The notes under the pieces: model-generated
The model's input: only the letters and a program-made list of their open reading frames with translations
Databases searched by the model: none
Told to the model about the DNA's origin: nothing
Made by a program: the position numbers and the translations under genes
Shown here: positions 1 to 64,000 of the stretch, piece after piece
How positions within the stretch are numbered: position 1 is the stretch's first letter
Layout: each line of letters opens with the position of its first letter
Assembly: GCA_009729775.1 (NCBI GenBank)
Contig: GCA_009729775.1_4081.1
Direction: 5' to 3' (one strand)
From: Escherichia coli
GTDB lineage: Bacteria; Pseudomonadota; Gammaproteobacteria; Enterobacterales; Enterobacteriaceae
DNA: 64,000 nt

Positions 1-416
1 GGTGTATAGAATTGCCATGTATTGTGATCTGGCTCATAGTTAGGGTCTAGTACAAAAACCGTACCATCCTGACCATAAACTTCCCCATCCTCTAATAGCT
101 CACGGAAGAAATCTTCTCCAGTAGTTGGGTCTTCGTATGCATTATAAAAACGAAAAACAACATTCTCAACATCAGTTCGGGTAGTACCATCGTCTTCATC
201 ATATTCCACCAAACGGTCCTGATGAAATACTAGGTCAATAGAACCAATGCGAGGTTTATTATGTGGAGTTTTGATTTCTTGCTGGGAATTCAAATCAATA
301 CGTTCAGTACTGATGAATACTCCACTAGGGGTAATTTCAATACCAGACACATTTTCTGGTGAATAGTAAGCGTCACACATGTCATCAATGTGCATGTGCT
401 CATGATACACTTCCAT
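1..416 (-). CDS. partial CDS, hypothetical protein (C-terminus lies beyond window start)
   Basis: ATG at 414-416 on minus strand opens a frame (MEVYHEHMHIDDMCDAYYSPENVSGIEI...) with no stop in the ~120 nt I translated by hand; absent from ORF track presumably because no stop in window. Confidence 0.3.
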   Translation of the reverse strand, partial: MEVYHEHMHIDDMCDAYYSPENVSGIEITPSGVFISTERIDLNSQQEIKTPHNKPRIGSIDLVFHQDRLVEYDEDDGTTRTDVENVVFRFYNAYEDPTTGEDFFRELLEDGEVYGQDGTVFVLDPNYEPDHNTWQFYT

Positions 417-457
417 TTCAGGATTCTGCAACAACAGTGCTGCTAAGTCTTTTGCTT

Positions 458-850
458 TCAATCTTCAATCTCCATAGAATTATCATCATCATAATCATCA
501 CTGGTGTACTTAGTTTTTACCTCAATACCATTCTCATGTAGGTATGTGATAAAACCATTACCATAAACGAATTGATTATAATATGTATTTTCTTCTACAT
601 GTGCATCATAATCATCTTCATAATATGTGGGTATTGTAACATCATGACCTACACTTTGCAAGTACTGGAACAATTCTTTCAGTACTACTTCGATATCACC
701 TTCTTCTGTACCATAACAATAAGCAGGTTCACCGTGAGTGAATTTGAAACCTTTACAGGAAACTGTATAAATGTCACTCATTTGTATACCACAATCATCA
801 CATTCATGTATAGAACAATGCTGGTGGAATTTAATCTTTTTGATTTGCAT
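458..850 (-). CDS. hypothetical protein (130 aa, acidic)
   Basis: ORF track; same strand and packing as neighbours. Confidence 0.55.
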   Translation of the reverse strand: MQIKKIKFHQHCSIHECDDCGIQMSDIYTVSCKGFKFTHGEPAYCYGTEEGDIEVVLKELFQYLQSVGHDVTIPTYYEDDYDAHVEENTYYNQFVYGNGFITYLHENGIEVKTKYTSDDYDDDNSMEIED

Positions 851-1463
851 TTAGAAATTCACCAATTTTGGTAGTTGATGCTTTAACATTGAATTCAGAA
901 TCAGGAAAATCTTTAGAAAATGATTCATTTTGTTCTTGTGAAAGTTCTTTTTTCGGTGGAAATAACATTTTGGCTAAATTTTTACCACATTCAATTGCTT
1001 CATCATATGACATATTTTCCCATGTTTCATGCCAAGTATTAGGATCATATTCTGTCAGTACTGAAATGAAATCAATATCATCAGATGTATAACAAACAGC
1101 ATGTTGATTAGAGAATTGTGTTGATTGATTTTTACCTAATAAAACAATTGGCTTTTCATAAGGAATGTTAAATACCAACCCATATTCTAAGCTAAGAACA
1201 GTTTGAATATGTGAACCCTCCAATTTTGGAGTAATAGTACCATCCTTAAAGAAAATTTGCACATGACCCAAGAGGGGGGTTTCGTATGGTGTAAGTACAT
1301 TTTCAGAAACTGATGTAGGTTTTACCGTTGTGAAAATACCAGATGGTGTAACCATTAATTTATTATCAAAATTCTGATAATGCAAGTCACTCTCTGCATC
1401 ATAATGATAAATTTCTAGATTTGGTTGAGATAGTAGTAATTTTGCTAACTCATGCGATTTCAT
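831..1463 (-). CDS. hypothetical protein (210 aa)
   Basis: ORF track; ATG at 1461-1463 preceded by GGAG RBS. Confidence 0.65.
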   Translation of the reverse strand: MKSHELAKLLLSQPNLEIYHYDAESDLHYQNFDNKLMVTPSGIFTTVKPTSVSENVLTPYETPLLGHVQIFFKDGTITPKLEGSHIQTVLSLEYGLVFNIPYEKPIVLLGKNQSTQFSNQHAVCYTSDDIDFISVLTEYDPNTWHETWENMSYDEAIECGKNLAKMLFPPKKELSQEQNESFSKDFPDSEFNVKASTTKIGEFLNANQKD

Positions 1464-1474
1464 ATTATTTCTCC

Positions 1475-1504
1475 AAAAGAAAAGGAGAGTCGCTATGACT
1501 CTCC
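1475..1504 (-). terminator. intrinsic terminator-like hairpin (stem GGAGAGTC/GACTCTCC) followed by U-rich run on minus strand
   Basis: 8-bp perfect stem 1484-1491/1497-1504, A-run 1475-1483 on plus = U-run after hairpin on minus; lies between stop of 1512..1952 and RBS of 831..1463. Confidence 0.5.
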
Positions 1505-1511
1505 ATATAGT

Positions 1512-1952
1512 TTATTGTAAAACTTTAAGTTTGTAAAGTACTCCTTCAACAAAACTCATAATATCTTCTAATGTGTTTACACTGCCGTAATCACCCGATT
1601 CTTCAAGCATATCATGAATTGCTCTGCATTGCTCAACATATTCTTCAAGAATTGGTACACAATCTTCAATTGGTGTAAAACGATAACTATTACCAGTCCC
1701 AACTTGCAAAGCACCACGATTATTCATGATACCTTCAACAAATGCGTCTACATATTCTGGTAATTCTTTATATAGTTCATCTAATTGTAAATGCTTTGTA
1801 TAAAAATGACATTGTAAGTGCCAGTTATGTGCAGCAGAACTTAAAAACAAACTATTTTCAATAAAAGTTAATAGTACTTCATCATATGAATTATCTTCTT
1901 CAGTACTTCCGATAAAGTCCATTACGTGTCGTAAATCATTAATATCTTCCAT
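1512..1952 (-). CDS. hypothetical protein (146 aa)
   Basis: ORF track. Confidence 0.6.
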   Translation of the reverse strand: MEDINDLRHVMDFIGSTEEDNSYDEVLLTFIENSLFLSSAAHNWHLQCHFYTKHLQLDELYKELPEYVDAFVEGIMNNRGALQVGTGNSYRFTPIEDCVPILEEYVEQCRAIHDMLEESGDYGSVNTLEDIMSFVEGVLYKLKVLQ

Positions 1953-1984
1953 AATATCTCTCCTTAGAGTTATTCTCTTATTAT

Positions 1985-2413
1985 TTAGTTAATAATAAAG
2001 GTAATTTCAGGATTCATTTCCGAAACTGCATTGCGTTTACTTCTATCCCATAGTATTCTGTTATTATACAAAGAAGAATCACATACGACAAGTAAGCAAT
2101 TTCTTAATCTACTTACAGTACTTTGATTATTTAAATCAGTTTCTGAGATAAAAAATACATTTTCAGGAACTACTAAAGGAATAGATTTATCAAAAAACAA
2201 AACTACAATAGGTCTTGTTGTATGAACTGATTTAACAAAATCCAAAATACTATTATAAAAATTAGTTTCTTTAGTAATTACTGACGGATCTTTAATTCTT
2301 TTCAAATATTGCTGTGGTAATTGATGTTCGTCTTTTATCTGAAACTCAAAATATTCTTTGAATAACATTTGTGTTAATTCAGATTTATCGGATATTTTCG
2401 TTGTGTTACTCAT
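1985..2413 (-). CDS. hypothetical protein (142 aa)
   Basis: ORF track. Confidence 0.6.
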   Translation of the reverse strand: MSNTTKISDKSELTQMLFKEYFEFQIKDEHQLPQQYLKRIKDPSVITKETNFYNSILDFVKSVHTTRPIVVLFFDKSIPLVVPENVFFISETDLNNQSTVSRLRNCLLVVCDSSLYNNRILWDRSKRNAVSEMNPEITFIIN

Positions 2414-2496
2414 TCACTTCGTTCTCTCGTAACTCAAGAAGTCACTGCGTTTACTTCGTAAACTAGTTCCTTCTGAAAATGATAATGTACTTTAAA

Positions 2497-3068
2497 AACT
2501 TGACGGGATTTGTTGAGGACTATTACATCCCCCCGCAGGGGAATGAAGGTAATAAAAAAGAGACAATTAAGTCTCTCTTGACGATGATGGCATCGGATAT
2601 TATCGAATTGCGAATTTCTCAAATTTTGGACGGATCTTTCTTGTACCAAAATTTAGAGAGCGAAAGCGGGTTGCTCGGTTTCTCTCTATCGCAGTCATAT
2701 GCAACGGTCGCTGGTCTTTTCATCAACAGCACTCAGTACTAACTCTATTCGATCAAAGTAGTACTTGTTCTCAAATTTTGGACGCAACTTTCTTGTAAAA
2801 ATTGCGTCCGCTATCCTTGAACTCCCTTAGCAAATCTGGTAAGGTGCGAACCTTATACATCTATCTAGGAACTCTCTGTATGCTTATCGGAGTTCTTTAT
2901 ACAGCCGTGTCGCCGTGATTCGTGGTCTTACATCGTGTTTGTTTAAATGCCAGTACTCTAACAGGTTTCTTCTGCTGTTCGCTACAACGGTAAAGCTCAT
3001 CTATCCTTTACATTTTCAAGAGAAGTAGGTTCTCAGTGTCCATTTTTCAATGTCCGTTGTCATTTTCT
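2497..3068 (-). ncRNA. candidate large structured noncoding RNA, copy A (paralog of 58627..59162); identity unknown
   Basis: ~690 nt gap without credible ORF in an otherwise gene-dense genome; local GC ~50% vs ~33% background; blocks conserved with copy B (CCCCGCAGGGG, GAAAGCGGGTTGCTC.GTTTCTCTCTATCGC, GCAACGGTCG..GGTCTT, TTTGGACGCAACT, GGTAAGGTGCGA.CCTTATA, AGGAACTCTCT...GGAGTTCTTTATACAGCCG, TGCTGTTCG); conserved stems with variable loops; TGATATAAT extended -10 on minus strand at 3075-3083; strand and ends approximate. Confidence 0.45.
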
Positions 3069-3074
3069 ATATAC

Positions 3075-3103
3075 ATTATATCATTGGAACATATAATGTC
3101 CCA
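3075..3103 (-). promoter_or_regulatory. extended -10 promoter (TGaTATAAT) with upstream imperfect palindrome TGGGACAT-N3-ATGTTCCA, reading into ncRNA copy A
   Basis: plus-strand attatatca at 3075-3083 = TGATATAAT on minus; palindrome 3085-3103 resembles the one at 28306-28326. Confidence 0.4.
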
Positions 3104-3580
3104 TTACATGTATACTTTTTTTAAATCCTTAGAACAACGATCAAAAATTGTGTTTATGAATTCAACATCTTCGATAATATTCGAATCGTTAGCAACATTT
3201 TCATTTCTTGTCGTGTTCCTATATGTGTGTTCAGGATGATTGTATACCACCTTGACTACATTATTTAGGTCTATAAAATTTGACGTTTTTTGTGTATAAG
3301 AAGCCTGAAGCTTGATGAGTTTACCATCATTCTCAAGATTGGTTTTATGAATTAGTTCTTCAATGCCAGTTAAATGGCTATAGCTATCTTTTTCTTTTAC
3401 AAAAGTAATAGTAACAAGAACTGCTTTCTCATCTCCCATATCGGAAATGTTTTTTACAGCACTGATAATTTCTAAGTTTGAAAAATCTAATTCTTTAAGC
3501 ATTTTACAAATATTTCCACAAAGTTCGATAAGTGATAATTTCTTCTCTGGTAACAGAAACTTCATTGCACTTAACACCAT
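3104..3580 (-). CDS. hypothetical protein (up to 158 aa; true start probably internal)
   Basis: ORF track; 5' end overlaps 3504..3860 by 77 nt so a downstream start is likely. Confidence 0.5.
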   Translation of the reverse strand: MVLSAMKFLLPEKKLSLIELCGNICKMLKELDFSNLEIISAVKNISDMGDEKAVLVTITFVKEKDSYSHLTGIEELIHKTNLENDGKLIKLQASYTQKTSNFIDLNNVVKVVYNHPEHTYRNTTRNENVANDSNIIEDVEFINTIFDRCSKDLKKVYM

Positions 3581-3860
3581 CAGTTTCAGTACTGAATGGT
3601 TGTACTGGTCTATCTTCTGTTAAACCTCGTTCATAAGTACAATGATAAAACTTATTTGTGCTCATGTCAAGAAATACGAGATCAAATTCTTCAGTCCACC
3701 TTCTGTTCCCTTTGCTTTCATTGTAGATGATTTTATATTTTACATCTGGTTTAAAAGTTTCAGTACTGTCATCCCATGCACCATAGTCAGTATATTCATC
3801 ATTTTCATCTAACTCTGCTAGATGCCACATTAATTGTGGTAAAAAGATTTTAGATTTCAT
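3504..3860 (-). CDS. hypothetical protein (118 aa)
   Basis: ORF track; ATG 3858-3860 preceded by GGAG RBS. Confidence 0.6.
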   Translation of the reverse strand: MKSKIFLPQLMWHLAELDENDEYTDYGAWDDSTETFKPDVKYKIIYNESKGNRRWTEEFDLVFLDMSTNKFYHCTYERGLTEDRPVQPFSTETDGVKCNEVSVTREEIITYRTLWKYL

Positions 3861-3871
3861 TTATTTTCTCC

Positions 3872-3899
3872 AAAAAAAAGGACTTGAATACTCAAGTCC
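3872..3899 (-). terminator. intrinsic terminator-like hairpin (GGACTTGA/TCAAGTCC) plus U8 on minus strand
   Basis: perfect 8-bp stem, A8 run on plus 3872-3879; immediately downstream of stop of 3913..4524. Confidence 0.5.
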
Positions 3900-3912
3900 C
3901 TATAATATCATA

Positions 3913-4524
3913 TCAATCATGTTTATTCAATTTCTTCTGTTCTTTTTTCAAAGCTTTCATATGACGACCAAACTCTCGAACATGCCATAGATGATCAGTT
4001 TCCCATAATTCTTGACGTAACCTACGTTCTTCTAGTAGTTTCGACTTGTCAATGTTATTTTTCTTTTTTTGTACATTAAAGAAATTATTCATATGTTCTT
4101 GGAGAAGATTACGACCTTTAACTTTCTCAAGAAACTCATCAACTGTTTCAGTTTTATTCGAACGTAGTTGATTACATCTGGAGCACATAGTATTAAAGTT
4201 TGACTCTAAATCAGGTCCACCCTTAGATGCCAGATGATTATGGTCAACTGTCATTAAAACTTCATAAAGACCACATACAGCATATACATTTAAATGTGGT
4301 TTACCATATACTGGATCAGAACATAATGAACGTTCAATGCGTACTTCAGTAGCTTCAATCCCACATGCCACGCATTTTGGATTCTTAATAAATGTAAGAA
4401 CTTTTTGTGGGAAATATCGAAAAGTAATACCATTTAAAGTGTAGCGTTTCATCTTAGTACTTCGTTGATTTAATTCGTCAAGAAGTGATAATTTGGTCGT
4501 ATAGTAAACATGATATTTGTTCAT
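3913..4524 (-). CDS. HNH endonuclease (homing-endonuclease-like), ~203 aa
   Basis: motif CVACG...TVDHNHLASKGGPDLESNFNTMCSRCNQLRS (HNH with flanking Cys pairs); start moved to ATG 4522-4524 (AAGGA RBS) to avoid 44-nt overlap. Confidence 0.7.
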   Translation of the reverse strand: MNKYHVYYTTKLSLLDELNQRSTKMKRYTLNGITFRYFPQKVLTFIKNPKCVACGIEATEVRIERSLCSDPVYGKPHLNVYAVCGLYEVLMTVDHNHLASKGGPDLESNFNTMCSRCNQLRSNKTETVDEFLEKVKGRNLLQEHMNNFFNVQKKKNNIDKSKLLEERRLRQELWETDHLWHVREFGRHMKALKKEQKKLNKHD

Positions 4525-4525
4525 T

Positions 4526-4834
4526 TTATTCCTTGATATTGATTTTAATATCTTTACCTTGTAAATCACGAATAGTTTTAATTAATGCATCATGTTTTAA
4601 AGCACATTCGTTGTATACTGCATCCCAACGAGTAAGTACTTTAAGAATTTCTGCACCATCATAACCTTTAAAACCATTTTTGTCAATCATAATTTTTTGT
4701 GGTAGAGGTGTATCATCATCACATCTTTCTAACAGAATTTCTTGTTTAATTGGTGCAGGGGATTGTAGTTTTACTTGTTCTGCACATCCACTTATAATTA
4801 AAAAAGAAATAAACGGAACTAATAATTTTTTCAT
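4526..4834 (-). CDS. putative o-spanin (outer-membrane lipoprotein, Rz1-like), 102 aa
   Basis: N-terminal signal with lipobox LIISGC; directly follows and overlaps the i-spanin-like gene. Confidence 0.5.
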   Translation of the reverse strand: MKKLLVPFISFLIISGCAEQVKLQSPAPIKQEILLERCDDDTPLPQKIMIDKNGFKGYDGAEILKVLTRWDAVYNECALKHDALIKTIRDLQGKDIKINIKE

Positions 4835-5205
4835 TTGAATTTATTCCTCGCAGCTTGAGAATTTTGTTTTAGTTCATTCAGTACTTTTACACCATCTTCA
4901 TCTAAACATACATTCTTATAAACTTCACGTTCTACAATAAAAGGAACTTTTGTTTCAATAACTTTAGCATTATCTTCCATGATTTTTTTAGTTTCAAGGT
5001 AATTTTTTGCATTTTCTTGTTGCATTTTATCTAAGGCGGTATCAACTTTTTTAGCTATTTGTTGCTCTATGCTTTGTTGATAGCCACTGTAATAAGTATT
5101 AGCTTCCCAGCCAGCATAAGCTGAACCGCCAATCAATAATACAAAAGAAATTGGTTTCCAAAATGGAATAAGAATTTTTGAAACAATTATTTCTAACATA
5201 CTCAT
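4831..5205 (-). CDS. putative i-spanin (Rz-like), 124 aa
   Basis: single N-terminal TM helix (WKPISFVLLIGGSAYAGW) followed by charged helical region; ATGA-type overlap with lipoprotein gene. Confidence 0.5.
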   Translation of the reverse strand: MSMLEIIVSKILIPFWKPISFVLLIGGSAYAGWEANTYYSGYQQSIEQQIAKKVDTALDKMQQENAKNYLETKKIMEDNAKVIETKVPFIVEREVYKNVCLDEDGVKVLNELKQNSQAARNKFK

Positions 5206-5258
5206 AATAATATCTCCTATAGTTGATGATATTATTTAGAGTATATAATTGTATAGAT

Positions 5259-5678
5259 TTACAACATTTTTTGAATATGTTCTGCTAGTTCATACAGCTT
5301 AGTTTCATTATTCTCGAACTTTTCATCAACTTGAACATTGAATTTTTCTTCTAGTTCCATTACCATTTCAATCCAATCAAGCCAATCAAAATGGAATTTT
5401 TCTTCGACTTCCAATTTAGTAAGATTGAAGTTCGCTGATACATCATTCTCTGATGTATCACAATAACGAGTAGTGATGAATTTGACAATTTCTTTTTCAA
5501 CATCGTTTAATTCACGAGTTTGATATTCGGGCTGAAGATACCACCACTCTCCCTTATTAATAGATTCCAATTCTTGTTTGATTTCATGCATTACTTTATA
5601 ACGGTCAGTACTTTTATGAATAGAATTGACTTCTTGATTCAATACATGTAGTGCATTTTTAATACGTTCATTTAACAT
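5259..5678 (-). CDS. hypothetical protein (139 aa)
   Basis: ORF track; AAGGTG RBS upstream of ATG 5676-5678. Confidence 0.6.
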   Translation of the reverse strand: MLNERIKNALHVLNQEVNSIHKSTDRYKVMHEIKQELESINKGEWWYLQPEYQTRELNDVEKEIVKFITTRYCDTSENDVSANFNLTKLEVEEKFHFDWLDWIEMVMELEEKFNVQVDEKFENNETKLYELAEHIQKML

Positions 5679-5689
5679 TTTATCACCTT

Positions 5690-5722
5690 ATAAAAAAAGA
5701 GAACTCCATATGAAGTTCTCTA
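5690..5722 (-). terminator. intrinsic terminator-like hairpin (AGAGAACT/AGTTCTCT) plus U7, overlapping the transcription start of the promoter at 5723-5751
   Basis: stem-loop 5697-5722, A7 on plus 5690-5696; downstream of stop of 5753..8542. Confidence 0.5.
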
Positions 5723-5751
5723 ATTATACATAATTACTTTTTCTATGTCAA
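5723..5751 (-). promoter_or_regulatory. sigma70-type promoter, consensus TTGACA-17-TATAAT, for 5259..5678
   Basis: minus-strand TTGACA (plus 5746-5751) and TATAAT (plus 5723-5728) with 17-nt spacer. Confidence 0.55.
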
Positions 5752-5752
5752 G

Positions 5753-8542
5753 TTATAAATCACGGAAACGATTTGGTGTGTTTAAACGATACATTGAGTA
5801 CAATCCCAATCCACGCATAATCTCACCTGCCCAGAAACCAAAAAACATACCATTATCAGTACCTTCTCTGACTGCTGGACTCCATGAACCATTCATTGGA
5901 GAACCTGGACTTACAATAACATAGTTCTTTTGAAGTTCGAGAACTAAGTTATCAGCGAGTGTTGTTAGACCTTCTATTTTACATCCAGCCAATCCAGCAG
6001 CACAAGCCCCAGCTAACCACAACCCACACATATGACCTGTAAAGTCCCAATCTGGACCTTCAACTGTGCCATCTTTATTGAAGATTGTTGGTGAACGACC
6101 ATCATTATCTTTTTGAAATTGAATTAAAAAGTGAATCCAATTCTCACAAAATTCAACAAGATCTGCTGGTGGTTCAATTCCTCTCTCTGCGAGTTCTTGC
6201 CATGCTCTGGCAGCCCCAAAGAACGCACGTGGTTCATACCCACTCCATGCTTGATCACCCCAATGTAGCATAGTAAATGTATCTGGTTCACCATATTTTA
6301 AGTTATCCCAGCGGTTCCAAACATATGCTTGTGCACATGGACCAACAGTACCGAATTGTTGAGTAAACCATGTTTGAGAATCTTTCATAAAGCTTAACAT
6401 GTTGCCTAAACGTGTGTTATCAACTGGTTGGTCTTTAAAACAATATATCACTGGATACTGATAACCAGGATAAGGCAAACCACGCCAACCTGAATACTGA
6501 TTCGCATACGGGTCAGTGATGTTAGAAAATGGTATTGTTCCTGGAGTGTAATGCAATGAGTTTAACAAATAATCTTTGATTACACAATCCCCTAACTGTG
6601 CAGTATAAGGTGATTCACCTGCAATTGTTATTGAAAATGTCATGGTATAGTCATCACCGTCAGCATCCGTATATAATTCTGGAATGTCATTAATACAATA
6701 CCAATCAATTATTGCAGCAACGCCATCTACTGGGGTTGTATCAGGTAAAATAGTAATATCTTCTAGCTCACTATAAACTGGTGCATCTGGTCTTGGGTCA
6801 GAACTTGGATGATTTGGCTGATACCCAGATAAACGTAATGTATCAGAACTTAGTGTGATAGTAGTCCATTCCCCGTGTGTTGCAGGAATCATCCACCACC
6901 ATCTCCAACCATTATCATCTATAATTCGTATATTATAATCATCTTCATATGAACGATATGTGAAAGATTTAACTTCAGACTTATTTGTTGCTAATAACCA
7001 AAATCCAATAACAGCACCATCATCTTCACCACAAACCAACTGATTAATTGTATCGCGTCTTGTGATTAATATATCAGTACTATATAACATTTCGGACGTA
7101 GCTGCACCATAAGGAACAACAATTCTACTATCAGCAATTATATAAGGGGAACCATCTGCTTTCTTTTCTCTAACAAATGCACTTAACGGTGTTAATGAAT
7201 GTGTGATATTTTGGTCTTTACTTTCTGGTAAGCCGCAACGATAACGAACAACATCATGGTCATTTTTTGTTTTTGACAATTCCAGTACTGGTTTAAATGA
7301 TAACGGTTTACCATCATCGCACACGCCACCATAGTCAACTAGCAATTTTGAATCAGCATTTACCCTGAACCAAATAGCTTGTTGCTCCATAGTACTCTGT
7401 GCACTTTGGTCTTGTCTGATAGTAATGTATCCTAACGAATTTCTACCAAACTTAGCAATAGCATCACTTGGATAAAAATATTCATAGGAAATACCATCAG
7501 TGAATGGTGTGGTTACAATTGTACTTTGTCTGAAAAATTTATCTCTGGAGTCGATATCACCATAAGCATAGCATGTGAGTAGTGAACATTTCCAACCCAA
7601 ATAATGTTTTCTTTCTTTAGTTATTTTATATAACAAATACGAAGCATCACTAAACCATAATTCTGCATCTGATGCGTTATCAGCAAATTCTAAATCAATT
7701 GGAACATGAAGTGGGCGGTTGTGTTGCATTTCATTTCGTTGAATTATTACACCACCATATTCTACTGGTTGACGATTAGCAAAATTTAATTTATATACAC
7801 CATTAATTGTTGTATTCTTTAATTGAACAGTTCCTTTTTCAGATTCGTCAAAACCTTCTGCTAAAATATTACCATCCCAGTCGATTTTTCTACCCATGAA
7901 ATCAATAATCCAGTCAACATCATATTGTTCACCTGGTGTATCCCAATCAACACTACCATCTGGTAATAAAGCTTTTACTGACGCATTTATTTGGTTCCAT
8001 GCTAAAGCACCTTTGAATGCAAATGTCACTTTATCCAAGAACTGACCATAATATGGTGCACCATGTGGTATTTTGCATTGACCATTAGTAAATGTAAATT
8101 CTACTCCCTTGAAACCACCATGTGTGGGCCAGCCATCATCAGCTAAAGGCCAGTTAGCCAATATAGGTTCTTTTGCATTAACTATCCAGTTACATTGTAG
8201 CGGTGTAGGTGGATCTGGTAATTCACGTCCAGCATAAAAGTACTGATGATATGCGTCCCAATACCACTTTGCCTTATCTAAAAACAATGGATCATTTGTA
8301 GCCAGATATGCATAAATGTATCCTAAAATTAATAGACTTTGACCTTCTGTTGTCCCGTCACCGTTTGGTTGACCTTCCATTGCAGAATAGTTAATAAAAT
8401 GGCGGTTGTTCGCCAAAACACCCTGATTGTTCACCACATAATGCTGTACTGTTGGATCTATAGTATCACCAGTATTTCTTTCAATAAATTTGTGATGCCC
8501 ATAAAGAAGTTGTACAATATTATCAATATTATTGTTTAACAT
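5753..8542 (-). CDS. large protein (929 aa), possibly tail-associated with glycosidase-like C-terminal region
   Basis: long ORF ending the tail-fiber-containing transcription unit; Trp/Gly-rich, C-terminal segment reminiscent of alpha/alpha-toroid glycoside hydrolases (weak, by eye). Confidence 0.65.
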   Translation of the reverse strand: MLNNNIDNIVQLLYGHHKFIERNTGDTIDPTVQHYVVNNQGVLANNRHFINYSAMEGQPNGDGTTEGQSLLILGYIYAYLATNDPLFLDKAKWYWDAYHQYFYAGRELPDPPTPLQCNWIVNAKEPILANWPLADDGWPTHGGFKGVEFTFTNGQCKIPHGAPYYGQFLDKVTFAFKGALAWNQINASVKALLPDGSVDWDTPGEQYDVDWIIDFMGRKIDWDGNILAEGFDESEKGTVQLKNTTINGVYKLNFANRQPVEYGGVIIQRNEMQHNRPLHVPIDLEFADNASDAELWFSDASYLLYKITKERKHYLGWKCSLLTCYAYGDIDSRDKFFRQSTIVTTPFTDGISYEYFYPSDAIAKFGRNSLGYITIRQDQSAQSTMEQQAIWFRVNADSKLLVDYGGVCDDGKPLSFKPVLELSKTKNDHDVVRYRCGLPESKDQNITHSLTPLSAFVREKKADGSPYIIADSRIVVPYGAATSEMLYSTDILITRRDTINQLVCGEDDGAVIGFWLLATNKSEVKSFTYRSYEDDYNIRIIDDNGWRWWWMIPATHGEWTTITLSSDTLRLSGYQPNHPSSDPRPDAPVYSELEDITILPDTTPVDGVAAIIDWYCINDIPELYTDADGDDYTMTFSITIAGESPYTAQLGDCVIKDYLLNSLHYTPGTIPFSNITDPYANQYSGWRGLPYPGYQYPVIYCFKDQPVDNTRLGNMLSFMKDSQTWFTQQFGTVGPCAQAYVWNRWDNLKYGEPDTFTMLHWGDQAWSGYEPRAFFGAARAWQELAERGIEPPADLVEFCENWIHFLIQFQKDNDGRSPTIFNKDGTVEGPDWDFTGHMCGLWLAGACAAGLAGCKIEGLTTLADNLVLELQKNYVIVSPGSPMNGSWSPAVREGTDNGMFFGFWAGEIMRGLGLYSMYRLNTPNRFRDL

Positions 8543-8543
8543 A

Positions 8544-9080
8544 TCATACTCCTGCTCTAATTAATGCACCGTACCATGTAACTCCTTTATCATATGTTTC
8601 TAATGAAATAATATCTTTTTCACCAATTTCATAAGAAAGAACAACTGGTCTATTATATGACCATTTAACATTTGAACCCCAATTAACGAGGTTAGACCCT
8701 GTTTGCTGAGTTAATAGGATAGTAATTGAATAAACTTCAGTAGGAGCAGAACCAATAGCAATAGTGGTATTTCTATCAGATAAATTAATATTAAAAACTG
8801 TATTACCTGATAGGGGATTAATTAAAATATTATTAGAACTCAATACATTATATAACTTGTTACTAGCACTATCATACAATGTTACCCATTCTGTTTCATG
8901 ATTCTCATTAGTAGCTTTAGCTTTTATTTTTACATTATTTTCGGAAGAAGTCATTCCAGTCCAGCCAGAAATAATAAAAGAACTGTTTTTATTTGTTCCA
9001 AATGATGCAATTACCGAATCACTAAGAGAACTATCTTCACCGTCAATAGATCCGAGTACTGACAATGTTAAAACCATCAT
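8544..9080 (-). CDS. hypothetical protein (178 aa), Ser/Thr/Asn-rich, possibly structural
   Basis: ORF track; composition. Confidence 0.55.
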   Translation of the reverse strand: MMVLTLSVLGSIDGEDSSLSDSVIASFGTNKNSSFIISGWTGMTSSENNVKIKAKATNENHETEWVTLYDSASNKLYNVLSSNNILINPLSGNTVFNINLSDRNTTIAIGSAPTEVYSITILLTQQTGSNLVNWGSNVKWSYNRPVVLSYEIGEKDIISLETYDKGVTWYGALIRAGV

Positions 9081-9243
9081 TTTTAATGTCTACGCCAGTT
9101 GCACCTGAAAAATTATTTTGAAATTTAATAACTCCGGTAGTGTGGATATCTGTGAAAATTTGTTGTGCCATACTTAATCCTTGCGTTAATTTATATTGAG
9201 TATTTATCGAGTATAATGGCATTTTTAGTACCATTATACTCAT
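9043..9243 (-). CDS. hypothetical small protein (66 aa); may be N-terminal part of 8544..9080 via frameshift
   Basis: ORF track; overlaps downstream ORF by 38 nt in another frame. Confidence 0.3.
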   Translation of the reverse strand: MSIMVLKMPLYSINTQYKLTQGLSMAQQIFTDIHTTGVIKFQNNFSGATGVDIKNDGFNIVSTRIY

Positions 9244-9248
9244 GTATA

Positions 9249-10481
9249 TTACTTATACCATTGCATTTCTCTGATATCAATGATAATTTTTGATGCTAAT
9301 TTAATGTTTGGTTTTTTGGGAAGTACTGATTTCTTATATAGAACATCACGAATGTATTGTACTTTATCATCGAAATATTCTAATACTTCTTCATACTTCC
9401 ACTTACCATTACGAATATCCATCAACATTTGTGCATCAGGTCGTTTAACTTGAATAATTCCACTCTGTAATGCTTCTTCTGCACTATTCAAAAGTCTAAT
9501 TGTGTGCATAGCATGTTTGCAATCGAATCCGTGTTGTGATTCTAAAATAGCACGTTTGGCATTACGATTTTCTTTCCATTTATGATAACTTTTCCTATTC
9601 TCACTATTTTCCTGATATTCTTTTTCGTTAAATTTTACAATTAGTTCTGGTTTGGTTTTCAACTCTTCAGTACTACGCTCTTTAGAAAAATAACGCAATG
9701 AACCATCACCATTGATAGTACTTTCATTCGGATTTTTAATAATCGCAAAAATGTTTTCTCCGTAATGAATTAGTTCATAGCCATTATTAAAATTCAATAA
9801 ATTGAAATCACGATCTAGAATTTTATCAGTAGTGTAGTTATGCACTAATCTTACAAAATGATATTGCTTTAATGGATTTTTCGAAACTAACTGCAATGAC
9901 GTATCACGCATATATTTTTCAAAATCAATCTTTTTAGCATTAAATGGATGTAAGTTCGATGTATCTAAACGTTCAACAAGATATTGTGGAAATGAATCAT
10001 ACATCCACGCAAGAACCTCATCGACTGGGTGTTCTTCTAAAATCTCATTTAATCGTTTTTCAGCAATACGCTCTTTATCCATCCAACCGTGATGATTTGT
10101 CATACGCTTAATCTGATTATATGCATATCCAGTGTATGAAAATGCAATCTTGGAACTAAGAAGTTTTTGGTTAAATGAACGAAGATAGTCATAAATTTCA
10201 GTACTTTCAACAATGTGTTCAGGTTCAACCCAAAGTGATTCAAGAATATTAGGGTTAGCTTCAGTGTATAATTTTAAATACTGATTCAACTCATAGAATT
10301 TAGTATCTTCTTCGCTTTTATCAGCTACCTCTTTGACCTTATAGAAGGGTGTAAGAATAAATTCTTTATTAGCAAGAAAAATACCACGATAATCAGTATC
10401 ACTTTCAGGTGTACTGGTTCCGTAGGCTTGTGACCCAGCCAAGTGTTTCACTATTGTTTGTTCAATATATTGGTTATTCAT
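9249..10481 (-). CDS. Pol-beta-superfamily nucleotidyltransferase (410 aa)
   Basis: N-terminal motif AGSQAYGTSTPESDTDYRGIF = GS-x9-SDxD nucleotidyltransferase signature; rest unassigned. Confidence 0.6.
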   Translation of the reverse strand: MNNQYIEQTIVKHLAGSQAYGTSTPESDTDYRGIFLANKEFILTPFYKVKEVADKSEEDTKFYELNQYLKLYTEANPNILESLWVEPEHIVESTEIYDYLRSFNQKLLSSKIAFSYTGYAYNQIKRMTNHHGWMDKERIAEKRLNEILEEHPVDEVLAWMYDSFPQYLVERLDTSNLHPFNAKKIDFEKYMRDTSLQLVSKNPLKQYHFVRLVHNYTTDKILDRDFNLLNFNNGYELIHYGENIFAIIKNPNESTINGDGSLRYFSKERSTEELKTKPELIVKFNEKEYQENSENRKSYHKWKENRNAKRAILESQHGFDCKHAMHTIRLLNSAEEALQSGIIQVKRPDAQMLMDIRNGKWKYEEVLEYFDDKVQYIRDVLYKKSVLPKKPNIKLASKIIIDIREMQWYK

Positions 10482-10879
10482 AGATAAATTGTTAACTCCT
10501 TTAAGAAACCATTATAATAACGATTAAAGTCATGTTCTAATGTTTTATAATCATCAAAACTAAAACCTAAATTGATAATTGTATCTTCTTGAAAGAAAGT
10601 TTCTTCATTCATACATTCAATAGGTTCGTAATTAATTCCACCTTTGAAAACTTTTGTAAAAAACATTCCATCATTATTAATTTCAACATACATAAAATTA
10701 TTTTCTGGATCACGAGGACAGACGATATTCAGTGAACTATTTCCACTTGTATTGTACTCATAAGAAATTATATCAAAAGAATCAATACCATAACACTTAG
10801 ATTTTTCTTTATCGCCAAATACTTTTCTATCTGTACTCATATTGCGTATAGTGCTATAGATATCATCAACTGTAGTCAT
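10478..10879 (-). CDS. hypothetical protein (133 aa)
   Basis: ORF track; ATGA overlap with neighbours. Confidence 0.55.
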   Translation of the reverse strand: MTTVDDIYSTIRNMSTDRKVFGDKEKSKCYGIDSFDIISYEYNTSGNSSLNIVCPRDPENNFMYVEINNDGMFFTKVFKGGINYEPIECMNEETFFQEDTIINLGFSFDDYKTLEHDFNRYYNGFLKELTIYL

Positions 10880-10881
10880 AG

Positions 10882-11391
10882 TTAACCACCATACTTTGAC
10901 TTGTATGTTTCAAGTGATAAAGATATACGATTTTGCTTTTTAATTCTTTCATCAATATCCTTTGAATTCTTCACACTTCGGTATACGTCAGCTAATAAAT
11001 TATAATCTTCTTTATTTGAGCTATGCTGTGTCCAACCTATGTCTGTTTTAATACGAACACTTGCTTTATTTGACGAGTAAAAGAAACTGAAACCATTTGA
11101 CCCATCAAAAATATCAAAAGTATCTACCCAATCACCATAAGGAAAACTCATTGGGACTGACTCGTGGTCGATTGTGATATCCGATAAATTTTTTGAACAG
11201 TACTTCGCAAAGTGATAAACGATTGGATCACATTTTGATAATTCGTATTTGTATTCAATGATAGTTTTTCTATTAGCATCATTGATAGCATATTCTTTTA
11301 TCAATGGACTTTTTTTGATGATAAGAGTCCATAGAAACGATTCTAATCCGGTTTCATCAACTTTTTGTTTCTTTTTGAAAAATGAAATCAT
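10882..11391 (-). CDS. hypothetical protein, tandem paralog 3 of 3 (169 aa)
   Basis: shares KSPLIK...DANRK.IIEYKYELSK core with the two upstream ORFs. Confidence 0.6.
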   Translation of the reverse strand: MISFFKKKQKVDETGLESFLWTLIIKKSPLIKEYAINDANRKTIIEYKYELSKCDPIVYHFAKYCSKNLSDITIDHESVPMSFPYGDWVDTFDIFDGSNGFSFFYSSNKASVRIKTDIGWTQHSSNKEDYNLLADVYRSVKNSKDIDERIKKQNRISLSLETYKSKYGG

Positions 11392-11909
11392 TTATATAAA
11401 CCCTTAATTTTCTGTCTATTATGTATATCATTTTGCTGGATTTTCAATTTAGTAAGGTTGTTTCTTACACCTTCAACTCCACGCATTATTTGTAACATAA
11501 TTAGTGATTCGTCATATGTTAGTACATTGCTATTATTATCGATATATACTTTCACTCCACTTTCAAGATAATCATTTTCTTTGGAGTTAAAGTTTCTAAT
11601 AACAAACTTAACGCCATTTGATGTATCACTGAAAACATATCGTTCCGCACCGTAGAATGTTTTTCCACGAAATAAACCGCCGTCTTCCCACTTCCAACGA
11701 CTAGATTCATAATCATTAACGTAATCAATGATTAAAGAAAGTAAAGGATGTTTGCTCAATTTATATTTTGCATCTAACAGGATACGTCTATCATTATCTG
11801 TGGTAATAATATCCTTTAGTGAGTAGCTTTTAGATATAATTTTAAAGATAATTTCATGCCAAATTAAAGTACTGTTTTGTTTTCCAACTGATCCAAAAAA
11901 CATATCCAT
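11388..11909 (-). CDS. hypothetical protein, tandem paralog 2 of 3 (173 aa)
   Basis: shares KSYSLK...DNDRR.LLDAKYKLSK core. Confidence 0.6.
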   Translation of the reverse strand: MDMFFGSVGKQNSTLIWHEIIFKIISKSYSLKDIITTDNDRRILLDAKYKLSKHPLLSLIIDYVNDYESSRWKWEDGGLFRGKTFYGAERYVFSDTSNGVKFVIRNFNSKENDYLESGVKVYIDNNSNVLTYDESLIMLQIMRGVEGVRNNLTKLKIQQNDIHNRQKIKGLYK

Positions 11910-11915
11910 TCCTCA

Positions 11916-12482
11916 TTAGTATAAATCAGTAATGTCTTTGTATGCATTAATCTGTTTTTGTTGTAATGAAAGTTCATTGAGTTTAGTTACCATTTTATCT
12001 ACACCAACACGTGTATAGAAAATAATAAATGAATCTAAATTGCCTAGAGTAATTCTTGAACTGAAATTTGAAAGTTTTCTTGCATAAACATAAATTTCTT
12101 CTTCACTTGGTAAACGTTTCTCAATCGGCCAGCTTTCCACACCATTCGGCTCATAATCGATTTCAAATTCAACTCCCATCACTGTGTCTTGAATGCGATC
12201 CGTATATGAACCACCGTAAAAATACTCTCTTGGTTTGGATCTCCAACGAGGACTAAATGGGTCAGTTGCGTATTCTTTTACAAATTTGTAAAAGGACATT
12301 TTACTGAGCATATACTTCATCTCAATTAGTGCTTTGCGGTCATCATCAGTTTTAAACTCTGCTTTTAGCGATGGACTTTTACACAGTAACTTAACTAAAT
12401 TGTTGTACATCTTTAATGTACGTTGTTCTTTCATTTCTTTGATTTTGTGACGTTTTGGTGGTGGTAATAAAGATTTGACCAT
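11916..12482 (-). CDS. hypothetical protein, tandem paralog 1 of 3 (188 aa)
   Basis: shares KSPSLK...DDDRKALIEMKYMLSK core; AGGAGG RBS; promoter upstream. Confidence 0.6.
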   Translation of the reverse strand: MVKSLLPPPKRHKIKEMKEQRTLKMYNNLVKLLCKSPSLKAEFKTDDDRKALIEMKYMLSKMSFYKFVKEYATDPFSPRWRSKPREYFYGGSYTDRIQDTVMGVEFEIDYEPNGVESWPIEKRLPSEEEIYVYARKLSNFSSRITLGNLDSFIIFYTRVGVDKMVTKLNELSLQQKQINAYKDITDLY

Positions 12483-12504
12483 AATTTCCTCCTATTTTTA
12501 TTCA

Positions 12505-12532
12505 ATTATACACATAAAAGAAAAGCCCGTCA
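12505..12532 (-). promoter_or_regulatory. sigma70-type promoter TTGACG-16-TATAAT; -35 lies inside the preceding terminator stem
   Basis: minus-strand TTGACG (plus 12527-12532) and TATAAT (plus 12505-12510). Confidence 0.5.
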
Positions 12533-12542
12533 ATAGACGAGC
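12515..12542 (-). terminator. terminator-like hairpin downstream of tail-fiber-like gene
   Basis: 7-bp stem (one mismatch) 12525-12531/12536-12542 followed on minus by U-rich run. Confidence 0.45.
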
Positions 12543-12549
12543 TTTAAAT

Positions 12550-15279
12550 TTATTTCCAACGTGTGCCTGGACCTGATGGTACACCAGTACTGGCAGGTAT
12601 CGCTGAACCACGTTTCGTTGTACTTGGACGATATGTCAAAAAACGAGTTACTTTTTCTGTATCAATTGAATTTATTCCTGAAGTTCCAGTAACTATCTTA
12701 CCAATGTAAGTGCTAGTTAAAGATTCATCAATTGTTTCAGTACTAATAACATATGACGCTTTCTTAGTATTCCTGTTCATTTGTATATACAAATAGAACG
12801 TAGTATTAGCTGGATTACTTTTTACAGTACTTAAATCAACACTTTGTATAGGTAGTCTGTCGAAAATTCCACCTAAAAACACCGGAACTTCACGTGTAAA
12901 GTACACTGAGAATCCTTGTGCAACGTCTTGTGATACTACCACAATCTTTTCTTTAACGCTACCATTTCCGCTAATTAAACCATCCATTTCAGCAGATGTT
13001 GTACCAAAAACGCTGAATACAGATTTGGTTTGATAGTCAGAATCTTGAAAATTGTAATATCCAAAACCAACACCAGGAATAACACCATGTTGATATGCTG
13101 CACCAAGTTGGATGTAACTAGATGATAAAAAACGATTTGATGTTATGACACCATCTACTGTTTTAGCTATCATCATCTTAAATTGTGCATTACCTGGTTG
13201 TGAAAATTGATGTACGGCATCAACACCAATGTAACCAAATCCTGAATATTTTGCAACTGTTAGACCAGTACAACGTTTCATATATGCTTCAGTAATAATT
13301 CCTGTAACAGAACTCAGTGTTTCATATCTAGTACTCACCAATGTAGCTGAAGTTATGTTAGTTCCAGATAATACAACATCAACTTCGGCATAGATTGCAT
13401 AACCTTGGTTATTGTTAAGATTATATGCTGAAACTACTGCGATGGATTTAGAAAAAGTATTATCAGGTACATAATATAATACAATTTGTCCAGATAGTGT
13501 ACCAACAATGCCAGAGTTTCCTATATTAGCAAAAATATCTTGTTTTAATGATTCTAATACCGTTGGTTCTATTGTATATGTTTCATCAAATTCTAAAGTA
13601 TCTGGATTTAATAATCCACCACTTGTTTTATATACACCTTCAATGAATGATGTTCCATAGCATCTAACACTACCATCGGTATCAACAAGAGAAATCATAG
13701 CAGTGTATGTAAAATCATCGCCTATTTGTTTACGATTAGATTGTGGTGCAAAACCATTTAATGTAGTATTATGTTGAACTGAGTTATATTGATATGTTGG
13801 TTGTGAACCTATTTCAGAAAAAACAGTATTATTATAATTATATGTTACATCATCATACGTACCAGAACATGCTAATAATATTTTTCTATTATCGATGAAA
13901 CGTACACCTAAAAGGTTTGCACCAACAGCACTACCAAAAACTGGTAAAACGTTTGCATTTATAACATTACTTGCGGATCTAGTACTGGCAACCCATGAAT
14001 CAAACGGTGTACCACTAACCTTATATCGTTGTAGACCATAAAATTCAGTTGAACTCCATCTAAATTTAGATGCAAATACCAAACCATCTTTAGTTTGACA
14101 TAAACCACCTGCGTTTCCTAATACGCCAGCAGCAGTTGTCCCGGTGAAGTTGACCATATCAATTTCAAAAGGGTTAGAAACTTGAAATCCATTATTATAT
14201 GAAACAGTCGCAGGTGCACGAGCACTACCATCTAGGGACATAGATTTTGAGTTTATATTATAAACAAAACTTATGCCAGTACCATAAACTGTTGAAATAT
14301 ACAAAGGTGTAACCATTCGATGTGTTGGATATAAAGTTACACGTATTTTTGATAAATCAGGACTAACGTTGGCTTGTATATTAAAGTCTGTATAATCTGA
14401 AAATTCTACACGTGATACGGGTGATGTAACTTCGAATAATGAATCCGAGCTAGTACCAACACTATATAATTTATCGAACACTCTTATGTTATTAGATGCA
14501 GAATAACTTGTGTTTCGAACAGTTTGTCCTGATAACCCAGTAACTTTTGTTAATGATGCCATTGAGCTTGCTTTCACATCACTTAGCTCTACTGTGTAAA
14601 TGGAAAGTGCTAATCCCAAATTAGAAACACTCTTATCTTTACACCAAATATAAACCTTTGTCCCAACAATATGTGTATATATTGGCATATCATTACCAAA
14701 AGAAGTACTTGGTACTTTAGCATGAATATGTGATATTTCGTTAAATGTACCATTGGTTATAGTGAAAATATAATTATCTTCAGTACTTAAACACCCAAGC
14801 ATTTCATAACCATTAGAGCCAATAAAGTACTTAATATTTTCAGTACTACTCATAATTGAAGGTTTATACATTGAATTGGTTGAAATAACACTTTCTTGTG
14901 AAATCATAGTTATATTTCTGATTTCTCGTATAAATGAATAATAAAAACCTTTAGTACTACCATTGGTTCCGCTACGCAGAACAACGGCGGTTCCATCATC
15001 TTCAATAATTGTTGGCTGAACTACTTGGTCACTTGACATAGGTGTAGCACCTTCATACGACCCACTTACGTTTAATGGTAAGTAATCCATTTCTCCTATA
15101 CGTGATATAGGCAACATATCTAAAATACTTTGAACTTCAGAACGCTTATATATTGGATATTGAACAATTCCAGTATTGGCATTCGGTGAGGTTCCATTAA
15201 AAGTACGCATAGCGTACCTTTGTCCAATTGCCAAGTTCCCAAGGATCTCGGCACTTCCTATAATTCGTTTTGATGACAT
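12550..15279 (-). CDS. tail-fiber-like protein, paralog B (~909 aa)
   Basis: start moved to ATG 15277-15279 (AAGGA RBS); N-terminal module LPIS.IGEMDYLP..VSG...GTAVVLRSGTNGS and C-terminal module shared with 15895..18591. Confidence 0.65.
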   Translation of the reverse strand: MSSKRIIGSAEILGNLAIGQRYAMRTFNGTSPNANTGIVQYPIYKRSEVQSILDMLPISRIGEMDYLPLNVSGSYEGATPMSSDQVVQPTIIEDDGTAVVLRSGTNGSTKGFYYSFIREIRNITMISQESVISTNSMYKPSIMSSTENIKYFIGSNGYEMLGCLSTEDNYIFTITNGTFNEISHIHAKVPSTSFGNDMPIYTHIVGTKVYIWCKDKSVSNLGLALSIYTVELSDVKASSMASLTKVTGLSGQTVRNTSYSASNNIRVFDKLYSVGTSSDSLFEVTSPVSRVEFSDYTDFNIQANVSPDLSKIRVTLYPTHRMVTPLYISTVYGTGISFVYNINSKSMSLDGSARAPATVSYNNGFQVSNPFEIDMVNFTGTTAAGVLGNAGGLCQTKDGLVFASKFRWSSTEFYGLQRYKVSGTPFDSWVASTRSASNVINANVLPVFGSAVGANLLGVRFIDNRKILLACSGTYDDVTYNYNNTVFSEIGSQPTYQYNSVQHNTTLNGFAPQSNRKQIGDDFTYTAMISLVDTDGSVRCYGTSFIEGVYKTSGGLLNPDTLEFDETYTIEPTVLESLKQDIFANIGNSGIVGTLSGQIVLYYVPDNTFSKSIAVVSAYNLNNNQGYAIYAEVDVVLSGTNITSATLVSTRYETLSSVTGIITEAYMKRCTGLTVAKYSGFGYIGVDAVHQFSQPGNAQFKMMIAKTVDGVITSNRFLSSSYIQLGAAYQHGVIPGVGFGYYNFQDSDYQTKSVFSVFGTTSAEMDGLISGNGSVKEKIVVVSQDVAQGFSVYFTREVPVFLGGIFDRLPIQSVDLSTVKSNPANTTFYLYIQMNRNTKKASYVISTETIDESLTSTYIGKIVTGTSGINSIDTEKVTRFLTYRPSTTKRGSAIPASTGVPSGPGTRWK

Positions 15280-15295
15280 CTTTCTTTTCCTTAAT

Positions 15296-15883
15296 TTACC
15301 AACCAATTGTACCAGTTTCTGATGGTTTTCCAGTACTGACTGGGAATGAAGAACCTTTTTGTGTAACACTAGGTCTATATGTACTAAATCTGGATACTTT
15401 ATTAATGTTTATATTTGTAATACCACTTGTACCAACGGTCAGTGTTCCAATAAACATTATAATTTCAGATTCTTGTATTTGTGTTGGTGATATTTTATAA
15501 ATTGGTTCACCGAGAACTAACGTTGCATATACGTATTGTGTTTGTGTTCCAGATGAAACTGTTGAAGCAAAAATAGAAACTGCTGGAAATTTATAAAGAT
15601 AACCACCAATAAATGATGGTATCTGTCTATTAAATGTAAGACTATATCCAGATGAAGTGATATTTAGACTTGCATCATCATACAATTCACCGTATTGTGT
15701 GAGGGGTAATCCATTTACAATAAAATTAACTTCATCTTTAGTAATAGAGGGGAATGTACATTCCCCATTTGAATTTGTTGGGTAATAAGTCATATTATTA
15801 CCTAATACACCAAGTCCAGTACTTTTACCTTGTACTGTAACTTGTTGCATTGCCTTAAGGTCTGCTCTTATTTTATATGCCAT
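15296..15883 (-). CDS. small protein (195 aa) sharing the tail-fiber C-terminal module
   Basis: C-terminus ...RFSTYRPSVTQKGSSFPVSTGKPSETGTIGW matches C-termini of both large paralogs. Confidence 0.6.
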   Translation of the reverse strand: MAYKIRADLKAMQQVTVQGKSTGLGVLGNNMTYYPTNSNGECTFPSITKDEVNFIVNGLPLTQYGELYDDASLNITSSGYSLTFNRQIPSFIGGYLYKFPAVSIFASTVSSGTQTQYVYATLVLGEPIYKISPTQIQESEIIMFIGTLTVGTSGITNININKVSRFSTYRPSVTQKGSSFPVSTGKPSETGTIGW

Positions 15884-15894
15884 TATGTAATCCT

Positions 15895-18591
15895 TTACCA
15901 GTTTATGGTTCCTGTTTGTGATGGTAGACCGTAGCTAACTGGGAACGATGAACCTGCTGATTCAAGTGAAGCACCAAATATATCTAAACGGGAACGTTTT
16001 TGTATATTAATTGTTTCGATTTGAATTGCATTAGTTTGAATAGTACCTATCCAAAAAATATTATATGCAGTTGTTCCTGTTTCAGAAATAACATCAGTAG
16101 TTATGTAATAGTTTGCCAATCCTTGTTCCAATTTAACATATACATAGAATGTTGTATTTGCTGGATTAGACTTAATAGTTCTCAAATCAATATTTGAAAC
16201 TGGTAGTGAAAATGACTTACCTGAAAGAATAACAGGTGTTTCCTCAGTAAAATAAACAATAAATCCTTGTGCAACGTCCTGTGACACTAAGTTAATTGGG
16301 CTACCTTGAGCAGTCCAGTTATTATAGTCTGTAATCGTTGTCCCATATTTTTTGAATGTCATTTTATTTGAGTAATCCATTGGCTCCAAAATTCCAAAAC
16401 CAATACCAGGTAATGCTGCGGGTTGACTTCCTTGTTCATAACTGGCATGAGATCCAGTAATAATAAAACTTGTAAATTGTGCAGTTGATTTAGTTACATA
16501 TGCTCTAAATTGATGAGTTGCAGTATTACCTATTGTTGGATGTGTTAATGGGTCAGAACCACCAATGAAGTAGAATGAACCACCATCATATATTGTCAAA
16601 CCAACAGAAGAAGATGCAATCGAACCATTCCCATTTGGTGTAAAGTTATCACCATATGTATTTTCAAGTACTAAACGCTTGAATGTAATAGATGTAATAT
16701 TACCAACTCTAGTATTAACATTAACTTCAGCAATTCTAATATAGTTTCTATAATCATTAGTAACTGTACTCAACATAACGAAAGCAGGAATGTCTGTTTG
16801 TTGCGGAACAAATAGTGTCATATCACGGTATGCTTGTGCTGATAAATTCCAATCACTTAGAACTTTCGCATATTCAGCATTTCTAAAATTATCAAGTACT
16901 GATTGTGTTACACTTATAATACCTGTACCATTTAAGTTTTTATCATAGGATAAAGATTGTGAATAACGTTGTCCAACCATAAAAATACCACCATTGGTTG
17001 TGACAGTTGACCCAGAAATACTACTAATAAAAATTCTATTATTTGCATTATCATCAACATTAGCACGTTCAACTGTAGGTTCATAACCTTGTATTGTTCC
17101 TAAAGATAATGATTTAAATGTAAAATTAGGAGTACTTTTATGAACTGCATATGATGGTCTAAATCCACCACTACCCGAAGCACGTGAATATTGTTTAGTA
17201 CTGTTATCTGGTAGTAATTCCACACCATTAATAAATGAGCCTACGGCTGAACCAAATGATGGACGAACTATTCCACCTTTGAAATCAGTTGATAGTACTG
17301 CACGGACATTCAGCATACTATAAACTATTTGAATAGGAAACTTAGCTTTTTGCATAAGTAATGGTTCTGCTAAGTTTGGACATGCAGTACAAAATGCTTC
17401 ACCAGAATTTAAATAAAAATAAGAACTGTAAATATTCCTTGCATTTGCATGGTTATACAATGGATCGTTATTTAAAACGTTACCAGTAGGAACTAATGCT
17501 GAACCAGTATCCGTTATAACTAATGGTGCTTGGTATGAACCAATATCATTACCCGCATCTAATGTACATTGTTTAGTACTCATATTGAATACAAAACTGT
17601 AACTATGTTGTGGTCGTGTATTATAAGTTGCCATTGTAAACCAAGCATCACCATTCATTCTAAAGCGGAAATTCTGTGTACCTGGCTGCTGTGCAACATA
17701 TAAATCGATTGATGTCATGTAAATCCCAATACCACGTAGATTTTTTGGAACATACACATAAGGTTTATCAGCGATATTCGTTGATGTTACCTGATTAGTT
17801 ATAACCATATTATTTTGTGCAGAATAAGTTGTATTATAAAATGTTTTAGTAGTCCATCCAGTAATACGAGTTGCTGTATAAGTGCCATTACTGATATTAT
17901 AAACAACTTTAACTACAACTAATTGTAATTGGTTATTTGCATTAAGTACGTTGAAAACATATATAGAACCATCTTCTGCCATCATAGCATATTCAATACC
18001 ACCTTCAGGTGATATATCTGCTTGGTTAACGAAAAAACCAGTATGCAATTTATCATCTAATGTACCATTGGTAATTGATATAAACAAACCATTAGTACTG
18101 TTAGAAGTGTCAATATATCTACCGAGTAAAATATTTGGATCAGTATTGTATAAACCAATCGCAACTCGATTTGAACCAAAAAATCCAGGCTTGTATTGAC
18201 GACTTGTGTTAATTGTACGGCTCATGTCATCAACTGATAATGCGTTAGCTAAATATGAATAAAATAATCCCTCAACACTACCGTTTGTCCCACTACGTAA
18301 AAGCACTAGTGTACCATCGTTTTCTAATAAAATTTTATTTCTACGTTGTGTCTGGTTTTCTGATGCACCATTGAAATCTCCAGAAACACCCGCAGGTAGA
18401 TAGTTTTGTGAACCATAATGGGAGATTGGCATCATACTTACTATATCTAGTACTTCATCTCTTGAATAAGTATCTAGCTCCATATTGCCATTAGCATCAA
18501 ATACTTGATCATTGATACCTTGTATTGTTCTTTTACCATTAACTGTCACATTATGTGTGACATCCAAGCCACCATATATTTTCTTTGACAT
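15895..18591 (-). CDS. tail-fiber-like protein, paralog A (898 aa)
   Basis: long Gly/Ser/Thr/Asn-rich ORF; shared N- and C-terminal modules with 12550..15279; T4-type late promoter upstream. Confidence 0.65.
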   Translation of the reverse strand: MSKKIYGGLDVTHNVTVNGKRTIQGINDQVFDANGNMELDTYSRDEVLDIVSMMPISHYGSQNYLPAGVSGDFNGASENQTQRRNKILLENDGTLVLLRSGTNGSVEGLFYSYLANALSVDDMSRTINTSRQYKPGFFGSNRVAIGLYNTDPNILLGRYIDTSNSTNGLFISITNGTLDDKLHTGFFVNQADISPEGGIEYAMMAEDGSIYVFNVLNANNQLQLVVVKVVYNISNGTYTATRITGWTTKTFYNTTYSAQNNMVITNQVTSTNIADKPYVYVPKNLRGIGIYMTSIDLYVAQQPGTQNFRFRMNGDAWFTMATYNTRPQHSYSFVFNMSTKQCTLDAGNDIGSYQAPLVITDTGSALVPTGNVLNNDPLYNHANARNIYSSYFYLNSGEAFCTACPNLAEPLLMQKAKFPIQIVYSMLNVRAVLSTDFKGGIVRPSFGSAVGSFINGVELLPDNSTKQYSRASGSGGFRPSYAVHKSTPNFTFKSLSLGTIQGYEPTVERANVDDNANNRIFISSISGSTVTTNGGIFMVGQRYSQSLSYDKNLNGTGIISVTQSVLDNFRNAEYAKVLSDWNLSAQAYRDMTLFVPQQTDIPAFVMLSTVTNDYRNYIRIAEVNVNTRVGNITSITFKRLVLENTYGDNFTPNGNGSIASSSVGLTIYDGGSFYFIGGSDPLTHPTIGNTATHQFRAYVTKSTAQFTSFIITGSHASYEQGSQPAALPGIGFGILEPMDYSNKMTFKKYGTTITDYNNWTAQGSPINLVSQDVAQGFIVYFTEETPVILSGKSFSLPVSNIDLRTIKSNPANTTFYVYVKLEQGLANYYITTDVISETGTTAYNIFWIGTIQTNAIQIETINIQKRSRLDIFGASLESAGSSFPVSYGLPSQTGTINW

Positions 18592-18625
18592 TATATATCC
18601 CTTATAAATTAGATATTAGTTAATG

Positions 18626-18633
18626 TATTTATA
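18626..18633 (-). promoter_or_regulatory. T4-type late promoter box TATAAATA upstream of tail-fiber-like gene
   Basis: exact TATAAATA on minus strand ~35 nt upstream of ATG 18589-18591; the octamer alone is expected by chance in AT-rich DNA. Confidence 0.35.
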
Positions 18634-18641
18634 TACATAAC

Positions 18642-18663
18642 AAAAAAGCACCCAACGGGTGCT
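18642..18663 (-). terminator. intrinsic terminator downstream of nrdG
   Basis: stem AGCACCC/GGGTGCT with U-run on minus strand (A-run 18642-18646 on plus). Confidence 0.55.
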
Positions 18664-18667
18664 TATG

Positions 18668-19138
18668 TTAAAAATCTTTATTTTTATATAGTATTCTTTG
18701 ATTATTTGAACCACGGAAAGGTAATTTTAAATTCTTTTCGGACTCGATAAACTTACCATCAACTAATACATCTAAGTACTGAAGTATATCTTTAGCATGA
18801 TTTTTCATAATCTCATCTAAAGTATACCCACTCCAGCACCAAATAGTTTTACTAGGATAAGTTTCTTTAACTACTTTGCATAGATTTAAAACTTCATCTA
18901 TATTCTTTTTCATTAATGGATCGCCGCCTAGAAGTGACAAACCACTAACATATGGTTTTTTTAGTTCCTGTAGTATAATCTCAACTGTTTCAGTACTGAA
19001 CAATTGACCACTTCTGTAATCCCATGCTTCTTCATTGAAGCAACCATCACATCCGTGCGAACACCCACTAACAAATAAAGAGCAGCGAACGCCCTCTCCA
19101 TTTACTAAATCATCCTTGATTATCGTCTGGTAATTCAT
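18668..19138 (-). CDS. nrdG: anaerobic ribonucleotide reductase activating protein (radical SAM)
   Basis: 156 aa; motif VSGCSHGCDGCFN; adjacent to nrdD. Confidence 0.85.
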   Translation of the reverse strand: MNYQTIIKDDLVNGEGVRCSLFVSGCSHGCDGCFNEEAWDYRSGQLFSTETVEIILQELKKPYVSGLSLLGGDPLMKKNIDEVLNLCKVVKETYPSKTIWCWSGYTLDEIMKNHAKDILQYLDVLVDGKFIESEKNLKLPFRGSNNQRILYKNKDF

Positions 19139-19442
19139 CTAATATTGCACTCACTATTTCGACAAGAACATCGCCGTGACATGATTTTGGTTTACAGAAA
19201 CAACCAAGGCGTTTCCCTGCGAGTTCAAGTAATTCATCAATCTTAACTTCTCCACAAGAAATACGTTCAATAATGTATTCTCTGAATTTTTCAATTGATT
19301 CTTCTCTTGTACTAACAATGAACTCGGCTTTGGTTTGTTTATCTTTAATATGGGTAAATGGGTTTCCCCATTTAGACCCACGTCCAATATACACATCATA
19401 CGGTTCTTTGTATTTGTTAACCACAATTGGCTTTAAATCCAT
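19110..19442 (-). CDS. conserved small protein (110 aa) with GNP and C-x-C...C-H motifs (DUF4326-like, from memory)
   Basis: YIGRGSKWGNPF...LGCFCKPKSCHGDVL; located between nrdD and nrdG. Confidence 0.5.
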   Translation of the reverse strand: MDLKPIVVNKYKEPYDVYIGRGSKWGNPFTHIKDKQTKAEFIVSTREESIEKFREYIIERISCGEVKIDELLELAGKRLGCFCKPKSCHGDVLVEIVSAILDELPDDNQG

Positions 19443-19450
19443 AATTTACC

Positions 19451-21256
19451 TTATTTGTGCTGAATACGCTCACAACACTCTTGTTGTTTGCCTTTATTGA
19501 ATCCACGCGAAGAAGGATTACCCAAGTAACCAGAAACACGACGAATCACTGAGATTGTCTTCTCATTACGATTATCACATACCGGACAGTGGAAACCATG
19601 TTTATCTACACTGAACTCACCCTGGAAGCCACATTCATAACAATGGTCAACTGGTTGGTTAATACCAAAATATGGTATCTTCGTGTAAGCATAGTTAACT
19701 AATGTTTCAAGTGCTTGAATGTTGTTTGCTAAGTTTGGAGATTCAACATAACTGATGTTTCCACCGTTACTTAGGTAAGCAAAGCCTTCTTCATAACTCC
19801 ATTTATCAAATGGAGAACTTTCTACCCATACTGGTTGATGGAAGGAATTTGTGATGTAATCACGTTTTAGTACTGAAGGATATTTTGCTTCAATACAACG
19901 TGCAAATTTATAACAAAGTGACTCTGCTGGCGTTCCATATAGACTAAAAGCTATATTACTCTCTTTTTTGAACTCATCGCATTTTACTTTCATATAATTC
20001 AGTACTGACATACAAAACTCCTTACTGATAGAACCAGTGAGGATTTCTGAACATTCAACAAGTCCAACATAACCAATACTAATACTAGCATAACCATTGT
20101 AAAATAGCTTGTCAATGGTTTCTTCTGCACCTAAACGTGCTAATGCACCTTCCATGAACAAAATTGGATTTTGCTTTGCTTTAGTGCCTTTTAAACGCTC
20201 TACGCGGTTCATCTGAGCACGATATGCAATATTCATATGCTCGTCTATCTTATCAAAAAACTCTCCGTCAGAAGTACTCTCAAGAGCAATTAGAGGTAAA
20301 TTGATAGAAACCACACCTAAATTGAAACGACCGTTGTATTGTTCATTTCCATTTGAATCTTCCCATTTTCCTAAGAATGAACGACAGCCCATCGGTGTTA
20401 CAGCAGTACTACTACTTCCAGTCACTTTGTGATTTAATGGTACTGAAACAAAGTCAGGGTAGATTCGTTTTGATGCACAACGCATAGCTAACTGTTTAAG
20501 GTCATAATTACTATCGTTGGTATTCATGTTTATACCATCTTGTAAAAAGAAAATTACTTTAGGAAACACTGGAGTAATCTTATCTTTACCTAAACCATTC
20601 TCATGGACTTTTAAGTACTGTTCAGTGATTAATTTGCCAAATTTAGAAGTGTTAAGACCTAAACTAAGAGAAATAAATGCAGCTTGACCATTAGTACTAA
20701 TCATTGAATTAGTTTGGTAAAGTAATGTTTGGCAGCCATCATACACTTCTTTACGTAGTTCTTCTTCAATGAATTCATCACTTAGATTATATTTCTTTTG
20801 TTTTTCTAACAGCTTATCCCATGACTTTTGAACGTAAGGTTCTAATCCGACATCAATGTGAGCCAAAGATTGACCACCATACTGGGAACTGGCAACAGCT
20901 TGGACAATTTGTGTCAGTACTGTGCAAGCTACACTGAAACTTTTTGGTTCTTCAATTTTAGCACAACCAATAGTGAAGCCGTTTTTAAGCATATCAGGAT
21001 AGTTAACCAAGCAACAATTGGTCAATGGGCTAATATAGTAATCTAAATCATGAATATGACCATATCCATCATTATGCCATTGCATTAACTCGGTGGGAAT
21101 AACATCTTGTGAATAATGCTTAGATAGAATACCTGCTAGTAAATCTCTATGTGTATTGACGCATTTTGCATCTTTATTAGCGTTTTCATTAGTAAGATCA
21201 GTATTACTCTGATTTAGGAAATTTGTTACATCGGTATATAATTTATCTAATTGCAT
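19451..21256 (-). CDS. nrdD: anaerobic ribonucleoside-triphosphate reductase, class III
   Basis: strong resemblance to T4 NrdD as I recall it (LTNENANKD, NCCL, C-terminal glycyl-radical region RRVSGYLG and CPVC Zn site); start moved to ATG 21254-21256 with AAGGA RBS (ORF track start 21319). Confidence 0.9.
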   Translation of the reverse strand: MQLDKLYTDVTNFLNQSNTDLTNENANKDAKCVNTHRDLLAGILSKHYSQDVIPTELMQWHNDGYGHIHDLDYYISPLTNCCLVNYPDMLKNGFTIGCAKIEEPKSFSVACTVLTQIVQAVASSQYGGQSLAHIDVGLEPYVQKSWDKLLEKQKKYNLSDEFIEEELRKEVYDGCQTLLYQTNSMISTNGQAAFISLSLGLNTSKFGKLITEQYLKVHENGLGKDKITPVFPKVIFFLQDGINMNTNDSNYDLKQLAMRCASKRIYPDFVSVPLNHKVTGSSSTAVTPMGCRSFLGKWEDSNGNEQYNGRFNLGVVSINLPLIALESTSDGEFFDKIDEHMNIAYRAQMNRVERLKGTKAKQNPILFMEGALARLGAEETIDKLFYNGYASISIGYVGLVECSEILTGSISKEFCMSVLNYMKVKCDEFKKESNIAFSLYGTPAESLCYKFARCIEAKYPSVLKRDYITNSFHQPVWVESSPFDKWSYEEGFAYLSNGGNISYVESPNLANNIQALETLVNYAYTKIPYFGINQPVDHCYECGFQGEFSVDKHGFHCPVCDNRNEKTISVIRRVSGYLGNPSSRGFNKGKQQECCERIQHK

Positions 21257-21393
21257 TGTACATTCCTTGTATTTTGAAATCATCTGGGGGTGAAGATATT
21301 TAATATCACCAGACAACATTATAGCGTCAGAACAGGTTATTTCTCTTGACCTATATCAAGGAAAAGTCACATTGGTTTTTATTTGCACAAATA

Positions 21394-21415
21394 GAAAAAG
21401 CACCACTAGGGTGCT
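21394..21415 (-). terminator. intrinsic terminator-like hairpin (AGCACC/GGTGCT) plus U-run
   Basis: hairpin 21399-21415 with A-run 21394-21398 on plus. Confidence 0.5.
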
Positions 21416-21532
21416 TTAAAGTACTGCTAATATAACAACTGCCCAAATTAACAGTAATACATTGGTTGGGGCTGAAAAAATCATATATGCAGCAATTGCA
21501 CTACAACCTATGACAAGTTTAGCTAGTCTCAT
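21416..21532 (-). CDS. small hydrophobic peptide (38 aa), not in ORF track
   Basis: hand translation MRLAKLVIGCSAIAAYMIFSAPTNVLLLIWAVVILAVL; terminator directly after stop. Confidence 0.3.
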   Translation of the reverse strand: MRLAKLVIGCSAIAAYMIFSAPTNVLLLIWAVVILAVL

Positions 21533-21704
21533 CTGGACTCCATGTAATAGTCACTGTGAACGTCCCTTCCTGAAAACCAAACTCATCTTGTGGGATTTGT
21601 TCAGCTAATGGGTTAAATCTTGAATCGAAGGCTTCATGCACATCTCGCTGAATATCATAGAGACTTTCACCATCGTATTCTTTTTTAAAGATTTCATTCT
21701 GCAT
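21519..21704 (-). CDS. hypothetical small protein (61 aa)
   Basis: ORF track; overlaps 21694..22104 by 11 nt in another frame. Confidence 0.4.
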   Translation of the reverse strand: MQNEIFKKEYDGESLYDIQRDVHEAFDSRFNPLAEQIPQDEFGFQEGTFTVTITWSPDETS

Positions 21705-22104
21705 TGATACGTAACGACCCTCGTATTATGTCTGGATAGCCATCAAATAGTTCAATAAGTTGGTTTAACGCATAAGAACTGAAGAATGGATTATTCTTTG
21801 CAATTTCTATTCGTTTTTCAATATCCATTAATATAATCTCTGGTCTACTGAAATTACCTTTACGTCTATATGTTAGTAAACGCTCTTTGTGTCCGTTGAA
21901 CTGAAATTCAAAATATGTTGATGATGTATAATCACTTCCATCAGGAATCGGAATTGAGAAATCAACATTGTACTTATAACCAAATGCAAAAAAATAACCA
22001 CCATCTTCGAACGGTATAGTTGTATCATTTAGGTGGAAATCTATTTCATCTCCTAATATATCAAATATCTTGGTACTTAGAGACATAAAATCATCGGCTA
22101 ACAT
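21694..22104 (-). CDS. hypothetical protein (136 aa)
   Basis: ORF track. Confidence 0.5.
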   Translation of the reverse strand: MLADDFMSLSTKIFDILGDEIDFHLNDTTIPFEDGGYFFAFGYKYNVDFSIPIPDGSDYTSSTYFEFQFNGHKERLLTYRRKGNFSRPEIILMDIEKRIEIAKNNPFFSSYALNQLIELFDGYPDIIRGSLRINAE

Positions 22105-22114
22105 TTTTTTTACC

Positions 22115-22333
22115 TTATTTTATAACTCGACAGTAGTACTGAATAATGTAAGGAAATAATGGATTATTCACGTATGTAGCGAAATTAGCTATTGTAACTT
22201 TTTTATAGTACGAATTATGAATTGTTATAAGAGTGTGGGGATCTATTGATTCTCTATTAGAGAGTTCAACATAACGCCCACACTTCATATAAGCCTTACC
22301 ATAATAATCGTAAATTATGTCATATTTTTCCAT
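22115..22333 (-). CDS. hypothetical protein (72 aa)
   Basis: ORF track. Confidence 0.5.
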   Translation of the reverse strand: MEKYDIIYDYYGKAYMKCGRYVELSNRESIDPHTLITIHNSYYKKVTIANFATYVNNPLFPYIIQYYCRVIK

Positions 22334-22693
22334 TTATTCTGGATCTTTGTTTTTATCAACTGTGTTGTTTTTATTCAAATCAATTTGTAAAGCCATTGCA
22401 GCTTCAGCATTTTCTTCATGTGTGCCATTGAATTTATACCCATTCTTAATGAGATTCACTGTGTAGTACTTATTGTAAAGAAATGCCCACACGACCATTG
22501 CAATTGTACCCACAATCCAAAATGACACTGCGTTGAGGATGAAGTAAATTACAAATGCACCGATGAACGTAATAAAGTCACCACGAAACAATGCAGGGAA
22601 CGGTCCAAAGAATAATGTTGTCCATGAGAATCCAAAGAAACCATCTTTGCGTTGTCCTACATTTTCATTTTTTAAAGAAATAGTTTTAGCCAT
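22334..22693 (-). CDS. membrane protein (119 aa)
   Basis: two or three hydrophobic helices (FFGFSWTTLFFGPFPALF..., ILNAVSFWIVGTIAMVVWAFL). Confidence 0.55.
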   Translation of the reverse strand: MAKTISLKNENVGQRKDGFFGFSWTTLFFGPFPALFRGDFITFIGAFVIYFILNAVSFWIVGTIAMVVWAFLYNKYYTVNLIKNGYKFNGTHEENAEAAMALQIDLNKNNTVDKNKDPE

Positions 22694-22702
22694 TTTAATC
22701 TC

Positions 22703-22927
22703 CTACTTATTATTTGGGTTTGGTATACAGTACACATATACTAGATTACTAAAGTGTTCAGTACTGGAATATTTTGCTAACTCAGTAATGTGAAAGTTCT
22801 TGTCATAAAACCTTCCACTATTGAATGTTGTTATTTGGCAACAATGTATAGGTCTGAAAATATAATAATAAAATATATCATTTTCAACTACAACAGTATG
22901 GTTTGTATAACGCTCGATTTTCTTCAT
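22703..22927 (-). CDS. hypothetical protein (74 aa)
   Basis: ORF track. Confidence 0.45.
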   Translation of the reverse strand: MKKIERYTNHTVVVENDIFYYYIFRPIHCCQITTFNSGRFYDKNFHITELAKYSSTEHFSNLVYVYCIPNPNNK

Positions 22928-23292
22928 GTGTGGATAATTTCCTTAACCCCGTATTCCATAATTGCTAATGTGCAAATTTCACATGGTTTAGCAGGTACAG
23001 GAATACCATCTTTACTTATCCGTGCAATCAGTAAAGTATGAACATCAGCACGTGCAGCTAATAAGCAAGAAATTTCAGCATGGAGAAATTCACCTTGTGG
23101 ACGTCCAGCACGAATTGCAAAACCTTTCTGTACTGGATGTGTCTGTGTATAAGAATTTGTGCGTGTTGCCAGTACTCGACCTTTTTTATCCAGTGCACGA
23201 GCAATCACACGATACCGCTTGTAGTTCCCTACTTGCTCAATAGGTGGCATCCGGCGTAATTCTTCAACAAGTTTCTCCAATTTACTATTCAT
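22924..23292 (-). CDS. small CDA-fold zinc deaminase (TadA/cytidine-deaminase-like), 122 aa
   Basis: HAEISCLLAA ... PCEICTLAI = H(A/C)E...PCxxC zinc-binding signature; Arg-rich; gene GC ~42% vs ~33% background (hand count). Confidence 0.65.
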   Translation of the reverse strand: MNSKLEKLVEELRRMPPIEQVGNYKRYRVIARALDKKGRVLATRTNSYTQTHPVQKGFAIRAGRPQGEFLHAEISCLLAARADVHTLLIARISKDGIPVPAKPCEICTLAIMEYGVKEIIHT

Positions 23293-23915
23293 AAGTCTAA
23301 GTCTATACCCTTTTCAAGTGATTTTTCTAGAACCCAAAGTTTACATTCTTCACTCTCCAAATGTATCTTTGCCTCTTGCTGTTCTTCTATTGTACAAGAC
23401 TTTATGAATGCACGCAAGGCTTGGATTGTATTTTTTAAATTTTTTATGTCATCGATAATTTTTTCTTTGGTTTCTTCATCGATTACACATGAACTCCAAC
23501 TGTGTCGTTCCTCCCAAACTGTTTTAGTGGGATTATAAATTGATGATGTCGAAATAGCTACATGGATCTTATTAAATTCATCGTCCGCTTCTTGTTGGGT
23601 GTAATCACCATATGTTCTTAGCACATTTTTGTATAATTCATCAATGGCCTCTTCATACGTATCACCACCACAATCCAATTGATAATCATGTGCTTGTACC
23701 CATTCGTCGTCTTGCTCAATATACATTGGTGAAAGAAATTCTACCCAAAATTGAGTCTTTGTATTCAATGCTTTGAAATCTTCAATTCGATTTGTCATTG
23801 GACACACATCATGAGGTTCTATATCAATCCTAGCTGGAACCATATCTTTGTTTATGAATTTAGGATGACCCAAAATCCACCAGTACTTTTCCGATGTAGT
23901 CATAGTAATCTCCAA
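23289..23915 (-). CDS. hypothetical protein (208 aa)
   Basis: ORF track. Confidence 0.6.
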   Translation of the reverse strand: MEITMTTSEKYWWILGHPKFINKDMVPARIDIEPHDVCPMTNRIEDFKALNTKTQFWVEFLSPMYIEQDDEWVQAHDYQLDCGGDTYEEAIDELYKNVLRTYGDYTQQEADDEFNKIHVAISTSSIYNPTKTVWEERHSWSSCVIDEETKEKIIDDIKNLKNTIQALRAFIKSCTIEEQQEAKIHLESEECKLWVLEKSLEKGIDLDL

Positions 23916-23949
23916 TTAAAAAGTACTGCACACGATGGCAGTACTGATG

Positions 23950-24309
23950 TTAAACGTAACGTTTCTTTTTATAATCATACCCTACTGCTTTGTAAAAGTC
24001 AAACAAAGAAGCATGTTCAAATGTAGGTAATAGATCATATGGGTGCTGATAGTTCGCAATACCAACAATAGCCATCATTGATTCAGCAGTTCTTACGTTC
24101 TCACTATCCCATTCATCTAAACGCCAAAGTGAGCAAAGTACCTCTCGTTCATGTTGCTTACCCAGAAAGAATCCAGCTTCACGGTCACGAAATGCACCTA
24201 CACTGACAGTACTTTTGTACCAGTCTTTTTCACCATATAATGGCATACGGATAATATGTTTTTCTTTAGCTTCTCCAAAGCGATGAAGAAATGCTACATA
24301 ATCACTCAT
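23950..24309 (-). CDS. hypothetical protein (119 aa)
   Basis: ORF track; ATG 24307-24309. Confidence 0.55.
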   Translation of the reverse strand: MSDYVAFLHRFGEAKEKHIIRMPLYGEKDWYKSTVSVGAFRDREAGFFLGKQHEREVLCSLWRLDEWDSENVRTAESMMAIVGIANYQHPYDLLPTFEHASLFDFYKAVGYDYKKKRYV

Positions 24310-24476
24310 AATTTATAACCCATTACAGGTTTGGTATGATCCGGTTCGTAAGACTTTTCAGTACTGAACCCTCTGAAATTACCACGACCTGGATTCGGGC
24401 AAGCCATTCCTTGTACTGAATGCTTACCCTTATCTTTGCCACAATTTTTACATTTGTAGTCAATTACTTCTTTCAT
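24306..24476 (-). CDS. small zinc-ribbon-like protein (56 aa), not in ORF track
   Basis: hand translation MKEVIDYKCKNCGKDKGKHSVQGMACPNPGRG...; ATGA overlaps with both neighbours. Confidence 0.4.
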   Translation of the reverse strand: MKEVIDYKCKNCGKDKGKHSVQGMACPNPGRGNFRGFSTEKSYEPDHTKPVMGYKL

Positions 24477-24721
24477 TGTGCATCCTTCGGAACAGTATTA
24501 AGACGTTTGCGATTCACAATCTTCCTGCACATGAGGTTAAGATCTTGCCCATGACGCATAGTATGACATGCGTATAGTGTTCCTTGATGATTTAGTTTTG
24601 TTAAACCTTGACGGATGATTTCAGCATCCATCTCATCAACTTTAGGAGCACAACCACAGAGAATAATGGATACAAATATTGTTAATGTAATGAATATATT
24701 TTTCATGATATTTTTTCTCAT
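24473..24721 (-). CDS. small lipoprotein (82 aa)
   Basis: signal peptide with lipobox ILCGC. Confidence 0.5.
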   Translation of the reverse strand: MRKNIMKNIFITLTIFVSIILCGCAPKVDEMDAEIIRQGLTKLNHQGTLYACHTMRHGQDLNLMCRKIVNRKRLNTVPKDAQ

Positions 24722-25098
24722 TTAGTAAAACACGAATTATTACTGATAAGTTCATCAAGTACGTTTTGTACTTCGATAGAATTAATATCAACTTTGTAAT
24801 AATTATAGTTTTTAACTCTAAAATGTTCTTTTGATATATCAACTTTAAATTCAATAATATCAAGATTACCAATAAAATCAGACTTATCAGTTCTTAAATC
24901 CAAAATACCTAATTCCGGTTTTTGTGGTTTACATAAAATCAAACCAAATTTATTTTCTTCAAATGCCTGATTAAACATATCATAATAATCACTAATAACA
25001 AATCTAATATTATCAGTGCTTAACTTTCCTGATTTTCCTTTTTTATAAACAGAAACAATGTTTAGTTCAAAGGTTTTACCAAAGCGTGTGATTTTCAT
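24718..25098 (-). CDS. hypothetical protein (126 aa)
   Basis: ORF track. Confidence 0.55.
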   Translation of the reverse strand: MKITRFGKTFELNIVSVYKKGKSGKLSTDNIRFVISDYYDMFNQAFEENKFGLILCKPQKPELGILDLRTDKSDFIGNLDIIEFKVDISKEHFRVKNYNYYKVDINSIEVQNVLDELISNNSCFTK

Positions 25099-26066
25099 TT
25101 TGGGCTATAACCACTTTTAATTTTAGAAATTACTTTCTTCTCGAAGAACTTACGTGCTTCTTCAATAGTTTCGAATTCTTCACCATCTGTAGTACTAGTT
25201 TTACCAATAGAACCGTACTCAATAATTACTTCACACACTGGAGCATTCAATTCAATATTATAGAATTTGTTTGAAGAATCGTGAACATATTCCAAATGTA
25301 CATTATCAGGAATGTTCTGTACATAATCATAGTTCTTGAAGATAATATCAATCATATTTTCTTCGCCGCGATCAGGAAATATTTCAGTATTATTGAGTAC
25401 TAAACGCTGTGCAGCACGGAACATATCAAAATATTGTTCGCCTTTTTTCAGTTCTTTTGTATCAGAACAGAAATGACCATAATATTCTACATAATCATTC
25501 CAAGGATAAATTCCTTCATCAGCAGTTTCAGACACGTAAGTTTCATCTTGTGGAACTTTAAAACCACGAGTTTTTGGATGAGAAATTAAGCACAGTGAAA
25601 TATTATGACCGATATCTGAATCATCAGTAATACTACCACCAACCATATGAACAACATTTTTAATACTTTCAAAATCTACATCTTCAATTTCATGATACAT
25701 TAAATGTTCTTCAATATTACTTACTAGTAATGAATTACCATTTCCGGCATCGAATTCAAAAATGAAAAGTTCTACACAATCTTCTTCTTTCATTTCAATA
25801 GTATCACTGAGTTTAATATACTCATTTTTTAATTGTTCAATATTTTCATGAGAACCAAAACTATAACGTGAACTGATATAACTACTACCGTCCAACCATC
25901 CCATATCCCAAGGTTCTTCTGACATGTATTCTGAGCTATAGAAATCAGTCAAATCATCTCTCTGAGTACAAACCGTAAGAGAACGAACATTACTAAGACC
26001 TTGAACTTCAAGATTCAGCACTGTAGTATTGCCAATTTTTTGTTCAGAAATAATTTTAGTTTTCAT
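25095..26066 (-). CDS. protein with C-terminal WGR-like domain (323 aa)
   Basis: C-terminus NKFYNIELNAPVCEVIIEYGSIGKTSTTDGEEFETIEEARKFFEKKVISKIKSGY resembles the WGR motif pattern; N-terminal 260 aa unassigned. Confidence 0.55.
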   Translation of the reverse strand: MKTKIISEQKIGNTTVLNLEVQGLSNVRSLTVCTQRDDLTDFYSSEYMSEEPWDMGWLDGSSYISSRYSFGSHENIEQLKNEYIKLSDTIEMKEEDCVELFIFEFDAGNGNSLLVSNIEEHLMYHEIEDVDFESIKNVVHMVGGSITDDSDIGHNISLCLISHPKTRGFKVPQDETYVSETADEGIYPWNDYVEYYGHFCSDTKELKKGEQYFDMFRAAQRLVLNNTEIFPDRGEENMIDIIFKNYDYVQNIPDNVHLEYVHDSSNKFYNIELNAPVCEVIIEYGSIGKTSTTDGEEFETIEEARKFFEKKVISKIKSGYSPK

Positions 26067-26283
26067 TTAAAATACCTATTGAATTGATTTACGCCATTTG
26101 GCTAGTTTAACATTCATGTAAGTAAGGAACTCACGTTCCATCTCTTCTGAACTCATATTATCGCATTACAAAGCGAACATGTCAAGTGCACAAATGCAAA
26201 GATCTACAGCTTCACCTTTGACACCATCTTTACCTGCTTCTTTATATGATAACCCATCACGGATGTTCATATTTCATATCATC

Positions 26284-26934
26284 CTACTTTTTCGATTGGA
26301 ACAATGCAATCTGTACGCGTGTGATGAACTCACGCTCTACTTCTTCAGCACTGTGTCCTTCATATTGTGTCTTGAAAAGTTCCATTGCTTTTAGGGCCAT
26401 CTGTACAGAAATGTCTGTAATACTTTCAGTACTGGTGCTTTCAAATACGTTTTTGATGGTTAGTTCACCATCACAAACATCATCAACTACAACTGGGGTA
26501 TTGTTTTGTTCATCAATGTAACGTAAAGCTTTGTACTCTGCTTTTGTTAGATTTTCATACCAACGTGGGTGGTGGAACAAATCATGCATTGTAACTTTTG
26601 CTGCTTCCATGAGAAGTAATAGCTCTTCATTTCTGCGAATATGTTTTTCTTCACCTTTATGATTTTTGTAAGTATATGCACAACGCATAATGGCTAATCG
26701 AACTTCACCTGCTTTGGTGATAGTGTATGAATGTATTGCATTATCATAATCACTTTCCCATTTCTGACCAGCATATTCGTACCAAAGTTCATTAGTTTCC
26801 CATTTAATGAAATCAAATTCTAACAAACTGTCAATCAACTTAGCCAAATTACCACTGTACTCACGGCTAATGATATTGAAACCACCATTGTACTTTGCAA
26901 GGTACAGAATCTTTTCTTGAGTTACATTTTTCAT
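26284..26934 (-). CDS. hypothetical protein (216 aa)
   Basis: ORF track. Confidence 0.6.
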   Translation of the reverse strand: MKNVTQEKILYLAKYNGGFNIISREYSGNLAKLIDSLLEFDFIKWETNELWYEYAGQKWESDYDNAIHSYTITKAGEVRLAIMRCAYTYKNHKGEEKHIRRNEELLLLMEAAKVTMHDLFHHPRWYENLTKAEYKALRYIDEQNNTPVVVDDVCDGELTIKNVFESTSTESITDISVQMALKAMELFKTQYEGHSAEEVEREFITRVQIALFQSKK

Positions 26935-27272
26935 TACATGTAATCCTTGATGTATTTTAGCAGTTTAGATTTCTCTTCGGTACTTAATGATTTCTTGTTC
27001 ATTAAGTGTTTCATTTCTTGACGTTCAATTTCTTCACATCTTTTAGATTCAGCTTCAATTCGTGTATTATATTCTTCGTCAGTTTCTTCTCTGGTCCAAA
27101 TTACATTGTATCCATGAAAACCGCCGTAACCACTGTCTGGTGAAAGACTAATGTGACCGTTATATTCAGCACGATACTTATTAAGAGTGTCAATAAAGGT
27201 ATCAATGCCACACGGTTCAATTTCAATATAACCAATCACTACAGTAACGTCAATTTTGTTCATAAAGTTCAC
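26934..27272 (-). CDS. hypothetical protein (112 aa)
   Basis: ORF track. Confidence 0.55.
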   Translation of the reverse strand: MNFMNKIDVTVVIGYIEIEPCGIDTFIDTLNKYRAEYNGHISLSPDSGYGGFHGYNVIWTREETDEEYNTRIEAESKRCEEIERQEMKHLMNKKSLSTEEKSKLLKYIKDYM

Positions 27273-27290
27273 CTATAAAATTAGGGAGCA

Positions 27291-27848
27291 TTAGCTCCCT
27301 TTGTATTGATGTTTATGTTTTGTACTGTATTTCCAGCCAGTACTATGTCTTGTTCTGATATCGTCCCAATACGATGGTAATGAACGCATCTTACGTCTTC
27401 CACGTATATCAGGTTCCCCCTCATCCTTCAGTACTGCACAAGCCATACGACGCTCTTGTTGAGTCTTAGGACGCTTGTATCGGGAGTGGTTATGTTTGTA
27501 CATATACGAACGCTTATGACGCCATTCCGTATCACGAGCTTTACGTTTATGTTCCCAGTACTCATTATAGAGTATCATGTATTCACCCATAAGTAAATCA
27601 GGAGATACAAGTAATCCTTTTTCAGTACAAAGATAATAACCCACAAACTTTTCTGGAAACATTTCGTAATAGAAACGGTTCTTCCAAAATGTTTCACGAT
27701 TCTTTTTGTTGAATTCTGCTAAATCAAATTTCATCTTACTGTGGAAACGATCTATCCCTTGATGGTCAGCAATGTATTGAAGTAGATCGTCTACAATCTC
27801 AACTTTACCAGAATCGTGATACAACGTAAATGTTTGGTCAAAAAACAT
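27291..27848 (-). CDS. hypothetical protein with strongly basic C-terminus (185 aa)
   Basis: ORF track; K/R/H-rich tail. Confidence 0.55.
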   Translation of the reverse strand: MFFDQTFTLYHDSGKVEIVDDLLQYIADHQGIDRFHSKMKFDLAEFNKKNRETFWKNRFYYEMFPEKFVGYYLCTEKGLLVSPDLLMGEYMILYNEYWEHKRKARDTEWRHKRSYMYKHNHSRYKRPKTQQERRMACAVLKDEGEPDIRGRRKMRSLPSYWDDIRTRHSTGWKYSTKHKHQYKGS

Positions 27849-27944
27849 ATGAAATCTCCTTTAAGTTAAAATAACCTAATGGAAAGTCATTCTTCCTTTA
27901 ATACATGTTCTCATGATTTGTTCCTTTTGTCAAGATATAGATAT

Positions 27945-27970
27945 AAAAAATCCCTGCCAAAAGACAGGGA
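27945..27970 (-). terminator. intrinsic terminator (TCCCTG/CAGGGA) plus U6 ending the 33.5-28.0 kb transcription unit
   Basis: perfect 6-bp stem, 8-nt loop, A6 on plus 27945-27950. Confidence 0.5.
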
Positions 27971-27990
27971 CGAAAAACTGAAATAACACA

Positions 27991-28055
27991 TGGAGTTCTT
28001 TTTAATTTAATAAAAAGTATTATTATTCTTATAAAAGTATTTATTAAGAACTCCA
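27991..28055. repeat. 10-bp perfect inverted repeat (TGGAGTTCTT / AAGAACTCCA) separated by ~45 nt of AT-rich DNA
   Basis: seen directly in the sequence between gene 28075..28263 and the terminator. Confidence 0.4.
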
Positions 28056-28074
28056 CAATATTGCTTCAAATGAA

Positions 28075-28263
28075 TCAAAAACCTTTCTGAGCTACTAGTT
28101 CACGGTACTGTGCACGAGTTAGTACACCTTGCTTGCGTAGAGCTTGTAGACCGGATAGGGTTTCACTCTTACGTTGTTCGTACATACGTTGTTCTTTGGA
28201 TTGAATAACTTTCTCTTTCTTAACTTTTGCTACTGGTTCTTGTTTCTTAGGTTGTTTAGCCAT
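28075..28263 (-). CDS. small basic protein with SHOCT-like C-terminal motif (62 aa)
   Basis: AAGGAG RBS; MAKQPKKQEPVAKVKKEK... then LSGLQALRKQGVLTRAQYRELVAQ; own promoter/operator upstream; GC ~40%. Confidence 0.55.
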   Translation of the reverse strand: MAKQPKKQEPVAKVKKEKVIQSKEQRMYEQRKSETLSGLQALRKQGVLTRAQYRELVAQKGF

Positions 28264-28294
28264 TTTATATCTCCTTCTGTATTATGATAACAAC

Positions 28295-28326
28295 ATTATA
28301 TCATGTATGGGACATAATGTCCCATA
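28295..28326 (-). promoter_or_regulatory. extended -10 promoter (TGaTATAAT) overlapped upstream by a 21-bp palindrome TATGGGACA-N3-TGTCCCATA (candidate operator)
   Basis: plus attatatca 28295-28303; palindrome 28306-28326; RBS and ATG of 28075..28263 follow. Confidence 0.5.
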
Positions 28327-28331
28327 CAATA

Positions 28332-29771
28332 TTACATATTTTCTTCAGCAAATTCAGCCAGTGGTGAACGAACAACACCTTCTAGTTCGATGACACGACA
28401 ACCTGCCCAGTCTTTAAACTTCTCAGTTACATATGTCAAACCACTGTTAACAGGACTAATAAACTTACTGTCAATCTGACTCAAGTTACCCATAATTACT
28501 ACTTTACAGTTTAACCCTGCTCGTGTCAAGATGGTTTTTGCTTGTGCAGGTGTAATGTTTTGGAATTCATCAACTACTAGAATAGTGTTGGTGAATGAAC
28601 GTCCACGTACAAAGTTTAGTGCTTTAAATTGAATAACATTACGTTTCATAATCTCTTCAATACTACCTTGTGGATTGGCATCATCTTTATGAAGAAACTC
28701 TAACGCATCAATCGCGGCTCCACAGAATGGAATCACTTTTTCTGCTTCTGAACCTGGCAAGAAACCAATATCTTCAAACTGTGAGTCTTGAGTTTTAGAG
28801 AAGATGATTCGGTCGTATTTACGTTTTTCCAGTACTAATTCTAATGCAGTAGCAATTGTAATTAGTGTTTTACCAGTACCAGCAGAACCTAGCAGTACTG
28901 TTAGATGTACATCAGGATCGAGAATACTGTTGATGGCGAGTGCTTGTTGGATATTCTTTGCTTTAATATCCCATACTTTAGCACGTAAAGCCACTGATTG
29001 TCCAATGTCTTGGAATACCAAAATATCTTCTGGTGTTAGTGTTCCATCATCTTCCTCAATTGCTGATTGTCCTTCGTACACAAATAATACGTCAGCATCA
29101 TCATATAGATAATCACCGATGCATAGATTTTGTGGAAGCAGATGTTCAATCAAGCTTTTAGAAATGTAATGATACAAACGACGACCAACTTGTTCGGATT
29201 GAATATTAGTATTGGTTAAGTTGCTGTATACTTCCCAAAAATTGATTTCCAGATGGTGTTGACCAATGTGAATCAAATCACTATCACCAATAACAATATC
29301 ATGGCGATAATCTTGTACCTCGACACCATAACTTAGTGCTTTGATACGCATGTTGATATCACGAGTTACCAGTACTGATTCTGTTGCTAAAGCTACCAGA
29401 ATGATTTTATCATCAGGTACAGTACTTTTGAGAAGGGTTTGAACTTTCTCTTCTGTACCTTTAGTACGAATTAGTGCCTCAGCTTCTTCGTTTGTAATAA
29501 CAAACAATTTGCTATCAGGATTCATATTGGTATGAACATCAGCAATATTAACACCAGTACTACTAATCTCGTCATGTGATGCATCTGCAATAATTGCTTC
29601 AATGTTACGAATAGCAACACGAGCATCGCGTGAAACATCTACATTACGACTCTTAATCGAATCTAATTCTTCCAGTACTGTAAATGGTAGAATGATTGCA
29701 GCACCATCAAAAGCAATAGATGCATTAGGGTCAGATAGTAGTACGTTTGTGTCAATTGTATATTTTTTCAT
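28332..29771 (-). CDS. phoH: PhoH2-type protein: N-terminal PIN domain fused to PhoH-like ATPase (479 aa)
   Basis: PIN signature (YTIDTNVLL, ILPFTVLEELD); Walker A VLLGSAGTGKT and PhoH-like C-terminal half. Confidence 0.85.
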   Translation of the reverse strand: MKKYTIDTNVLLSDPNASIAFDGAAIILPFTVLEELDSIKSRNVDVSRDARVAIRNIEAIIADASHDEISSTGVNIADVHTNMNPDSKLFVITNEEAEALIRTKGTEEKVQTLLKSTVPDDKIILVALATESVLVTRDINMRIKALSYGVEVQDYRHDIVIGDSDLIHIGQHHLEINFWEVYSNLTNTNIQSEQVGRRLYHYISKSLIEHLLPQNLCIGDYLYDDADVLFVYEGQSAIEEDDGTLTPEDILVFQDIGQSVALRAKVWDIKAKNIQQALAINSILDPDVHLTVLLGSAGTGKTLITIATALELVLEKRKYDRIIFSKTQDSQFEDIGFLPGSEAEKVIPFCGAAIDALEFLHKDDANPQGSIEEIMKRNVIQFKALNFVRGRSFTNTILVVDEFQNITPAQAKTILTRAGLNCKVVIMGNLSQIDSKFISPVNSGLTYVTEKFKDWAGCRVIELEGVVRSPLAEFAEENM

Positions 29772-29831
29772 AAAACATCCTTGAGTTATGAGTACATCCT
29801 TGTACTCGACTAATGTTATTGACTCGGATTA

Positions 29832-30134
29832 TTACATATTTGGTTCGTATTCAACATAGCAACGTGAACCTCGAACCTTTTCTTCCCAGCACTCCTGGTA
29901 AACAAGTTGACCAATTGAAACTGGTTCTCTTGATAGTCCATTACGTACTTCACCACTTTGGGTTTTATACATGAATGAACATTTGGACTCGCTACATTGT
30001 CCTAAACTAACAACTTCTGCGGTATTGTAGTGAATGTTGGTACGCTTAGTGTTCTCGTGATACTGTCCGAACCAAAGAACTCCTGCACCTAACAGAACAG
30101 TACAAATAAGACTTTTGATGTGTGTTTGAATCAT
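29832..30134 (-). CDS. small secreted or membrane-anchored Cys-containing protein (100 aa)
   Basis: N-terminal hydrophobic segment LICTVLLGAGVLWF; five Cys. Confidence 0.5.
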   Translation of the reverse strand: MIQTHIKSLICTVLLGAGVLWFGQYHENTKRTNIHYNTAEVVSLGQCSESKCSFMYKTQSGEVRNGLSREPVSIGQLVYQECWEEKVRGSRCYVEYEPNM

Positions 30135-30451
30135 AATGCGTTAAATCCATTGTTTAAGTATGTTTCAATATTAATTTTACCAACAGGATTACTACTGTGA
30201 ACAAAGTACTCAAACGGTTCTTTAATATTATTATCAAACATATAATCAATAAGAAACTTAGCAAAAGAATATCCAGTCTTTTCGTCTTCGCTCACATCAC
30301 CCAAGTCATGGTCGAATGATACAAATGCTGGAATTCCATTTTCAATAACATATTCACATGCACTTTTAAAGTCACGACATACCACCATATCTTGGTTTGG
30401 ATAATATAGATTTGCATCACGAATATCATCCAAAAACATTGCGTAAGACAT
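30131..30451 (-). CDS. hypothetical protein (106 aa)
   Basis: ORF track; ATGA overlap. Confidence 0.55.
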   Translation of the reverse strand: MSYAMFLDDIRDANLYYPNQDMVVCRDFKSACEYVIENGIPAFVSFDHDLGDVSEDEKTGYSFAKFLIDYMFDNNIKEPFEYFVHSSNPVGKINIETYLNNGFNAL

Positions 30452-30460
30452 GTTAAACTC

Positions 30461-31012
30461 CTATAGATAACTAATTAGTAAGTTTTCTTTTTGAATCAGA
30501 TACTCCAATTCTTGTTTTGCTGTACCGATGAAGTTCTGTGTCATAAGATTATTATATCCCGCTTCTCGATTTTGTCCCTTAGAATAACGAGAAATATGAC
30601 ATAAATTTACACCAGCAACTTCAGCACTCGCATGTTTAGCATTAGTGTATCCATCTCTAATGTGTTTCAACTCGTCATAGCTTACTTCATAGCTAAAACT
30701 ATGACTGTTTGCACCTGGGTAAATTTCAAAAGTTTTGAGTGGTCGAAGATGGGAAACAAAAATATTGTAATCCATTTCTTCTTGAACTTCACGACGCAAC
30801 GCATCTTCTAGTGAGATATCAGTACTTTCAACTGTTCCACCACATCCTCCTAGAAGTCCATCCCAACGTAATTGTAGTAATACCAGATTTACTTCTGGTA
30901 TATCATTTAACTCATAGTTTTTGTAAGGGTTGCATTTTCTTGCAAAGAAATAGCAAAATACAAAATTTGCACGTGAGCCATATTCACCAAAGGGAACTTC
31001 TTTAACACTCAT
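30461..31012 (-). CDS. Nudix-family hydrolase (183 aa)
   Basis: Nudix-box-like GGCGGTVESTDISLEDALRREVQEEMD (REVQEE core; spacing slightly atypical); start overlaps Sir2-like stop (ATGA). Confidence 0.6.
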   Translation of the reverse strand: MSVKEVPFGEYGSRANFVFCYFFARKCNPYKNYELNDIPEVNLVLLQLRWDGLLGGCGGTVESTDISLEDALRREVQEEMDYNIFVSHLRPLKTFEIYPGANSHSFSYEVSYDELKHIRDGYTNAKHASAEVAGVNLCHISRYSKGQNREAGYNNLMTQNFIGTAKQELEYLIQKENLLISYL

Positions 31013-31767
31013 TTCATACGTTCCTTAATTATAGTCTCTAGATGTGGTATTGCTTTGGTTGCTGGCTTGATAACTTTTTCATTAAACAAAAAATCATTAT
31101 CATTTTTACGAATGTTAACATTAACACTATAACATGGTAATGCTGCTGCTAATCTCGACCATACCAGTACTGTATCGCTACTACCAATTACAATAACTGT
31201 ATCATTTTCATTAAGAGATTTCAACACATTATTTCGTTCTTCGTAAATTGGTAAGCGTATACCATCAACATAACGATGATATTCTCCAATCATTACTACA
31301 TTTGGTTTAGCAAAAACATCATGTTTTGGTATGTATGGTTCGTATCCGCAGTTAATAACATTATAATCATCAGAATTGATACTATAATTTTCAATAACTT
31401 CACACAAGTTTCCATGAAGTTTAAGCTCATGACCACCAATACGAGTATAAAGATCGTCCATGTTAGAAGTCATATGAAGGAAGCAATCACCATATTGATC
31501 TTCTAACGATTTTATAAAATAATGCATTGCATTTGGTTCGCATTGTCCCAATTTTACACGTAATGTATTATAGAAAGAATGAACAACATGATATTTTGTA
31601 GTTAAACTAGCAATGTTACATACATCATTAATTTTAAATGTATCCCACAAACCATCATCAAATCGAAAAGGTTCCATCCCACTTTCAACGGAAAGTCCTG
31701 CACCTGATATAATCAGTAATCGTTTTTTACCTTCATTGCTTATAAATTTTTCTGATATCATATTCAA
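31009..31767 (-). CDS. Sir2-family (sirtuin-like, NAD-binding) protein lacking the Zn-ribbon (252 aa)
   Basis: ISGAGLSVESGMEPFR (GAGIS..SGIP.FR), TSNMDDLY (TQNID.LH-like), LHGN, VIVIGSS; no Cys4 module. Confidence 0.8.
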   Translation of the reverse strand: MNMISEKFISNEGKKRLLIISGAGLSVESGMEPFRFDDGLWDTFKINDVCNIASLTTKYHVVHSFYNTLRVKLGQCEPNAMHYFIKSLEDQYGDCFLHMTSNMDDLYTRIGGHELKLHGNLCEVIENYSINSDDYNVINCGYEPYIPKHDVFAKPNVVMIGEYHRYVDGIRLPIYEERNNVLKSLNENDTVIVIGSSDTVLVWSRLAAALPCYSVNVNIRKNDNDFLFNEKVIKPATKAIPHLETIIKERMK

Positions 31768-31770
31768 TCC

Positions 31771-31965
31771 TTATAAAAAACCAATTAAATATATTGATAA
31801 TAACAGAATGATTCCAATATGATAGGCATACATAAAATTATTATCTTTGTGATAACCATTGGATTTCAAGTCCCTGTATAAGCATTTAGCATTGTTATAA
31901 ATTACAACAATAAAAAAAACTATAAAAAAACTCAAAACCCATTCATAAATTGTGTATGCCATCAT
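31771..31965 (-). CDS. small membrane protein (64 aa, 2 TM)
   Basis: two hydrophobic helices; between HslV-like and Sir2-like genes. Confidence 0.45.
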   Translation of the reverse strand: MMAYTIYEWVLSFFIVFFIVVIYNNAKCLYRDLKSNGYHKDNNFMYAYHIGIILLLSIYLIGFL

Positions 31966-31989
31966 CTATTCTCTTATAATTATATAATT

Positions 31990-32586
31990 TTAATACTTTA
32001 AAACATCAAACTCGGCACTTACACTAGTTACATTATCACTGACAATTTTAAAAATTGATTTGATGCGTTCATGTAGTGGCACTTTTGATTCATTTTCAAC
32101 TTCAATATATGCTTGCATTGCTGCAATAGCATGATATGTTCCGCTACCTACGGCGGTGATTCGTGTTTTCGGTTGAAGAACTGAAAAATCTTCTTGAACT
32201 TCATAAATTGTATGATTGTGAAGAATGATGAACTGTCCACCACCTACTTCTTGTGAAGGATCACGAGAACCCCATTCCTCTTTGAACATTTGACGAATAA
32301 TAGGAATAACTTTCAGTACTAAGTACTGTGGAAACGTCTCATTTGCATCTTGCTGTGGTAGATTCAAACTGTAAGTAAGAAGTTGACCCATACGGAATGA
32401 TGTGGTGTAACCAATCGCCATAATTTCTTTTGTACGGGTCAAACCAGCATCATCATTGATTTTAATGAATTCTTTCTCAAATACTTTAGGCTCAGTTTGA
32501 ACGGACTTTGTGAACCCGTTACTTCCCAGTTTGTCCCCTGCAATAAAAGAAGTTACACCATCAGTGTGTGCAATGATACATGTCAT
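31990..32586 (-). CDS. HslV/proteasome-beta-like Ntn-hydrolase peptidase (~198 aa)
   Basis: start set to ATG 32584-32586 giving N-terminus M-TCIIAHTDGVTSFIAGD (cf. HslV TTIVSVRRNGHVVIAGDG, Thr1 nucleophile after Met removal) and RITAVGSGTYHAIAAMQA (cf. HslV LIAIGSGGPYAQAAARA); comparison with HslV from memory. Confidence 0.6.
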   Translation of the reverse strand: MTCIIAHTDGVTSFIAGDKLGSNGFTKSVQTEPKVFEKEFIKINDDAGLTRTKEIMAIGYTTSFRMGQLLTYSLNLPQQDANETFPQYLVLKVIPIIRQMFKEEWGSRDPSQEVGGGQFIILHNHTIYEVQEDFSVLQPKTRITAVGSGTYHAIAAMQAYIEVENESKVPLHERIKSIFKIVSDNVTSVSAEFDVLKY

Positions 32587-32843
32587 AAAATAGCTCCAAT
32601 TGCAAATAAAGTTGTATATAAAATATAAATCAATGTACCTAATAACATTAGACACACCAAATATGATGTTGCCAGAACATAATAAATTATTGCTTCAAAC
32701 TTTGAATTGAACTTCATTGTTGTGTTATCAATAAAGCCATTTTTGTAATCTTTGTAAATGAAAACTGTTAGGAAAAGTACAGTAATATACATCACTACTG
32801 TAGCATAAAAAATAATAGATGTCAAATTTTGGATGTTTGTCAT
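32583..32843 (-). CDS. small membrane protein (86 aa, ~3 TM)
   Basis: hydrophobic helices; stop overlaps the HslV-like start (ATGA). Confidence 0.5.
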   Translation of the reverse strand: MTNIQNLTSIIFYATVVMYITVLFLTVFIYKDYKNGFIDNTTMKFNSKFEAIIYYVLATSYLVCLMLLGTLIYILYTTLFAIGAIL

Positions 32844-32913
32844 AGTTATATAATCTCAATATAATTAATAACAAAGGAAGTACATCATAATCATCCTGTT
32901 ATTTTAATTATTT

Positions 32914-33522
32914 TTATTGTTTGACTGAACCGTAAAAAACCAGTTCTGGTTTTGTTAATATTACAACATCTTCACCACGCGAACGGCTAACTTTATATAG
33001 AACGTCTGGTGGAATTCCATTTGCAGAATATAGTGTAAATAGAAAACCTACTTTAGTTGCCATTTCTTCAGTAAAAGTTGATAGCTGCCTAACTGATACA
33101 AAAGAATTATCACCGTCTTTAACATTACTTTTAATAGAAATGTTATGAAGTCCCAGTACTGAGCGATTTATCATGTATCGCTTTTCAAAAGCTACACTGA
33201 AGAATACCACAGTACATGCTGAGTTGCAATACCTAGAAACAATTAAATTTATACCATTGTCTCTAACGAAGTTTGCCATTTTAATCCCAGCATCAAAATC
33301 ACCACCTGGCGATGTGATGGTAATGGTATCATAGTGTTCTTTATCATACAACTCCATCATACGCTTTAGTGACCCATCCGTAATATCTGAGATGAAATAT
33401 ACATTACGTGTTTCAGGATTGTACTTTATCACATTTTTACTTTCAACACCAGCACTGGCTGGAAAATTTATCAACATCAGAAGCATTACTGCTTGTACTA
33501 CCTCAAGCCATAGTCTTTTCAT
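32914..33522 (-). CDS. secreted ClpP/S49-fold serine peptidase-like protein (202 aa)
   Basis: signal peptide MKRLWLEVVQAVMLLMLINFPASAG; core ITSPGGDFDAGIKMANFV...CNSACTVVF...VLGLHNIS resembles the ClpP/SppA/NfeD pattern. Confidence 0.55.
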   Translation of the reverse strand: MKRLWLEVVQAVMLLMLINFPASAGVESKNVIKYNPETRNVYFISDITDGSLKRMMELYDKEHYDTITITSPGGDFDAGIKMANFVRDNGINLIVSRYCNSACTVVFFSVAFEKRYMINRSVLGLHNISIKSNVKDGDNSFVSVRQLSTFTEEMATKVGFLFTLYSANGIPPDVLYKVSRSRGEDVVILTKPELVFYGSVKQ

Positions 33523-33555
33523 AACAAATCCTTAATTTTGGTTAGGAAGATATAA

Positions 33556-33585
33556 ATAATATAGTACTTAAACACTTAAGTCAAA
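33556..33585 (-). promoter_or_regulatory. sigma70-like promoter TTGACT-17-TATTAT for the 33.5-28.0 kb operon
   Basis: minus-strand TTGACT (plus 33579-33584) and TATTAT (plus 33556-33561); AAGGA RBS before ATG 33520-33522. Confidence 0.4.
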
Positions 33586-33703
33586 CTTTTTCTGTACTTA
33601 ACTCAAATTTCCCTCATCTGATAATCCCCTTAGTACAATCACTGTGAAGATTCTATCACAAACCCATACCAAATGTAAAGCTTTTTTATAAGGAGTGCCC
33701 TTA

Positions 33704-33835
33704 ATGGGGGAACCAATCGCAGGACAAGACCAATTTCCATTCACTTTAGGTGGATATTTAGTTGACGGTGTAAATATAAAAGGTACAACAATCTGTAAAA
33801 GTAGTTGTTTATTAATAAGAGGAAATAAAATATGA
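33704..33835 (+). CDS. small upstream ORF (43 aa) translationally coupled to 33832..34209, not in ORF track
   Basis: AAGGAG RBS 8 nt before ATG 33704; stop TGA overlaps the downstream ATG (ATGA). Confidence 0.4.
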   Translation: MGEPIAGQDQFPFTLGGYLVDGVNIKGTTICKSSCLLIRGNKI

Positions 33836-34209
33836 AAGCTATAGCAGCACAAGGTAAATTACCATTCAATATCGGCGGCTTTTGTGTAACCGCCGCTAAT
33901 ATAAACGGTGAATTGAAATATAACTTGAACATCTTTAATCAACGTTCTAGTTGTGTTTACGATCTTATCGACACTGATTTTAATGTTTATCGTTTTGTAA
34001 CTATAACAAGTTTTGATAAAGATAAAATCAGATTAGATGCAACTAAAACTGCACTAGAGATTGCACCAACTTTAGCAAAAAATACTTTTTGTATTAAGAT
34101 TGATGATAGTGCATTTGCCGAATCATTCCAGTTTCATAAAATTAAATTGAGTACTGGAGAAATGAAATATCACCCTTGGGATTTGTATTATTGTAACATC
34201 CCTGGTTAA
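33832..34209 (+). CDS. hypothetical protein (125 aa); the only clear plus-strand gene
   Basis: GAGGAAA RBS; bounded by a bidirectional terminator. Confidence 0.6.
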   Translation: MKAIAAQGKLPFNIGGFCVTAANINGELKYNLNIFNQRSSCVYDLIDTDFNVYRFVTITSFDKDKIRLDATKTALEIAPTLAKNTFCIKIDDSAFAESFQFHKIKLSTGEMKYHPWDLYYCNIPG

Positions 34210-34210
34210 C

Positions 34211-34240
34211 AAAAAAGGAGCCTTCTGGCTCCTTTTTTTA
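34211..34240. terminator. bidirectional intrinsic terminator (AGGAGCC/GGCTCCT flanked by A6 and U7)
   Basis: perfect 7-bp stem with 4-nt loop between convergent genes. Confidence 0.55.
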
Positions 34241-34492
34241 TTCTACAGTATTAAGCTTCTGACAAATCATGTCAGCTTCTACTCGGTCTTTATAATAAAT
34301 GGTAAATCCAAATCTACTTGTTACCCTTTTCTCACTACGGTGTATACAGTTTACAATATAGTACTTATTATTTTGTGCAGAAAAACGCACTTCATAGTTT
34401 CGTTGAGAAATGTCATTATCATCAATAACAAACATTACTGTTATAAAAAATAATACTAATATTGATAGTAATCCAACAATCATAAATGTCAT
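34238..34492 (-). CDS. small membrane protein (84 aa)
   Basis: N-terminal TM helix IVGLLSILVLFFITVMFVI. Confidence 0.55.
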   Translation of the reverse strand: MTFMIVGLLSILVLFFITVMFVIDDNDISQRNYEVRFSAQNNKYYIVNCIHRSEKRVTSRFGFTIYYKDRVEADMICQKLNTVE

Positions 34493-34980
34493 TGATTCAT
34501 ACCCTTGTCATAAATGCAGTTAACAATAATCCCAGCATCTTCCAGTACTTTAATCGCTTCAGGTGGTGTTCGTGGATAACTTTTGTGATAAATTACACGG
34601 GTAATCCCACTACCTGCGATTAACTTAGAACAAGTATAGCATGGTTGTAGAGTTGTGTAAAGAGTTGCTCCTTGGCGTTCAGTAGGAGAACTATACAGTA
34701 AAGCGTTCATCTCTGCATGGATCTCATGAATATTACTCCACTCATGATGTTCATGTTTTGCTGCATCATCAACCCAGTCTTGAAAACGACCATCGTTCAC
34801 TAAATGTTGATTTACATCACAACAGTTTGGCTGCTTAGATGGCGTTCCATTGTATCCAGTACTCAATACTCTATTATTTTTAACAATAACACAACCAACT
34901 TTTTGTGAAATACATTTACTTTCCTCAGCAACTACTTCTGCTATCTTCAACCAAGTCGTATGTTTCATTATAAGCTCCAA
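34489..34980 (-). CDS. cd: deoxycytidylate (dCMP) deaminase
   Basis: HAEMNALL ... PCYTCSKLIAGSGI zinc signature; 163 aa. Confidence 0.8.
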   Translation of the reverse strand: MELIMKHTTWLKIAEVVAEESKCISQKVGCVIVKNNRVLSTGYNGTPSKQPNCCDVNQHLVNDGRFQDWVDDAAKHEHHEWSNIHEIHAEMNALLYSSPTERQGATLYTTLQPCYTCSKLIAGSGITRVIYHKSYPRTPPEAIKVLEDAGIIVNCIYDKGMNQ

Positions 34981-35449
34981 TACTTAACAATGCGTTTTTA
35001 CACAAATCATGAATTTTCATAACTCGAATATAGTTTAACACATCTGTTTCATTAATTTCAAATGGTTTATCTGCATATGTAGACCATGTTTGATTTAATT
35101 CAATCACAAATGTAATTTTGTCTGTATCCATAATATTATCACAAAATCTACGAAAATCTTGCTCTTCATCGGAAAGTCTGAAATTTAAATCATTTTTTAA
35201 ACCATTAACAGTGAAGCAAATACCAGTACTGTAACCGATGCAAATATCTTCAATATCATATAATCCATAAATTAATTTAGAGATAAAAGTGCTATATTTG
35301 TTTCTATGATAATAGTTTAATATTTCTTGTTTAATATTAATTTCAATATCAGTAGTTTTTTGTAATGTAAGTTTAATTAATTCTAATGTCTTGATTATGT
35401 TATCTAACCAGATATTAGTATCATCTATACTTAGGTGTGTGTATTTCAT
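34925..35449 (-). CDS. hypothetical protein (174 aa)
   Basis: ORF track. Confidence 0.55.
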   Translation of the reverse strand: MKYTHLSIDDTNIWLDNIIKTLELIKLTLQKTTDIEINIKQEILNYYHRNKYSTFISKLIYGLYDIEDICIGYSTGICFTVNGLKNDLNFRLSDEEQDFRRFCDNIMDTDKITFVIELNQTWSTYADKPFEINETDVLNYIRVMKIHDLCKNALLSIGAYNETYDLVEDSRSSC

Positions 35450-35975
35450 TATGTCCCTCTAGATTCCAATCATCAACGAGTTTAGAACAAACTTCCATAT
35501 GATTATAGTACTTTTCATTCAATACATAAGGTTTATTATGATATTGACGTACATCAGTGAATATATCATAATTTCTATATATGAATGACATATTTTTGTG
35601 CATGAATTCTATAGTTTTCCAAATCTTTTCTATATCATATAAAATTGTTTTTAATGATAAACCTGTAAGCTTTGAAATTCTTTCAACTTTAAAACCGGAT
35701 AATATCATAGTATTATTGTGTTTAGTCAAATAACTATATCCAATTGAACTATGTATCATTTCTACACTATCAACTTGTGTTATTGTTTTTAAAAATGACT
35801 TTAAATTTCTATTAAACCAATACCACTTTTTGTTTTTATTATAACATGAATACCATTTCTTCAATATATCAATTGCTTCAGAATTAATTTTCAAAGCAAA
35901 CTCATCAATTAAAAACATATGATGATAAAAAATATCACTTTGTTCTTCAGTTAAATTATATTGCTGCATATTCAC
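35421..35975 (-). CDS. hypothetical protein (184 aa)
   Basis: ORF track. Confidence 0.55.
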   Translation of the reverse strand: MNMQQYNLTEEQSDIFYHHMFLIDEFALKINSEAIDILKKWYSCYNKNKKWYWFNRNLKSFLKTITQVDSVEMIHSSIGYSYLTKHNNTMILSGFKVERISKLTGLSLKTILYDIEKIWKTIEFMHKNMSFIYRNYDIFTDVRQYHNKPYVLNEKYYNHMEVCSKLVDDWNLEGHNEIHTPKYR

Positions 35976-36054
35976 CTACCCTAGTAACAATGATTCCTTG
36001 GGTATTTAGCTTATATAGATCATTTTTTGATCGATGAAAATTGATATACAGCAA

Positions 36055-36082
36055 TAAAAAGAGGAATCCAGTACTGGATTCC
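36055..36082 (-). terminator. terminator-like palindrome GGAATCCAGTACTGGATTCC plus U-rich run
   Basis: 20-bp perfect palindrome downstream of stop of 36094..36540. Confidence 0.45.
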
Positions 36083-36093
36083 TATTTGTAATA

Positions 36094-36540
36094 TTATTTT
36101 TGATATGGGGTGTACTGATATTTTTCACAATCAGAAACAGTTAGGACACCTTCGTCATAACCATATTGAAGAACGAGGTCGAAAGCTTTATCAACCATAG
36201 CCACAACATCTTTATAACGAACAATTTTATGCGATTGATTCTCAACAGCTTTCATAATACCCATTAGTAGCCAACGTCCTTCATCTGTATGAAGTTTAGC
36301 AAAACGAGGTCGTTTAGTAGCTGCCATAATATCAGTCCATTCAGCTTTAAAAATGTGTGGACGTTTTGGAATATCATATAGTGTAGTAGGGAAAGTTACA
36401 TTATTTTTCTTCATTGCTTCTGCTTGGGCTGCACGATAACCCTGACGATATAATGGATGCTGCATTTTTAGTTGTTCAGCACTTAGAACTACTTTTGCTT
36501 TGTATGCGTCATAACCATCTTTATATTGTGCATTAGACAT
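36094..36540 (-). CDS. hypothetical protein (148 aa)
   Basis: ORF track. Confidence 0.6.
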   Translation of the reverse strand: MSNAQYKDGYDAYKAKVVLSAEQLKMQHPLYRQGYRAAQAEAMKKNNVTFPTTLYDIPKRPHIFKAEWTDIMAATKRPRFAKLHTDEGRWLLMGIMKAVENQSHKIVRYKDVVAMVDKAFDLVLQYGYDEGVLTVSDCEKYQYTPYQK

Positions 36541-36541
36541 A

Positions 36542-36859
36542 TTATTCTTTTACCTCATCAGTTTGAATGTATTTTTTATCAGAGAATGTACCGTGTTCTT
36601 TACGCATAGCTTCTGCATGTTGAACCGCATCAACTGGATTAATGTTCTTTTTAATTAGTACTTCTTTCATTAATTCAAGTACAATTGCAAAACCATTCAG
36701 TACACGCTCAGATTCATCCACGTTTTTTAATTCAAGTGCTACTGCACTAATTTGATCGAACGCAACATTAATAAAATCGGAATCTTCTAATACATTTGCA
36801 ACTTCAGTATTATTACGCACTAGTACTTTCATATAATCTCCACAAAGATGATGCCCCAT
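36542..36859 (-). CDS. hypothetical protein (105 aa)
   Basis: ORF track. Confidence 0.55.
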   Translation of the reverse strand: MGHHLCGDYMKVLVRNNTEVANVLEDSDFINVAFDQISAVALELKNVDESERVLNGFAIVLELMKEVLIKKNINPVDAVQHAEAMRKEHGTFSDKKYIQTDEVKE

Positions 36860-36880
36860 ATTGAGGCATCAAAAACCATC

Positions 36881-37576
36881 TTACACCCACTCTTCCACGC
36901 CACCGCGACGCTTAACTAAGTACTTACCTTCTTCATTGCGTGGCCCAAGAATAATACCATCGATGAAACCATGTTCACCATATTCAAGAGCTTCTTCTGC
37001 ATTTAGCCACAAATCACGGTCTGCATCTTTAAGTAGTTGTTCGTGTGTTACACCAACTGCTTCTGCAATTTCTTTAGTCAATAGAGTGTTTAGGGCATCA
37101 GAATGTTTAAGTGAAATCTTCTGGTCAGTAATTAGACCTTGTGTACCAGAACTTACTTGGTGACACATGAAATAAGAACGCTTACCACCTAAACGGAAAC
37201 CTTTAGTGCCAATTACAGATTGTGTATAGCAACCCATTGATGCTGCATAGCCCATTACTACTGTGCGAATTGGCGAAATACAAGACTTGGCAACATCTGC
37301 AATACCCAAACCTGCGTGTACTGAACCACCAGGAGAACTAATGTAAAATGTAATAGGGGAATCACCTTGTGAATCTAGCCAAACCAATTGTTGTTTGATG
37401 ATATGTGCCATTTGATCATTAAAGTCAGTATCAAGGAAAATGATACGGTCTTGCATCATTCGAGATGCTAGATCATATGTACGCTCTGACCCATTAACTT
37501 TTTCAACTACATAAGGAATAGAAATGTTACGTACTTCACCACCAGCATAACCACCAAAATTGAATTGTTCAACCAT
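36881..37576 (-). CDS. clpP: ClpP-like ATP-dependent protease proteolytic subunit (231 aa)
   Basis: YISSPGGSVHAGLGI ... MGYAASMGCY (Ser) ... YFMCHQVSSGTQG (His); not in a morphogenesis context. Confidence 0.8.
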   Translation of the reverse strand: MVEQFNFGGYAGGEVRNISIPYVVEKVNGSERTYDLASRMMQDRIIFLDTDFNDQMAHIIKQQLVWLDSQGDSPITFYISSPGGSVHAGLGIADVAKSCISPIRTVVMGYAASMGCYTQSVIGTKGFRLGGKRSYFMCHQVSSGTQGLITDQKISLKHSDALNTLLTKEIAEAVGVTHEQLLKDADRDLWLNAEEALEYGEHGFIDGIILGPRNEEGKYLVKRRGGVEEWV

Positions 37577-37640
37577 TATTAATTTCCTCTATTGTTTCAA
37601 TGTTGTGAGTATTATATCACTAAGATTTAAAATGTCCAAA

Positions 37641-38081
37641 CTATTTTACTGGAATATTTGAAAAGAAATCAGTCATCCAATACGCCGTCTCTTTGTTGAA
37701 TAATACTGGATCAAACTTAAGTAACTCAACATGACTTGTATCATACACGCTTGTATCGGTAATGTCAAACAAAGTTTTAGTACTGAATAGTGGATTACTC
37801 ACTAGAAAGTAGTAATCAGCAGTAGTGCTAATGTCATCATAAAACACACCGTCATACCATCCATCATCATATACATAAACAGAATCGTCATGAAGATAGT
37901 AAACTTCTATATGTAAACTCAAGTTCTTCATGGTTTCAATCATTTTTGCCGTATGAGGATTTAACTTATTGACATTTTCAAACACATAAGAGTGTTTTTT
38001 ATTCATATCAACAAATGAAAATATTCGTACTGAACGTATATTCATATTACTCCAAATAAACAAGTGAATTAATGAAATCAT
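37641..38081 (-). CDS. hypothetical protein (146 aa)
   Basis: ORF track. Confidence 0.55.
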   Translation of the reverse strand: MISLIHLFIWSNMNIRSVRIFSFVDMNKKHSYVFENVNKLNPHTAKMIETMKNLSLHIEVYYLHDDSVYVYDDGWYDGVFYDDISTTADYYFLVSNPLFSTKTLFDITDTSVYDTSHVELLKFDPVLFNKETAYWMTDFFSNIPVK

Positions 38082-38430
38082 ATTTCAATTTATCATCAAC
38101 ATAATTCAAATCAACTTTAATCATCGGAGCATGGGAACGTATAGACAGTGTTTCCATAAAGTACTGATTAAGTTTGTATGTATGGAAAAGATGAATATCT
38201 CGTTTCAACACCACCATTACTTCCCCGAACAGATCACAGAGTTCAACTTCAGTGTTAGTAGGGTCAAACCCATAACGATTCTTTAATGTACGTGGTTCTT
38301 TATTTCGATAATAATGCACAGCTTTATTACTATTCACTAACAAGTGATGATATGCATTACTATAAACTGAGCAAATAACTCGGCTTGGATAATTGGTATA
38401 TTCTGGTAGTTCAAAATAAATTAATGACAC
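38047..38430 (-). CDS. hypothetical protein (127 aa)
   Basis: ORF track. Confidence 0.5.
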   Translation of the reverse strand: MSLIYFELPEYTNYPSRVICSVYSNAYHHLLVNSNKAVHYYRNKEPRTLKNRYGFDPTNTEVELCDLFGEVMVVLKRDIHLFHTYKLNQYFMETLSIRSHAPMIKVDLNYVDDKLKYDFINSLVYLE

Positions 38431-38442
38431 AATATCCTCTCA

Positions 38443-39246
38443 TTAAATTTCAAATACAAATTTAGGATTGTAATCAAAATTCTCACAAGCTCCACTGTAT
38501 GATTCATAGCCTCGTGGATTACAAATGATACGTGTCTTACCAATGTGGTAGTCAAAGCTACTATGAACATGACCATGAATCCAAACATCAGCACCCAAAT
38601 CTTCAATGTACTGATCCATATCGGAACAGTAACAACCATTCAGTGAATCATTTTTATATTTTGGTGAAACACTTTGATAACTTGGTGCGTGATGGGTAAC
38701 CACGATGACCTTGAAATCATTATCATGCATAAAGCGAACTGTGTCAATAGAATTTTTGATAAATTGTTTATCTTTGTGATGCATAAACTCAGTATCATCT
38801 GGTGTCAGTTTCTTACGCCAAGGCTCTGATGTTGTTCCATGACGGATATGTTTGTAATCGTTCATCTTCAGACGAGCATCAAACTTCGTTAAAGAATTAC
38901 CTTTATCGAAGTCTGTCCACAGAGTACTACCAACAAGCAGTACTCCATCCAGCCATACAAATTTGTTTTGCAAAAAGATGAAATTTGGAATCTCATCTTG
39001 CATATCAGACAGTACTTTATGCGTTTTGTGGATATTGGAACCATAGTATTCGTGATTACCGGGAACCAGTACTACATTCTTAAACTGCTTACATAGTGAT
39101 TCGATGCCAGTACGGTAACGACTGCGTTTAACTTCATCGAAGTCCCCAGCAATAATCAGTACTACATCACTGTAATCACCGCTATGGAGGTAATCAGTTC
39201 CACCGTGTACGTCAGATGTTACAACAAATTTCATAATTACCCCCAA
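38443..39246 (-). CDS. calcineurin-like metallophosphoesterase (267 aa)
   Basis: TSDVHGG, GDF, GNHEYY, VTHHAP, GHVH motifs. Confidence 0.7.
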   Translation of the reverse strand: MGVIMKFVVTSDVHGGTDYLHSGDYSDVVLIIAGDFDEVKRSRYRTGIESLCKQFKNVVLVPGNHEYYGSNIHKTHKVLSDMQDEIPNFIFLQNKFVWLDGVLLVGSTLWTDFDKGNSLTKFDARLKMNDYKHIRHGTTSEPWRKKLTPDDTEFMHHKDKQFIKNSIDTVRFMHDNDFKVIVVTHHAPSYQSVSPKYKNDSLNGCYCSDMDQYIEDLGADVWIHGHVHSSFDYHIGKTRIICNPRGYESYSGACENFDYNPKFVFEI

Positions 39247-39253
39247 TAAATGG

Positions 39254-40672
39254 TTAACCTAATGCGTCAATAATACTGTTTGAGAATACTTCAACTGCAC
39301 TCTCACGAATTTCTAAGATACGAGTATAATCATCACAAGTGTTTTTGTCAAATCTAAATTCAATAAACACTGGTAAGAACAGTGATGGCTCACCAGTACG
39401 CTTGTCGAATACAATGTCATTACACTCAACTGTAACCACTTTACCAATAAGTTCTTGCATTCTTTCCCAAATGGTTTTAAATGTCCATTCAGCATCTTTC
39501 TCTTTGATACCAGTACCCACATTAACTTTCAATGAACCACAAGCACTTTCCAGTTGTAAAGAACCTAGGCTTCCTTTACGTTTACCTTCACCTTCATTGA
39601 AACCAACAATACGTAAGTCCAGTTGCATTTTCAATTTCATTTTCAACTGCTTCGGAGAAGTGTGAGATTTCCAGATGCCATCTTCACATTTCAGTACTGA
39701 ACCCTCTTCACCTTCGTTCATTAGTTCACTATTGTACTCAAATGCTTCTTTGATGTTTAGAACTTTACGGAATCCAACCATACGAACAAAATCACTATTG
39801 AGTTCGTTAATTGCATCTACTAAGATCTCGCGACGTTCTTTACGTTTTACATCCCATACGCCTTCACAAAATGCATCATATGGAACAACATCCCATAGAA
39901 CGAATACAGTACGCATTGCTTCATTCTGACTGATGCTATCTTTTCCAGCTTTCTGAATTATACCGTTGCCAGTAGTGCGTGGGAGAATTGTTTCCCCATC
40001 ATTGTCCAGTACTACACCTTCACCCATAAAGACTACACCACTACTAAAACGTTCATCTTTACTTTGGATGATGTGAGCAAGACCTGCCATCTCACCATCT
40101 CGACAACCCAGGAAGTCGTATAGTTTACCATTACGGGATGTAGAAGTTAATGAACCATTAATGACAACGTGGTTCAAGTACTGACCATCCATTTTCACTT
40201 CTGATATAGCATAACCATAATCTTTGAAGTTAATGTTCTTTGCAGTCTTTTTGTCAATCAAAGAACAACGCATATATGGTTCGTCTTTGATGAATCCTTT
40301 ACCAAACACATCATTGCAGTTTTTCTCCTGAATACCACAATCAAGGTTCTTCGTGAGCATTTTACGAAGAACTTCCTGGTCATCTTCTGATACAGAACCC
40401 AGTACTGAAGCAATGAAATCACGCCCAGCATTTCCTGTCACGCCACGCTTGTAAATGCATTCTAGCTTATCAATTGCTTCATCTAACGTCATATGTTGAT
40501 ATACGTCATCAGCGTCAGGGAGCTTCTTATAGCCACTTACGATAGAAGGGTCTAGAGTATATTTCAGTACTTTTTGTAAAGTTACATTATCTTTATTTTG
40601 TTCAAGAATAGCTTTTTTGCCTAGTGTACTGCTAGTATTTTTAATGCTTTCAAGAATTGCTAAAATGCTCAT
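39254..40672 (-). CDS. ATP-dependent DNA ligase (472 aa)
   Basis: nucleotidyltransferase motif I EVKMDG (lysine adenylation site); size and architecture like T4 gp30; AAGGA RBS. Confidence 0.85.
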   Translation of the reverse strand: MSILAILESIKNTSSTLGKKAILEQNKDNVTLQKVLKYTLDPSIVSGYKKLPDADDVYQHMTLDEAIDKLECIYKRGVTGNAGRDFIASVLGSVSEDDQEVLRKMLTKNLDCGIQEKNCNDVFGKGFIKDEPYMRCSLIDKKTAKNINFKDYGYAISEVKMDGQYLNHVVINGSLTSTSRNGKLYDFLGCRDGEMAGLAHIIQSKDERFSSGVVFMGEGVVLDNDGETILPRTTGNGIIQKAGKDSISQNEAMRTVFVLWDVVPYDAFCEGVWDVKRKERREILVDAINELNSDFVRMVGFRKVLNIKEAFEYNSELMNEGEEGSVLKCEDGIWKSHTSPKQLKMKLKMQLDLRIVGFNEGEGKRKGSLGSLQLESACGSLKVNVGTGIKEKDAEWTFKTIWERMQELIGKVVTVECNDIVFDKRTGEPSLFLPVFIEFRFDKNTCDDYTRILEIRESAVEVFSNSIIDALG

Positions 40673-40683
40673 TGTATATTCCT

Positions 40684-41886
40684 TTATAGATAATACTTTC
40701 CAATATAAAGTGGATTACTAATTGATAGTTGAACGTGACATGGTTTGTCTTGGTAGTAACGAGTGCTTGATGTTTTGCGTTCATTTGGTGGGAAGAATGG
40801 GGAACGATAGCCATTCCATGTACTAAATGATGAGTGTTCATTAATATCAACATCCATTACCATAATCCCATTATCATCAATTTGAACCGGATATGCACTA
40901 AAGCGTTCAAATTTATCATTATAATGGATATTATAATCTCCACTACGCCCATAATAACTACGCGTTGTATTATTACTTACACCAAAAAATACGCGATATG
41001 TTTGTTCATTATCTTTAGTCATAAATGGTACGTTCTCATTGAAACGTCCATTATTCATAAGATCATCAACATTTATTTCTTCGTATTTAATTTTAAGGTC
41101 TTTTGCTTTAAATGATTTATTGTGTACCAGTACTGGAATGTTAGATTCACCTAATGGGTTATGTCTGTTTGTTCTATAGCTTTGCCAAAATTCATTAGCA
41201 AGTTTAATTTCTTCATCTGCCGTAGTCTTCTTATTCAAGAGTGCACGAGGTTCCAGATTGTAATTATCCAAACGTTGATTCAATGCATAAGTTCCACGAG
41301 TACTGTTAAAAAGTAAATGATAAACTGAACTCTTATCGGGATATGCAAATTCCTTAGTTTTCTTTATACAAATTGCATGTACTTTACCGCAGTAATAGTA
41401 ATCTTCTTTAAGATAAGTGAAACCATCACCAACTTTAAGACCTGCTACAGTTTCTTTTTGTTGTTCTTTTTTATTTTCTTTTTCAACTAACTTAGCAAAC
41501 GTTTTTGTTTTACCATTAATTAATTCTAAGTTATTGTTGAAAAACATTGGGTCTACAAAAACACCTTTGATTATATCGTTATTGATAATTAAATCATTCA
41601 TGTTTTTTGCACTAATCATAAATTCAAATCCTTCTGGGTGACGGATTGTGAAATATGTTTCTCGTGCATGAGTTGTTAATTTATCAACTACACAAAATCC
41701 CGTAGTTGGAACGTTGTCAATATATAACGATGGAAGATTGTTCTTCTTTGCCCAGTACTCTGCTCTCTCTTTCTTTGTTTCAAACGCTTTTGTATGTGAT
41801 TTTGTTGCATCGATAATAAAACCATCAACTTGGTTGTGGTTTACATAGGAACGTGCAACAAATAACTTCTCTGGAAAATCCATCAA
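40684..41886 (-). CDS. hypothetical protein (400 aa)
   Basis: ORF track. Confidence 0.6.
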   Translation of the reverse strand: MMDFPEKLFVARSYVNHNQVDGFIIDATKSHTKAFETKKERAEYWAKKNNLPSLYIDNVPTTGFCVVDKLTTHARETYFTIRHPEGFEFMISAKNMNDLIINNDIIKGVFVDPMFFNNNLELINGKTKTFAKLVEKENKKEQQKETVAGLKVGDGFTYLKEDYYYCGKVHAICIKKTKEFAYPDKSSVYHLLFNSTRGTYALNQRLDNYNLEPRALLNKKTTADEEIKLANEFWQSYRTNRHNPLGESNIPVLVHNKSFKAKDLKIKYEEINVDDLMNNGRFNENVPFMTKDNEQTYRVFFGVSNNTTRSYYGRSGDYNIHYNDKFERFSAYPVQIDDNGIMVMDVDINEHSSFSTWNGYRSPFFPPNERKTSSTRYYQDKPCHVQLSISNPLYIGKYYL

Positions 41887-42302
41887 ATAGTCCTCATTGT
41901 ACTGATTGCTTTTAATGTGTCAAACAATGCACCATATTTTACTTGCATTAGTTGATCACCAGCAGGAAGATTCATACGCATAACAGCCATGTCTTCAATC
42001 ATTTCAGACGTACACAGTACTGCTACACAGGTAATAGCATCATTCAATCCAGCTTCATTGAATTTGGCAAACGGAACTTTTCCCTGTTTGCTGAGGTTGT
42101 TATAATAAGAATTTAACTTATCATGTCCACCAGCATTTAGTACTACAATAGTTTCGTGTTCATTGTACCATTCATCAATAATAGTACTGAAAGCAGTACC
42201 TTCATATTCTTTAATTAGTTTAACACCAGCATGGAATGCTTGAATACCAGCTTGGACACCCTGGCAGTACATATTGGTTAAGCAATATAATTTCATTTCC
42301 AT
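41883..42302 (-). CDS. hypothetical protein (139 aa)
   Basis: ORF track. Confidence 0.55.
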   Translation of the reverse strand: MEMKLYCLTNMYCQGVQAGIQAFHAGVKLIKEYEGTAFSTIIDEWYNEHETIVVLNAGGHDKLNSYYNNLSKQGKVPFAKFNEAGLNDAITCVAVLCTSEMIEDMAVMRMNLPAGDQLMQVKYGALFDTLKAISTMRTI

Positions 42303-42520
42303 ACCTCTTGTTTTTCTACGTAGCCTTTCCCATCACAGTGTGGACAAGCATAAAAGCTGCGGTAATCTTCTGACGGTACTTGTTGTGTTCCATTACATGT
42401 AGGACATACTTTACGTGCACCCGAAATAATACGTTCATGGTGTTCAGCTTGTTTAGCTGAATCAAAAATACGACCATCTTCAGTTTGGTATTTTTCTACC
42501 ATAACTTGAATTACTTTCAT
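42293..42520 (-). CDS. small zinc-ribbon protein (75 aa)
   Basis: CPTC ... CPHC. Confidence 0.5.
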   Translation of the reverse strand: MKVIQVMVEKYQTEDGRIFDSAKQAEHHERIISGARKVCPTCNGTQQVPSEDYRSFYACPHCDGKGYVEKQEVWK

Positions 42521-42530
42521 TTCTATTTCC

Positions 42531-42800
42531 TTATAAAAATGTTAAATCTTCAGTACTTAATTGTGATAATTTACCATCATATTCAATTTCAACATATACA
42601 TTTTGGTCATAAACAGCAACTACACGTTTAATAACTCCAACCTTCACGACATTCTTTTTGTAGTTGAACTCAACTGAACAACCAATAAGTTTATTTGATA
42701 GAATCTCACGTATTTGATTTGCATGATCTTTTAGGATAGAATTAATAGATTTTTTCATAATATATCTATCATTCAAATATTTTTTAACTACATCATGCAT
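42531..42800 (-). CDS. small protein, member of dispersed paralog family (89 aa)
   Basis: core L.....KLIGCSVEF like other ~85-100 aa ORFs. Confidence 0.5.
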   Translation of the reverse strand: MHDVVKKYLNDRYIMKKSINSILKDHANQIREILSNKLIGCSVEFNYKKNVVKVGVIKRVVAVYDQNVYVEIEYDGKLSQLSTEDLTFL

Positions 42801-42805
42801 AATTA

Positions 42806-43564
42806 TTACCTTTTGAAACGATTGAATGAGTACTCATCTTTTTCTTTACGTAAGTATCTCATTCCACCACTTTGTGGAGTAGCGAGAGTTAAGTCACCCG
42901 TCAAGAACTGACTATCAATCCATATGCGATTTCCGTAAATGAGTGGGTCTGTAACTGCTGTATGTCCACTAAAGACACAATGCACTCCATCTAACTTAGG
43001 TGCATAATATGTATTATTAGTTCTACAATAATCGAATGTTTTTCTATCCCACAAGCACTTATCAATTATATCAGCACTAAGTGATTTTGTCCCATTGACA
43101 AATCGTTCCCATGTTGTATATTCCAACGGAACTCCAGCATGAACTAACCCAATCTTCAATCCTCGGTGATTGATTTGGATAATCATAGGGAGATCCTTTA
43201 AGTACTGACGAAAGAATTGAATGCCTGTTCCCCCAACTTCATCAAGGAATTTATCACCACCATTACTTATCCAACAGTGATACCAATCTCGAAGTGTTTC
43301 CGAATCAACGCACATCATCTCATGATTACCAGCAATCATGTAACGATTTTCTCCGAACAAAAATTCAAAAAGGAGCTTTGAATTTTGTTCTCCACGGTCG
43401 ATAATATCACCTACACTGAAAACATAATCATTGTGTGTAATACCAAATTCTTTCACTGTAGCATCCCATAGTTTACCATTACCATGCAAATCACCTACAA
43501 TGTATAAATCTTTATCATCAGGTACGGTTACTTCTAAGAAGTGTTTCATTATTACTCCAACCAT
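42806..43564 (-). CDS. Ser/Thr protein phosphatase, lambda-PPase-like metallophosphatase (252 aa)
   Basis: GDLHGN, GDIIDRG, GNHE motifs; true start probably the internal MKHF. Confidence 0.75.
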   Translation of the reverse strand: MVGVIMKHFLEVTVPDDKDLYIVGDLHGNGKLWDATVKEFGITHNDYVFSVGDIIDRGEQNSKLLFEFLFGENRYMIAGNHEMMCVDSETLRDWYHCWISNGGDKFLDEVGGTGIQFFRQYLKDLPMIIQINHRGLKIGLVHAGVPLEYTTWERFVNGTKSLSADIIDKCLWDRKTFDYCRTNNTYYAPKLDGVHCVFSGHTAVTDPLIYGNRIWIDSQFLTGDLTLATPQSGGMRYLRKEKDEYSFNRFKR

Positions 43565-43803
43565 ATAATATTAGTGTGTTTAGTAACTTGTGTTCCAGCA
43601 AAAGAACCATCTTTAAGATAAGTATTAATTTTAAAACGCCATTCACCCCCACTAATATACATATCAGTAATAATATACTTTCCATACCCTCTGGAGTTTA
43701 TTAATCGTACTTCTTGACCAATATATTTTGGCTTCAGATCATTTATAAAATCATCAGCCAAAGACATAAGATATCGCAAATGTGATAAGTCGGTGTTGAA
43801 CAT
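43552..43803 (-). CDS. small protein, paralog family (83 aa)
   Basis: KPKYIGQEVRLI core. Confidence 0.5.
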   Translation of the reverse strand: MFNTDLSHLRYLMSLADDFINDLKPKYIGQEVRLINSRGYGKYIITDMYISGGEWRFKINTYLKDGSFAGTQVTKHTNIIWLE

Positions 43804-44018
43804 TATTTCTTTCTCTTATATTTGTTAATAATATCTTGGGTAAGTGAAATAAAAATATATACTAACGTTACAGGCCAAATAATAGCCATCAGTGCTGCTG
43901 TTTGGAGATTCATGATAATCATGATTTCATCTTTAAAACAACCCCAATTAAGTACTAGAAAGTTGGTTATAAATGTAACAAATGCTACAAAACCATATAT
44001 TGCAAAAAATGTTATCAT
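43803..44018 (-). CDS. small membrane protein (71 aa)
   Basis: two hydrophobic helices. Confidence 0.45.
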   Translation of the reverse strand: MITFFAIYGFVAFVTFITNFLVLNWGCFKDEIMIIMNLQTAALMAIIWPVTLVYIFISLTQDIINKYKRKK

Positions 44019-44020
44019 AA

Positions 44021-44350
44021 TTATTCCTCATCATCCACTAAAACAAGATAATCCAAACTTAACTCGGTATCTATGTAACAATCACAATTCAAGTACTCAA
44101 TTTCAGCACCTATAGTTCTCCCATTCTTAAATATCTCAATGATTTTCATTCTAGTATTGGGATTAATGTGTTCAATGTCGTATTCGTATTCAGGGTCAAT
44201 ATACTCACTTGTCATACGTTTGATGTATTGTTCCGAATATCGTACAGTTTTACCTATAAGATCATTACTCAACGTCTGATAAAAATCATCTTGAATTTTG
44301 AATAATGACCTATAAAAAATATTATGTTGAATTAGTGGTTTCATTGACAT
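44021..44350 (-). CDS. small protein, paralog family (109 aa)
   Basis: SNDLIGKTVRYS core. Confidence 0.5.
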   Translation of the reverse strand: MSMKPLIQHNIFYRSLFKIQDDFYQTLSNDLIGKTVRYSEQYIKRMTSEYIDPEYEYDIEHINPNTRMKIIEIFKNGRTIGAEIEYLNCDCYIDTELSLDYLVLVDDEE

Positions 44351-44979
44351 TAATCACAACTTCCAGACGATGAACTTGAATCAGAACTAGAGCTATCATA
44401 GGAACAAGAATCAGAGGAAGAACTGCTGTGACGGCTATAATCACTGTAATCATCATTGTTGTAGATTGGTGATGTTACGATTGCTGCTGCGGTCGCTGCC
44501 GTTGCAATTTGTGCAGTATGGTCATGAACACCTAGTTGTGGTTCATCCTTAGATTTACCTTTGTTCTTACCTTTAGTGTAACGAGCTTTCTTTGCAGTTT
44601 TAGTATTTTTCTGTACTTTAGGAGCTTTTGGTTTCACATCTTCAACTACTGGAACTACATTCACTACAACTTTAGGATCAGTTTCTTCAAGTGTATTATA
44701 CACTTTAACTTGCATTTGAACTTCAACTTCTTTAACTTCTTCTTTAACTTCTGGAATAACTGTTTCTGGTGCTGGAGTGATTTTATCAAGTTCTTTAGTA
44801 ATAAAGAAGCTTGTATTTTTCTCACCTAGCATAACAAGAAGACCAATGGCAATCACTGGACTTAGTACTGTACCAAGTACTACATAACCTAGAACACTTC
44901 TGTTATAGTTATATGCAAGCATACCAGAAATAATAATACCGATTACATATGCACTGCTAAGAATAATTGGGGTTAACAT
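44350..44979 (-). CDS. membrane protein with low-complexity linker and Ser/Cys-rich C-terminus (209 aa)
   Basis: two N-terminal TM helices; PKV/KEV-rich repeats; C-terminus SSSSSDSCSYDSSSSDSSSSSGSCD. Confidence 0.55.
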   Translation of the reverse strand: MLTPIILSSAYVIGIIISGMLAYNYNRSVLGYVVLGTVLSPVIAIGLLVMLGEKNTSFFITKELDKITPAPETVIPEVKEEVKEVEVQMQVKVYNTLEETDPKVVVNVVPVVEDVKPKAPKVQKNTKTAKKARYTKGKNKGKSKDEPQLGVHDHTAQIATAATAAAIVTSPIYNNDDYSDYSRHSSSSSDSCSYDSSSSDSSSSSGSCD

Positions 44980-45283
44980 ATTCTACTCCTTTGTATATAA
45001 ATTTACTAACTTCTTCGATGTATAAAGACGTTCCTGAACGTTCATTTAGAACTAACCAAGCACCAAAACCACATCGAATCTCGGATATATGAAACTCTTC
45101 TACACTATAATTTGAATACGCGTTAAATGGACATATTTCATCAGATATACTTACCACATAGTTATTATTAATTGAATCTAACACCTGGGTATTGTATAAA
45201 TTATTAGTACTGAAAATCTGCATTAACGAGCTAGAAAGCATCTCGGTTGTCTTTTCTAATATTGTTAAAAACGAACCATTCAC
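44957..45283 (-). CDS. hypothetical protein (108 aa)
   Basis: ORF track; promoter-like TGATATAAT upstream. Confidence 0.5.
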   Translation of the reverse strand: MNGSFLTILEKTTEMLSSSLMQIFSTNNLYNTQVLDSINNNYVVSISDEICPFNAYSNYSVEEFHISEIRCGFGAWLVLNERSGTSLYIEEVSKFIYKGVEYVNPNYS

Positions 45284-45314
45284 TTCAACTTCTCCCTATT
45301 GGTGATGTAATCAA

Positions 45315-45323
45315 ATTATATCA
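45315..45323 (-). promoter_or_regulatory. extended -10 element TGATATAAT
   Basis: ~32 nt upstream of ATG of 44957..45283. Confidence 0.35.
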
Positions 45324-45340
45324 CCGAATTCTGATACGTC

Positions 45341-45646
45341 TCATGATATTCGCATTTCATCTATATATAATGAACATGATTCAGAATTATCGTCTAAACT
45401 TAAACCTAAATCGACCATTAAACCACAATGCGTTCCCCAGAATTTTTTTATGTATAGTTTTTTGCTACTATTACCTAAATCATAAACATATTCATTTTTA
45501 AACATACTTTTTAATTCTTCACATATACATTTTACTATCTTCATTAATTGATTATGATATTCGTATGGTATCCCATCAAGTTCGTTAATTATTAATGCAA
45601 AACCATTATCATAGTACTTTAGCTTATTGAATGTTTGTATATCCAT
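45341..45646 (-). CDS. hypothetical protein (101 aa)
   Basis: ORF track. Confidence 0.5.
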   Translation of the reverse strand: MDIQTFNKLKYYDNGFALIINELDGIPYEYHNQLMKIVKCICEELKSMFKNEYVYDLGNSSKKLYIKKFWGTHCGLMVDLGLSLDDNSESCSLYIDEMRIS

Positions 45647-45943
45647 TTAATATATAATCTCACTAGCTTCTATTGTGTAGACACCATCATCAGTCATTAA
45701 TCTTACTGCAACTTTAATATTACTAGACATTCGTGTAACTATCAATCCAATAATTATACCATTCTTTAAAGTACCATTATGGTATCTAACTTTTACTTCA
45801 GTTTTATTATCAATTAAGTATCTTCTAATTATGTGTATTTCATTTCTGAATAATTCTAAAAAAGCTTCACTATTTTCTTTATCTGACCCGTCTGAACACC
45901 AGTACAATAAATTTACTTGTTCAAATAATTTTTTTATATTCAT
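45647..45943 (-). CDS. hypothetical protein (98 aa)
   Basis: ORF track. Confidence 0.5.
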   Translation of the reverse strand: MNIKKLFEQVNLLYWCSDGSDKENSEAFLELFRNEIHIIRRYLIDNKTEVKVRYHNGTLKNGIIIGLIVTRMSSNIKVAVRLMTDDGVYTIEASEIIY

Positions 45944-46299
45944 AAAAATCTCACAGATTTAATATTACTGGTTACATGATTTACCCAAGTGTTATCGAAC
46001 TTGTAAACAATTGTATTAAGTGATTTATGAAAATTAACCTCGCACACTAATGCCTTGGAACCATTGATTGTACAGACCGTGGATGGTAAGTTGTTTGCTA
46101 ATATCTCTTTTTCATCTAAACAAAGTGAACTAATACAATCATAATAGAGAGGTTCAAGAACTTTTTCAGTACTGAGAAATTCAAAAGAAAGATCATCTAT
46201 TAGTTTTATGTAATCGAATAAATTATGATAATATTCATTCATTGTAGATCCTTTTAAATTTAGCATTATTAGAATATGTATATGAATGACCAAAATCAT
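45940..46299 (-). CDS. hypothetical protein (119 aa)
   Basis: ORF track. Confidence 0.5.
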   Translation of the reverse strand: MILVIHIHILIMLNLKGSTMNEYYHNLFDYIKLIDDLSFEFLSTEKVLEPLYYDCISSLCLDEKEILANNLPSTVCTINGSKALVCEVNFHKSLNTIVYKFDNTWVNHVTSNIKSVRFL

Positions 46300-46489
46300 T
46301 TACACCATGTACATTTAGTACACCGTCACTGAAATAAATTCGATCAATAGTGAGTTCACGTTTATAATCCCAATCATCATACCAGCACAGAACACGAATA
46401 CCTTTGTACTTTGTAGTTAAATCATTTTCTAATATAGTCAAGTAATCAATATGACTTTTGAATATCTCTAAGTCCTGCTCAAACATCAT
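46235..46489 (-). CDS. small protein, paralog family (84 aa)
   Basis: TTKYKGIRVLCW core. Confidence 0.5.
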   Translation of the reverse strand: MMFEQDLEIFKSHIDYLTILENDLTTKYKGIRVLCWYDDWDYKRELTIDRIYFSDGVLNVHGVNDFGHSYTYSNNAKFKRIYNE

Positions 46490-46746
46490 TGTTCCTCGTA
46501 TAATTCTATATCATCAACTCCAACTTGGCGAATTGCAGTACTTCTGTTGAATGTATTTTTTTCAAACAAACATACTGTTAAACGTATTTCACACTTCAAT
46601 GCACTGTAATAAATCATATCAATAACACCATATGTTTCATACATTTCTACGTATACATTTCGACCTAAATACTTTTCTTCTAAATCAGTAATTAGACTAT
46701 TGATAAGATTACCTATCTGTGTTATATCTGTGTGAAATTTATCCAT
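46486..46746 (-). CDS. small protein, paralog family (86 aa)
   Basis: EEKYLGRNVYVE core. Confidence 0.5.
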   Translation of the reverse strand: MDKFHTDITQIGNLINSLITDLEEKYLGRNVYVEMYETYGVIDMIYYSALKCEIRLTVCLFEKNTFNRSTAIRQVGVDDIELYEEQ

Positions 46747-46991
46747 TATAATAAACCTCTCACATAAAACATTGATGAAAATAGATAATCATTAGTACTT
46801 GTGTTTAGTTGTTTAGAAAAGTTATATTTTTTATCTTTATTTTCGTATAAAGACAATCTATAGAACATTTCTATATTTTCTAAGTATTCTTTTTGTAACA
46901 ACATCTGTGTTTTTACATTCATTATAATATACCTTAAAAGAAAAAGGGACCAACATATGATCCCTTTTGTATTAGAAATTTCCTTCTGCAA
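46746..46991 (-). CDS. hypothetical small protein (start uncertain; track start is TTG inside pseT 3' end)
   Basis: ORF track; probable true start at internal ATG (MNVKTQ...). Confidence 0.35.
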   Translation of the reverse strand: MQKEISNTKGIICWSLFLLRYIIMNVKTQMLLQKEYLENIEMFYRLSLYENKDKKYNFSKQLNTSTNDYLFSSMFYVRGLL

Positions 46992-47904
46992 CTTGCATTA
47001 CTTTCAAGCCAAGTAGCTTACGCCACATGAATACAACTTGATCGCGGTCATCATAAACCTTTTTAACATCGTAATGATCAACCACATTTTTCATGTACAG
47101 GTCGAATTTTACAACATCATCGGGACGTTTATCATCTATGTCTCGCATAAACAATGCATCGTAAGGAATACCCCAATTCTTAAGCCACTGTTCGGTATCA
47201 GCACGACACCCTTCAGTACGCCCACTCATGACGATAATCTTGCGTTTATGAAAAACTGCTTCAGCGATAATAGACAAAATAACTTCTTCATCTGGTGTAT
47301 CCTGAAGAACAGTACTTTCATCGTAAGGATTACGACCCCATTTATGAGCAAGAGTACCGTCAATATCAACGATAACAGCAGCTTCTCGTGAATTACCATA
47401 GTAACCAATGTGCATGGCCTTACTATAATAGTACGTATCTGCCATAGTGTCAATGATATTATCTTGTACTGAACGCTCACGCATGAGGTTACGTTTCTTA
47501 CAAAGTTTTACGAACTCTTTAATCTTAAAGAAAACATGAACATCTGCACCACGATCTTCATTCGGTACAAAATCTTCGTAGAAGTTCTTTTCTTTGTAGT
47601 CGTATTCATTATCTTTAGCCCAACGTTTCCATTCATCACGGAAATGTTGTTTAAGGTTCGTATCGGACACAATGATGTTCCAACCATTCTCTGCTGCTGA
47701 ATTTGCTGCACTGAACTGCATTTTAGTTACGTACTGCTCATTAGCGTCGTTGAATTTGTATGCATCATGTGACCCTGCCATTGATTCTCGAATGTCATCA
47801 CGGTTAATGTTGATAGTCTTCGATTTGGCATTTTTAATTTCTTGAACTGCCCATGTGGTTTTACCACAACCAGGCAACCCAACTGTTAGTGTAATAGTTG
47901 GCAT
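46972..47904 (-). CDS. pseT: polynucleotide 5'-kinase / 3'-phosphatase
   Basis: Walker A GLPGCGKTT; HAD phosphatase motif VIVDIDGTLA; overall resemblance to T4 PseT (from memory) including C-terminal QVAEGNF; AAGGAG RBS. Confidence 0.9.
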   Translation of the reverse strand: MPTITLTVGLPGCGKTTWAVQEIKNAKSKTININRDDIRESMAGSHDAYKFNDANEQYVTKMQFSAANSAAENGWNIIVSDTNLKQHFRDEWKRWAKDNEYDYKEKNFYEDFVPNEDRGADVHVFFKIKEFVKLCKKRNLMRERSVQDNIIDTMADTYYYSKAMHIGYYGNSREAAVIVDIDGTLAHKWGRNPYDESTVLQDTPDEEVILSIIAEAVFHKRKIIVMSGRTEGCRADTEQWLKNWGIPYDALFMRDIDDKRPDDVVKFDLYMKNVVDHYDVKKVYDDRDQVVFMWRKLLGLKVMQVAEGNF

Positions 47905-47916
47905 TATTACTCCTTG

Positions 47917-48231
47917 TTACTCAATGAATTCTACATCTTCGAGTTTGTGCCATCCTCTTGAAAGGTTTCTTGTTCCGTTATTGTATTCAGTGTATACAAA
48001 GCATTCACCATTTACTAAATTACCAATAGCAGTACGCGATACTTTAACATCAAGAATTATAGTACTGAACCATTCTCTGATTGTATGATCCCAGCATTTA
48101 ACTTTACATCCAATCAATGTTTTCTTAAAATCGAAAACGTAATCTTCGACCATTGATTCGACAGATTCTATTAGTTCCTTTTCAATGTACTTTAACTTTT
48201 CGATCCTCTCAAATGCAAGTTCTTTATTCAT
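47917..48231 (-). CDS. small protein, paralog family (104 aa)
   Basis: KKTLIGCKVKCW core. Confidence 0.5.
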   Translation of the reverse strand: MNKELAFERIEKLKYIEKELIESVESMVEDYVFDFKKTLIGCKVKCWDHTIREWFSTIILDVKVSRTAIGNLVNGECFVYTEYNNGTRNLSRGWHKLEDVEFIE

Positions 48232-48237
48232 ATGTCC

Positions 48238-48492
48238 TCAATTATCTAGAACATCCACTATCAAACAAGCTTCAATAACGAAACAATCATCTAATTCAAA
48301 GAGTAATTGATAGTCATCAGAAAACTTCACTTTAGTAATGTAAGCACTTTCAATTCCACCACTATGATAAGAACTATATAAAATACATTTACCTGTATAT
48401 TCCTTACGGATACGACTAAATTCTTCATATAAATGAGTAATAAACGTATCCGCAGTTTTGTTGTAGTATTTTAGGTCACTTACTGTGCTCAT
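48238..48492 (-). CDS. small protein, paralog family (84 aa)
   Basis: RKEYTGKCILYS core. Confidence 0.5.
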   Translation of the reverse strand: MSTVSDLKYYNKTADTFITHLYEEFSRIRKEYTGKCILYSSYHSGGIESAYITKVKFSDDYQLLFELDDCFVIEACLIVDVLDN

Positions 48493-48706
48493 TAACTTTT
48501 CCTACTCCAAATCGTTTGGAGATTTTCACAAGTACAGATTCATCACAACGAATACTAGCTGTATCATTGGATGAACTGTACTTTAATGGGGTCCACTGTA
48601 ATTGAGATTCTTCTAGGAACTTGATACATCTGAAGTAATCTTTCAGAGAAAGAAATTTAACTACTGACATATCCTGAACAATACTATGCTGAACTTCAAC
48701 TTTCAT
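48476..48706 (-). CDS. hypothetical protein (76 aa)
   Basis: ORF track. Confidence 0.45.
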   Translation of the reverse strand: MKVEVQHSIVQDMSVVKFLSLKDYFRCIKFLEESQLQWTPLKYSSSNDTASIRCDESVLVKISKRFGVGKVNEHSK

Positions 48707-48715
48707 ATGAACTCC

Positions 48716-48973
48716 TTATAGTGGATCAAATTTATTTTCACGTTTCGATGTATAGCGAGTTACATCATGTATTCTCGGCTTAACACCTTTTGGTTTCCTT
48801 TTCTTCTTGTATTCAGTACTACTACATCCGAAGGTATTCTCGATTCGTTTCTTACTTATCTTCACACCTTTCATTGAGCGTTTGTGCTGTAATTCATCGA
48901 TTTCTTCTTGTATTTTCCTGAACTCAGTCGGAGAAAGGGAACCGTCATTTTTATACTTAGGTTTAGCCATCAC
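48716..48973 (-). CDS. small basic protein (85 aa)
   Basis: K/R-rich. Confidence 0.5.
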   Translation of the reverse strand: MMAKPKYKNDGSLSPTEFRKIQEEIDELQHKRSMKGVKISKKRIENTFGCSSTEYKKKRKPKGVKPRIHDVTRYTSKRENKFDPL

Positions 48974-49000
48974 TTCTCCTTGTGCTTAGGCTAGATAGTA

Positions 49001-50143
49001 CTAAAAATCCTTTAGTACAATTTTCATGTATTTTATAAGAGTCTCTTTGTAATCAACTTTCTTATTGTTATACATTGCAAAGGCCAAGCCCTGACGATTC
49101 AGTTCATTAGTTAAACACTCCTGAACCTTCATTGCGAATTCCTTTCGCTCCAAGTGCTTGTGTTCCTTGACGAAGCTTTCTACTTCATCTTGTAATGCAT
49201 TATAGCACGAAAATACCAATTGTTCCATTCTTAATATCTTTTGCATAGCATATTCATCAGTACTGAACAATTGTTTTAAATCATCACTAGAACCATTTAA
49301 TACTGCTTCATATAAATGAGAATCAATAATAATACTATCTTTTGTAAGATGTAATGAACTGTACCAGTCAGTCTTTATTTTACACATTGTCCCATTATTT
49401 AGGATGCACACAAAACCCTCAATATCAAGCATTTTATGAACTTCCTCCACGCTTTCACGGAAGGTATTTCGTACCGGAAAAGTGTGATGAATATCTTTTC
49501 CAGTCATATTAGTACTGTACTGTGCAAGACATGGAAACTTATCACGTAGTGCTTTACCACATAGCAACTCACCACTCACACGATGACGAACGTTCAGTAC
49601 AAACAGTTGTTCTACCTGATATGGTAATACAATTCGGTACTCTGGGCTTGTATACTCCATATTAACTGTGTAACCTAAACGTTCCGCTTCGTCGATGTAC
49701 TGATACAAATTCTGGTTCTCGTTAATAAGTCGAGTACTGTTAATCGCATGGTCAGAGTACAATGCAGTATGTGATTTACAACGAATCTCACCATCATTAT
49801 CACGGTAAGTACTGATTACTGAACCATCCAACTTAGGCATCACTACTGCAATGTCATTACATGTGGTGTTGGCAGGGAACATTGTAGCAGGATTCTCATA
49901 AGCATTAAAGAACTTTTTCATAGTACGGGCAGCACAACGAATCATTTCACCTTCTTCATCAATTTCCCACATAGATCCACGGGTTTCTAATGCATTGGGT
50001 TGCATGAAATCAGTATATGATGCTAGTCGGTAACTGAATACACGATACGTGCCACCAGCAGGACTTTTATGATCTACATAAAAGAACGCATCGTTTGTAT
50101 TACATAAGTGCATTAAATCTTCATATATTTGCAAAAGGGTCAT
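49001..50143 (-). CDS. rnlA: RNA ligase 1 (T4 Rnl1-like)
   Basis: N-terminus and KxDG adenylation motif (MPKLDGS) closely parallel T4 RnlA as I recall it; 380 aa; AGAGGT RBS. Confidence 0.9.
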   Translation of the reverse strand: MTLLQIYEDLMHLCNTNDAFFYVDHKSPAGGTYRVFSYRLASYTDFMQPNALETRGSMWEIDEEGEMIRCAARTMKKFFNAYENPATMFPANTTCNDIAVVMPKLDGSVISTYRDNDGEIRCKSHTALYSDHAINSTRLINENQNLYQYIDEAERLGYTVNMEYTSPEYRIVLPYQVEQLFVLNVRHRVSGELLCGKALRDKFPCLAQYSTNMTGKDIHHTFPVRNTFRESVEEVHKMLDIEGFVCILNNGTMCKIKTDWYSSLHLTKDSIIIDSHLYEAVLNGSSDDLKQLFSTDEYAMQKILRMEQLVFSCYNALQDEVESFVKEHKHLERKEFAMKVQECLTNELNRQGLAFAMYNNKKVDYKETLIKYMKIVLKDF

Positions 50144-50448
50144 TTTATTACCTCTATATCTACATCAGTTCCATAATATGATATTAATCCATCATCAGAT
50201 TCACACTGAATAGACAACTCAGATTCATAGTATGTTACTTTATTCACTGTTAGTACGTGTTCTTCAATTTTTCCAGAAAAATAATTCATTTCACGCACAC
50301 GAACTTTAGTTCCTTTAGGTAGTTCATCTGAGATTTTTTGAACAAGTTCATAAGCAGCCTGTTCAAGTGTGTACAGTAATTGTAATCTATCTTGAATATT
50401 CATATTATTTCCACCAACTTGTATCACGTCCATTAGACAAAGATTCAT
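50140..50448 (-). CDS. small protein, paralog-family-like (102 aa)
   Basis: ELPKGTKVRVRE core. Confidence 0.5.
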   Translation of the reverse strand: MNLCLMDVIQVGGNNMNIQDRLQLLYTLEQAAYELVQKISDELPKGTKVRVREMNYFSGKIEEHVLTVNKVTYYESELSIQCESDDGLISYYGTDVDIEVIK

Positions 50449-51094
50449 TGTACTGATGCCTAAAATTAGTTTTTGGATTATTGTTCATAGTACTAATAAA
50501 ATCAAATTTAACATTCTCTTGAATATATTTTTTAACACTATCTTTAAATTTAATAGTACTGAAGTCTAAATCTAGATGTTCATACAATACCGGATGACAA
50601 AACTCATGTGTACGCAACGATGGCATAGTATCCTTAATGTATTGCACAGTGTTAATCATTGCATTGTATTCAGGCATAGCACGCATCATCATTAGCTGAA
50701 AGTGTTCTTCCTCTGACATTGACTCATCCAAATCAATAACGACTTCATCATTTTTAGAGTCATAAACTTTAATGGTACTCTTGGTTGGATCAAGCATCGC
50801 CCACTCTGGATACAGGCATGTTTTCCAAAAAGGATTATTGCACTGAAACATACTAATGAGATTTTGATCTTTATCAAAAATAGCAAATCCAAGATCCGAA
50901 CTTGGTTGTACTTCACATACACAAATATCGTAAGACGAGTCTTCAGTACTGAGTGAACCAACTACATTTGATATATGTGAATATGGAGTTTCTCTTGACT
51001 CCAACTGAAATGTACTTTCAATTCGATTGATTTGTGGATGTAATGTAATTACACCCCTTAGTACATATAAAATTCTATCTAAATCTTTAATCAA
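50405..51094 (-). CDS. hypothetical protein (229 aa)
   Basis: ORF track. Confidence 0.55.
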   Translation of the reverse strand: MIKDLDRILYVLRGVITLHPQINRIESTFQLESRETPYSHISNVVGSLSTEDSSYDICVCEVQPSSDLGFAIFDKDQNLISMFQCNNPFWKTCLYPEWAMLDPTKSTIKVYDSKNDEVVIDLDESMSEEEHFQLMMMRAMPEYNAMINTVQYIKDTMPSLRTHEFCHPVLYEHLDLDFSTIKFKDSVKKYIQENVKFDFISTMNNNPKTNFRHQYNESLSNGRDTSWWK

Positions 51095-51669
51095 AATTCT
51101 ATCCCCGTATCGGTTAATTTCGTTCCGTCCATGTACTTAACAGTTATTTCAATGCGTCGATCAGTACTCAATTTTTGAAGATCATTGTAGTACAATTTAA
51201 ATTCTTCAAAGAACTCAAGTGGTGGAATATCGTATAAAGTACTAATCTGGAAGTGCTCAGGTAATCCAAATTCCAATATATCAATCTTAGGCATAAGTCC
51301 ATCGGCTGCTGCACCTTCTGGAGTACTGCTGTCTGCTACATAAAACATAGAATTACCATGACGCTGGATAACGAATATGCAATCATCTTCACTTACATAA
51401 ATCATATTTCCAAGGTATGGATCGTTATCACACCAATTATCATGGACGAGTTGTTCAACTTGAAGTAAATCTTTTATAATTCCCTGACCACTATCGTCAA
51501 CTAGAATATGTAAACCAGAACAATCTTTGCTCAACCAGCGGTATCTTGCATCACATCCTGATTCCATAAATGGATATTTTGAAAAATCCATATCAGTACC
51601 ATTATAAAACCAATCGTACCACTCGTTACGCATAGTAATCAGCTTAGTACTTAATTCTAATACATTCAT
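51091..51669 (-). CDS. hypothetical protein (192 aa)
   Basis: ORF track. Confidence 0.55.
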   Translation of the reverse strand: MNVLELSTKLITMRNEWYDWFYNGTDMDFSKYPFMESGCDARYRWLSKDCSGLHILVDDSGQGIIKDLLQVEQLVHDNWCDNDPYLGNMIYVSEDDCIFVIQRHGNSMFYVADSSTPEGAAADGLMPKIDILEFGLPEHFQISTLYDIPPLEFFEEFKLYYNDLQKLSTDRRIEITVKYMDGTKLTDTGIEF

Positions 51670-51676
51670 TTTAGTT

Positions 51677-51979
51677 TTATCCTCTTAATTTAATAGTACT
51701 GGCTGGATATTCTACCAAAGTATTATCAGGTAATCCTATACAGTAATAAGGGAAATACCCCATCTTTATATTAATACCAATTAAAATTCCTGTTTTATAT
51801 GAAGTATTAATTCCATAGTAATCGTCTATATCAACAGCAAGTCCATATAATGATATGTTACAATCCTTGATATATCGGTCAAACATTTTATACATTGCAG
51901 AATATAAAGTTCCATTGGATTGTCTCACCAAATCAGCCAACATTTTGATAGTACTGTTAATTAAATCTATACTGAACAT
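51677..51979 (-). CDS. hypothetical protein (100 aa)
   Basis: ORF track. Confidence 0.5.
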   Translation of the reverse strand: MFSIDLINSTIKMLADLVRQSNGTLYSAMYKMFDRYIKDCNISLYGLAVDIDDYYGINTSYKTGILIGINIKMGYFPYYCIGLPDNTLVEYPASTIKLRG

Positions 51980-51992
51980 CTTTGTACCTGCG

Positions 51993-52016
51993 AAAAAAGA
52001 CCAGCAAACGCTGGCC
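51993..52016 (-). terminator. terminator-like hairpin plus U6
   Basis: stem CCAGC/GCTGG; A6 on plus 51993-51998; downstream of stop of 52024..52305. Confidence 0.45.
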
Positions 52017-52023
52017 TAAGAAT

Positions 52024-52305
52024 TTAAATTATTTCATAAAGACAATATACACCATCAACACCAGCATCAGGAAAATCAACATAGAAATTCACACTAACAG
52101 TGTCGTAATCTATATCAGTGATTCGTCCGGTTTTACCTACACTTTTTACAAATATATCAGTACCAAGATACACAAACTCAAATTCGTCAGCATACTCTTT
52201 TATGATATCTGCGAACCAACAACCACACCTAGGTTCTGTGTTAATAATTTCAAGATATAATGTAATATATTGTTCGTATGTCCATGTGTGTAGATAAAAA
52301 TCCAT
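52024..52305 (-). CDS. hypothetical protein (93 aa)
   Basis: ORF track. Confidence 0.5.
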   Translation of the reverse strand: MDFYLHTWTYEQYITLYLEIINTEPRCGCWFADIIKEYADEFEFVYLGTDIFVKSVGKTGRITDIDYDTVSVNFYVDFPDAGVDGVYCLYEII

Positions 52306-52315
52306 AGCAGTTTCC

Positions 52316-53053
52316 TTAGAAATATATCATACCCATCAATTCAGAATCGGCGGGGCGAGTATAACCTTGCTTCTTAACTTTAAAATAGAATGATTCATGC
52401 TCTTCTAAATTATAACGTTTTTTCAAGCAACGAGTGTATGTCTGACAATTTGGGTGAACCCATTCATAAATGTGAATGCCATTTTCGTCATAACCATTTA
52501 TACTACAACGATTTCCTTCATGCTTCATAAAGTTTTTACTTTTTTCAGTAAATTCTTTCACTGTAGTTGTATATGGAGATTTGTATTCAAAAGGAACTTC
52601 AGTCATACGAAAATAATAGTATTCTTCGTCTTCATCATATCCCAAGAGCACTGTGTTAGTTTCACGTACATTGTAATGATTCTTACTTTTTAATTCATTT
52701 TCGTATATATCTTTCAGTACTTCTGCAAAAACTTCATCGCTTGATGCATTAGGATTAGATACACCTGATACTCGGCGTTCAATAATAAAATCAGTGAATT
52801 TGCGGTCTTCGGCAATATCTTCGTTCATATAAAGACTAACAAACTTATCCTTATATGTCTTTACACTATATTGCTTACTTTGTACTTCACTATAAACATC
52901 TGCTAACATATTCTCCTGACCACACTGCACACCACTTACAGAATAAGCACATGCATGTTCAGCCATTACTGATGTTAACATTTGGAAATTTGCCATGTTT
53001 AATTCATTCGCCATCTCTGTAGCGAAACGGATACGGTCAAGCATTTCACACAC
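52316..53053 (-). CDS. hypothetical protein (245 aa)
   Basis: ORF track. Confidence 0.55.
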   Translation of the reverse strand: MCEMLDRIRFATEMANELNMANFQMLTSVMAEHACAYSVSGVQCGQENMLADVYSEVQSKQYSVKTYKDKFVSLYMNEDIAEDRKFTDFIIERRVSGVSNPNASSDEVFAEVLKDIYENELKSKNHYNVRETNTVLLGYDEDEEYYYFRMTEVPFEYKSPYTTTVKEFTEKSKNFMKHEGNRCSINGYDENGIHIYEWVHPNCQTYTRCLKKRYNLEEHESFYFKVKKQGYTRPADSELMGMIYF

Positions 53054-53102
53054 TCCTTGTGTTAATTATTGTTCCTTACCCATTATTATATCATGAATTA
53101 AA

Positions 53103-53399
53103 CTATTGTCCCTGTTTATAGCAATAAAGATTCTCTAATTTAAAGTCCACTAGGTCACATTCAGAACGTACTCGATTCTTGTTCCAGAATAAAATACGAA
53201 TCCTTTCATAATCACGATAAACACTAATAATGCTTCGGTGCTTGGATTTGTAGTACTCCTGTACTATCCCCAGATACACAGTCCTCAATAAAGACTTAGT
53301 TGGATAGGGCATATTCTGTGCTGACGTGATATTGTAAATCATCTTCATTGTTTCAGCAATAAGTACTTCATTTGTTCTCATTGTAATCCTTACATACAC
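53103..53399 (-). CDS. hypothetical protein (98 aa; track start is GTG, ATG at 53379-53381 more likely)
   Basis: ORF track plus hand check of start codon. Confidence 0.5.
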   Translation of the reverse strand: MYVRITMRTNEVLIAETMKMIYNITSAQNMPYPTKSLLRTVYLGIVQEYYKSKHRSIISVYRDYERIRILFWNKNRVRSECDLVDFKLENLYCYKQGQ

Positions 53400-53544
53400 T
53401 ATGCAAAGTAAACCCTAAACCAACACCGACAAATGGAAATAGTAAATTGATATACCAAGTATTAATTGATGAAAGGAAACAAATCCCACATACTGTCAGT
53501 ACTGCCAATGAAAAAAGACTCCAGATAAAAAATACTGTTCTCAT
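53368..53544 (-). CDS. small hydrophobic membrane protein (58 aa), not in ORF track
   Basis: hand translation MRTVFFIWSLFSLAVLTVCGICFLSSINTWYINLLFPFVGVGLGFTLHSVCKDYNENK; ATGA overlap with stop of 53541..53831. Confidence 0.35.
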   Translation of the reverse strand: MRTVFFIWSLFSLAVLTVCGICFLSSINTWYINLLFPFVGVGLGFTLHSVCKDYNENK

Positions 53545-53831
53545 AAAAATGTTACCTCATCAAATGAAAAGTTTAAGTACGTTGTTGAATCTTGGTCTAA
53601 ACTATGAATAGTAATATGACCATTGAAATAAAAAGAAACATCAACTATTTGAAGTTTTGGGTATTTTCTAGTACTGAAATACCTTCCTACTACTAAGTCA
53701 GAAAACATATTTCTGTATTCTTGTGTTACGTTTTTGTATAGGTTATGTAGAGCACTTTCTTGTGAATCGAAAGTAATGGAATAATCTTTCACCAATATAG
53801 CATATGTTTTCTGCATTAAAATGATATTCAT
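53541..53831 (-). CDS. small protein, tandem paralog array member 1 (96 aa)
   Basis: N-terminal QKTYAILVKDY and SDLVVGRYF core shared with array. Confidence 0.5.
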   Translation of the reverse strand: MNIILMQKTYAILVKDYSITFDSQESALHNLYKNVTQEYRNMFSDLVVGRYFSTRKYPKLQIVDVSFYFNGHITIHSLDQDSTTYLNFSFDEVTFL

Positions 53832-54214
53832 AAATCTCCTAATACCTCAAAAATTACTGATATTGGGTATAATGGGTTACCAGTTGAAGTAATACATACA
53901 ATTAGTACGTTTTTTCCTGGTCCCACATCCGTTATAGTGAAATTAATATTATTAATATTCAGTGATTTACCAATATAATGCTCTTTCAATAATTCAACAA
54001 AATAATCCAGTACTGGATTATCTGCACTATATGATAACTCAGTACTTGATATCATTTTATATGTATGAACTATTAGTTCAGCTTTAGTCATGAACACGCT
54101 CACAATTAAGGCAATAAATGCACTCAATGTCAGGTCGCCATGATTTATCAAAATCTTTGTGCTGTTCTTCGGTGTATTCTGCATCATCATTAATAGGGAA
54201 GAAATCACCAGCAC
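53828..54214 (-). CDS. small protein, paralog family (track 128 aa; likely ~75 aa from ATG 54053-54055)
   Basis: KEHYIGKSLNI core; 5' part of track ORF overlaps the zinc-ribbon ORF. Confidence 0.45.
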   Translation of the reverse strand: MLVISSLLMMMQNTPKNSTKILINHGDLTLSAFIALIVSVFMTKAELIVHTYKMISSTELSYSADNPVLDYFVELLKEHYIGKSLNINNINFTITDVGPGKNVLIVCITSTGNPLYPISVIFEVLGDL

Positions 54215-54284
54215 CAGTCGCCCAGTCTGAATCTAAACGGAAACGAGCTAATTGAGTACTGTTACAATATGGACACTTATTCAA
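54084..54284 (-). CDS. small zinc-ribbon protein (66 aa, TTG start)
   Basis: CPYC ... CLNC; AAGGA RBS 8 nt upstream of TTG. Confidence 0.4.
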   Translation of the reverse strand: MNKCPYCNSTQLARFRLDSDWATGAGDFFPINDDAEYTEEQHKDFDKSWRPDIECIYCLNCERVHD

Positions 54285-54561
54285 AATTTATTCCTTCTAA
54301 CTGATATACGTTTAATGAAAATGACCCACTATTATTATCGCATCTGAAACACAGTGTTAAAGAACCATTAAAACTAACTACATCCGTACAGATACATTTT
54401 TCACCATTGGATATGATAGATTTTCCTATATATAAATCTCTTACTATAGTACGGTAATGTTGCCATAAAAAATAATACACACTTTCATAGTACTCATCTT
54501 TTACATATGATAAGTATAAGAATTTATAAAATACTTGTATTTCCTTTAAGTTGTTTTTCAT
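54277..54561 (-). CDS. small protein, tandem paralog array member (94 aa)
   Basis: EIQVFYKFLYLSY N-terminus; RDLYIGKSI core. Confidence 0.5.
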   Translation of the reverse strand: MKNNLKEIQVFYKFLYLSYVKDEYYESVYYFLWQHYRTIVRDLYIGKSIISNGEKCICTDVVSFNGSLTLCFRCDNNSGSFSLNVYQLEGINFE

Positions 54562-54835
54562 TCTCCAACTCCAGTAAATTTACACCAATCCAATCAACAT
54601 CACTATCAGTACTTAATTCCAATCGTAGCTTACCGCTATGACTAACAATATCGCGGAATTTGTATATTTTATTATCACGAACTATACACAAATCATGGTA
54701 ATATTCATGTAATTCATCCAAAAACTTTATCCATACCGAACGATAGATTTCACCGTAGAGATATTCTCCAGCATCAACCGTAGCGTATTGGATATACAAA
54801 AATTTATATGTGAATTGTATATCATTTAATAACAT
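54524..54835 (-). CDS. small protein, tandem paralog array member (103 aa)
   Basis: LNDIQFTYKFLYIQY N-terminus; 20-nt identity with next paralog at 5' end. Confidence 0.5.
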   Translation of the reverse strand: MLLNDIQFTYKFLYIQYATVDAGEYLYGEIYRSVWIKFLDELHEYYHDLCIVRDNKIYKFRDIVSHSGKLRLELSTDSDVDWIGVNLLELENEKQLKGNTSIL

Positions 54836-54845
54836 ATGTAACCTC

Positions 54846-55157
54846 TTATAAATTCACCAACTTCACAACTTTAATCTCGATAAATCCCCTATCGGTTATT
54901 TCAAGAAATTCAACATGGATAATCCCATTGTATGATTTAACTCCAGAGAACTCGAATATATCATTTCCGTCGATAAAAGTACTGTAATTCTTTTTTATAT
55001 ATTCACCTACTGAATCTAAGTACTCAATATATAAATCAATAAATGGTTGTTCTTTGTATGGGTTATGTGAACCTATTTTGTTACTAACAAGGTATACATC
55101 ATACAAATCATATAGGATCTTATAAGTGAATTGTATATCATTTAAATTTAATCCCAA
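54846..55157 (-). CDS. small protein, tandem paralog array member (103 aa)
   Basis: LNDIQFTYKILYDLY N-terminus. Confidence 0.5.
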   Translation of the reverse strand: MGLNLNDIQFTYKILYDLYDVYLVSNKIGSHNPYKEQPFIDLYIEYLDSVGEYIKKNYSTFIDGNDIFEFSGVKSYNGIIHVEFLEITDRGFIEIKVVKLVNL

Positions 55158-55414
55158 GGGAATATCTCCAACGGAATACTGGTAAATCCAAAATCAGTGT
55201 AGTACTGAACCTCAACTTTACCATCACGTCTAATGATTATATCAGAAAATTCTGCATGGTCATCACCAATAATAACAGTACTGAATTTTTTTTTAATCTT
55301 ACCACGAATCGTATGAATCATTTCAGTGCATGTGTCTTCTAGACTAGGGCTATCATTGTCGTGTGCTAAATCTCGAATAATCTTGTATGTTAGTAGGAAA
55401 TCTTTATAATTCAT
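55148..55414 (-). CDS. small protein, tandem paralog array member (88 aa)
   Basis: KDFLLTYKIIRDL N-terminus. Confidence 0.5.
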   Translation of the reverse strand: MNYKDFLLTYKIIRDLAHDNDSPSLEDTCTEMIHTIRGKIKKKFSTVIIGDDHAEFSDIIIRRDGKVEVQYYTDFGFTSIPLEIFPWD

Positions 55415-55686
55415 ATGTCCACCAAATCTATACTATATCTTTCATTAGTATTACTATCTATAAATGATAGTACTAATTTACCACCAAAACTATTAACTTG
55501 TTCTATCTTCTGTTTTTTACCACGAATGATTATCTCACTATTAACAAAATATTCACGTATCATTATTAAGTGATTAATCCAGATAGTATGAGTGAATGTG
55601 TTTTCTCGTATTGTATTGAGATATCTTCCATTGTGATGTAAATCAAACAAAACACTGTATGTATATTGTAGAACTTTATAATTCAT
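55411..55686 (-). CDS. small protein, tandem paralog array member (91 aa)
   Basis: KVLQYTYSVLFDL N-terminus. Confidence 0.5.
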   Translation of the reverse strand: MNYKVLQYTYSVLFDLHHNGRYLNTIRENTFTHTIWINHLIMIREYFVNSEIIIRGKKQKIEQVNSFGGKLVLSFIDSNTNERYSIDLVDI

Positions 55687-55698
55687 ATATCCCCTTAC

Positions 55699-55726
55699 AA
55701 AAATAGCCCGAACTTATGTCGGGCTA
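55699..55726 (-). terminator. intrinsic terminator (TAGCCCGA/TCGGGCTA) plus U5
   Basis: perfect 8-bp stem; A-run 55699-55703 on plus; downstream of stop of 55733..56419. Confidence 0.55.
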
Positions 55727-55732
55727 TGTACA

Positions 55733-56419
55733 TTATTCATCGTCGTCATCGTCATCTAGATCGATATAGATACTATCATCACCATCATCAAAGTACTCCA
55801 CAATAACTCCTGGAATATTAAGGGCAGTAAACATTGCATCATATTTCTCATCAGATGGAATCAAAACAAATTCATCAATGTTTTGAACTTCTGGCATTTT
55901 ATCTTCGGGGATACCCATATCAACAAGTGACTGAATAATCTTTTCTTTGAATTCTAAAAACTTCTCTTCAGATTCAAAATCCATAATAAGCTGTGCAACA
56001 TATCCTTCATCGTTACCGAATGAAATTGACATTTGTGCATCAGTGCCGACATAGCACCAAACACGTTTACCTGTGTGCTGCTCAATAAAGTTTTGAATCT
56101 GTAACACAATGTCATGGCGAGAACTGTTAGCAATGTTGTTAAGATTTTCTACACCAGCATTAATTCCAGTACTGTCATTTGTTTCTTCAAATTCACCATA
56201 ATCACCCAATACATACTGTACACCTTCATGATGTAATGCATATGCATAGTCAAGGTCAGCGAGTGAATCGCACTTTCCACGGATCGGACGTAGGGAAAGA
56301 CCTAAGCGAAGATAACGGAAGTATGTATTAGTATTTGTATTTGTCAACGTAATGCTCCTTAACAATATAAAAGTAGTTGCTGTTATTGTCAAAAAAGATA
56401 ACCATCCCTTTATAGACAT
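55733..56419 (-). CDS. hypothetical protein with poly-Asp C-terminal tail (start uncertain)
   Basis: ORF track; C-terminus IDLDDDDDDE; N-terminal ~30 codons overlap 56328..56627. Confidence 0.5.
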   Translation of the reverse strand: MSIKGWLSFLTITATTFILLRSITLTNTNTNTYFRYLRLGLSLRPIRGKCDSLADLDYAYALHHEGVQYVLGDYGEFEETNDSTGINAGVENLNNIANSSRHDIVLQIQNFIEQHTGKRVWCYVGTDAQMSISFGNDEGYVAQLIMDFESEEKFLEFKEKIIQSLVDMGIPEDKMPEVQNIDEFVLIPSDEKYDAMFTALNIPGVIVEYFDDGDDSIYIDLDDDDDDE

Positions 56420-56627
56420 TTACACCAATTTTGATTTCACATATGTTATTTGATTTACTCGCTTCAGTCAATAACATTTTGTGCTCTTTACTGAAAGTGT
56501 GGAACAGTGGTTTGACATGCCACATTTCGATACCATCCAGTACTGAAAATTTTTCACTAAATTTAATCATTGATTCTTGTAAAAAATATCCTGTAAGATT
56601 TATTTCATCACACATGCAAGTTTCCAA
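56328..56627 (-). CDS. hypothetical protein (99 aa)
   Basis: ORF track. Confidence 0.45.
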   Translation of the reverse strand: METCMCDEINLTGYFLQESMIKFSEKFSVLDGIEMWHVKPLFHTFSKEHKMLLTEASKSNNICEIKIGVNVYKGMVIFFDNNSNYFYIVKEHYVDKYKY

Positions 56628-56901
56628 GAAAATTAATCACATCTGCATGTGATAATGTATCATTACCTTCTAGTACATTAATGATAAACGGCACTTGGCG
56701 ATATAGTTCAGCCAAGAATTGTACCTCATCAGATGTGTAAGAATATCCCATAGGAACAACCTGTGCAGTCCAGTTTCCTAGAGTTTTGTTAGCAATAATT
56801 GCAACTACAGTATTACCTTTGTATTCAACATGGATGGAACGAAATCCTGATTGCTCATTTTGATCCCAAAGTACTGGATTGGTTTTGAACAGTACTGACA
56901 T
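56608..56901 (-). CDS. hypothetical protein (97 aa)
   Basis: ORF track. Confidence 0.5.
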   Translation of the reverse strand: MSVLFKTNPVLWDQNEQSGFRSIHVEYKGNTVVAIIANKTLGNWTAQVVPMGYSYTSDEVQFLAELYRQVPFIINVLEGNDTLSHADVINFLGNLHV

Positions 56902-56903
56902 AA

Positions 56904-57437
56904 TTATTTCCTCATGTATTTTATAACGTCTTCAAATAATTGTATTTTTAAGTCCTCGTCATTTCCAGGTAAAAACTCACGAAAACTAGCAAAATCTTCA
57001 TTTTTTGCGAAGTTACGCATTTGTGTTGAGCTATATTGACTTACATTACGGTCAATACCTGCCTGAATTGCTTTTATACTACAAAAATTATACAACTTAC
57101 CATTGTACATGTCAAGAGTTTTTTGAAAAGAATCAATACGGTCAGAACCACAAATGAAAAGAACATCTAAGTACTTTCCATCCAGTTCTCTCATTATATC
57201 AAATAGATTGTCTTCTGTGTAGATGTTCTCTTGCACTGAAGGATAGAATCCCTCTGTATAATACATTTTTAGTTCAGGTGGGAGTGGGTTTTTTATATTG
57301 TCAGTACTGGTGCTTAGATATATTTTTAAATCAGCATTGTACTGTTCTTGTAATGTTTTGGCCTTTTCAAAAACTAAACCATGTCCACGATGTACAGGAT
57401 TAATACGACCAAACGTTAATACACATGTTTCTTTCAT
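56904..57437 (-). CDS. HxGH-motif nucleotidyltransferase, NMN/NaMN adenylyltransferase-like (177 aa)
   Basis: FGRINPVHRGH (cytidylyltransferase-fold H-x-G-H) and downstream SSTQMR (cf. ISSTxIR); substrate not determinable. Confidence 0.55.
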   Translation of the reverse strand: MKETCVLTFGRINPVHRGHGLVFEKAKTLQEQYNADLKIYLSTSTDNIKNPLPPELKMYYTEGFYPSVQENIYTEDNLFDIMRELDGKYLDVLFICGSDRIDSFQKTLDMYNGKLYNFCSIKAIQAGIDRNVSQYSSTQMRNFAKNEDFASFREFLPGNDEDLKIQLFEDVIKYMRK

Positions 57438-57955
57438 AAATTCTTCATCACCAACCCAAGAGATTTAAGATAATTGATTTTAGCAGTGGTTAAGTACTTA
57501 TCCAGTACTATCAGACACGAAGGAAATGGTGCTGAATCTGTTTTCTTATCGGGTTCTTCTGGTATACCAAATCGTAATCTTCCCTTAATAAAACAAATAC
57601 AATCACATATTTTAGCAGCATAATCCTGAAAAGCAATTGTGTCGGTTCTTGAGGGTACAAGAATAACTACAGTTGCCCCGTTATTATATGCATCTACTGC
57701 TTTAGATAACCAAGTTTTCAAGTCACTGTATGGTGGATTCAACCAAACTATATTATTTCCCCAATCCTGTGATAGTGAATCATCTTCTGGAGTGAAAAAA
57801 TTATCACACAATGCAGTCTCATCTACACAAGCAGCATCAAGTGTAAATCCCCATAACTCATCCAAATCTTCAAAGAAATCTTTGGGAGTTGTCCAGTTAT
57901 CTTTTCCAGTACTGAAATGTACTGAATGTTTTTTCGAAGCATCCTTCTTCGACAT
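57434..57955 (-). CDS. phage-type DNA N6-adenine methyltransferase (173 aa)
   Basis: NPPY catalytic motif (WLNPPYSD); size typical of small phage Dam-like MTases. Confidence 0.6.
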   Translation of the reverse strand: MSKKDASKKHSVHFSTGKDNWTTPKDFFEDLDELWGFTLDAACVDETALCDNFFTPEDDSLSQDWGNNIVWLNPPYSDLKTWLSKAVDAYNNGATVVILVPSRTDTIAFQDYAAKICDCICFIKGRLRFGIPEEPDKKTDSAPFPSCLIVLDKYLTTAKINYLKSLGLVMKNL

Positions 57956-57971
57956 TATATAATTCCTTTTG

Positions 57972-58592
57972 TTAGAGACAGTTGTGTACTATCTTATCAA
58001 AAGTACTACTGTCAATGTTATATTCATATAAAAATTTAAAATGTGAACCGTAACGCATCATCAGATTAAACTCTTCTTCAGTATTGAACTTGTAATCATG
58101 AATAGTCTCAGGGGTACATTTTAAACCCAAGAACTCTATAATTTCAGATGTTACATCATATCCTGAATTGAAGTATTTAACCCAAACACATTTTCCTTGT
58201 GGGTTGTATTTTCTATATTCTCCTTCTAGTTCTCCTTTAATAATATGAGCCTTAACACTTATTGAATTATTACTATATCTTTCTTCAAAATAATTACCAT
58301 ACTGGGCTTTTGATATTGTTGGTTTTTGAGTAGGAAGTAATTTAACTGAAGTCACTTCAATTCCATTTTGTAATTCCTTTATATAAGAAATGCATCCTTT
58401 TTCTTTAATAACCACATATCCAGTAAAGATATCTTCGTCTTGTGATTGATTAATGCAATCATCAAAATTCAAAGTTTTATAAGTAACAGTTTTTTCTTTT
58501 CTAATAAATGCCATCATTATTCCTATGGAAACATCAATGAATATACGTGACGTTGATTGCATCAACATCAGTAGAATTATCATGCTACGCAT
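57972..58592 (-). CDS. hypothetical protein (206 aa; start probably internal)
   Basis: ORF track. Confidence 0.5.
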   Translation of the reverse strand: MRSMIILLMLMQSTSRIFIDVSIGIMMAFIRKEKTVTYKTLNFDDCINQSQDEDIFTGYVVIKEKGCISYIKELQNGIEVTSVKLLPTQKPTISKAQYGNYFEERYSNNSISVKAHIIKGELEGEYRKYNPQGKCVWVKYFNSGYDVTSEIIEFLGLKCTPETIHDYKFNTEEEFNLMMRYGSHFKFLYEYNIDSSTFDKIVHNCL

Positions 58593-58626
58593 GTCTAATT
58601 CTACAAGTACTATTTTCTTTTAATTA

Positions 58627-59162
58627 ATATTGACGGGGTTTGCTTGAGCATATTTCATCCCCCCGCAGGGGAAAGAACAAAAAAATTTGACGCTGGTGGC
58701 CTTCACATAGTTCATATCACGAATTCTCTTACGAGACGAAAGCGGGTTGCTCTGTTTCTCTCTATCGCGGTTCTTGTAGCAACGGTCGTCGGTCTTAAAC
58801 ATCCCGACACATAATACAAATACCATATGACCAGTACTTGTATTTGATTTCACAAAATTTGGACGCAACTATATTGTATAATTCCGACCGCATATTTCTT
58901 ATGAAATCTCCCTTAGATAATTGGTAAGGTGCGATCCTTATATGTCTATCGAGGAACTCTCTTTATCCTATTGGAGTTCTTTATACAGCCGCATTGCCGT
59001 GAGTGGTTCAAACTATGCCATCATCTAACGGGTTTCATCTGCTGTTCGTACTGAAAGGACTACTCATCTACCCTCTACATTTTCGAGTGGATTAGGCTTT
59101 TAATCATTTCCTTATGGGAACCTTTCAGGATTAAAAAAGGTGACTAACATATTATGTTGTCA
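58627..59162 (-). ncRNA. candidate large structured noncoding RNA, copy B (paralog of 2497..3068); identity unknown
   Basis: ~600 nt without credible ORF; GC-enriched; same conserved blocks and stems as copy A; TGATATAAT on minus strand at 59169-59177 immediately upstream; strand and ends approximate. Confidence 0.45.
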
Positions 59163-59166
59163 CCTT
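59131..59166 (-). terminator. strong hairpin (AAGGTGACTAACAT/ATGTTGTCACCTT) plus U6; overlaps the transcription start of the promoter at 59169-59177
   Basis: ~13-bp stem with A6 on plus 59133-59138; downstream of stop of 59195..60082. Confidence 0.5.
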
Positions 59167-59168
59167 AT

Positions 59169-59177
59169 ATTATATCA
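59169..59177 (-). promoter_or_regulatory. extended -10 promoter element TGATATAAT reading into ncRNA copy B
   Basis: plus attatatca 59169-59177. Confidence 0.4.
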
Positions 59178-59194
59178 TTAACTTATCATTTGTC

Positions 59195-60082
59195 TCAGTT
59201 ATATTCGGTTTTTTCTGTGAAATTTGTTAGTATATCAACACTAAAACTTCGAATAACCTCAATCTTGCTTGGCATGAAACGGTGTTTATTTTTAATATAC
59301 AACTCATCATCTTCAATAAAAGATGTAAAAATGAATGCCATATCTTCACGTGGAATTTGTAAAATATCACACATTTCATTTGCCGATGCTACTGGTGAAT
59401 CATTATAGTACTGAGAGTATGCACTAGATTGGCGACCGATTATAATAGAATTTCTGATTAGAAAATTACTACAGTACTGAAAATCTTTGTAGTACTTTTC
59501 AATAATGTACGGCATAAGTGCTTCTTTCACGTCTTCATAACCATTAGTACTATCAATTGCTATACAGTAATCTTCACGTTCTTTTTTCTCATGATGGTAA
59601 TCATAAACATACTCAAAGAATGAATTTTTATTTAATGAATCATTTAAACCAACTGACCCACTATAGTATGATTTTCTATCATTCATTCGATCATCTGGGC
59701 ATGATGCATACATAGAAGTGTCATGTGATGATGTACCAATATAAATTTTCTTAGTAATATGATTATACGCTATGTAATCATAATCTTGAACTCCAGTCAG
59801 CATTAACTGGAACATTAAATCATCAGGAACATCAATTAACGGGTACTCAAACTTCGAATATCTACTGCGGCAGAAGTTCTTTTCAAATGCTCGGTATGCG
59901 ATAAAATCTTTTAGATTTTTACAAGATTCATGTTCATGAGCACTACTGCTACGTACATTGACATTAGTCGATGTGCAATATCCATCCGAATCTTCGGTGA
60001 AGTTACCAGCATAATCCTTATTGTAGTCAACGATTAGATAAAGTTTCATACATCTCCAGACAAAAAAAGGACGAGATAACAA
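59195..60082 (-). CDS. hypothetical protein (295 aa)
   Basis: ORF track. Confidence 0.55.
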   Translation of the reverse strand: MLSRPFFVWRCMKLYLIVDYNKDYAGNFTEDSDGYCTSTNVNVRSSSAHEHESCKNLKDFIAYRAFEKNFCRSRYSKFEYPLIDVPDDLMFQLMLTGVQDYDYIAYNHITKKIYIGTSSHDTSMYASCPDDRMNDRKSYYSGSVGLNDSLNKNSFFEYVYDYHHEKKEREDYCIAIDSTNGYEDVKEALMPYIIEKYYKDFQYCSNFLIRNSIIIGRQSSAYSQYYNDSPVASANEMCDILQIPREDMAFIFTSFIEDDELYIKNKHRFMPSKIEVIRSFSVDILTNFTEKTEYN

Positions 60083-60092
60083 ATCCCGTCCT
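60062..60092 (-). terminator. terminator-like hairpin (AGGACG/CGTCCT, 13-nt loop) plus U7
   Basis: A7 on plus 60062-60068; downstream of stop of 60101..60406. Confidence 0.4.
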
Positions 60093-60100
60093 TTGGTTTA

Positions 60101-60406
60101 TTAGTGACTTGCCCAGCAGTAAACAGGACGTAGATTTTCCATTGGATTTACTTCAGGCTTCAGTACTGTTACACGTACTTCATATGGAGTTCCATCTGCG
60201 TGATGGAATGTTTCATAATGAATACTTTCAATAAATGTTTCGTATTCTTCTTGTGAACGTGAACGTACTGATGATGAATATTTCTTTTTAGAATCTGCTT
60301 TAAGTGTAACACTAACTAGTTCTGATTCCTCACCTTCTTCAAGTTTGTTGAAATCGAACTCTGGTACACCTTCAAACATATCAAATTTCATTCCATTTTC
60401 TTCCAT
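60101..60406 (-). CDS. hypothetical protein (101 aa)
   Basis: ORF track; AAAGGA RBS. Confidence 0.55.
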   Translation of the reverse strand: MEENGMKFDMFEGVPEFDFNKLEEGEESELVSVTLKADSKKKYSSSVRSRSQEEYETFIESIHYETFHHADGTPYEVRVTVLKPEVNPMENLRPVYCWASH

Positions 60407-60455
60407 TTTTAAATTCCTTTTATATAATGTTAATTAGATATTTTTAATAAGCAGA

Positions 60456-60842
60456 TTAGATTGTGTCATACTGTAGTGTTCCGTGACGGAATTTTTCAAG
60501 TCGTGCTAGAACTTCTTTTCGTTCAACAATTTCTGGAACATCTTCTTGTAGTTGATCACAAACTTCAACAATGAAGTCCCAATCACTCTCACAACTTTGT
60601 CGTACCGCCTCAATTGTTTTCCAATCAGTACTGATATCACCATCAGCATTTTGATATACAGGCCAAACTTTTCCATAATCAGCAATGGATTTGTCATTTA
60701 GAATACGAATGGCATTGAAAATCTGACCAGTACTGAAGTGTTTTGTATTCTTCATATCTTCTAAACAGCATAGCTTTGGCTCACCTTTTACTTCAATGAG
60801 TAAAACACCACCAATTGCTTTTAGGACTGAACTTGTATTCAT
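60456..60842 (-). CDS. hypothetical protein (128 aa)
   Basis: ORF track. Confidence 0.55.
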   Translation of the reverse strand: MNTSSVLKAIGGVLLIEVKGEPKLCCLEDMKNTKHFSTGQIFNAIRILNDKSIADYGKVWPVYQNADGDISTDWKTIEAVRQSCESDWDFIVEVCDQLQEDVPEIVERKEVLARLEKFRHGTLQYDTI

Positions 60843-60913
60843 CTATATCTCCGTTATCAAAAAAAGATGTGAACATTATATCACAAGAATCTAATATGTT
60901 CACATTATTTTCA

Positions 60914-61207
60914 TTAGATTTTAATAATATTGTACCAGTTATCAAAATCCTCAATTGCTAGAATGAACATATTTTCATCATTGAAATCTAAAATATGTTC
61001 ATTGTATAGGTAACTAATGTACTTGTTTTTGCATAGTCTAGCATTCATTAGTAACATTTCTACTGCACGTTCATAAGAACAAGGAACAAGGTATAACTTA
61101 GTACCATCTTGGTGAATAATTTCCTCAGCACCATGTGGTATAAAACGTTCTGCTGTATGTGGAATATACGGCTTAGTTTTAAAAATAATTTTGAATTTAG
61201 TATCCAT
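60914..61207 (-). CDS. hypothetical protein (97 aa)
   Basis: ORF track. Confidence 0.5.
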   Translation of the reverse strand: MDTKFKIIFKTKPYIPHTAERFIPHGAEEIIHQDGTKLYLVPCSYERAVEMLLMNARLCKNKYISYLYNEHILDFNDENMFILAIEDFDNWYNIIKI

Positions 61208-61223
61208 ACCAAATCCTCCAGAT

Positions 61224-62078
61224 TTATAATGTTTCTTTTATGTTATGTAACATAGTATTAACTATGCACATCTTACCACCTAACTTGTAGTAATATTCTA
61301 ACTTATTAATAATATTACTTTTTAATATATCAAATATTTGATATTCATTTGGATCGAAACTAAGTTCGAATTGGAATGTATATAAATTGTTAAAGAGGTG
61401 AACTAATGATGCATCTGGTGATTCCATTGTAACTGTATATTTTTCACGATAACCAGTACTAATCACTACTTCGGATATATCACCTTTCATGTATATGTCA
61501 ATATTGTACATCATTGGTCTGCCCGTGGCAATATCTTTCATGCGAAAGAATGCAGTACTACGATATACAATGCCTTCTGAAACCTGTTCTTGTATAGTGA
61601 TATTTGAAACTTCACTCTCTTGGAATTTGGACTCGAATGAATGAGTGTAATTTGTTTTTTCATTATCCGTGTGCATAGTACATGTGTATTTTCCAAAATC
61701 ATCTCTAGATGTATATGATTTATCACTGCTAGTTTTATAGAACGAAACACCATTGATATGTTGTTCTTTATACATCATCGTGTCATGGGATTTGTAGTAT
61801 GAACAATTAGGTGTTGAAAGAGATTCAAACTTGTTCACGTCATGACAGTAAGAAATAGAAGAATCGCTATACATTACTACATCACGAATTGCAACTTCTT
61901 TTGTAAAACCTTTTTTGACGGAAATTTGAAAGTCATTGTATGGGAAGATTGTATATCCATCGTATGCATTTGATGTACTGATACCAAATGGTGTAGTAGA
62001 ATTCAGAAATTCGTTGATATGTTCAAGTACTGAATACTTTTTAAAATTAAGAAAATCTGAAATGTCTAACATATACAA
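61224..62078 (-). CDS. hypothetical protein (284 aa)
   Basis: ORF track. Confidence 0.55.
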   Translation of the reverse strand: MYMLDISDFLNFKKYSVLEHINEFLNSTTPFGISTSNAYDGYTIFPYNDFQISVKKGFTKEVAIRDVVMYSDSSISYCHDVNKFESLSTPNCSYYKSHDTMMYKEQHINGVSFYKTSSDKSYTSRDDFGKYTCTMHTDNEKTNYTHSFESKFQESEVSNITIQEQVSEGIVYRSTAFFRMKDIATGRPMMYNIDIYMKGDISEVVISTGYREKYTVTMESPDASLVHLFNNLYTFQFELSFDPNEYQIFDILKSNIINKLEYYYKLGGKMCIVNTMLHNIKETL

Positions 62079-62101
62079 TCCTCATAAATTTAGACAAAAA
62101 A

Positions 62102-62233
62102 TTAGTCGAGAATAAATCTCGACTTGTGTTTTACTTTACCATTTTTCATTTCTTTTTTACGATCCACATGTGTCTGAGGCTTGTTAAACTCATTCATGTG
62201 TTTCTGTACGAAATTGTTTACTTTCTTAGCCAT
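62102..62233 (-). CDS. small basic protein (43 aa), not in ORF track
   Basis: hand translation MAKKVNNFVQKHMNEFNKPQTHVDRKKEMKNGKVKHKSRFILD; starts 3 nt after stop of 62236..62709; hairpin plus U-run at its 3' end. Confidence 0.3.
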   Translation of the reverse strand: MAKKVNNFVQKHMNEFNKPQTHVDRKKEMKNGKVKHKSRFILD

Positions 62234-62235
62234 AC

Positions 62236-62709
62236 TTACTCCAAACTGGGATCTTTAACTGTTAGACTTTCTATGTCACTCGCATAAAGAACTACATTGG
62301 ATTGATTTTCAGACACTTTAAAGTCGTGATAACTGTCTTTGACGATAAAATTATCTAATATAAACCCTTTACTACAGCACATCATAATTTTATCATCTTT
62401 GATTGTGTAGGTGTTTTTCTTTTTACGTACTTCAGATTGTGGCGTAATACTATCGTTATTACGAATAACACAATCAATATATTGTTCATTTGTACTCATA
62501 GGCATACCCATGATAAACGAGTTTTCAGTACTGATTGTTAGTATAAAAACGTTAGTATTTGGGTTGTGAAAAAAATCATGCATTGTCTTGCTACACAAAA
62601 ATAGACATTGAATAATGTCCTTCACATTAAACATTATATCATGAACTTTGAATGCGTCCAACTCTAAAATGTCATCAATTTTCCCATTTTCAACAGTTTT
62701 AATCTCCAT
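62236..62709 (-). CDS. hypothetical protein (157 aa)
   Basis: ORF track. Confidence 0.55.
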   Translation of the reverse strand: MEIKTVENGKIDDILELDAFKVHDIMFNVKDIIQCLFLCSKTMHDFFHNPNTNVFILTISTENSFIMGMPMSTNEQYIDCVIRNNDSITPQSEVRKKKNTYTIKDDKIMMCCSKGFILDNFIVKDSYHDFKVSENQSNVVLYASDIESLTVKDPSLE

Positions 62710-62751
62710 GATCTATCCTTGATCTTCTAATGCACTCCATGTGCGTTTTTA

Positions 62752-63249
62752 TTAAGTCACTGCATTATACTTCTCTATAGCATTAGTAATATTTAATATA
62801 GCTTCAGGAACCATTTCTTTATTGTATTCACGTTTTAAATTTTCCATTTTCTTAATAATTTCCAAGAAAAATGGCAAAATACATGAAGTATCTGTAAAAT
62901 TACATGAGTACAAAGTACTCATTTGAAATAATTCACCTGAATCAATATTAAGAGATTTGTATTCCTTAACAATGTTTTCGTTTGTATTGAAAATATGAAA
63001 TACTGTTCCCATGTGATGAAGATATACACCATTCTCATTTTGAATATGGCATGGTGTGATTACAATAGCAGTGTTGTCAATATTATTTACTATTGATAAA
63101 CGTAGACTATGTAAACCTAAAATAACAGTACAATCACTTGAACTGCTTTGAATTTGGTCAGCAGTTTGTGTAACACTTGTAATATTTTCCCCATCAAGAC
63201 AACTCTTGATTTTATCAAATGAATTTTTCATTGATTTAGTTAGATACAT
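62752..63249 (-). CDS. hypothetical protein (165 aa)
   Basis: ORF track. Confidence 0.55.
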   Translation of the reverse strand: MYLTKSMKNSFDKIKSCLDGENITSVTQTADQIQSSSSDCTVILGLHSLRLSIVNNIDNTAIVITPCHIQNENGVYLHHMGTVFHIFNTNENIVKEYKSLNIDSGELFQMSTLYSCNFTDTSCILPFFLEIIKKMENLKREYNKEMVPEAILNITNAIEKYNAVT

Positions 63250-63653
63250 TTATGAACACCTTCGAAATATTTGATTAATGATTTTATCATATCGCTACTA
63301 ATGCCATGTAAGTCAACACCTAAACACTCGTATTGAAAAAAATCAATATCCTCCAGTGTGTTTAGATCAATTTCCACCTTATCATGACCCAACGAATTCA
63401 TAATAACGTTTTTATCATTAATTGTCAAGAAAGTTTTTTTATTTGAACCTAAAAAGATTTTTACATGTTTTTTTGGCATTACATCATAAGATAAAGATTG
63501 TGAACCATAAATGTATATGCCTTCCATTGAACCAATATCTATAAAATATAGACGAATCCCTTTGTGGTATTTTGACTCCTTAGTCATCGCCTCTATTAGT
63601 TCATCTGTGGTTGTTAACCTTGTTTCTTTCTTCTCTAAATTGCTCAAATGCAT
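63240..63653 (-). CDS. hypothetical protein (137 aa)
   Basis: ORF track. Confidence 0.5.
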   Translation of the reverse strand: MHLSNLEKKETRLTTTDELIEAMTKESKYHKGIRLYFIDIGSMEGIYIYGSQSLSYDVMPKKHVKIFLGSNKKTFLTINDKNVIMNSLGHDKVEIDLNTLEDIDFFQYECLGVDLHGISSDMIKSLIKYFEGVHKCI

Positions 63654-64000
63654 AAAATAATACCTTGATCATTTGTAATGTTTCTGACATTACATCAGCA
63701 GAAAATTGAACATCAGTGTATTTTACCATAGTACTTTGAGTAAAGAAAGTAGCTTCAATATCTTCAAGGTCAAATGGCTCATCAAATAAATTAGTACTGA
63801 ACATATCAGTTTTTTTCTTATAAGTCAACATAAACTTAGCACTGTATCTCAATACAATTTCATCTTTACTTACTAAAATTCGTGCAATGTTCTGTCTACC
63901 CAGTGTTGTAATGTTAACATTAAACGTATTCTTTCGTGCCTCAACAATATCAACGAAATAACCATCACCTTGGTAAACGTTATGACGAACTTCTAATCCT
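63601..64000 (-). CDS. partial CDS, hypothetical protein (N-terminus lies beyond window end)
   Basis: frame of the 83-aa track ORF stays open upstream through 63853-64000 (hand translation, no stop); the track start at 63852 is just the first TTG. Confidence 0.5.
   Translation of the reverse strand, partial: GLEVRHNVYQGDGYFVDIVEARKNTFNVNITTLGRQNIARILVSKDEIVLRYSAKFMLTYKKKTDMFSTNLFDEPFDLEDIEATFFTQSTMVKYTDVQFSADVMSETLQMIKVLFYAFEQFREERNKVNNHR

Follow-up and report, generated by a model that had tools for sequence, protein, structure and literature searches.

Eight consecutive minus-strand ORFs at 53541-55686 comprise seven copies of one gene family, A1-A7, and a single unrelated Zn-ribbon gene (Table 1). 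They lie in the window, the whole 64,000-nt stretch of DNA analyzed, which belongs to a jumbo E. coli phage of the genus Asteriusvirus (121Q/PBECO4-like, 99.2% identical; genome GC 33%) and carries every gene on its minus strand. We favor, at a probability of about 0.55, the account that this locus is an old, genus-restricted operon of paralogs whose products would serve as accessory binders, a function we infer from indirect evidence. An earlier, sequence-only reading of this DNA had described six paralogous ORFs here; the paralogous tandem array is upheld, whereas the count has to be corrected to eight ORFs with seven family members.

Composition and similarity of the array genes

A Shine-Dalgarno-like site is found at each array gene, with start-stop overlaps of 4-38 nt, as with the A2 start and A1 stop (4 nt) or the first 38 nt of A5, which overlap the 3' end of gene A4. 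Further overlaps of 4 and 14 nt tie the gene pair at 53103..53544 into the same tightly overlapped operon. These sites and overlaps, together with orthologs kept where enzymes are only 75-90% identical, dN/dS values below 1 and a confident AF2 model, indicate that the array ORFs are real genes, and A1-A7 with the Zn-ribbon gene would form one translationally coupled operon. A6 was taken in its 87-aa form, the mechanically listed 128-aa ORF overlapping the Zn-ribbon gene. For A5, the 121Q annotation gives a shorter 78-aa form that lacks the family N-terminal motif.

Table 1. Features of the array and its surroundings, with positions counted from the first letter of the window.
Feature	Position	Strand	Length	121Q gene	PHROG	Remarks
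Promoter-like site	57087..57115	-				perfect sigma-70 consensus TTGACA-N17-TATAAT, in 3' part of cytidyltransferase gene
Intrinsic-terminator-like hairpin	55703..55727	-				ATAGCCCGAC...GTTCGGGCTAT then TTTTTG
A1	55411-55686	-	91 aa	422	32291	core member
A2	55148-55414	-	88 aa	423	35943	core member
A3	54846-55157	-	103 aa	424	21004	core member; TTG start
Gene A4	54524-54835	-	103 aa	425	21004	core member
A5	54277-54561	-	94 aa	426		core member
Zn-ribbon gene	54084-54284	-	66 aa			CPYC...CLNC (CxxC...CxxC); inside array, non-member
A6	53828-54091	-	87 aa	428	33961	divergent member
A7	53541-53831	-	96 aa	429 (annotated 83 aa)	28826	divergent member
Hydrophobic protein gene	53368-53544	-	58 aa			small gene near operon end; non-member
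Basic protein gene	53103-53381	-	92 aa			last small gene of operon; merged HMM E 0.051, no better than decoys; non-member
Family B gene	47917..48231	-	104 aa	442		hhalign 68.9% to 43552-43803; merges with array family in decoy-controlled iteration
Family B gene	46486..46746	-	86 aa	445		against 43552-43803: phmmer E 6.7e-4, hhalign 83.6%, shuffle z 7.0
Family B gene	46235..46489	-	84 aa	446		hhalign 58.6% to 43552-43803; merged HMM E 1.3e-6
Possible distant member	45940..46242	-	100 aa	447		recruited only in last merged-iteration rounds, E 2.8e-6
Family B gene	44021..44350	-	109 aa	452		hhalign 68.5% to 43552-43803, 59% to 48238-48492; shuffle z 4.6
Family B hub	43552..43803	-	83 aa	454		KYIGQEV motif at helix-strand junction
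Probable family B member	42531..42800	-	89 aa	456		merged HMM E 9.6e-17 after inclusion

The mutual similarity of A1-A5 is detected by several methods. Phmmer matches among them range from E 1e-7 to 4e-4, among them those between A3 and gene A4 (E 7e-8), A5 and gene A4 (E 8e-8), A1 and A5 (E 2e-7), and A2 and A3 (E 1e-5). Smith-Waterman z scores exceed 5 in eight pairs within the array (300 shuffles), with the maximum of 12.7 for A2 against A3. With ortholog-only profiles, hhalign probabilities of 83-98.6% were obtained for most A1-A5 pairs, among them A1 with gene A4 (98.6%), A3 with gene A4 (97.7%) and A2 with A3 (95%); the weakest pair directly listed, A2-A4, reached 57%. The N-terminal EIQVFYKFLY of A5 aligns with the family motif. 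A6, with the motifs HTYKMI and HYIGKS, is matched to gene A4 at an hhalign probability of 76.9% and to A5 at 46.5%, with a shuffle z of 6.1 against the latter. A7 matches an HMM of 34 family sequences at E 2.7e-5; its orthologs score E 1e-5 to 3e-4, and the JNE01 gene at the A7-equivalent position scores E 3e-8.

HMM iteration at E <= 1e-5 recruited exactly six window members, A7 included; at E <= 1e-4 A6 entered as the seventh, with no decoys recruited, and control small ORFs showed no expansion under identical iteration. The similarity that had been proposed is therefore significant beyond composition for the array in both the all-versus-all comparison and the HMM check (phmmer E down to 1e-7, shuffle z up to 12.7, 0 decoys). 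By these comparisons, A1-A5 are robust paralogs and A6 and A7 divergent members. The array thus shows adjacent same-strand genes that are similar beyond composition and, as described below, copy number and content that vary among collinear relatives with conserved flanks, as in a tandem paralogous multigene family.

Array proteins match the five PHROGs of Table 1, all labeled 'unknown function', at E 1e-44 to 1e-63. The exception is A5, with weak matches only (E 1.6e-4 and 7.7e-4). Weak cross-matches between PHROGs 21004 and 32291 hint at paralogy. In PHROGs the members are spread over five groups that look unrelated, which are unified here; this unification, the fold model and the proposed link to dispersed genes are new, and a literature search found no published description of the array. 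No match to the family was found in Pfam, NCBIfam, PADLOC or PDB sequences. A hit of A2 to REase_II (PADLOC PDLC03543, E 7.8e-4) was judged to be chance, as it extends to near-identical orthologs only and 76%-identical ones have no match.

The Zn-ribbon gene has no similarity to the array family. Across most Asteriusviruses its product is 97-100% identical, with JNE01 at 85% and K64-1 gp587 at 71%. Its dN/dS is 0.03, and it serves as a conserved anchor of the slot. Against Pfam it gave weak matches only, e.g., Lar_restr_allev (E 0.19, 12.4 bits, cut-off 28.6).

Age, turnover and evolutionary rates

The slot, which is hypervariable, is flanked by a cytidyltransferase block on one side and a conserved 242-aa gene on the other, and its copy number varies across related phages, a comparison that had been suggested earlier. 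Seven copies are present in the window/121Q, ph0011, vB_Ec-M-J and phage A4, four in JNE01 (arranged 3+1), two significant ones in K64-1, and none in the other Rak2-like phages BF, Munch, GAP32 and EJP2; in EJP2 the slot is filled by another tandem family. An exhaustive profile search of 1.84 billion representatives returned 22 proteins at E <= 1e-3, two of them repeat-protein false positives, leaving ~20 clusters. Sources were traced for ten clusters, and all ten were Asteriusvirus phages or ~350-kb 'E. coli' contigs. The expansion is accordingly lineage-specific, as had been claimed, and the family appears confined to jumbo coliphages of the genus Asteriusvirus, apart from a few relatives in Klebsiella phage K64-1.

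The sequence-only reading had taken a 20-nt identical stretch between two neighbors as a sign of recent duplication. The stretch itself is present: 54804-54829 and 55120-55145, the 5' ends of gene A4 and A3, match at 25/26 nt, 20 of them exact. It encodes the family's most conserved motif, NDIQFTYK, in AT-rich preferred codons, and similar nucleotide strings occur in several paralogs of every phage examined. The identity is thus attributed to the conserved motif and AT-rich codon bias, and the recent duplication was rejected: paralog proteins within the array are 14-29% identical and no closer to each other than to their orthologs, and high nucleotide identity between paralogs is limited to the 26-nt motif-coding stretch. 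Both ph0011 and vB_Ec-M-J carry their own orthologs of A1-A5 and A7 (55-100% identical), and phage A4 carries orthologs of three of A1-A5 plus A6 and A7. Because these three phages share the seven-member layout around the Zn-ribbon gene seen in the window and possess direct orthologs, and because the K64-1 pair flanks the same Zn-ribbon gene, the duplications appear to be old, predating the divergence of the genus.

The array genes change far more quickly than their neighbors. Between Asteriusviruses, the array members are 36-76% identical versus 85-98% for the flanking enzymes, and pooled dN/dS is 0.41 versus 0.08 for neighboring enzymes and 0.20 for other small ORFs (NG86, gene-wide, against UE-S1). 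Every member remains below 1 (0.23-0.73), with 0.49-0.73 reached in A1, A6 and A7 (A1 at 0.73), so that these gene-wide values, although elevated over those of the enzymes, do not demonstrate positive diversifying selection; dS is ~0.13-0.2 even to the close relative UE-S1. A5 has a mosaic pattern of identity, 100% in vB_Ec-M-J, 96% in phage A4 and 59% in ph0011. In Salmonella phage SD-15_S21, a 176-bp deletion has produced an in-frame A6-A7 fusion, and natural loss, fusion and truncation of array genes occur in this and related Salmonella phages. Homing-endonuclease-type insertions adjoin the slot in vB_Ec-M-J, and an extra 1485-nt ORF lies beside it in ph0011.

Such plasticity could mean that the array is mostly evolutionary filler, i.e., ORFans duplicated in a recombination-prone hyperplastic slot and kept by weak selection or hitch-hiking, which would do little or nothing specific in the hosts of today. 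The elevated dN/dS of A1, A6 and A7, the losses, fusions and truncations, the variable copy number, the slot content wholly replaced in other Rak2-like genera, and the insertions beside the slot would all fit. We nevertheless regard this explanation as rather unlikely, given intact ORFs with Shine-Dalgarno-like sites, fold-defining residues that are kept although synonymous sites have diverged, a pooled dN/dS clearly below 1, and the retention of seven copies in four divergent Asteriusviruses.

A dispersed family and its relation to the array

A second group of small genes, family B, lies at 42.5-48.2 kb. Its core consists of five ORFs (43552, 44021, 46235, 46486 and 47917), with hhalign probabilities of 59-84% to the hub at 43552-43803; 42531 and 45940 join by iteration. 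The 42531 ORF gives hhalign probabilities of 28-30% to 47917 and 44021 and matches the B5 HMM at E 6e-3 (its orthologs at E 6e-4 to 7e-3), and 45940 has no direct pairwise support. Five other candidates (44957, 45341, 45647, 48238 and 50140) scored E 0.009 to 9, no better than the best decoy (E 0.023). Of the at least ten further related ORFs suggested earlier across 42.5-50.4 kb, a five-ORF family with two more by iteration thus stands, and five candidates fall to decoy level. Family B, at least five small genes, is real.

The relation of family B to the array is indirect. Family-level hhalign gave only 3-23% (P ~1e-3 to 1e-2), and shuffle z between the two families has a mean of 0.39, equal to that obtained with control ORFs. 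They merge through transitive HMM iteration only, via K64-1 intermediates, with 205 real sequences and 0/1752 decoys (reversed or shuffled sequences) recruited; all recruited sequences are 83-128-aa ORFs of the same two gene clusters. The best AF2 model of the hub (pLDDT 76.2; five models 43-76) has a long helix at 2-27 followed by five strands, and found no significant neighbors in BFVD; a model of this confidence with no such neighbors provides no structural link to the array. After merging, the window holds 14 members, not 16 or more, and the array superfamily probably takes in the seven small genes at 42.5-48.2 kb.

Predicted fold, expression and possible roles

AF2 modeling of the gene A4 protein (pLDDT 85.9, pTM 0.73) predicts a helical hairpin (helices 3-18 and 25-45) followed by a small beta domain (strands 50-53, 56-66, 69-75 and 82-86), with a short helix at 87-92 and a strand at 94-96 in the C-terminal part. 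A structure search with this model retrieves other family members. It matches a 96-aa slurp01 protein (TM 0.69, E 2.7e-4), which length and 16% identity suggest to be the A7 ortholog. Positions N2, Q7, T9, Y10, W35, S65, G68 and L90 are conserved at >= 70%; the family signature (D/E)-I-Q-F-T-Y-K-x-L-Y falls in the N-terminal hairpin and an invariant Gly in the S-x-x-G turn of the beta domain. The conserved residues look like scaffold residues. The family proteins contain no catalytic or metal-binding motif, no member of family A or B matches anti-restriction or anti-defence Pfam models (e.g., Ocr, ArdA, Lar), and most members are acidic (pI 4.5-5.8).

The A1 start codon follows the end of the terminator-like hairpin by 17 nt, leaving no room for a dedicated promoter. 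The hairpin is kept with pairing-preserving changes in ph0011, phage A4, JNE01 and vB_Ec-M-J (-12 to -15 kcal/mol). The promoter-like site in the cytidyltransferase gene is one of only two 12/12 consensus matches that the 64-kb window has on its gene strand. For the block terminated by this hairpin, no strong candidate promoter upstream is nearer. Both of its hexamers are unchanged and identically placed in phage A4, ph0011, vB_Ec-M-J, JNE01, K64-1 and Munch, with a variable spacer between them; the LD..NGKLYN peptide encoded there could account for part of this conservation. A promoter scan showed no enrichment over shuffles (91 found versus 95 expected), and a literature search found no Asteriusvirus transcriptome. 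As the array lies directly downstream of a conserved terminator, its transcription probably depends on read-through that starts at sigma-70-type promoters further upstream. For the early-region setting mentioned in the sequence-only reading, this conserved promoter-like site and terminator are indirect evidence.

A similar genomic setting is known from T4-superfamily phages, whose hyperplastic regions include, in T-even phages, small polymorphic genes for early and internal proteins. As there, clusters of small, seemingly non-essential ORFs with no assigned function are bounded by conserved genes for enzymes (here Dam, cytidyltransferase, RnlA, PNK and ligase). All genes share one strand with little space between them, content differs sharply between collinear relatives, and the order of promoter, terminator and further genes resembles T4 delayed-early units. 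Unlike those regions of unrelated ORFans, however, the slot contains one expanded paralogous family (7, perhaps 14 copies), and no sequence relationship of the array to any T4 gene was found. Tandem arrays, with >30 similar genes or as in phAPEC6, have been proposed to drive jumbo-phage genome expansion (PMC13282480, PMC7247149), the phAPEC6 array coming up in a discussion of tail appendages (PMC7247149). The present array shares with them same-strand tandem duplication and the phage group of phAPEC6; its members, in contrast to the closely related genes of those arrays, are small, non-virion and 14-29% identical.

Since no catalytic motif is present, and in view of how residues are conserved and where the genes lie, the most likely role of the family would be that of non-enzymatic accessory binders encoded in a plastic region. 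We hypothesize that the locus encodes a multigene family whose products, of ~85-105 aa, are small, soluble and non-structural, and whose read-through expression would resemble that of delayed-early genes in T4. Old tandem duplications would have given rise to the family, and the copies would since have changed through birth-and-death turnover, mosaic recombination and purifying selection that has become relaxed. Each protein would present a two-part scaffold, the N-terminal helical hairpin and then the small beta domain, and each paralog could bind a different host or phage macromolecule stoichiometrically, so that the array might supply a set of dispensable accessory proteins used in host takeover or in counter-defence.

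Alternatively, the proteins might be regulators of transcription or translation, with the beta domain forming a barrel of the SH3, KOW or Tudor-like kind. Like the CarD/TRCF RID or NusG KOW domains, it would bind to RNA polymerase, the ribosome or nucleic acid, the paralogs tuning expression rather than acting in counter-defence. Weak BFVD matches include a KOW-domain protein and IF5A (E 0.14-0.18), individual B members weakly match PRC_RimM and Spt6_S1 barrels (E ~0.02), the family B junction KYIGxxVxL followed by strands resembles, in our reading, a KOW motif, and the neighborhood is rich in nucleic-acid enzymes (RnlA, PNK, Pth2, ligase, Dam). Nevertheless, no Pfam KOW, Tudor or CarD match appears even at E <= 1 (66 family A/B members in the case of KOW), the array proteins run helix then beta where CarD runs beta then helix, and the acidity of most members would be unusual for nucleic-acid binders; a regulatory role therefore seems improbable.

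T4 internal proteins IPI-IPIII are polymorphic and are injected to protect incoming DNA. The small size of the array proteins, the polymorphic locus and the presence of mildly acidic to neutral members would suit packaged virion proteins of this kind, yet the array sits among early/middle-type enzyme genes outside the structural module, and its conserved N-terminus is a predicted folded helix with no conserved targeting or cleavage motif. Furthermore, the text of the phAPEC6 proteome paper has no gp38x entry among 62 virion proteins (PMC7247149), the A6 ortholog being gp385c, and this explanation is very unlikely. Chance, composition-driven similarity with no real family behind it, conceivable in a 33% GC genome with many small ORFs alike in length and composition and with five candidates at decoy level, is of negligible probability and is ruled out for A1-A7 and the family B core by the shuffle scores, the phmmer matches, the lack of recruited decoys and expanding controls, and a confident AF2 model that retrieves family members by structure; it could apply to marginal candidates only.

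In the accessory-binder account, a parallel would be the ASFV MGF110/360/505 and poxvirus host-range families ('genomic accordions'), for which host-range or immune-evasion functions have been demonstrated. They likewise comprise lineage-restricted small proteins in variable regions, with copy-number variation, faster evolution than core genes and dispensable copies. The likeness is an analogy and not homology, and the copies here are old, with no sign of recent accordion-like amplification. A bolder version, which we put forward tentatively and consider unlikely as a whole, is that all 14 genes (A1-A7, 42531, 43552, 44021, 45940, 46235, 46486 and 47917) form one genus-restricted superfamily with an undescribed helix/hairpin plus small beta-barrel scaffold, diversified into a panel of stoichiometric inhibitors with one defence or takeover target each. 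If true, the panel would be a phage counterpart of the ASFV and poxvirus multigene families, and its birth-and-death turnover would follow the range of defences carried by its E. coli and Salmonella hosts.

Gene content, gene starts and predicted expression of the array

Over the 4.5 kb around the array (family A, genes A1-A7), identity is 99.2% to Escherichia phage 121Q and 94-99% to some 20 further jumbo coliphages of the genus Asteriusvirus (Rak2-like). GC content is about 33%, and minus-strand ORFs of at least 70 aa cover 92% of the window. Eight consecutive minus-strand genes occupy 53541-55686 and correspond to 121Q genes 422-429, each labelled 'hypothetical protein'. T4-type enzyme genes surround them: Dam methylase, cytidyltransferase, RnlA RNA ligase and polynucleotide kinase, as well as a NinI-like phosphatase, a Pth2-like hydrolase and a DNA ligase. 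Six tandem paralogs had been counted from the sequence alone, which was right in spirit; there are in fact seven members, with a Zn-ribbon gene intruding among them. Two more small genes (53368-53544 and 53103-53381) lie past A7. Throughout the operon, neighbouring genes either overlap, start with stop, by 4-38 nt or stand 10 nt apart, and a Shine-Dalgarno-like site was found at every start.

Genes of the array interval, in order of transcription
Gene	Coordinates	Strand	Length	Remark
A1	55411-55686	-	91 aa	
A2	55148-55414	-	88 aa	
A3	54846-55157	-	103 aa	
A4	54524-54835	-	103 aa	
A5	54277-54561	-	94 aa	
Zn-ribbon gene	54084-54284	-	66 aa	CxxC...CxxC (CPYC...CLNC); not a family member
A6	53828-54091	-	87 aa	
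A7	53541-53831	-	96 aa	

Public start calls for 54277-54561, 53541-53831 and 53828-54214 conflict with the family alignment. The conserved N-terminal helix motif is present in the 94-aa and 96-aa forms but missing from 121Q genes 426 (78 aa) and 429 (83 aa), which, judging from the alignment, look too short as annotated. Several records give gene 428 as 118-128 aa, overlapping the Zn-ribbon gene; the 128-aa form looks too long. Amid the fast-evolving array the Zn-ribbon protein is very conserved, with 97-100% identity in most Asteriusviruses, 85% in JNE01, 71% to K64-1 gp587 and a dN/dS of 0.03. Its K64-1 homologue is annotated as 'transcription factor IIS-like', and its best Pfam match, the restriction-alleviation protein Lar, was non-significant (E 0.19).

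The upstream border of the operon is a 46-nt gap carrying an intrinsic-terminator-like hairpin (55727..55703), which is kept in four Asteriusviruses with changes that preserve pairing and leaves no space for a promoter before the A1 ribosome-binding site. A TTGACA-N17-TATAAT site that fits the sigma-70 consensus perfectly lies at 57115..57087 (-) within the cytidyltransferase coding sequence, one of just two such sites on the window's gene strand (the other at ~5751, -). Both of its hexamers recur unchanged at the same position in phage A4, ph0011, vB_Ec-M-J, JNE01, K64-1 and Munch, and the spacer varies. An 11/12 sigma-70-like site is located at 56392..56364. The promoter scan revealed no enrichment of sigma-70-like sites, and just the 12/12 site was retained because it is conserved. 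The simplest reading is that the array would be expressed by read-through from upstream host-type promoters, as are T4 delayed-early genes.

The downstream border is a 58-nt gap (53045-53102). This gap is an insertion site in relatives, holding a 924-nt 'endonuclease' gene in vB_Ec-M-J (L010 7577-8500) and, at the same position, a 1485-nt ORF in ph0011 (L003 11298-12782). Two more terminator-like hairpins occur on the minus strand, at 52017-51998 after 52024-52305 and at 46968-46942 after the polynucleotide kinase gene, and UE-S1 annotates terminators at matching positions; such sites are enriched in 42-58.5 kb (12 found vs 4.7 +/- 2.5 in shuffles). Directly upstream of the array terminator, the gene at 55733-56347 (-) encodes an extremely acidic protein of 204 aa (pI 4.06, net charge ~-30, C-terminus DLDDDDDDE) that is kept in all Rak2-like genera examined and whose charge is reminiscent of DNA-mimic proteins.

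Membership of family A and its relation to family B

The similarity within the array is not driven by composition, as phmmer, shuffles, ortholog profiles and iteration all link its members. Mutual phmmer matches among A1-A5 reached E 1e-7 to 4e-4 with the window's own ORFs as the database. In 300 composition-preserving shuffles, z exceeded 5 for eight A-A pairs (maximum 12.7), against a mean of 0.07 and a maximum of 2.2 for control pairs among 11 other small ORFs. With profiles built from orthologs only, most A1-A5 pairs had an hhalign probability of 83-98.6%, A2-A4 (57%) being the weakest directly listed. A five-sequence HMM of window sequences alone found no additional members, deeper profiles being required. 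A7, missed by single-sequence search, matched the 34-sequence family HMM at E 2.7e-5; with HMMs excluding A7, its orthologs in phage A4, ph0011 and vB_Ec-M-J scored E 1e-5 to 3e-4, and the JNE01 gene at its position scored E 3e-8. Strict iteration (inclusion 1e-5) converged on exactly six window genes, A1-A5 and A7. A6 entered at inclusion 1e-4, with an hhalign probability of 77% to A4 and a shuffle z of 6.1 to A5.

A second, genus-restricted family, B, is likewise real and consists of small genes dispersed over 42.5-48.2 kb, without a Pfam match. Its hub, 43552-43803, is linked to 46486-46746 by phmmer (E 6.7e-4), hhalign (83.6%) and shuffles (z 7.0), and by hhalign to 47917-48231 (68.9%), 44021-44350 (68.5%) and 46235-46489 (58.6%). 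An HMM of these five genes and their orthologs matched K64-1 genes on which it had not been trained at E 3e-6 to 2e-4, 42531-42800 at E 6e-3 and the orthologs of the latter at E 6e-4 to 7e-3.

Where helix passes into strand, both families carry Y-[IL]-G-x-x-[VI], seen on the A side in A5, A6 and numerous metagenomic members, and both have a turn of the S-x-x-G type separating strands 2 and 3. Direct comparison of A with B gave family-level hhalign probabilities of 3-23% (P 9e-4 to 1e-2), which were rejected as proof of homology, and a mean shuffle z of 0.39, like that of A with controls (0.43). The AF2 model of family B, a long helix and then five strands, was unstable (pLDDT 76, the other four of five models being worse), and a Foldseek search with it against BFVD returned nothing significant (best E 0.035) and no structural link to A. 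Iteration from seeds 43552 and 47917 with an inclusion threshold of E <= 1e-4 reached all seven A genes via K64-1 intermediates (gp615, gp589 and others); 11 other seeds outside either family's core showed no expansion to other window genes in the same iteration. With decoy control, 205 real sequences were recruited, all of them 83-128-aa ORFs of the same two gene clusters, and 0 of 1752 reversed or shuffled decoys (best decoy E 0.023). The evidence that would join A and B is transitive, and we lean towards a single superfamily.

Counted in this way, the window holds 14 members: A1-A7 and 42531, 43552, 44021, 45940, 46235, 46486 and 47917. The sequence-only reading had proposed at least ten further ORFs at 42.5-50.4 kb; seven were recruited with no decoys, and five scored no better than decoys (merged-HMM E in brackets): 44957-45283 (9), 45341-45646 (0.11), 45647-45943 (0.009), 48238-48492 (0.08) and 50140-50403 (0.29). 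Indirect links exist for 48238 (hhalign 59% to 44021) and for 50140, which has a K64-1 homolog (9029-9316) in common with family B. The ORFs 51677-51979, 52024-52305 and 53103-53381 were rejected for the same E-value reason. Elsewhere on the minus strand of the window, 12550-15369 (939 aa) and 15895-18591 (898 aa) are paralogs of each other (E 7e-63) and flank a related ORF of 195 aa, and three ORFs of ~170-190 aa at 10882-12482 are related to one another (E 7.5e-13 and 1.4e-4).

Distribution, age and turnover of the array

With a profile of the five core paralogs, 34 clusters were retrieved from a collection of 5.8 billion proteins, and a 32-sequence HMM run exhaustively against 1.84 billion representatives yielded 22 proteins at E <= 1e-3, two of which were repeat-protein artefacts. 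Every cluster for which a source was looked up came from Asteriusvirus phages or from contigs of ~350 kb within E. coli assemblies, in keeping with the lineage-specific expansion first suggested. No function-bearing match was obtained in Pfam (per protein and per alignment), NCBIfam, PADLOC or a PDB sequence profile search; the PHROGs matches were to five 'unknown function' groups only, which split the family. The literature search found no paper describing this family and no Asteriusvirus transcriptome. A2 was rejected as a restriction enzyme: its PADLOC REase_II match (E 7.8e-4) was judged to be chance because 76%-identical orthologs do not show it, A2 and near-identical orthologs matching PDLC03543 (positions 157-227 of 331) at E 1e-4 to 1e-3. 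The Pfam matches to DpnI (E 0.02) and DUF4928 (A2, E 0.14) were confined to single subfamilies and below threshold.

The 20-nt identity between two neighbours, initially taken as a sign of recent duplication, is present, 54804-54829 and 55120-55145 matching at 25/26 positions. The dating was wrong: array paralogs are only 14-29% identical to one another, and orthologs exist in relatives. Those of A1-A5 and A7 occur in ph0011 and vB_Ec-M-J, arranged identically about the same Zn-ribbon gene, and phage A4 carries those of A1, A4, A5, A6 and A7 along with other diverged copies. Translated, the 26-nt stretch reads LNDIQFTYK, where conservation within the family is highest, and it is written in AT-rich preferred codons; every phage examined has strings like ...GATATACAATTCACATATAA... 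in several of its paralogs. Codon bias acting on a conserved peptide thus explains the near-identity, to which occasional gene conversion may add.

Between Asteriusviruses, the flanking enzymes are 85-98% identical, compared with 36-76% for array members. Mosaic exceptions are A5 (100% in vB_Ec-M-J, 96% in phage A4, 59% in ph0011) and A7 (94% in phage A4, ~55% in ph0011 and vB_Ec-M-J), a pattern that points to allelic classes swapped by recombination. Copy number in the slot between the cytidyltransferase block and a conserved 242-aa gene also varies: seven members in four Asteriusviruses, four (3 plus 1) in JNE01, two in Klebsiella phage K64-1 and none in Serratia BF, Salmonella Munch, Cronobacter GAP32 or EJP2. 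The EJP2 slot (L008 2125-5635) contains seven consecutive genes of ~100-190 aa, with at least two strong paralogs (3741-4310 and 4307-4837, E 3.6e-36) and one more weakly related; a tandem family of another kind occupies the hot spot there. In Salmonella phage SD-15_S21, a 176-bp deletion (window 53683-53858) joins the first 77 codons of A6 in frame to the last 47 of A7 at non-homologous positions, giving a 124-aa CDS (L012 1042-1416), and truncated or hybrid versions of A2/A3 are found in related SD phages (P0025, P0030, P0034). The genes of the array are real and translationally coupled; they are old, evolve fast and can be lost one by one.

Predicted fold and proposed function

Structure prediction for A4 from a 34-sequence alignment gave a confident AF2 model (pLDDT 85.9, pTM 0.73) with two N-terminal helices (3-18, 25-45), strands at 50-53, 56-66, 69-75, 82-86 and 94-96, and a short helix at 87-92. 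Among 25 non-redundant members, positions N2, Q7, T9, Y10, W35, S65, G68 and L90 are at least 70% conserved, G68 being invariant; they are read as scaffold positions, and no conserved acidic, His or Cys constellation was found. A Foldseek search of BFVD with this model returned solely family members at E < 1e-3. Its matches included a 96-aa slurp01 protein (A0A1C3S6P8; 16% identity, TM 0.69), inferred from length and identity only to be the A7 ortholog, and an 89-aa RaK2 protein (TM 0.61, E 0.04). Most members are soluble proteins of mildly acidic character, and no membrane segment is predicted in them. The array proteins constitute a fold family without a catalytic signature.

We hypothesize that these proteins bind other macromolecules, with a target that would differ by paralog, and that they may serve host takeover or counter-defence. 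The neighbourhood is rich in repair- and evasion-type genes: RnlA with polynucleotide kinase, Dam and NAD-salvage genes repair or evade host attack in other phages, and NAD-salvage genes are present in the K64-1 and BF neighbourhoods. The family A fold has no close solved relative, and a rival reading assigns to it an SH3/KOW/Tudor-like barrel acting in transcription or translation control. The genes could also be near-neutral filler. Pooled NG86 dN/dS against UE-S1 was 0.41 for the array, 0.15 for the dispersed family, 0.20 for other small ORFs and 0.08 for 12 enzymes and conserved genes, so selection on the array is purifying but relaxed; single array genes ranged from 0.23 to 0.73, and with every one below 1 gene-wide positive selection was not seen. 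Packaging as internal proteins is the remaining rival, and family A is probably non-structural, since the phAPEC6 virion proteome paper reports no gp38x protein (the A6 ortholog there is gp385c; PMC7247149).

Together, these results leave the original observation largely right. Paralog arrays are expected in plastic regions of large phages, and this one is a previously undescribed yet unsurprising lineage-specific multigene family in such a region of a jumbo phage; it does not change the general view of phage genome evolution. The phages that carry it belong to a group of jumbo coliphages in therapeutic use, and ~83% of the genes in this group lack a known function (PMC7247149). Natural variants offer an experimental handle: the 36-100% allelic classes, the 3+1-copy array of JNE01 and the in-frame fusion of the Salmonella-propagated phage. 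If the array is a panel of binders, its 7-14 genes would be a compact candidate set of new host-takeover or anti-defence proteins; if it is not, the gain in annotation remains, with five PHROGs becoming one family.

Follow-up and report, generated by a model that had tools for sequence, protein, structure and literature searches.

A pair of small overlapping genes in a jumbo coliphage is best read, in our judgement with somewhat better than even probability, as an orphan Dam methyltransferase followed by the core enzyme of a phage branch of the HIGH nucleotidyltransferases, the latter with a mononucleotide of the NMN/NaMN type as its likeliest single acceptor, and the two being neighbours by descent. 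The DNA analyzed (64,000 nucleotides, referred to below as the window) is part of the genome of an Asteriusvirus (RaK2-like) jumbo coliphage. It showed 97-98% identity to phage 121Q throughout and 99.9% at the locus of the two genes, with one insertion relative to 121Q (24658-26270) that encodes a WGR-domain protein. Both genes had already been annotated in 121Q, PBECO4, GAP32 and dozens of relatives, and finding them here is ordinary. The Asteriusvirus genome papers do not discuss either of them.

The gene pair and its synteny

The two genes are co-oriented on the minus strand within a long array of small phage genes (Table 1). We could confirm the two ORFs of the initial annotation, and they are not chance ORFs: one product matched the Pfam Dam profile (E=7e-32), the other matched phrog_3041 along residues 2-176 (E=2.5e-57), and 3412 relatives of the latter came up in an exhaustive profile search. 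The overlap described there is also real and involves four bases (ATGA), but the gene order has to be reversed, the methyltransferase being the upstream gene. A consensus scan found a sigma-70-like promoter match approximately 30 nt 5' of the methyltransferase ATG. The PHROG and Pfam scans of the genes around the pair gave lineage-specific unknowns and nothing else.

Table 1. Features of the methyltransferase-nucleotidyltransferase locus (window coordinates).
Feature	Position	Strand	Remarks
gp416 homologue, syntenic block, upstream	57972..58592	-	phrog_16210 match; 35% identity to GAP32_067, E=4e-31
Sigma-70-like promoter match TTGACA-16-GATAGT	57988..58015	-	10/12 to consensus; pattern match only
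Methyltransferase ORF	57434..57955	-	173 aa; 121Q gp417 homologue; upstream gene of the pair
NPPY catalytic motif, methyltransferase residues 73-76	57728..57739	-	reverse complement AAT CCA CCA TAC
ATGA overlap, methyltransferase TGA stop / nucleotidyltransferase ATG	57434..57437	-	plus strand reads tcat
Nucleotidyltransferase ORF	56904..57437	-	177 aa; 121Q gp418 homologue; downstream gene of the pair
N-terminal nucleotide-binding motif FGRINPVHRGHG, residues 9-20, HxGH = H16-H19	57378..57413	-	read from sequence
C-terminal YSSTQMR, residues 135-141 (SxxxxR / 'ISSTxxR' HIGH motif)	57015..57035	-	read from sequence
gp419 homologue, syntenic block, downstream	56608..56901	-	phrog_14956 match; 39% identity to GAP32_070, E=3e-24

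We compared the region with that of GAP32, in which the homologues of gp416-419 (GAP32_067-070) appear in the same order with 35-42% identity. The homologous pair of Klebsiella phage RCIP0023 has a 4-bp overlap too, and in GAP32 a gap of 3 bp lies between the genes. The tight overlap, and an adjacency retained by RaK2-like genera whose proteins are 39-42% identical, could suggest a single DNA modification pathway in which the nucleotidyltransferase makes an activated donor for the methylase-marked DNA or nucleotidylates it. We consider this highly improbable. Conservation of the flanking genes is just as high and their order is unchanged, which makes the adjacency ordinary synteny; PF05869 methylases are often lone genes; and outside of the RaK2-like phages no Dam neighbour of the nucleotidyltransferase was found in any of the lineages examined (P-SSM4, PA5oct, Melnitz, RsoM2USA and five metagenomic contexts). 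Judging from gene order, the adjacency is inherited as part of a four-gene syntenic block limited to RaK2-like phages. The "coupled" pair of the initial annotation survives at the level of expression only: the 4-bp overlap may couple the translation of both genes, and there is no sign of a link between their chemistries. The two would be neighbours by descent that are expressed together.

A multi-copy, covarying RNA element of ~480 nt is found next to the pair. The two copies in the window map to 58610-59135 and 2480-3056 on the minus strand. Neither of them had a credible Rfam match, ARAGORN detected no tRNA or tmRNA in the element, and the z-score of its single-sequence fold was unremarkable (-1.27). 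Neither lncRNA002 nor lncRNA004 of PA5oct, both defined by RNA-seq, was matched by a covariance model built on its 3' domain. Besides, the tetranucleotide GCGC is completely absent.

The Dam-family methyltransferase

The proposal of a Dam-like N6A methyltransferase with an NPPY motif was borne out. The protein matched Pfam PF05869 (Dam) with E=7.4e-32 and 110.8 bits (cut-off 28.1) over profile positions 7-149 of 169, and phrog_111 with E=7e-57; the motif could be read directly in the sequence. These data show the upstream gene to be a predicted orphan, SAM-dependent N6-adenine DNA methyltransferase of the PF05869 Dam family, in agreement with the annotation of 121Q gp417 as 'DNA methyltransferase' in NC_025447. 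A sequence search among solved structures gave no relative.

Its small size, the NPPY motif and the lack of an adjoining restriction gene are common to the phage orphan Dam enzymes (PF05869 / TIGR01712), among which we would count the Dam proteins of T1 and HP1. The difference is that the window protein scored below the equivalog cut-off of TIGR01712, which stands for the function of the characterised members, in a near miss (91.5 versus 97.05 bits), and therefore a GATC specificity cannot be assumed. We also take M.EcoVT2Dam, of the Stx phage VT2-Sa, to be a member of PF05869. This tested relative methylates GATC (PMC6602927). In the genome, GATC is two-fold under-represented (observed/expected 0.51). 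The methylase would modify the phage DNA and in this way block restriction sensitive to adenine methylation. Orphan Dam methylases are routine among phages.

The nucleotidyltransferase family and its substrate

Our searches showed that the product of the downstream gene is a catalytic core without further domains, belonging to a large branch of the HIGH superfamily that is specific to phages (T4-GC190, PHROG 3041/395). The H-x-G-H motif reported at first (FGRINPVHRGH) is present, with the HRGH codons CAT CGT GGA CAT as the reverse complement of 57381-57392. Together with HxGH, the protein has the SxxxxR motif and a predicted Rossmann-like alpha/beta fold of HIGH type (AF2 model, pLDDT 89), a fold common to NMNAT, PPAT, GCT, FADS and class I aaRS. 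Among 39 stand-alone family members H19, N50, R100, N112, S136 and R141 were invariant, while G10, R11, G18 and H19 of the first motif were nearly or fully so (G18 nearly, H19 fully). FGRxNPPTxGH was the commonest form of this motif among the best 150 of the 3412 matches. The C-terminal YSSTQMR aligns with INSTEMRN of the GAP32 NadM-Nudix and with the ISSS/ISST of PPAT and NadD. The gathering score of PF01467 (CTP_transf_like) was missed by the window protein (17.2 versus 21 bits), but several of its relatives pass it.

With the cyanophage members and their kin (P-SSM4 PSSM4_155, GAP32_069) the identity was 31-39% over the whole domain, including the invariant GR..P..GH, NPL, K57, GSDR, YNG and S....R. 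The differences are that the window protein reads HRGH in place of the TxGH common to most members, and that it consists only of the 177-aa core, whereas the cyanophage and marine members have 280-1200 aa with additional domains (DUF6321, DUF5824, PNK-like kinase) that are absent in 121Q. The labels given to the family by public pipelines are inconsistent (cytidyltransferase, NMNAT, NaMNAT, PPAT), and the 121Q GenBank record also uses 'ribonucleotide reductase A'. By tblastn, 566 phage records, mostly of cyanomyoviruses, carry the label cytitidyltransferase / T4-GC190. Genome papers call the function of the family unclear (PMC9146016, PMC6918029). We found no assayed member of T4-GC190 / PHROG 3041 and no literature on cytitidyltransferase, DUF5824 or DUF6267.

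The initial annotation proposed an NMN/NaMN adenylyltransferase or else another adenylyl- or cytidylyltransferase. The first part fits in so far as NadM/NadD-type enzymes are among the nearest relatives, but the protein passed no curated NMNAT, CoaD or TagD threshold (for example 19.9 bits for TIGR00482, cut-off 112.45, and 14.9 for PRK00071, cut-off 150). When compared by hhalign with the GAP32 NadM-Nudix (GAP32_112), the match had 86% probability and E=5e-6 over 141 columns, pairing GRFQMAHAGH / KNPFTFEER / INSTEMRN of the latter with GRINPVHRGH / KNPLPPELK / YSSTQMRN. As a comparison of profiles, this shows that the two are related, not that they would use the same substrate. A census of NCBIfam matches over the 39 members, all sub-threshold, gave NadD in 28, NMNAT PRK01153 in 19, NadR-NMNAT in 14, archaeal NMNAT in 10, FAD synthetase in 12 and CoaD in 9, the last ones weak. 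PPAT was tied with NMNAT in the structure and PDB-profile searches. Specifically, PPAT, NadD, NMNAT and a TmcAL-like protein all fell between 1e-4 and 1e-3 in the PDB profile search, which does not discriminate among them, and a direct sequence search against PDB sequences gave no match. The nearest known relatives are the NadM/NadD-type NMN adenylyltransferases and PPAT.

Even so, identity to NadM (Francisella NadM-Nudix 2QJT, M. jannaschii 1F9A, GAP32_112) and to NadD was only 13-23%. In contrast to them the window protein has neither a Nudix nor a kinase fusion, nor a Nampt partner in the genome, and the family-specific GSDR and YNG motifs occupy the corresponding regions, which in NadM/NadD are presumably those binding the pyridine nucleotide.

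The 'cytidyltransferase' label, for its part, would point to an enzyme of the PPAT/CoaD or FAD synthetase type or to a sugar- or polyol-phosphate cytidylyltransferase (TagD/GCT-like); we regard this group of identities as improbable. Against a canonical TagD-like CTP_transf_like protein hhalign gave 3% probability over 27 columns, restricted to the HxGH region. No glycerol-3-phosphate cytidylyltransferase model appeared among the 25 most-matched NCBIfam families of the 39 members, and inspection found neither of the TagD/GCT signatures (RTEGISTT, RYVDEV) in the protein, which is clearly not TagD-like. As for CoaD/PPAT, identity was 12-18%, the CoaD models TIGR01510 and PRK00777 did not match the window protein at E<=1, and there is no CoA-pathway context; nor is it evident why a phage would have to make CoA or FAD. 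The profile comparison suggested at the outset has assigned the protein to neither CoaD nor TagD.

NAD salvage, nucleic acid ends and the role of the family

A role in NAD salvage against NAD-depleting defences, as raised in the initial annotation, is not supported, 121Q lacking a partner and GAP32 having separate salvage genes. The observation that the window contains no Nampt-like partner holds, both by the syntenic 121Q annotation and in the window-specific insertion. It can be extended to the genome: the annotation of 121Q (348.5 kb) includes no Nampt, PRPP synthetase, PnuC or canonical NMNAT, and Pfam searches of eight large hypothetical proteins of 121Q revealed none of these in hiding. 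GAP32 does have a Nampt (GAP32_114) and a canonical 365-aa NadM-Nudix (GAP32_112), located ~22 kb away from the methyltransferase-nucleotidyltransferase pair, and exactly these two genes are missing from the syntenic block of 121Q. Since GAP32 retains the pair in spite of having both, the pair is not the salvage module, and a different or additional role of the nucleotidyltransferase is argued for. Compared to NAD reconstitution of the NARP2 type (GAP32_114 plus GAP32_112), the chemistry of the adenylyltransferase step might be the same, but neither 121Q nor the window has a Nampt or a bifunctional NadM-Nudix gene.

That the protein is a genuine NMN/NaMN adenylyltransferase restoring NAD in the NARP2 manner is, for these reasons, as improbable to us as the CoaD, FAD synthetase or TagD identities. 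The nearest relatives would agree with it, as would the Sir2-like NAD-using protein with a Nudix partner that is also encoded in the window, and NAD synthesis genes are frequent in jumbo phages (PMC7824862; PMC11662467). Against it, NADase defences yield nicotinamide and ADP-ribose, from which NAD can be rebuilt only with Nampt (or Adps/Namat) and PRPP, and genes for these are neither annotated in 121Q nor found in the window. Furthermore, every NMNAT HMM cut-off was missed widely, and the family is a cyanomyovirus core gene that at the P-SSM4 locus has no adjoining NAD gene.

The conserved partners of the family outside of the RaK2-like phages are not NAD genes but DUF6267 and PNK-like ones. 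In marine T4-like phages the nucleotidyltransferase adjoins an RNA-ligase-like DUF6267 gene, and in long family members PNK-like P-loop kinase domains are fused to it. The family might accordingly act on, or for, nucleic acid end repair, with the 121Q copy as a stand-alone version, either by nucleotidylating a polynucleotide-linked or repair-related phosphate or by providing a partner RNA ligase with a dinucleotide cofactor. This we consider unlikely, although the least so of the alternatives. Gene linkage is circumstantial, an HMM search over six-frame ORFs found no DUF6267 homologue in 121Q, the PA5oct copy is located among virion genes and that of L014 adjoins a thymidylate synthase gene. 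To our knowledge, no HIGH nucleotidyltransferase acts on a polynucleotide phosphate. Slightly less probable still is that T4-GC190, including the 177-aa core, is a new functional branch working with DUF6267 and PNK-like partners rather than a metabolic NMNAT, PPAT or TagD. If that were true, a dinucleotide cofactor would be made or recycled for a phage ligase or, alternatively, a nucleic-acid-linked phosphate would be nucleotidylated (NAD-type 5' capping or end activation), and the core enzyme would have been retained by RaK2-like phages as a gene of its own.

Returning to the reading that we favour, an orphan Dam beside a HIGH core enzyme, the nucleotidyltransferase would work like its relatives. 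The acceptor phosphate would attack the alpha-phosphate of an NTP, with ATP as the likeliest one, held by HxGH and SxxxxR, giving an NDP-acceptor and pyrophosphate. A mononucleotide of the NMN/NaMN type is the likeliest single acceptor, a choice that we make tentatively and at clearly less than even probability. This leaning agrees with PA5oct, which carries a member of the family and up-regulates the host pncA-pncB1-nadE operon (PMC7318152), an operon that does not include the NaMN adenylyltransferase step. With such an acceptor the enzyme would top up the NadD/NadR adenylyltransferase step by which the host recycles its own NAD. It would not belong to a Nampt-dependent salvage pathway encoded by the phage, which has none.

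The finding as such matters little, both genes having been annotated before. What has been narrowed is the question about the nucleotidyltransferase, which does not belong to the Nampt/NadM-Nudix salvage module and, in marine phages, is linked to an RNA-ligase-like gene. Few phage enzymes of untested function are as widespread as its family, which is a core gene of the marine T4-like cyanophages and has thousands of relatives in metagenomes, and the small version of this E. coli phage would be a convenient protein with which to settle the biochemistry.

The window compared with phage 121Q

By megablast, the region 56000-59000 shared 99.9% identity with Escherichia phage 121Q (NC_025447; Asteriusvirus, 348.5 kb) as well as with several close relatives, and the whole window matched positions 187938-250540 of 121Q in reverse orientation with 97-98% identity. 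The window is a 121Q-like Asteriusvirus, distinct from 121Q. It is not 121Q itself because the segment 24658-26270, which carries a WGR-domain ORF and another of 126 aa, is a single replacement without counterpart in 121Q, standing in place of 225663-225884 of that record. The tetranucleotide GCGC does not occur in the window (27 ± 6 expected) or in the 348.5-kb 121Q genome (about 154 expected). To judge from composition, such an absence suggests strong avoidance of restriction sites, with selection acting at GCGC (a HhaI/HinP1I-type site). Observed/expected ratios also indicated depletion of GATC (0.51), CCGG (0.56) and CATG (0.67) and enrichment of GTAC (1.41).

Directly upstream of the four-gene block that contains the methyltransferase and the nucleotidyltransferase (homologues of 121Q gp416-gp419) there is an ORF-free gap (58593-59194) that starts with a terminator-like hairpin, followed by an element of about 480 nt. 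In the RaK2-like relative GAP32, a rho-independent terminator is annotated at the place equivalent to the hairpin. The DNA of the element was about 70-75% identical to that of GAP32, versus 35-42% for the flanking proteins. It was found only in RaK2-like jumbo phages (275 places in 62 records), with 4-5 diverged copies per genome (four in 121Q) that are about 70% identical to each other. RNAalifold predicted 64 pairs over 11 copies, 38 of them with compensatory changes, the long-range closing helix included. In a hand-drawn pseudoknotted 3' domain, 96% of the cells were paired, versus 35-58% in slid controls, with double changes at 12 of 18 pairs. Rfam provided no credible match for either window copy (the first had one weak sub-threshold sRNA match), no tRNA or tmRNA was found in the element, and no relation to the lncRNAs from PA5oct RNA-seq was detectable. 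The element is likely a large structured RNA family that has not been described before.

Features of the window and of related phage genomes
Feature	Position	Strand	Detail
RNA element copy	2480-3056	-	window
RNA element copy	58610-59135	-	window
RNA element copies	121Q record 90330-90783, 326666-327148; GAP32 L003:2270-2790		
Terminator-like hairpin	~59130-59165	-	GGTGAC...GTCACC and a run of seven T; after gp415 homologue, before RNA element
Methyltransferase ORF	57434-57955	-	NPPY, 173 aa
Nucleotidyltransferase ORF	56904-57437	-	HxGH, 177 aa
ATGA overlap	57434-57437	-	plus-strand 'tcat'
Sigma-70 consensus, perfect 12/12	57087-57115	-	TTGACA, 17 nt, TATAAT; pattern match only
Sir2-like protein overlapping Nudt16-like Nudix	~30463-31763	-	gp476/477; Sir2 PF02146, E=5e-20
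WGR-domain ORF	25095-26066	-	323 aa; C-terminal PF05406, E=1e-10; within segment absent from 121Q
T4 Rnl1-like RNA ligase			gp438; RNA-repair and translation toolkit
Polynucleotide kinase			gp443; RNA-repair and translation toolkit
Pth2-like peptidyl-tRNA hydrolase			gp458; RNA-repair and translation toolkit
RlaP-like nucleotidyltransferase			gp506; RNA-repair and translation toolkit
tRNA nucleotidyltransferase			gp539; RNA-repair and translation toolkit

The gene pair and its methyltransferase

Both ORFs and the ATGA overlap reported in the initial annotation were found, in the reverse order: the methyltransferase is the upstream gene, and on the minus strand its TGA stop overlaps the ATG start codon with which the nucleotidyltransferase begins. 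Public records already annotate both genes, NC_025447 labelling gp417 'DNA methyltransferase' and gp418 'cytidyltransferase'. The original GenBank record, KM507819, names gp418 'ribonucleotide reductase A', a label without domain support, the RNR domain being absent; the same mislabel appears in Salmonella phage 7t3 and in Synechococcus phages S-H35 and S-MbCM100. The sigma-70 match lies inside the nucleotidyltransferase ORF, about 190 nt before its stop, and the genes downstream could be driven from it.

The methyltransferase (METHYLTRANSFERASE) matched Pfam PF05869 (Dam) with E=7.4e-32 (110.8 bits over a cut-off of 28.1) and phrog_111 with E=7e-57, and reached 91.5 bits with TIGR01712 'phage N-6-adenine-methyltransferase', narrowly below the equivalog cut-off of 97.05. 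The NPPY motif occupies residues 73-76, and a sequence search of solved structures found none related. The 121Q annotation has no restriction gene beside it, which makes it an orphan methylase. Another orphan phage methylase, M.EcoVT2Dam, we take to be a member of PF05869. This enzyme has been assayed and targets GATC (PMC6602927), but given the near miss to TIGR01712 that site need not apply to the methyltransferase of the window. GATC was two-fold rarer than expected in 121Q (620 versus 1204), a figure that fits with or without GATC methylation. The methylase would shield the phage DNA from restriction.

GAP32 also has the two genes side by side (39% and 42% identity), as do Klebsiella phage RCIP0023, where they overlap by 4 bp, and a metagenomic contig similar to GAP32. 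The flanking genes match in the same order (gp416 with GAP32_067, 35%; gp419 with GAP32_070, 39%). With the flanks as well conserved as the pair, and in unchanged order, the adjacency is ordinary block synteny. Outside the RaK2-like phages, no Dam neighbour of the nucleotidyltransferase was found in P-SSM4, PA5oct, Melnitz, RsoM2USA and five metagenomic contexts; in PA5oct the gene lies among virion genes. The coupling proposed initially extends no further than joint expression through the ATGA overlap. The same gene array carries a large RNA-repair and translation toolkit, located in the window (~46970-50141, minus strand) and elsewhere in 121Q.

Affinities of the nucleotidyltransferase

Among the PHROGs, the nucleotidyltransferase falls securely within phrog_3041 (E=2.5e-57) and phrog_395, each of which bears the name 'cytidyltransferase'. 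Pfam matches were sub-threshold (FAD_syn 17.4 bits, CTP_transf_like 17.2 versus 21) and those to NCBIfam weak and restricted to the N-terminal HxGH part (TIGR00482, 19.9 bits versus 112). A word-indexed search recovered close relatives only; an exhaustive HMMER profile search recovered 3412 proteins at E<=1e-3. Of the 150 best hits, roughly two thirds are 250-1224 aa long with the domain N-terminal, and the commonest residues in these 150 were FGRxNPPTxGH ... KKNPL ... K ... GSDR ... YNG ... SAG.RD ... GxSASKMR. Among 39 stand-alone members, H19, N50, R100, N112, S136 and R141 were invariant and G10, R11, G18, L52, K57, G97, D99, Y111, G127 and F152 nearly so. By tblastn the domain appeared in 566 phage records, mostly Synechococcus and Prochlorococcus myoviruses (labelled 'cytitidyltransferase' or 'Cyanophage-encoded cytidylyltransferase T4-GC0190'), the rest including RaK2-like jumbo phages, PA5oct, RsoM2USA and Melnitz. 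Metagenome pipelines name members of this T4-GC190 family variously NMNAT, NaMNAT or PPAT.

The AF2 model was confident (pLDDT 89), and Foldseek against the PDB retrieved PPAT and NadD/NMNAT at E ~1e-5 and TM ~0.6. The 39-sequence profile against PDB sequences gave TmcAL-like MJ0951 (1e-4), PPAT (1.6e-4), NadD (2e-4) and NMNAT (4.5e-4). At E<=1, the 39 members matched the NCBIfam models NadD (28), NMNAT PRK01153 (19), NadR-NMNAT (14), FAD synthetase (12), archaeal NMNAT (10) and CoaD (9), in no case near a curated cut-off. The nearest relatives are thus NMNAT-type enzymes and PPAT, but these searches do not establish the protein, likened at first to NMNAT, as a member of either; it is a separate phage-specific branch. 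With hhalign the family aligned to the bona fide NadM-Nudix of GAP32 over 141 columns (86% probability, E=5e-6). A TagD/GCT identity is excluded, with 3% probability over 27 columns to a canonical TagD-like protein encoded on a contig of a marine phage and no glycerol-3-phosphate cytidylyltransferase model among the 25 families listed in the census. An acceptor of the PPAT, FADS or polyol-phosphate type is improbable.

NAD salvage and the acceptor

The NAD salvage suggested initially finds no partners in 121Q. The whole RefSeq annotation contains no Nampt/NadV, PRPP synthetase, PnuC or canonical NMNAT, Pfam revealed no hidden salvage genes among eight large hypothetical proteins, and the insertion specific to the window encodes a WGR-domain protein. 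Besides the Sir2-Nudix genes, 121Q has a NudE-like Nudix, a macro-domain protein and a MutT-like protein. The decisive comparison is that with GAP32, which carries a 365-aa NadM-Nudix (GAP32_112) and Nampt (GAP32_114) directly upstream of a Sir2-Nudix-PhoH block and, at a separate place, the Dam-like GAP32_068 with the T4-GC190 nucleotidyltransferase GAP32_069 after it; hence the small nucleotidyltransferase does not serve as the salvage NMNAT in this group of phages. The syntenic Sir2-Nudix block of 121Q lacks both salvage genes and has ClpP/HslV-like protease genes instead.

The enzyme would release pyrophosphate as it couples a phosphorylated acceptor to an NMP, which is probably AMP. PA5oct, which carries a family member, up-regulates the host pncA-pncB1-nadE operon (PMC7318152), a pathway in which the NaMN adenylyltransferase step alone is missing. 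Circumstantially, this keeps a NAD role for the family alive. An NMN/NaMN-type mononucleotide is tentatively the likeliest single acceptor, mostly for topping up host NAD recycling; genuine anti-NADase salvage, as part of this, is improbable too. A role linked to repair or ligase is rather unlikely, and some other acceptor takes the remaining likelihood. Genome papers naming the gene call its function unclear (PMC9146016, PMC6918029), and the protein has also been detected in virions (PMC9146016). Recognition of the family goes back to the first cyanophage genomes; the remaining interest lies in the substrate of an enzyme family so very widespread among phages.

Follow-up and report, generated by a model that had tools for sequence, protein, structure and literature searches.

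A promoter abutting a terminator-type hairpin upstream of a structured RNA gene in a Rak2-like jumbo phage

How can a gene depend on a promoter whose predicted start site lies within a terminator? The question is raised by the region upstream of a large structured RNA gene (copy B) in a stretch of 64,000 nucleotides, here called the window. A preliminary description of the locus had proposed an insulation device, in which transcripts arriving from the upstream gene form a complete terminator and those initiated at the promoter lack it, so that expression of the RNA would depend on its own promoter. The window derives from a 121Q-type Escherichia jumbo phage (Asteriusvirus, Rak2-like, ~350 kb), of which it shows the reverse strand, and KM507819 is 99.9% identical to copy B and its flanks. 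The 121Q record is not identical to the window in the promoter region of another RNA copy (copy A) and in the region 5640-5840 (97.5% identity over 5640-5840); in a comparison of two regions, the metagenome contigs OEQX01000020, OEQX01000033 and OEQX01000005 matched exactly upstream of copies A and B. All genome-wide counts given below were obtained from the 121Q record joined to the window and describe the 121Q-type genome, not the exact source of the window. The elements at copy B are the following.

59195..60049, minus strand: upstream protein gene (open reading frame 59195..60082), homologue of 121Q gp415, phrog_15199, without Pfam match
59197-59195, minus strand: stop codon TGA of the gp415 homologue, overlapping the -35-like box
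59191..59196, minus strand: -35-like hexamer GAGACA, of the class GGGACA/GAGACA/GGAACA
59169..59177, minus strand: extended -10 element TGATATAAT, with TATAAT at 59174-59169 and TG at 59177-59176
59161..59163, minus strand: predicted transcription start, 6th to 8th base after the -10, from the rules for E. coli RNA polymerase
59137..59166, minus strand: terminator-type hairpin AAGGTGACAACAT-AAT-ATGTT(A)GTCACCTT, 13 bp with a 3-nt loop and a bulged A at 59145
59133..59138, minus strand: U-run T6 (T6-T10 in orthologues), present in every orthologue
58627..59129, minus strand: body of structured RNA copy B, a ~535-nt gene and one of four copies
59128-59121, minus strand: 5' strand of helix P1, CUGAAAGG, the first conserved helix
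58671-58659, minus strand: C4/G6 hairpin of copy B
58638-58630, minus strand: 3' motif CCCCGTCAA of copy B

The order of stop codon, -10, hairpin, U-run and conserved element given in the preliminary description was confirmed in every position, and the -35-like box, which it had missed, can be added. Together these elements fill the 68 nt between the gp415 stop codon and the RNA body.

The case for the promoter is comparative. GAGACA is separated from the TATAAT of TGATATAAT by a 16-nt spacer that ends in TG, and only 2 nt lie between the -10 and the hairpin. The element TGATATAAT is invariant in 7 of 7 Asteriusvirus orthologues and the spacer changes in sequence while its length is constant; the box together with TGATATAAT is retained upstream of copy B in six other Asteriusviruses. 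Moreover, a box of the GGGACA/GAGACA/GGAACA type, followed after 16-17 nt by TGnTATAAT, precedes every RNA copy examined, that is, all 4 copies of 121Q and those of Yersinia fHe-Yen9-04, Serratia BF, Cronobacter GAP32 and metagenomic relatives, and the 7th base 3' of the -10 is nearly always a purine among them. The context upstream of the box reads tttttGGGACA in other RNA copies, and at copy B it is the A-rich coding sequence CAGAAAAAACCGAATATAAC, the 3' end of a coding region. Copy A has the simpler arrangement:

3075..3102, minus strand: promoter of copy A, GGGACA-N-TGATATAAT, with no terminator 3' of the -10

A hairpin GGGACATTATATGTTCC that lies before the copy A promoter was considered and is read as incidental; it is not conserved in the 121Q record.

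The same combination of boxes defines a class of promoter-like sites with a strong strand bias. Across the genome, G[GA][GA]A[CT][AG]-N13-14-TGnTA[TC]AAT is matched 23 times by the coding strand and a single time by the opposite strand, and the class precedes the genes for primase, exonuclease, topoisomerase, nudix and sigma-factor proteins. Its members in the window are:

59196-59169, 53112-53085, 49226-49199, 45342-45315, 43093-43065, 28323-28295 and 3102-3075, all minus strand: GGGACA/GAGACA/GGAACA-N13-14-TGnTATAAT

At 28323-28295, the -35 box forms the 5' arm of a hairpin, GGGACAttaTGTCCC. Considering its conservation in paralogues and orthologues and its membership of this strand-biased class, the sequence comparison identifies the copy B promoter as genuine. 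In phages CBB and GAP32, promoters termed 'divergent RpoD-like' have been predicted with MEME; these have a TATA-type -10 and a -35 region TGAAACG and precede DNA-metabolism genes (Buttimer et al. 2017, PMC5259590). The RNA promoters described here resemble them in reading tGGAACA, tGAAACA or tGGGACA, and the two classes probably correspond, although the CBB/GAP32 prediction was tied neither to terminators nor to RNA genes (Buttimer et al. 2017, PMC5259590). 121Q encodes sigma-like proteins, and recognition of the class may involve a sigma factor of the phage or a polymerase that the phage has modified; such an enzyme could use a different start-site spacing, which is a point against the insulation model.

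The hairpin has the anatomy of an intrinsic terminator, with a G+C-rich stem, a loop in the range of 3-8 nt and at least 5 adjoining U residues. It folds with -13.9 kcal/mol (z = -5.9 versus shuffles) and is annotated as an ARNold terminator in the G17 record; an automated terminator scan of the window overlooked it, probably on account of the bulged A in the stem. All orthologues have a 9-13-bp stem located 2-3 nt 3' of the -10 and followed by T6-T10, with compensatory changes: a C-G pair has become U-A in JNE01 and the inner stem is re-paired in UE-S1. In phage A4, A-U is replaced by G-C and G-C by A-U at the 4th and 5th bases after the -10. This covariation was read from folds of the individual sequences and not from the alignment (A2), in which MAFFT misaligns the 3' arm of A4. 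E. coli RNA polymerase starts 6-10 bases after the -10, with a preference for a purine that follows a pyrimidine, which at copy B would place the start within the hairpin's 5' arm. No orthologue departs from T 59162 and G 59161. The pairs at the 4th and 5th base lie upstream of any plausible start and thus form only in transcripts that come from upstream, so that their covariation is the signature to be expected of a terminator of the upstream gene. The proposal that read-through transcripts would form the full terminator is strengthened by these compensatory pairs. Every other copy in the family alignment has its helix P1 only 3-20 nt beyond the predicted start, which makes the hairpin with its U-run a ~30-nt insertion specific to copy B; the other RNA copies either have the ordinary order, terminator and then promoter, or have no terminator, and this counts against a need for insulation.

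Copy B is not the sole instance of such a layout. The second site of the preliminary description, a consensus promoter followed by a hairpin and U7, proved correct as well, and two unlisted cassettes were found in the window:

5691..5751, minus strand: second cassette, TTGACA at 5751-5746, 17 nt, TATAAT at 5728-5723, 1 nt, 10-bp hairpin at 5721-5698, T7
3872..3930, minus strand: third cassette, TTGAAT-17-TGaTATTAT abutting a hairpin at 3901-3878, then T7, GGAG and ATG 3860
60859..60905, minus strand: cassette in another register, with TGTGATATAAT in the loop and 3' arm of the hairpin ATGTGAACAT...ATGTTCACAT, then T7

The second of these occupies the 74-nt gap between a gene for a 929-aa tail protein (stop at 5755-5753) and an acyl-carrier-like gene, the ribosome-binding site and ATG (5678) of which lie downstream.

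In the 121Q-type genome as a whole, a promoter-like site ends 0-3 nt before the hairpin at 7 of the 130 strong terminators, where the other 197 offsets predict 0.65 (Poisson p ~5e-6) and 0.37 are expected from dinucleotide shuffling of the 45 nt before the hairpin, none of 2000 shuffles reaching 7. A perfect TTGACA is found in three of these seven promoter-first cassettes. There are no promoter-like sites at offsets 4-15 before the 130 terminators, a distance from which the entire terminator would be included in the promoter transcript. Complete terminators close behind a promoter number two (offsets 16 and 28), and a further group of sites, at offsets -33 to -35, carries the -35 box within the stem. 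The latter register was also observed outside the window, at 101-113 kb of the 121Q record, where a repeated terminator AAGGGTTGACTTCGGTCAGCCCTT occurs in both orientations with a TTGAC -35 box in its stem, followed by tttgcTATAAT.

These counts bear on the possibility that the layout is due to chance, a TATAAT-like word having arisen in the A+T-rich flank of an ordinary terminator and the RNA being produced from another promoter or by processing. In fact, -10-like hexamers are ~3-fold enriched in the A+T-rich 12 nt that precede terminators, and one of the seven cases, at 83287 of the record, is flanked by convergent genes and is unlikely to be a promoter. The hexamer enrichment is confounded by A+T-richness and was set aside in favour of counts of full promoters with offset and shuffle controls. 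By that measure, matches are more than 10-fold enriched over local and shuffled controls. Moreover, the copy B -10 is not only invariant in orthologues but common to all paralogues, and no other promoter candidate is present between the copy B U-run and helix P1. The chance reading, to which we attach a very small probability, is largely refuted.

The cassettes also behave as units in evolution. The cassette at 5751 is kept in A4 and JNE01, at about 75-76% flank identity, and persists behind a different upstream gene in UE-S1 and slurp01; likewise, an unrelated gene ends upstream of copy B in JNE01 and A4 and the cassette is kept. Since upstream genes are exchanged while the cassette and the downstream unit stay, the cassettes appear to mark recombination boundaries. 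In some Asteriusviruses unrelated sequence replaces the upstream genes (at 59200-59260 and 5760-5800 of the window), with cassette and downstream unit in place.

What remains of the hairpin in a transcript that starts at the promoter bears on the insulation model, and here the preliminary description went too far. It had stated that promoter transcripts of copy B lack the hairpin, but according to our computation 8-10 of the 13 pairs remain. Starts at 59163, 59162 and 59161 leave 10, 9 and 8 pairs, with -8.4, -5.4 and -5.0 kcal/mol, and place C, CC and ACC, respectively, between the stem and the U-run. Thus, 3-5 basal pairs adjoining the U-run are lost and 1-3 non-U bases intervene; in PBECO4-type orthologues the residual hairpin amounts to -9 to -12.5 kcal/mol. 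Termination requires a stem that reaches the U-run, and more read-through is therefore to be expected from copy B promoter transcripts; by these folds, the loss of basal pairs should weaken termination and need not abolish it. A sizeable share of the promoter transcripts could still terminate at the residual hairpin, which is a point against insulation. The situation is different for other cassettes. At 5721 and 3901, a hairpin of about -12.7 kcal/mol is reduced to a residual -2.6 and -0.6 kcal/mol, and for the five cassettes at 5721, 3901 and 255476, 79459 and 8089 of the record, initiation at the 7th base would leave no more than -3.9 kcal/mol, together with at least 3 non-U bases before the U-run. 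Promoter transcripts of these five are, according to the folds, effectively without a terminator. The model of clean insulation consequently fits the cassettes at 5721 and 3901 better than copy B, as judged from the predicted energies; the device as first proposed is plausible and has a precedent in the promoter/stem-loop cassettes (PeSLs) of T4-like phages, and its layout is conserved and recurs, but it was overstated for copy B, where 8-10 of 13 pairs stay.

The residual stem opens the way to a different function, that of a promoter-proximal attenuator. The truncated hairpin and U-run would then still terminate many or most promoter transcripts at ~+25 to +30, and copy B would be throttled, or be controlled through an antitermination factor or through the choice of start base (G 59163 or G 59161). 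The residual energies (-5 to -8.4 kcal/mol here, -9 to -12.5 in PBECO4, ph0011 and CMSTMSU), the single C between stem and U-run in transcripts from G 59163, the conserved U-runs of 6-10 and the fact that copy B is the sole copy with a hairpin and U-run insertion are all in line with attenuation. Nevertheless, no transcript that starts at position 6 or beyond retains the basal G-C pairs beside the U-run, and the favoured start (T 59162, G 59161) leaves ACC between the stem and the U-run. Moreover, the cassettes at 5721, 3901 and 255476 of the record lose nearly the whole stem, as if escape were the selected property, and complete terminators just behind a promoter are rare (2/130, at the offsets given above). 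Attenuation is on balance unlikely, albeit the strongest of the alternatives.

A further, still less probable possibility is that the hairpin serves twice, by terminating upstream transcription and by providing, through its remnant, a paired 5' end that shields the RNA from decay dependent on the 5' end. It is known that 5'-terminal stem-loops stabilise E. coli RNAs. Starts at 59161-59163 would indeed give a paired 5' nucleotide without overhang, and the spacing of 2-3 nt between the -10 and the stem is fixed across orthologues; however, the other three or four RNA copies do without a 5' hairpin at +1, and the cassettes at 5721 and 3901 retain almost no stem.

We therefore return to insulation, and consider it reasonably probable, on the basis of sequence and of analogy with PeSLs, that copy B is preceded by a PeSL-like composite cassette that insulates the RNA gene. 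Transcripts of the upstream gene would carry the complete 13-bp hairpin, directly joined to the U-run, and would end at that point, as suggested by the PeSL precedent, by conservation and by the anatomy. From GAGACA-16-TGATATAAT, a promoter of the class that would also serve replication-type genes, RNA polymerase would start in the 5' arm, at about 59161-59163. The resulting transcripts, without the 3-5 basal pairs, would terminate less efficiently and most would presumably read on into the RNA. The net effect would be an RNA with a defined 5' end that depends on its own promoter, with no space needed for a separate terminator.

The RNA that would be controlled in this way is in itself a more novel object than the cassette. 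Its other copies are found at:

2500-3070 of the window, minus strand: copy A
90332-90783 and 326676-327150 of the 121Q record: further copies

The four copies of a 121Q-type genome all lie on one strand, and related phage records with a match have 4-5 places each. The family is ~480-570 nt long, with 4-5 paralogues per genome, and is found in Rak2-like jumbo phages with hosts in at least nine genera (Escherichia, Salmonella, Klebsiella, Erwinia, Yersinia, Serratia, Cronobacter, Pectobacterium and Xanthomonas). When 16 members are aligned, 86 pairs in 17 helices are obtained, with 97.7% of cells paired; double changes occur at 52 pairs, whereas shuffles give 28.8 +/- 2.6 and slid controls no more than 19, and the covariation score is 0.447, versus at most 0.079 in slid controls. 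A comparison with Rfam gave no gathering-score match in the window, and at E up to 10 only chance-level matches for copy B and the GAP32 copy. A conserved 27-nt pattern of the RNA is absent from 185,579 bacterial and archaeal genomes, and was found only on viral contigs, nearly all of them ~350-kb genomes, and on metagenome contigs, several of which are phage-sized assemblies. The family is without annotation in the GenBank records, and we found no literature on it. Whether it represents a previously undescribed, phage-restricted class of large, highly structured RNA, whose need for an exact 5' end would account for the copy B cassette, and whether this cassette may also adjust the dose of a single paralogue as an attenuator dependent on the start site, is a proposal on which our judgement is evenly balanced.

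The 3' end of the RNA is ambiguous, as most members, including copies A and D, have an internal terminator-like hairpin with U6-7 about 60 nt before it (columns 580-600 of alignment A3; for instance at window ~2577-2552 on the minus strand). Copies B and C are without this internal hairpin. It is followed by a conserved CCCCUGCGGGGGG hairpin and the tail AAUCYCGUCAR, which RNAalifold pairs with internal GAC and GGGA, with one-sided changes only; a CGUCAR-like word also precedes the internal hairpin. In addition, a sub-module of ~30 nt (in RNA sense GUACAAGAAAGNUNCGUCCAAAAUUUGAG) is present twice in copy A (2616-2645 and 2768-2797) and once in copy B (58849-58878), and is found at either of two positions in other members, a pattern that suggests the duplication or relocation of a hairpin module. 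The ncRNAs of the related Pseudomonas phage PA5oct that are supported by RNA-seq were considered as homologues and are not counted as such: they have no motifs in common with the family and a covariance model of the 5' domain finds nothing among them. The 3' hairpin of PA5oct ncRNA004 is matched weakly by nhmmer (E = 0.03); this 3' end (locus L010, 1072-1119) consists of a UUCCUUCCC-AAAC-GGGGAGGAA hairpin followed by CCGCCCGAA, and bears a faint likeness to the 3' domain of the family.

The cassettes suggest that Rak2-like jumbo phages, like T4-like phages, pack promoters and terminators into overlapping units in several registers. Such units are useful for the annotation of transcription units in poorly annotated 350-kb genomes, and at the boundaries of gene swaps they inform the reading of mosaic evolution. 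They also offer a natural test case for the extent of stem loss that is needed for an intrinsic terminator to fail, with three cassettes in the window that span residual energies from -0.6 to -8.4 kcal/mol. The larger value is indirect: with the cassette, the promoter of an uncharacterised family of large structured RNAs is pinned down, and with it the probable 5' end.

A search of the literature on promoter-in-terminator layouts, Asteriusvirus transcriptomics and structured RNAs of jumbo phages yielded nothing specific, and a Mycoplasma transcriptome paper considered as a precedent does not describe the layout. Besides the promoters predicted in CBB and GAP32, three known systems can be compared with the cassettes. 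They share with intrinsic (Rho-independent) terminators the G+C-rich stem base, the short loop, the adjoining U-run and the A-rich 5' flank, but differ from the canonical form in that the initially transcribed region overlaps the 5' arm, so that two transcript populations meet different hairpins. In E. coli pyrC, pyrD and codBA the start base decides on the formation of a 5' hairpin that hides the ribosome-binding site, and the choice of start senses the nucleotide pools. The formation of the hairpin depends on the start base here as well, whereas the contrast is between upstream- and promoter-initiated transcripts and the output is termination.

The closest relatives are the PeSLs, intergenic cassettes in which a stem-loop is combined with an early promoter of the sigma70 type, described in RB49/phi1 (Arbiol et al. 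2010, PMC2839356) and extended to T4/PST and KVP40/nt-1 (Comeau et al. 2014, PMC4122927). For RB49/phi1 only, lacZ fusions demonstrated both promoter and terminator activity (Arbiol et al. 2010, PMC2839356). PeSLs have an A+T-rich (UP-like) tract before the -35 and fall into five positional subclasses, one of which has the stem-loop just 3' of the -10; they have been proposed to halt upstream transcription and start transcription anew, and they are repeated, similar to one another, mark the boundaries of insertions, deletions and replacements, and recombine into mini-circles (Arbiol et al. 2010, PMC2839356; Comeau et al. 2014, PMC4122927). The cassettes described here likewise have a sigma70-like promoter with boxes 17 +/- 1 nt apart (copy B, 5751 and 3930) and a stable stem-loop that abuts or overlaps it, 0-3 nt after the -10 in seven cassettes and in other registers too; they sit where neighbouring genes were swapped, and their AAGG...CCTT-type stems resemble the nt-1 PeSL consensus. 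They differ in their host, a Rak2-like jumbo phage (Asteriusvirus) and not one of the Tevenvirinae type, in the canonical U-run after the stem, in a stem so long that the start must fall in the 5' arm, and in sharing consensus boxes only and no extended sequence. More specifically, copy B has a promoter of the GGGACA plus extended -10 class instead of the TTGACA consensus, and serves a structured RNA gene without ribosome-binding site or ATG, a respect in which the cassettes at 5751 and 3930 do conform to PeSLs. By analogy, therefore, the cassettes are best regarded as examples of the compact promoter/terminator type already described as PeSLs in T4-like phages.
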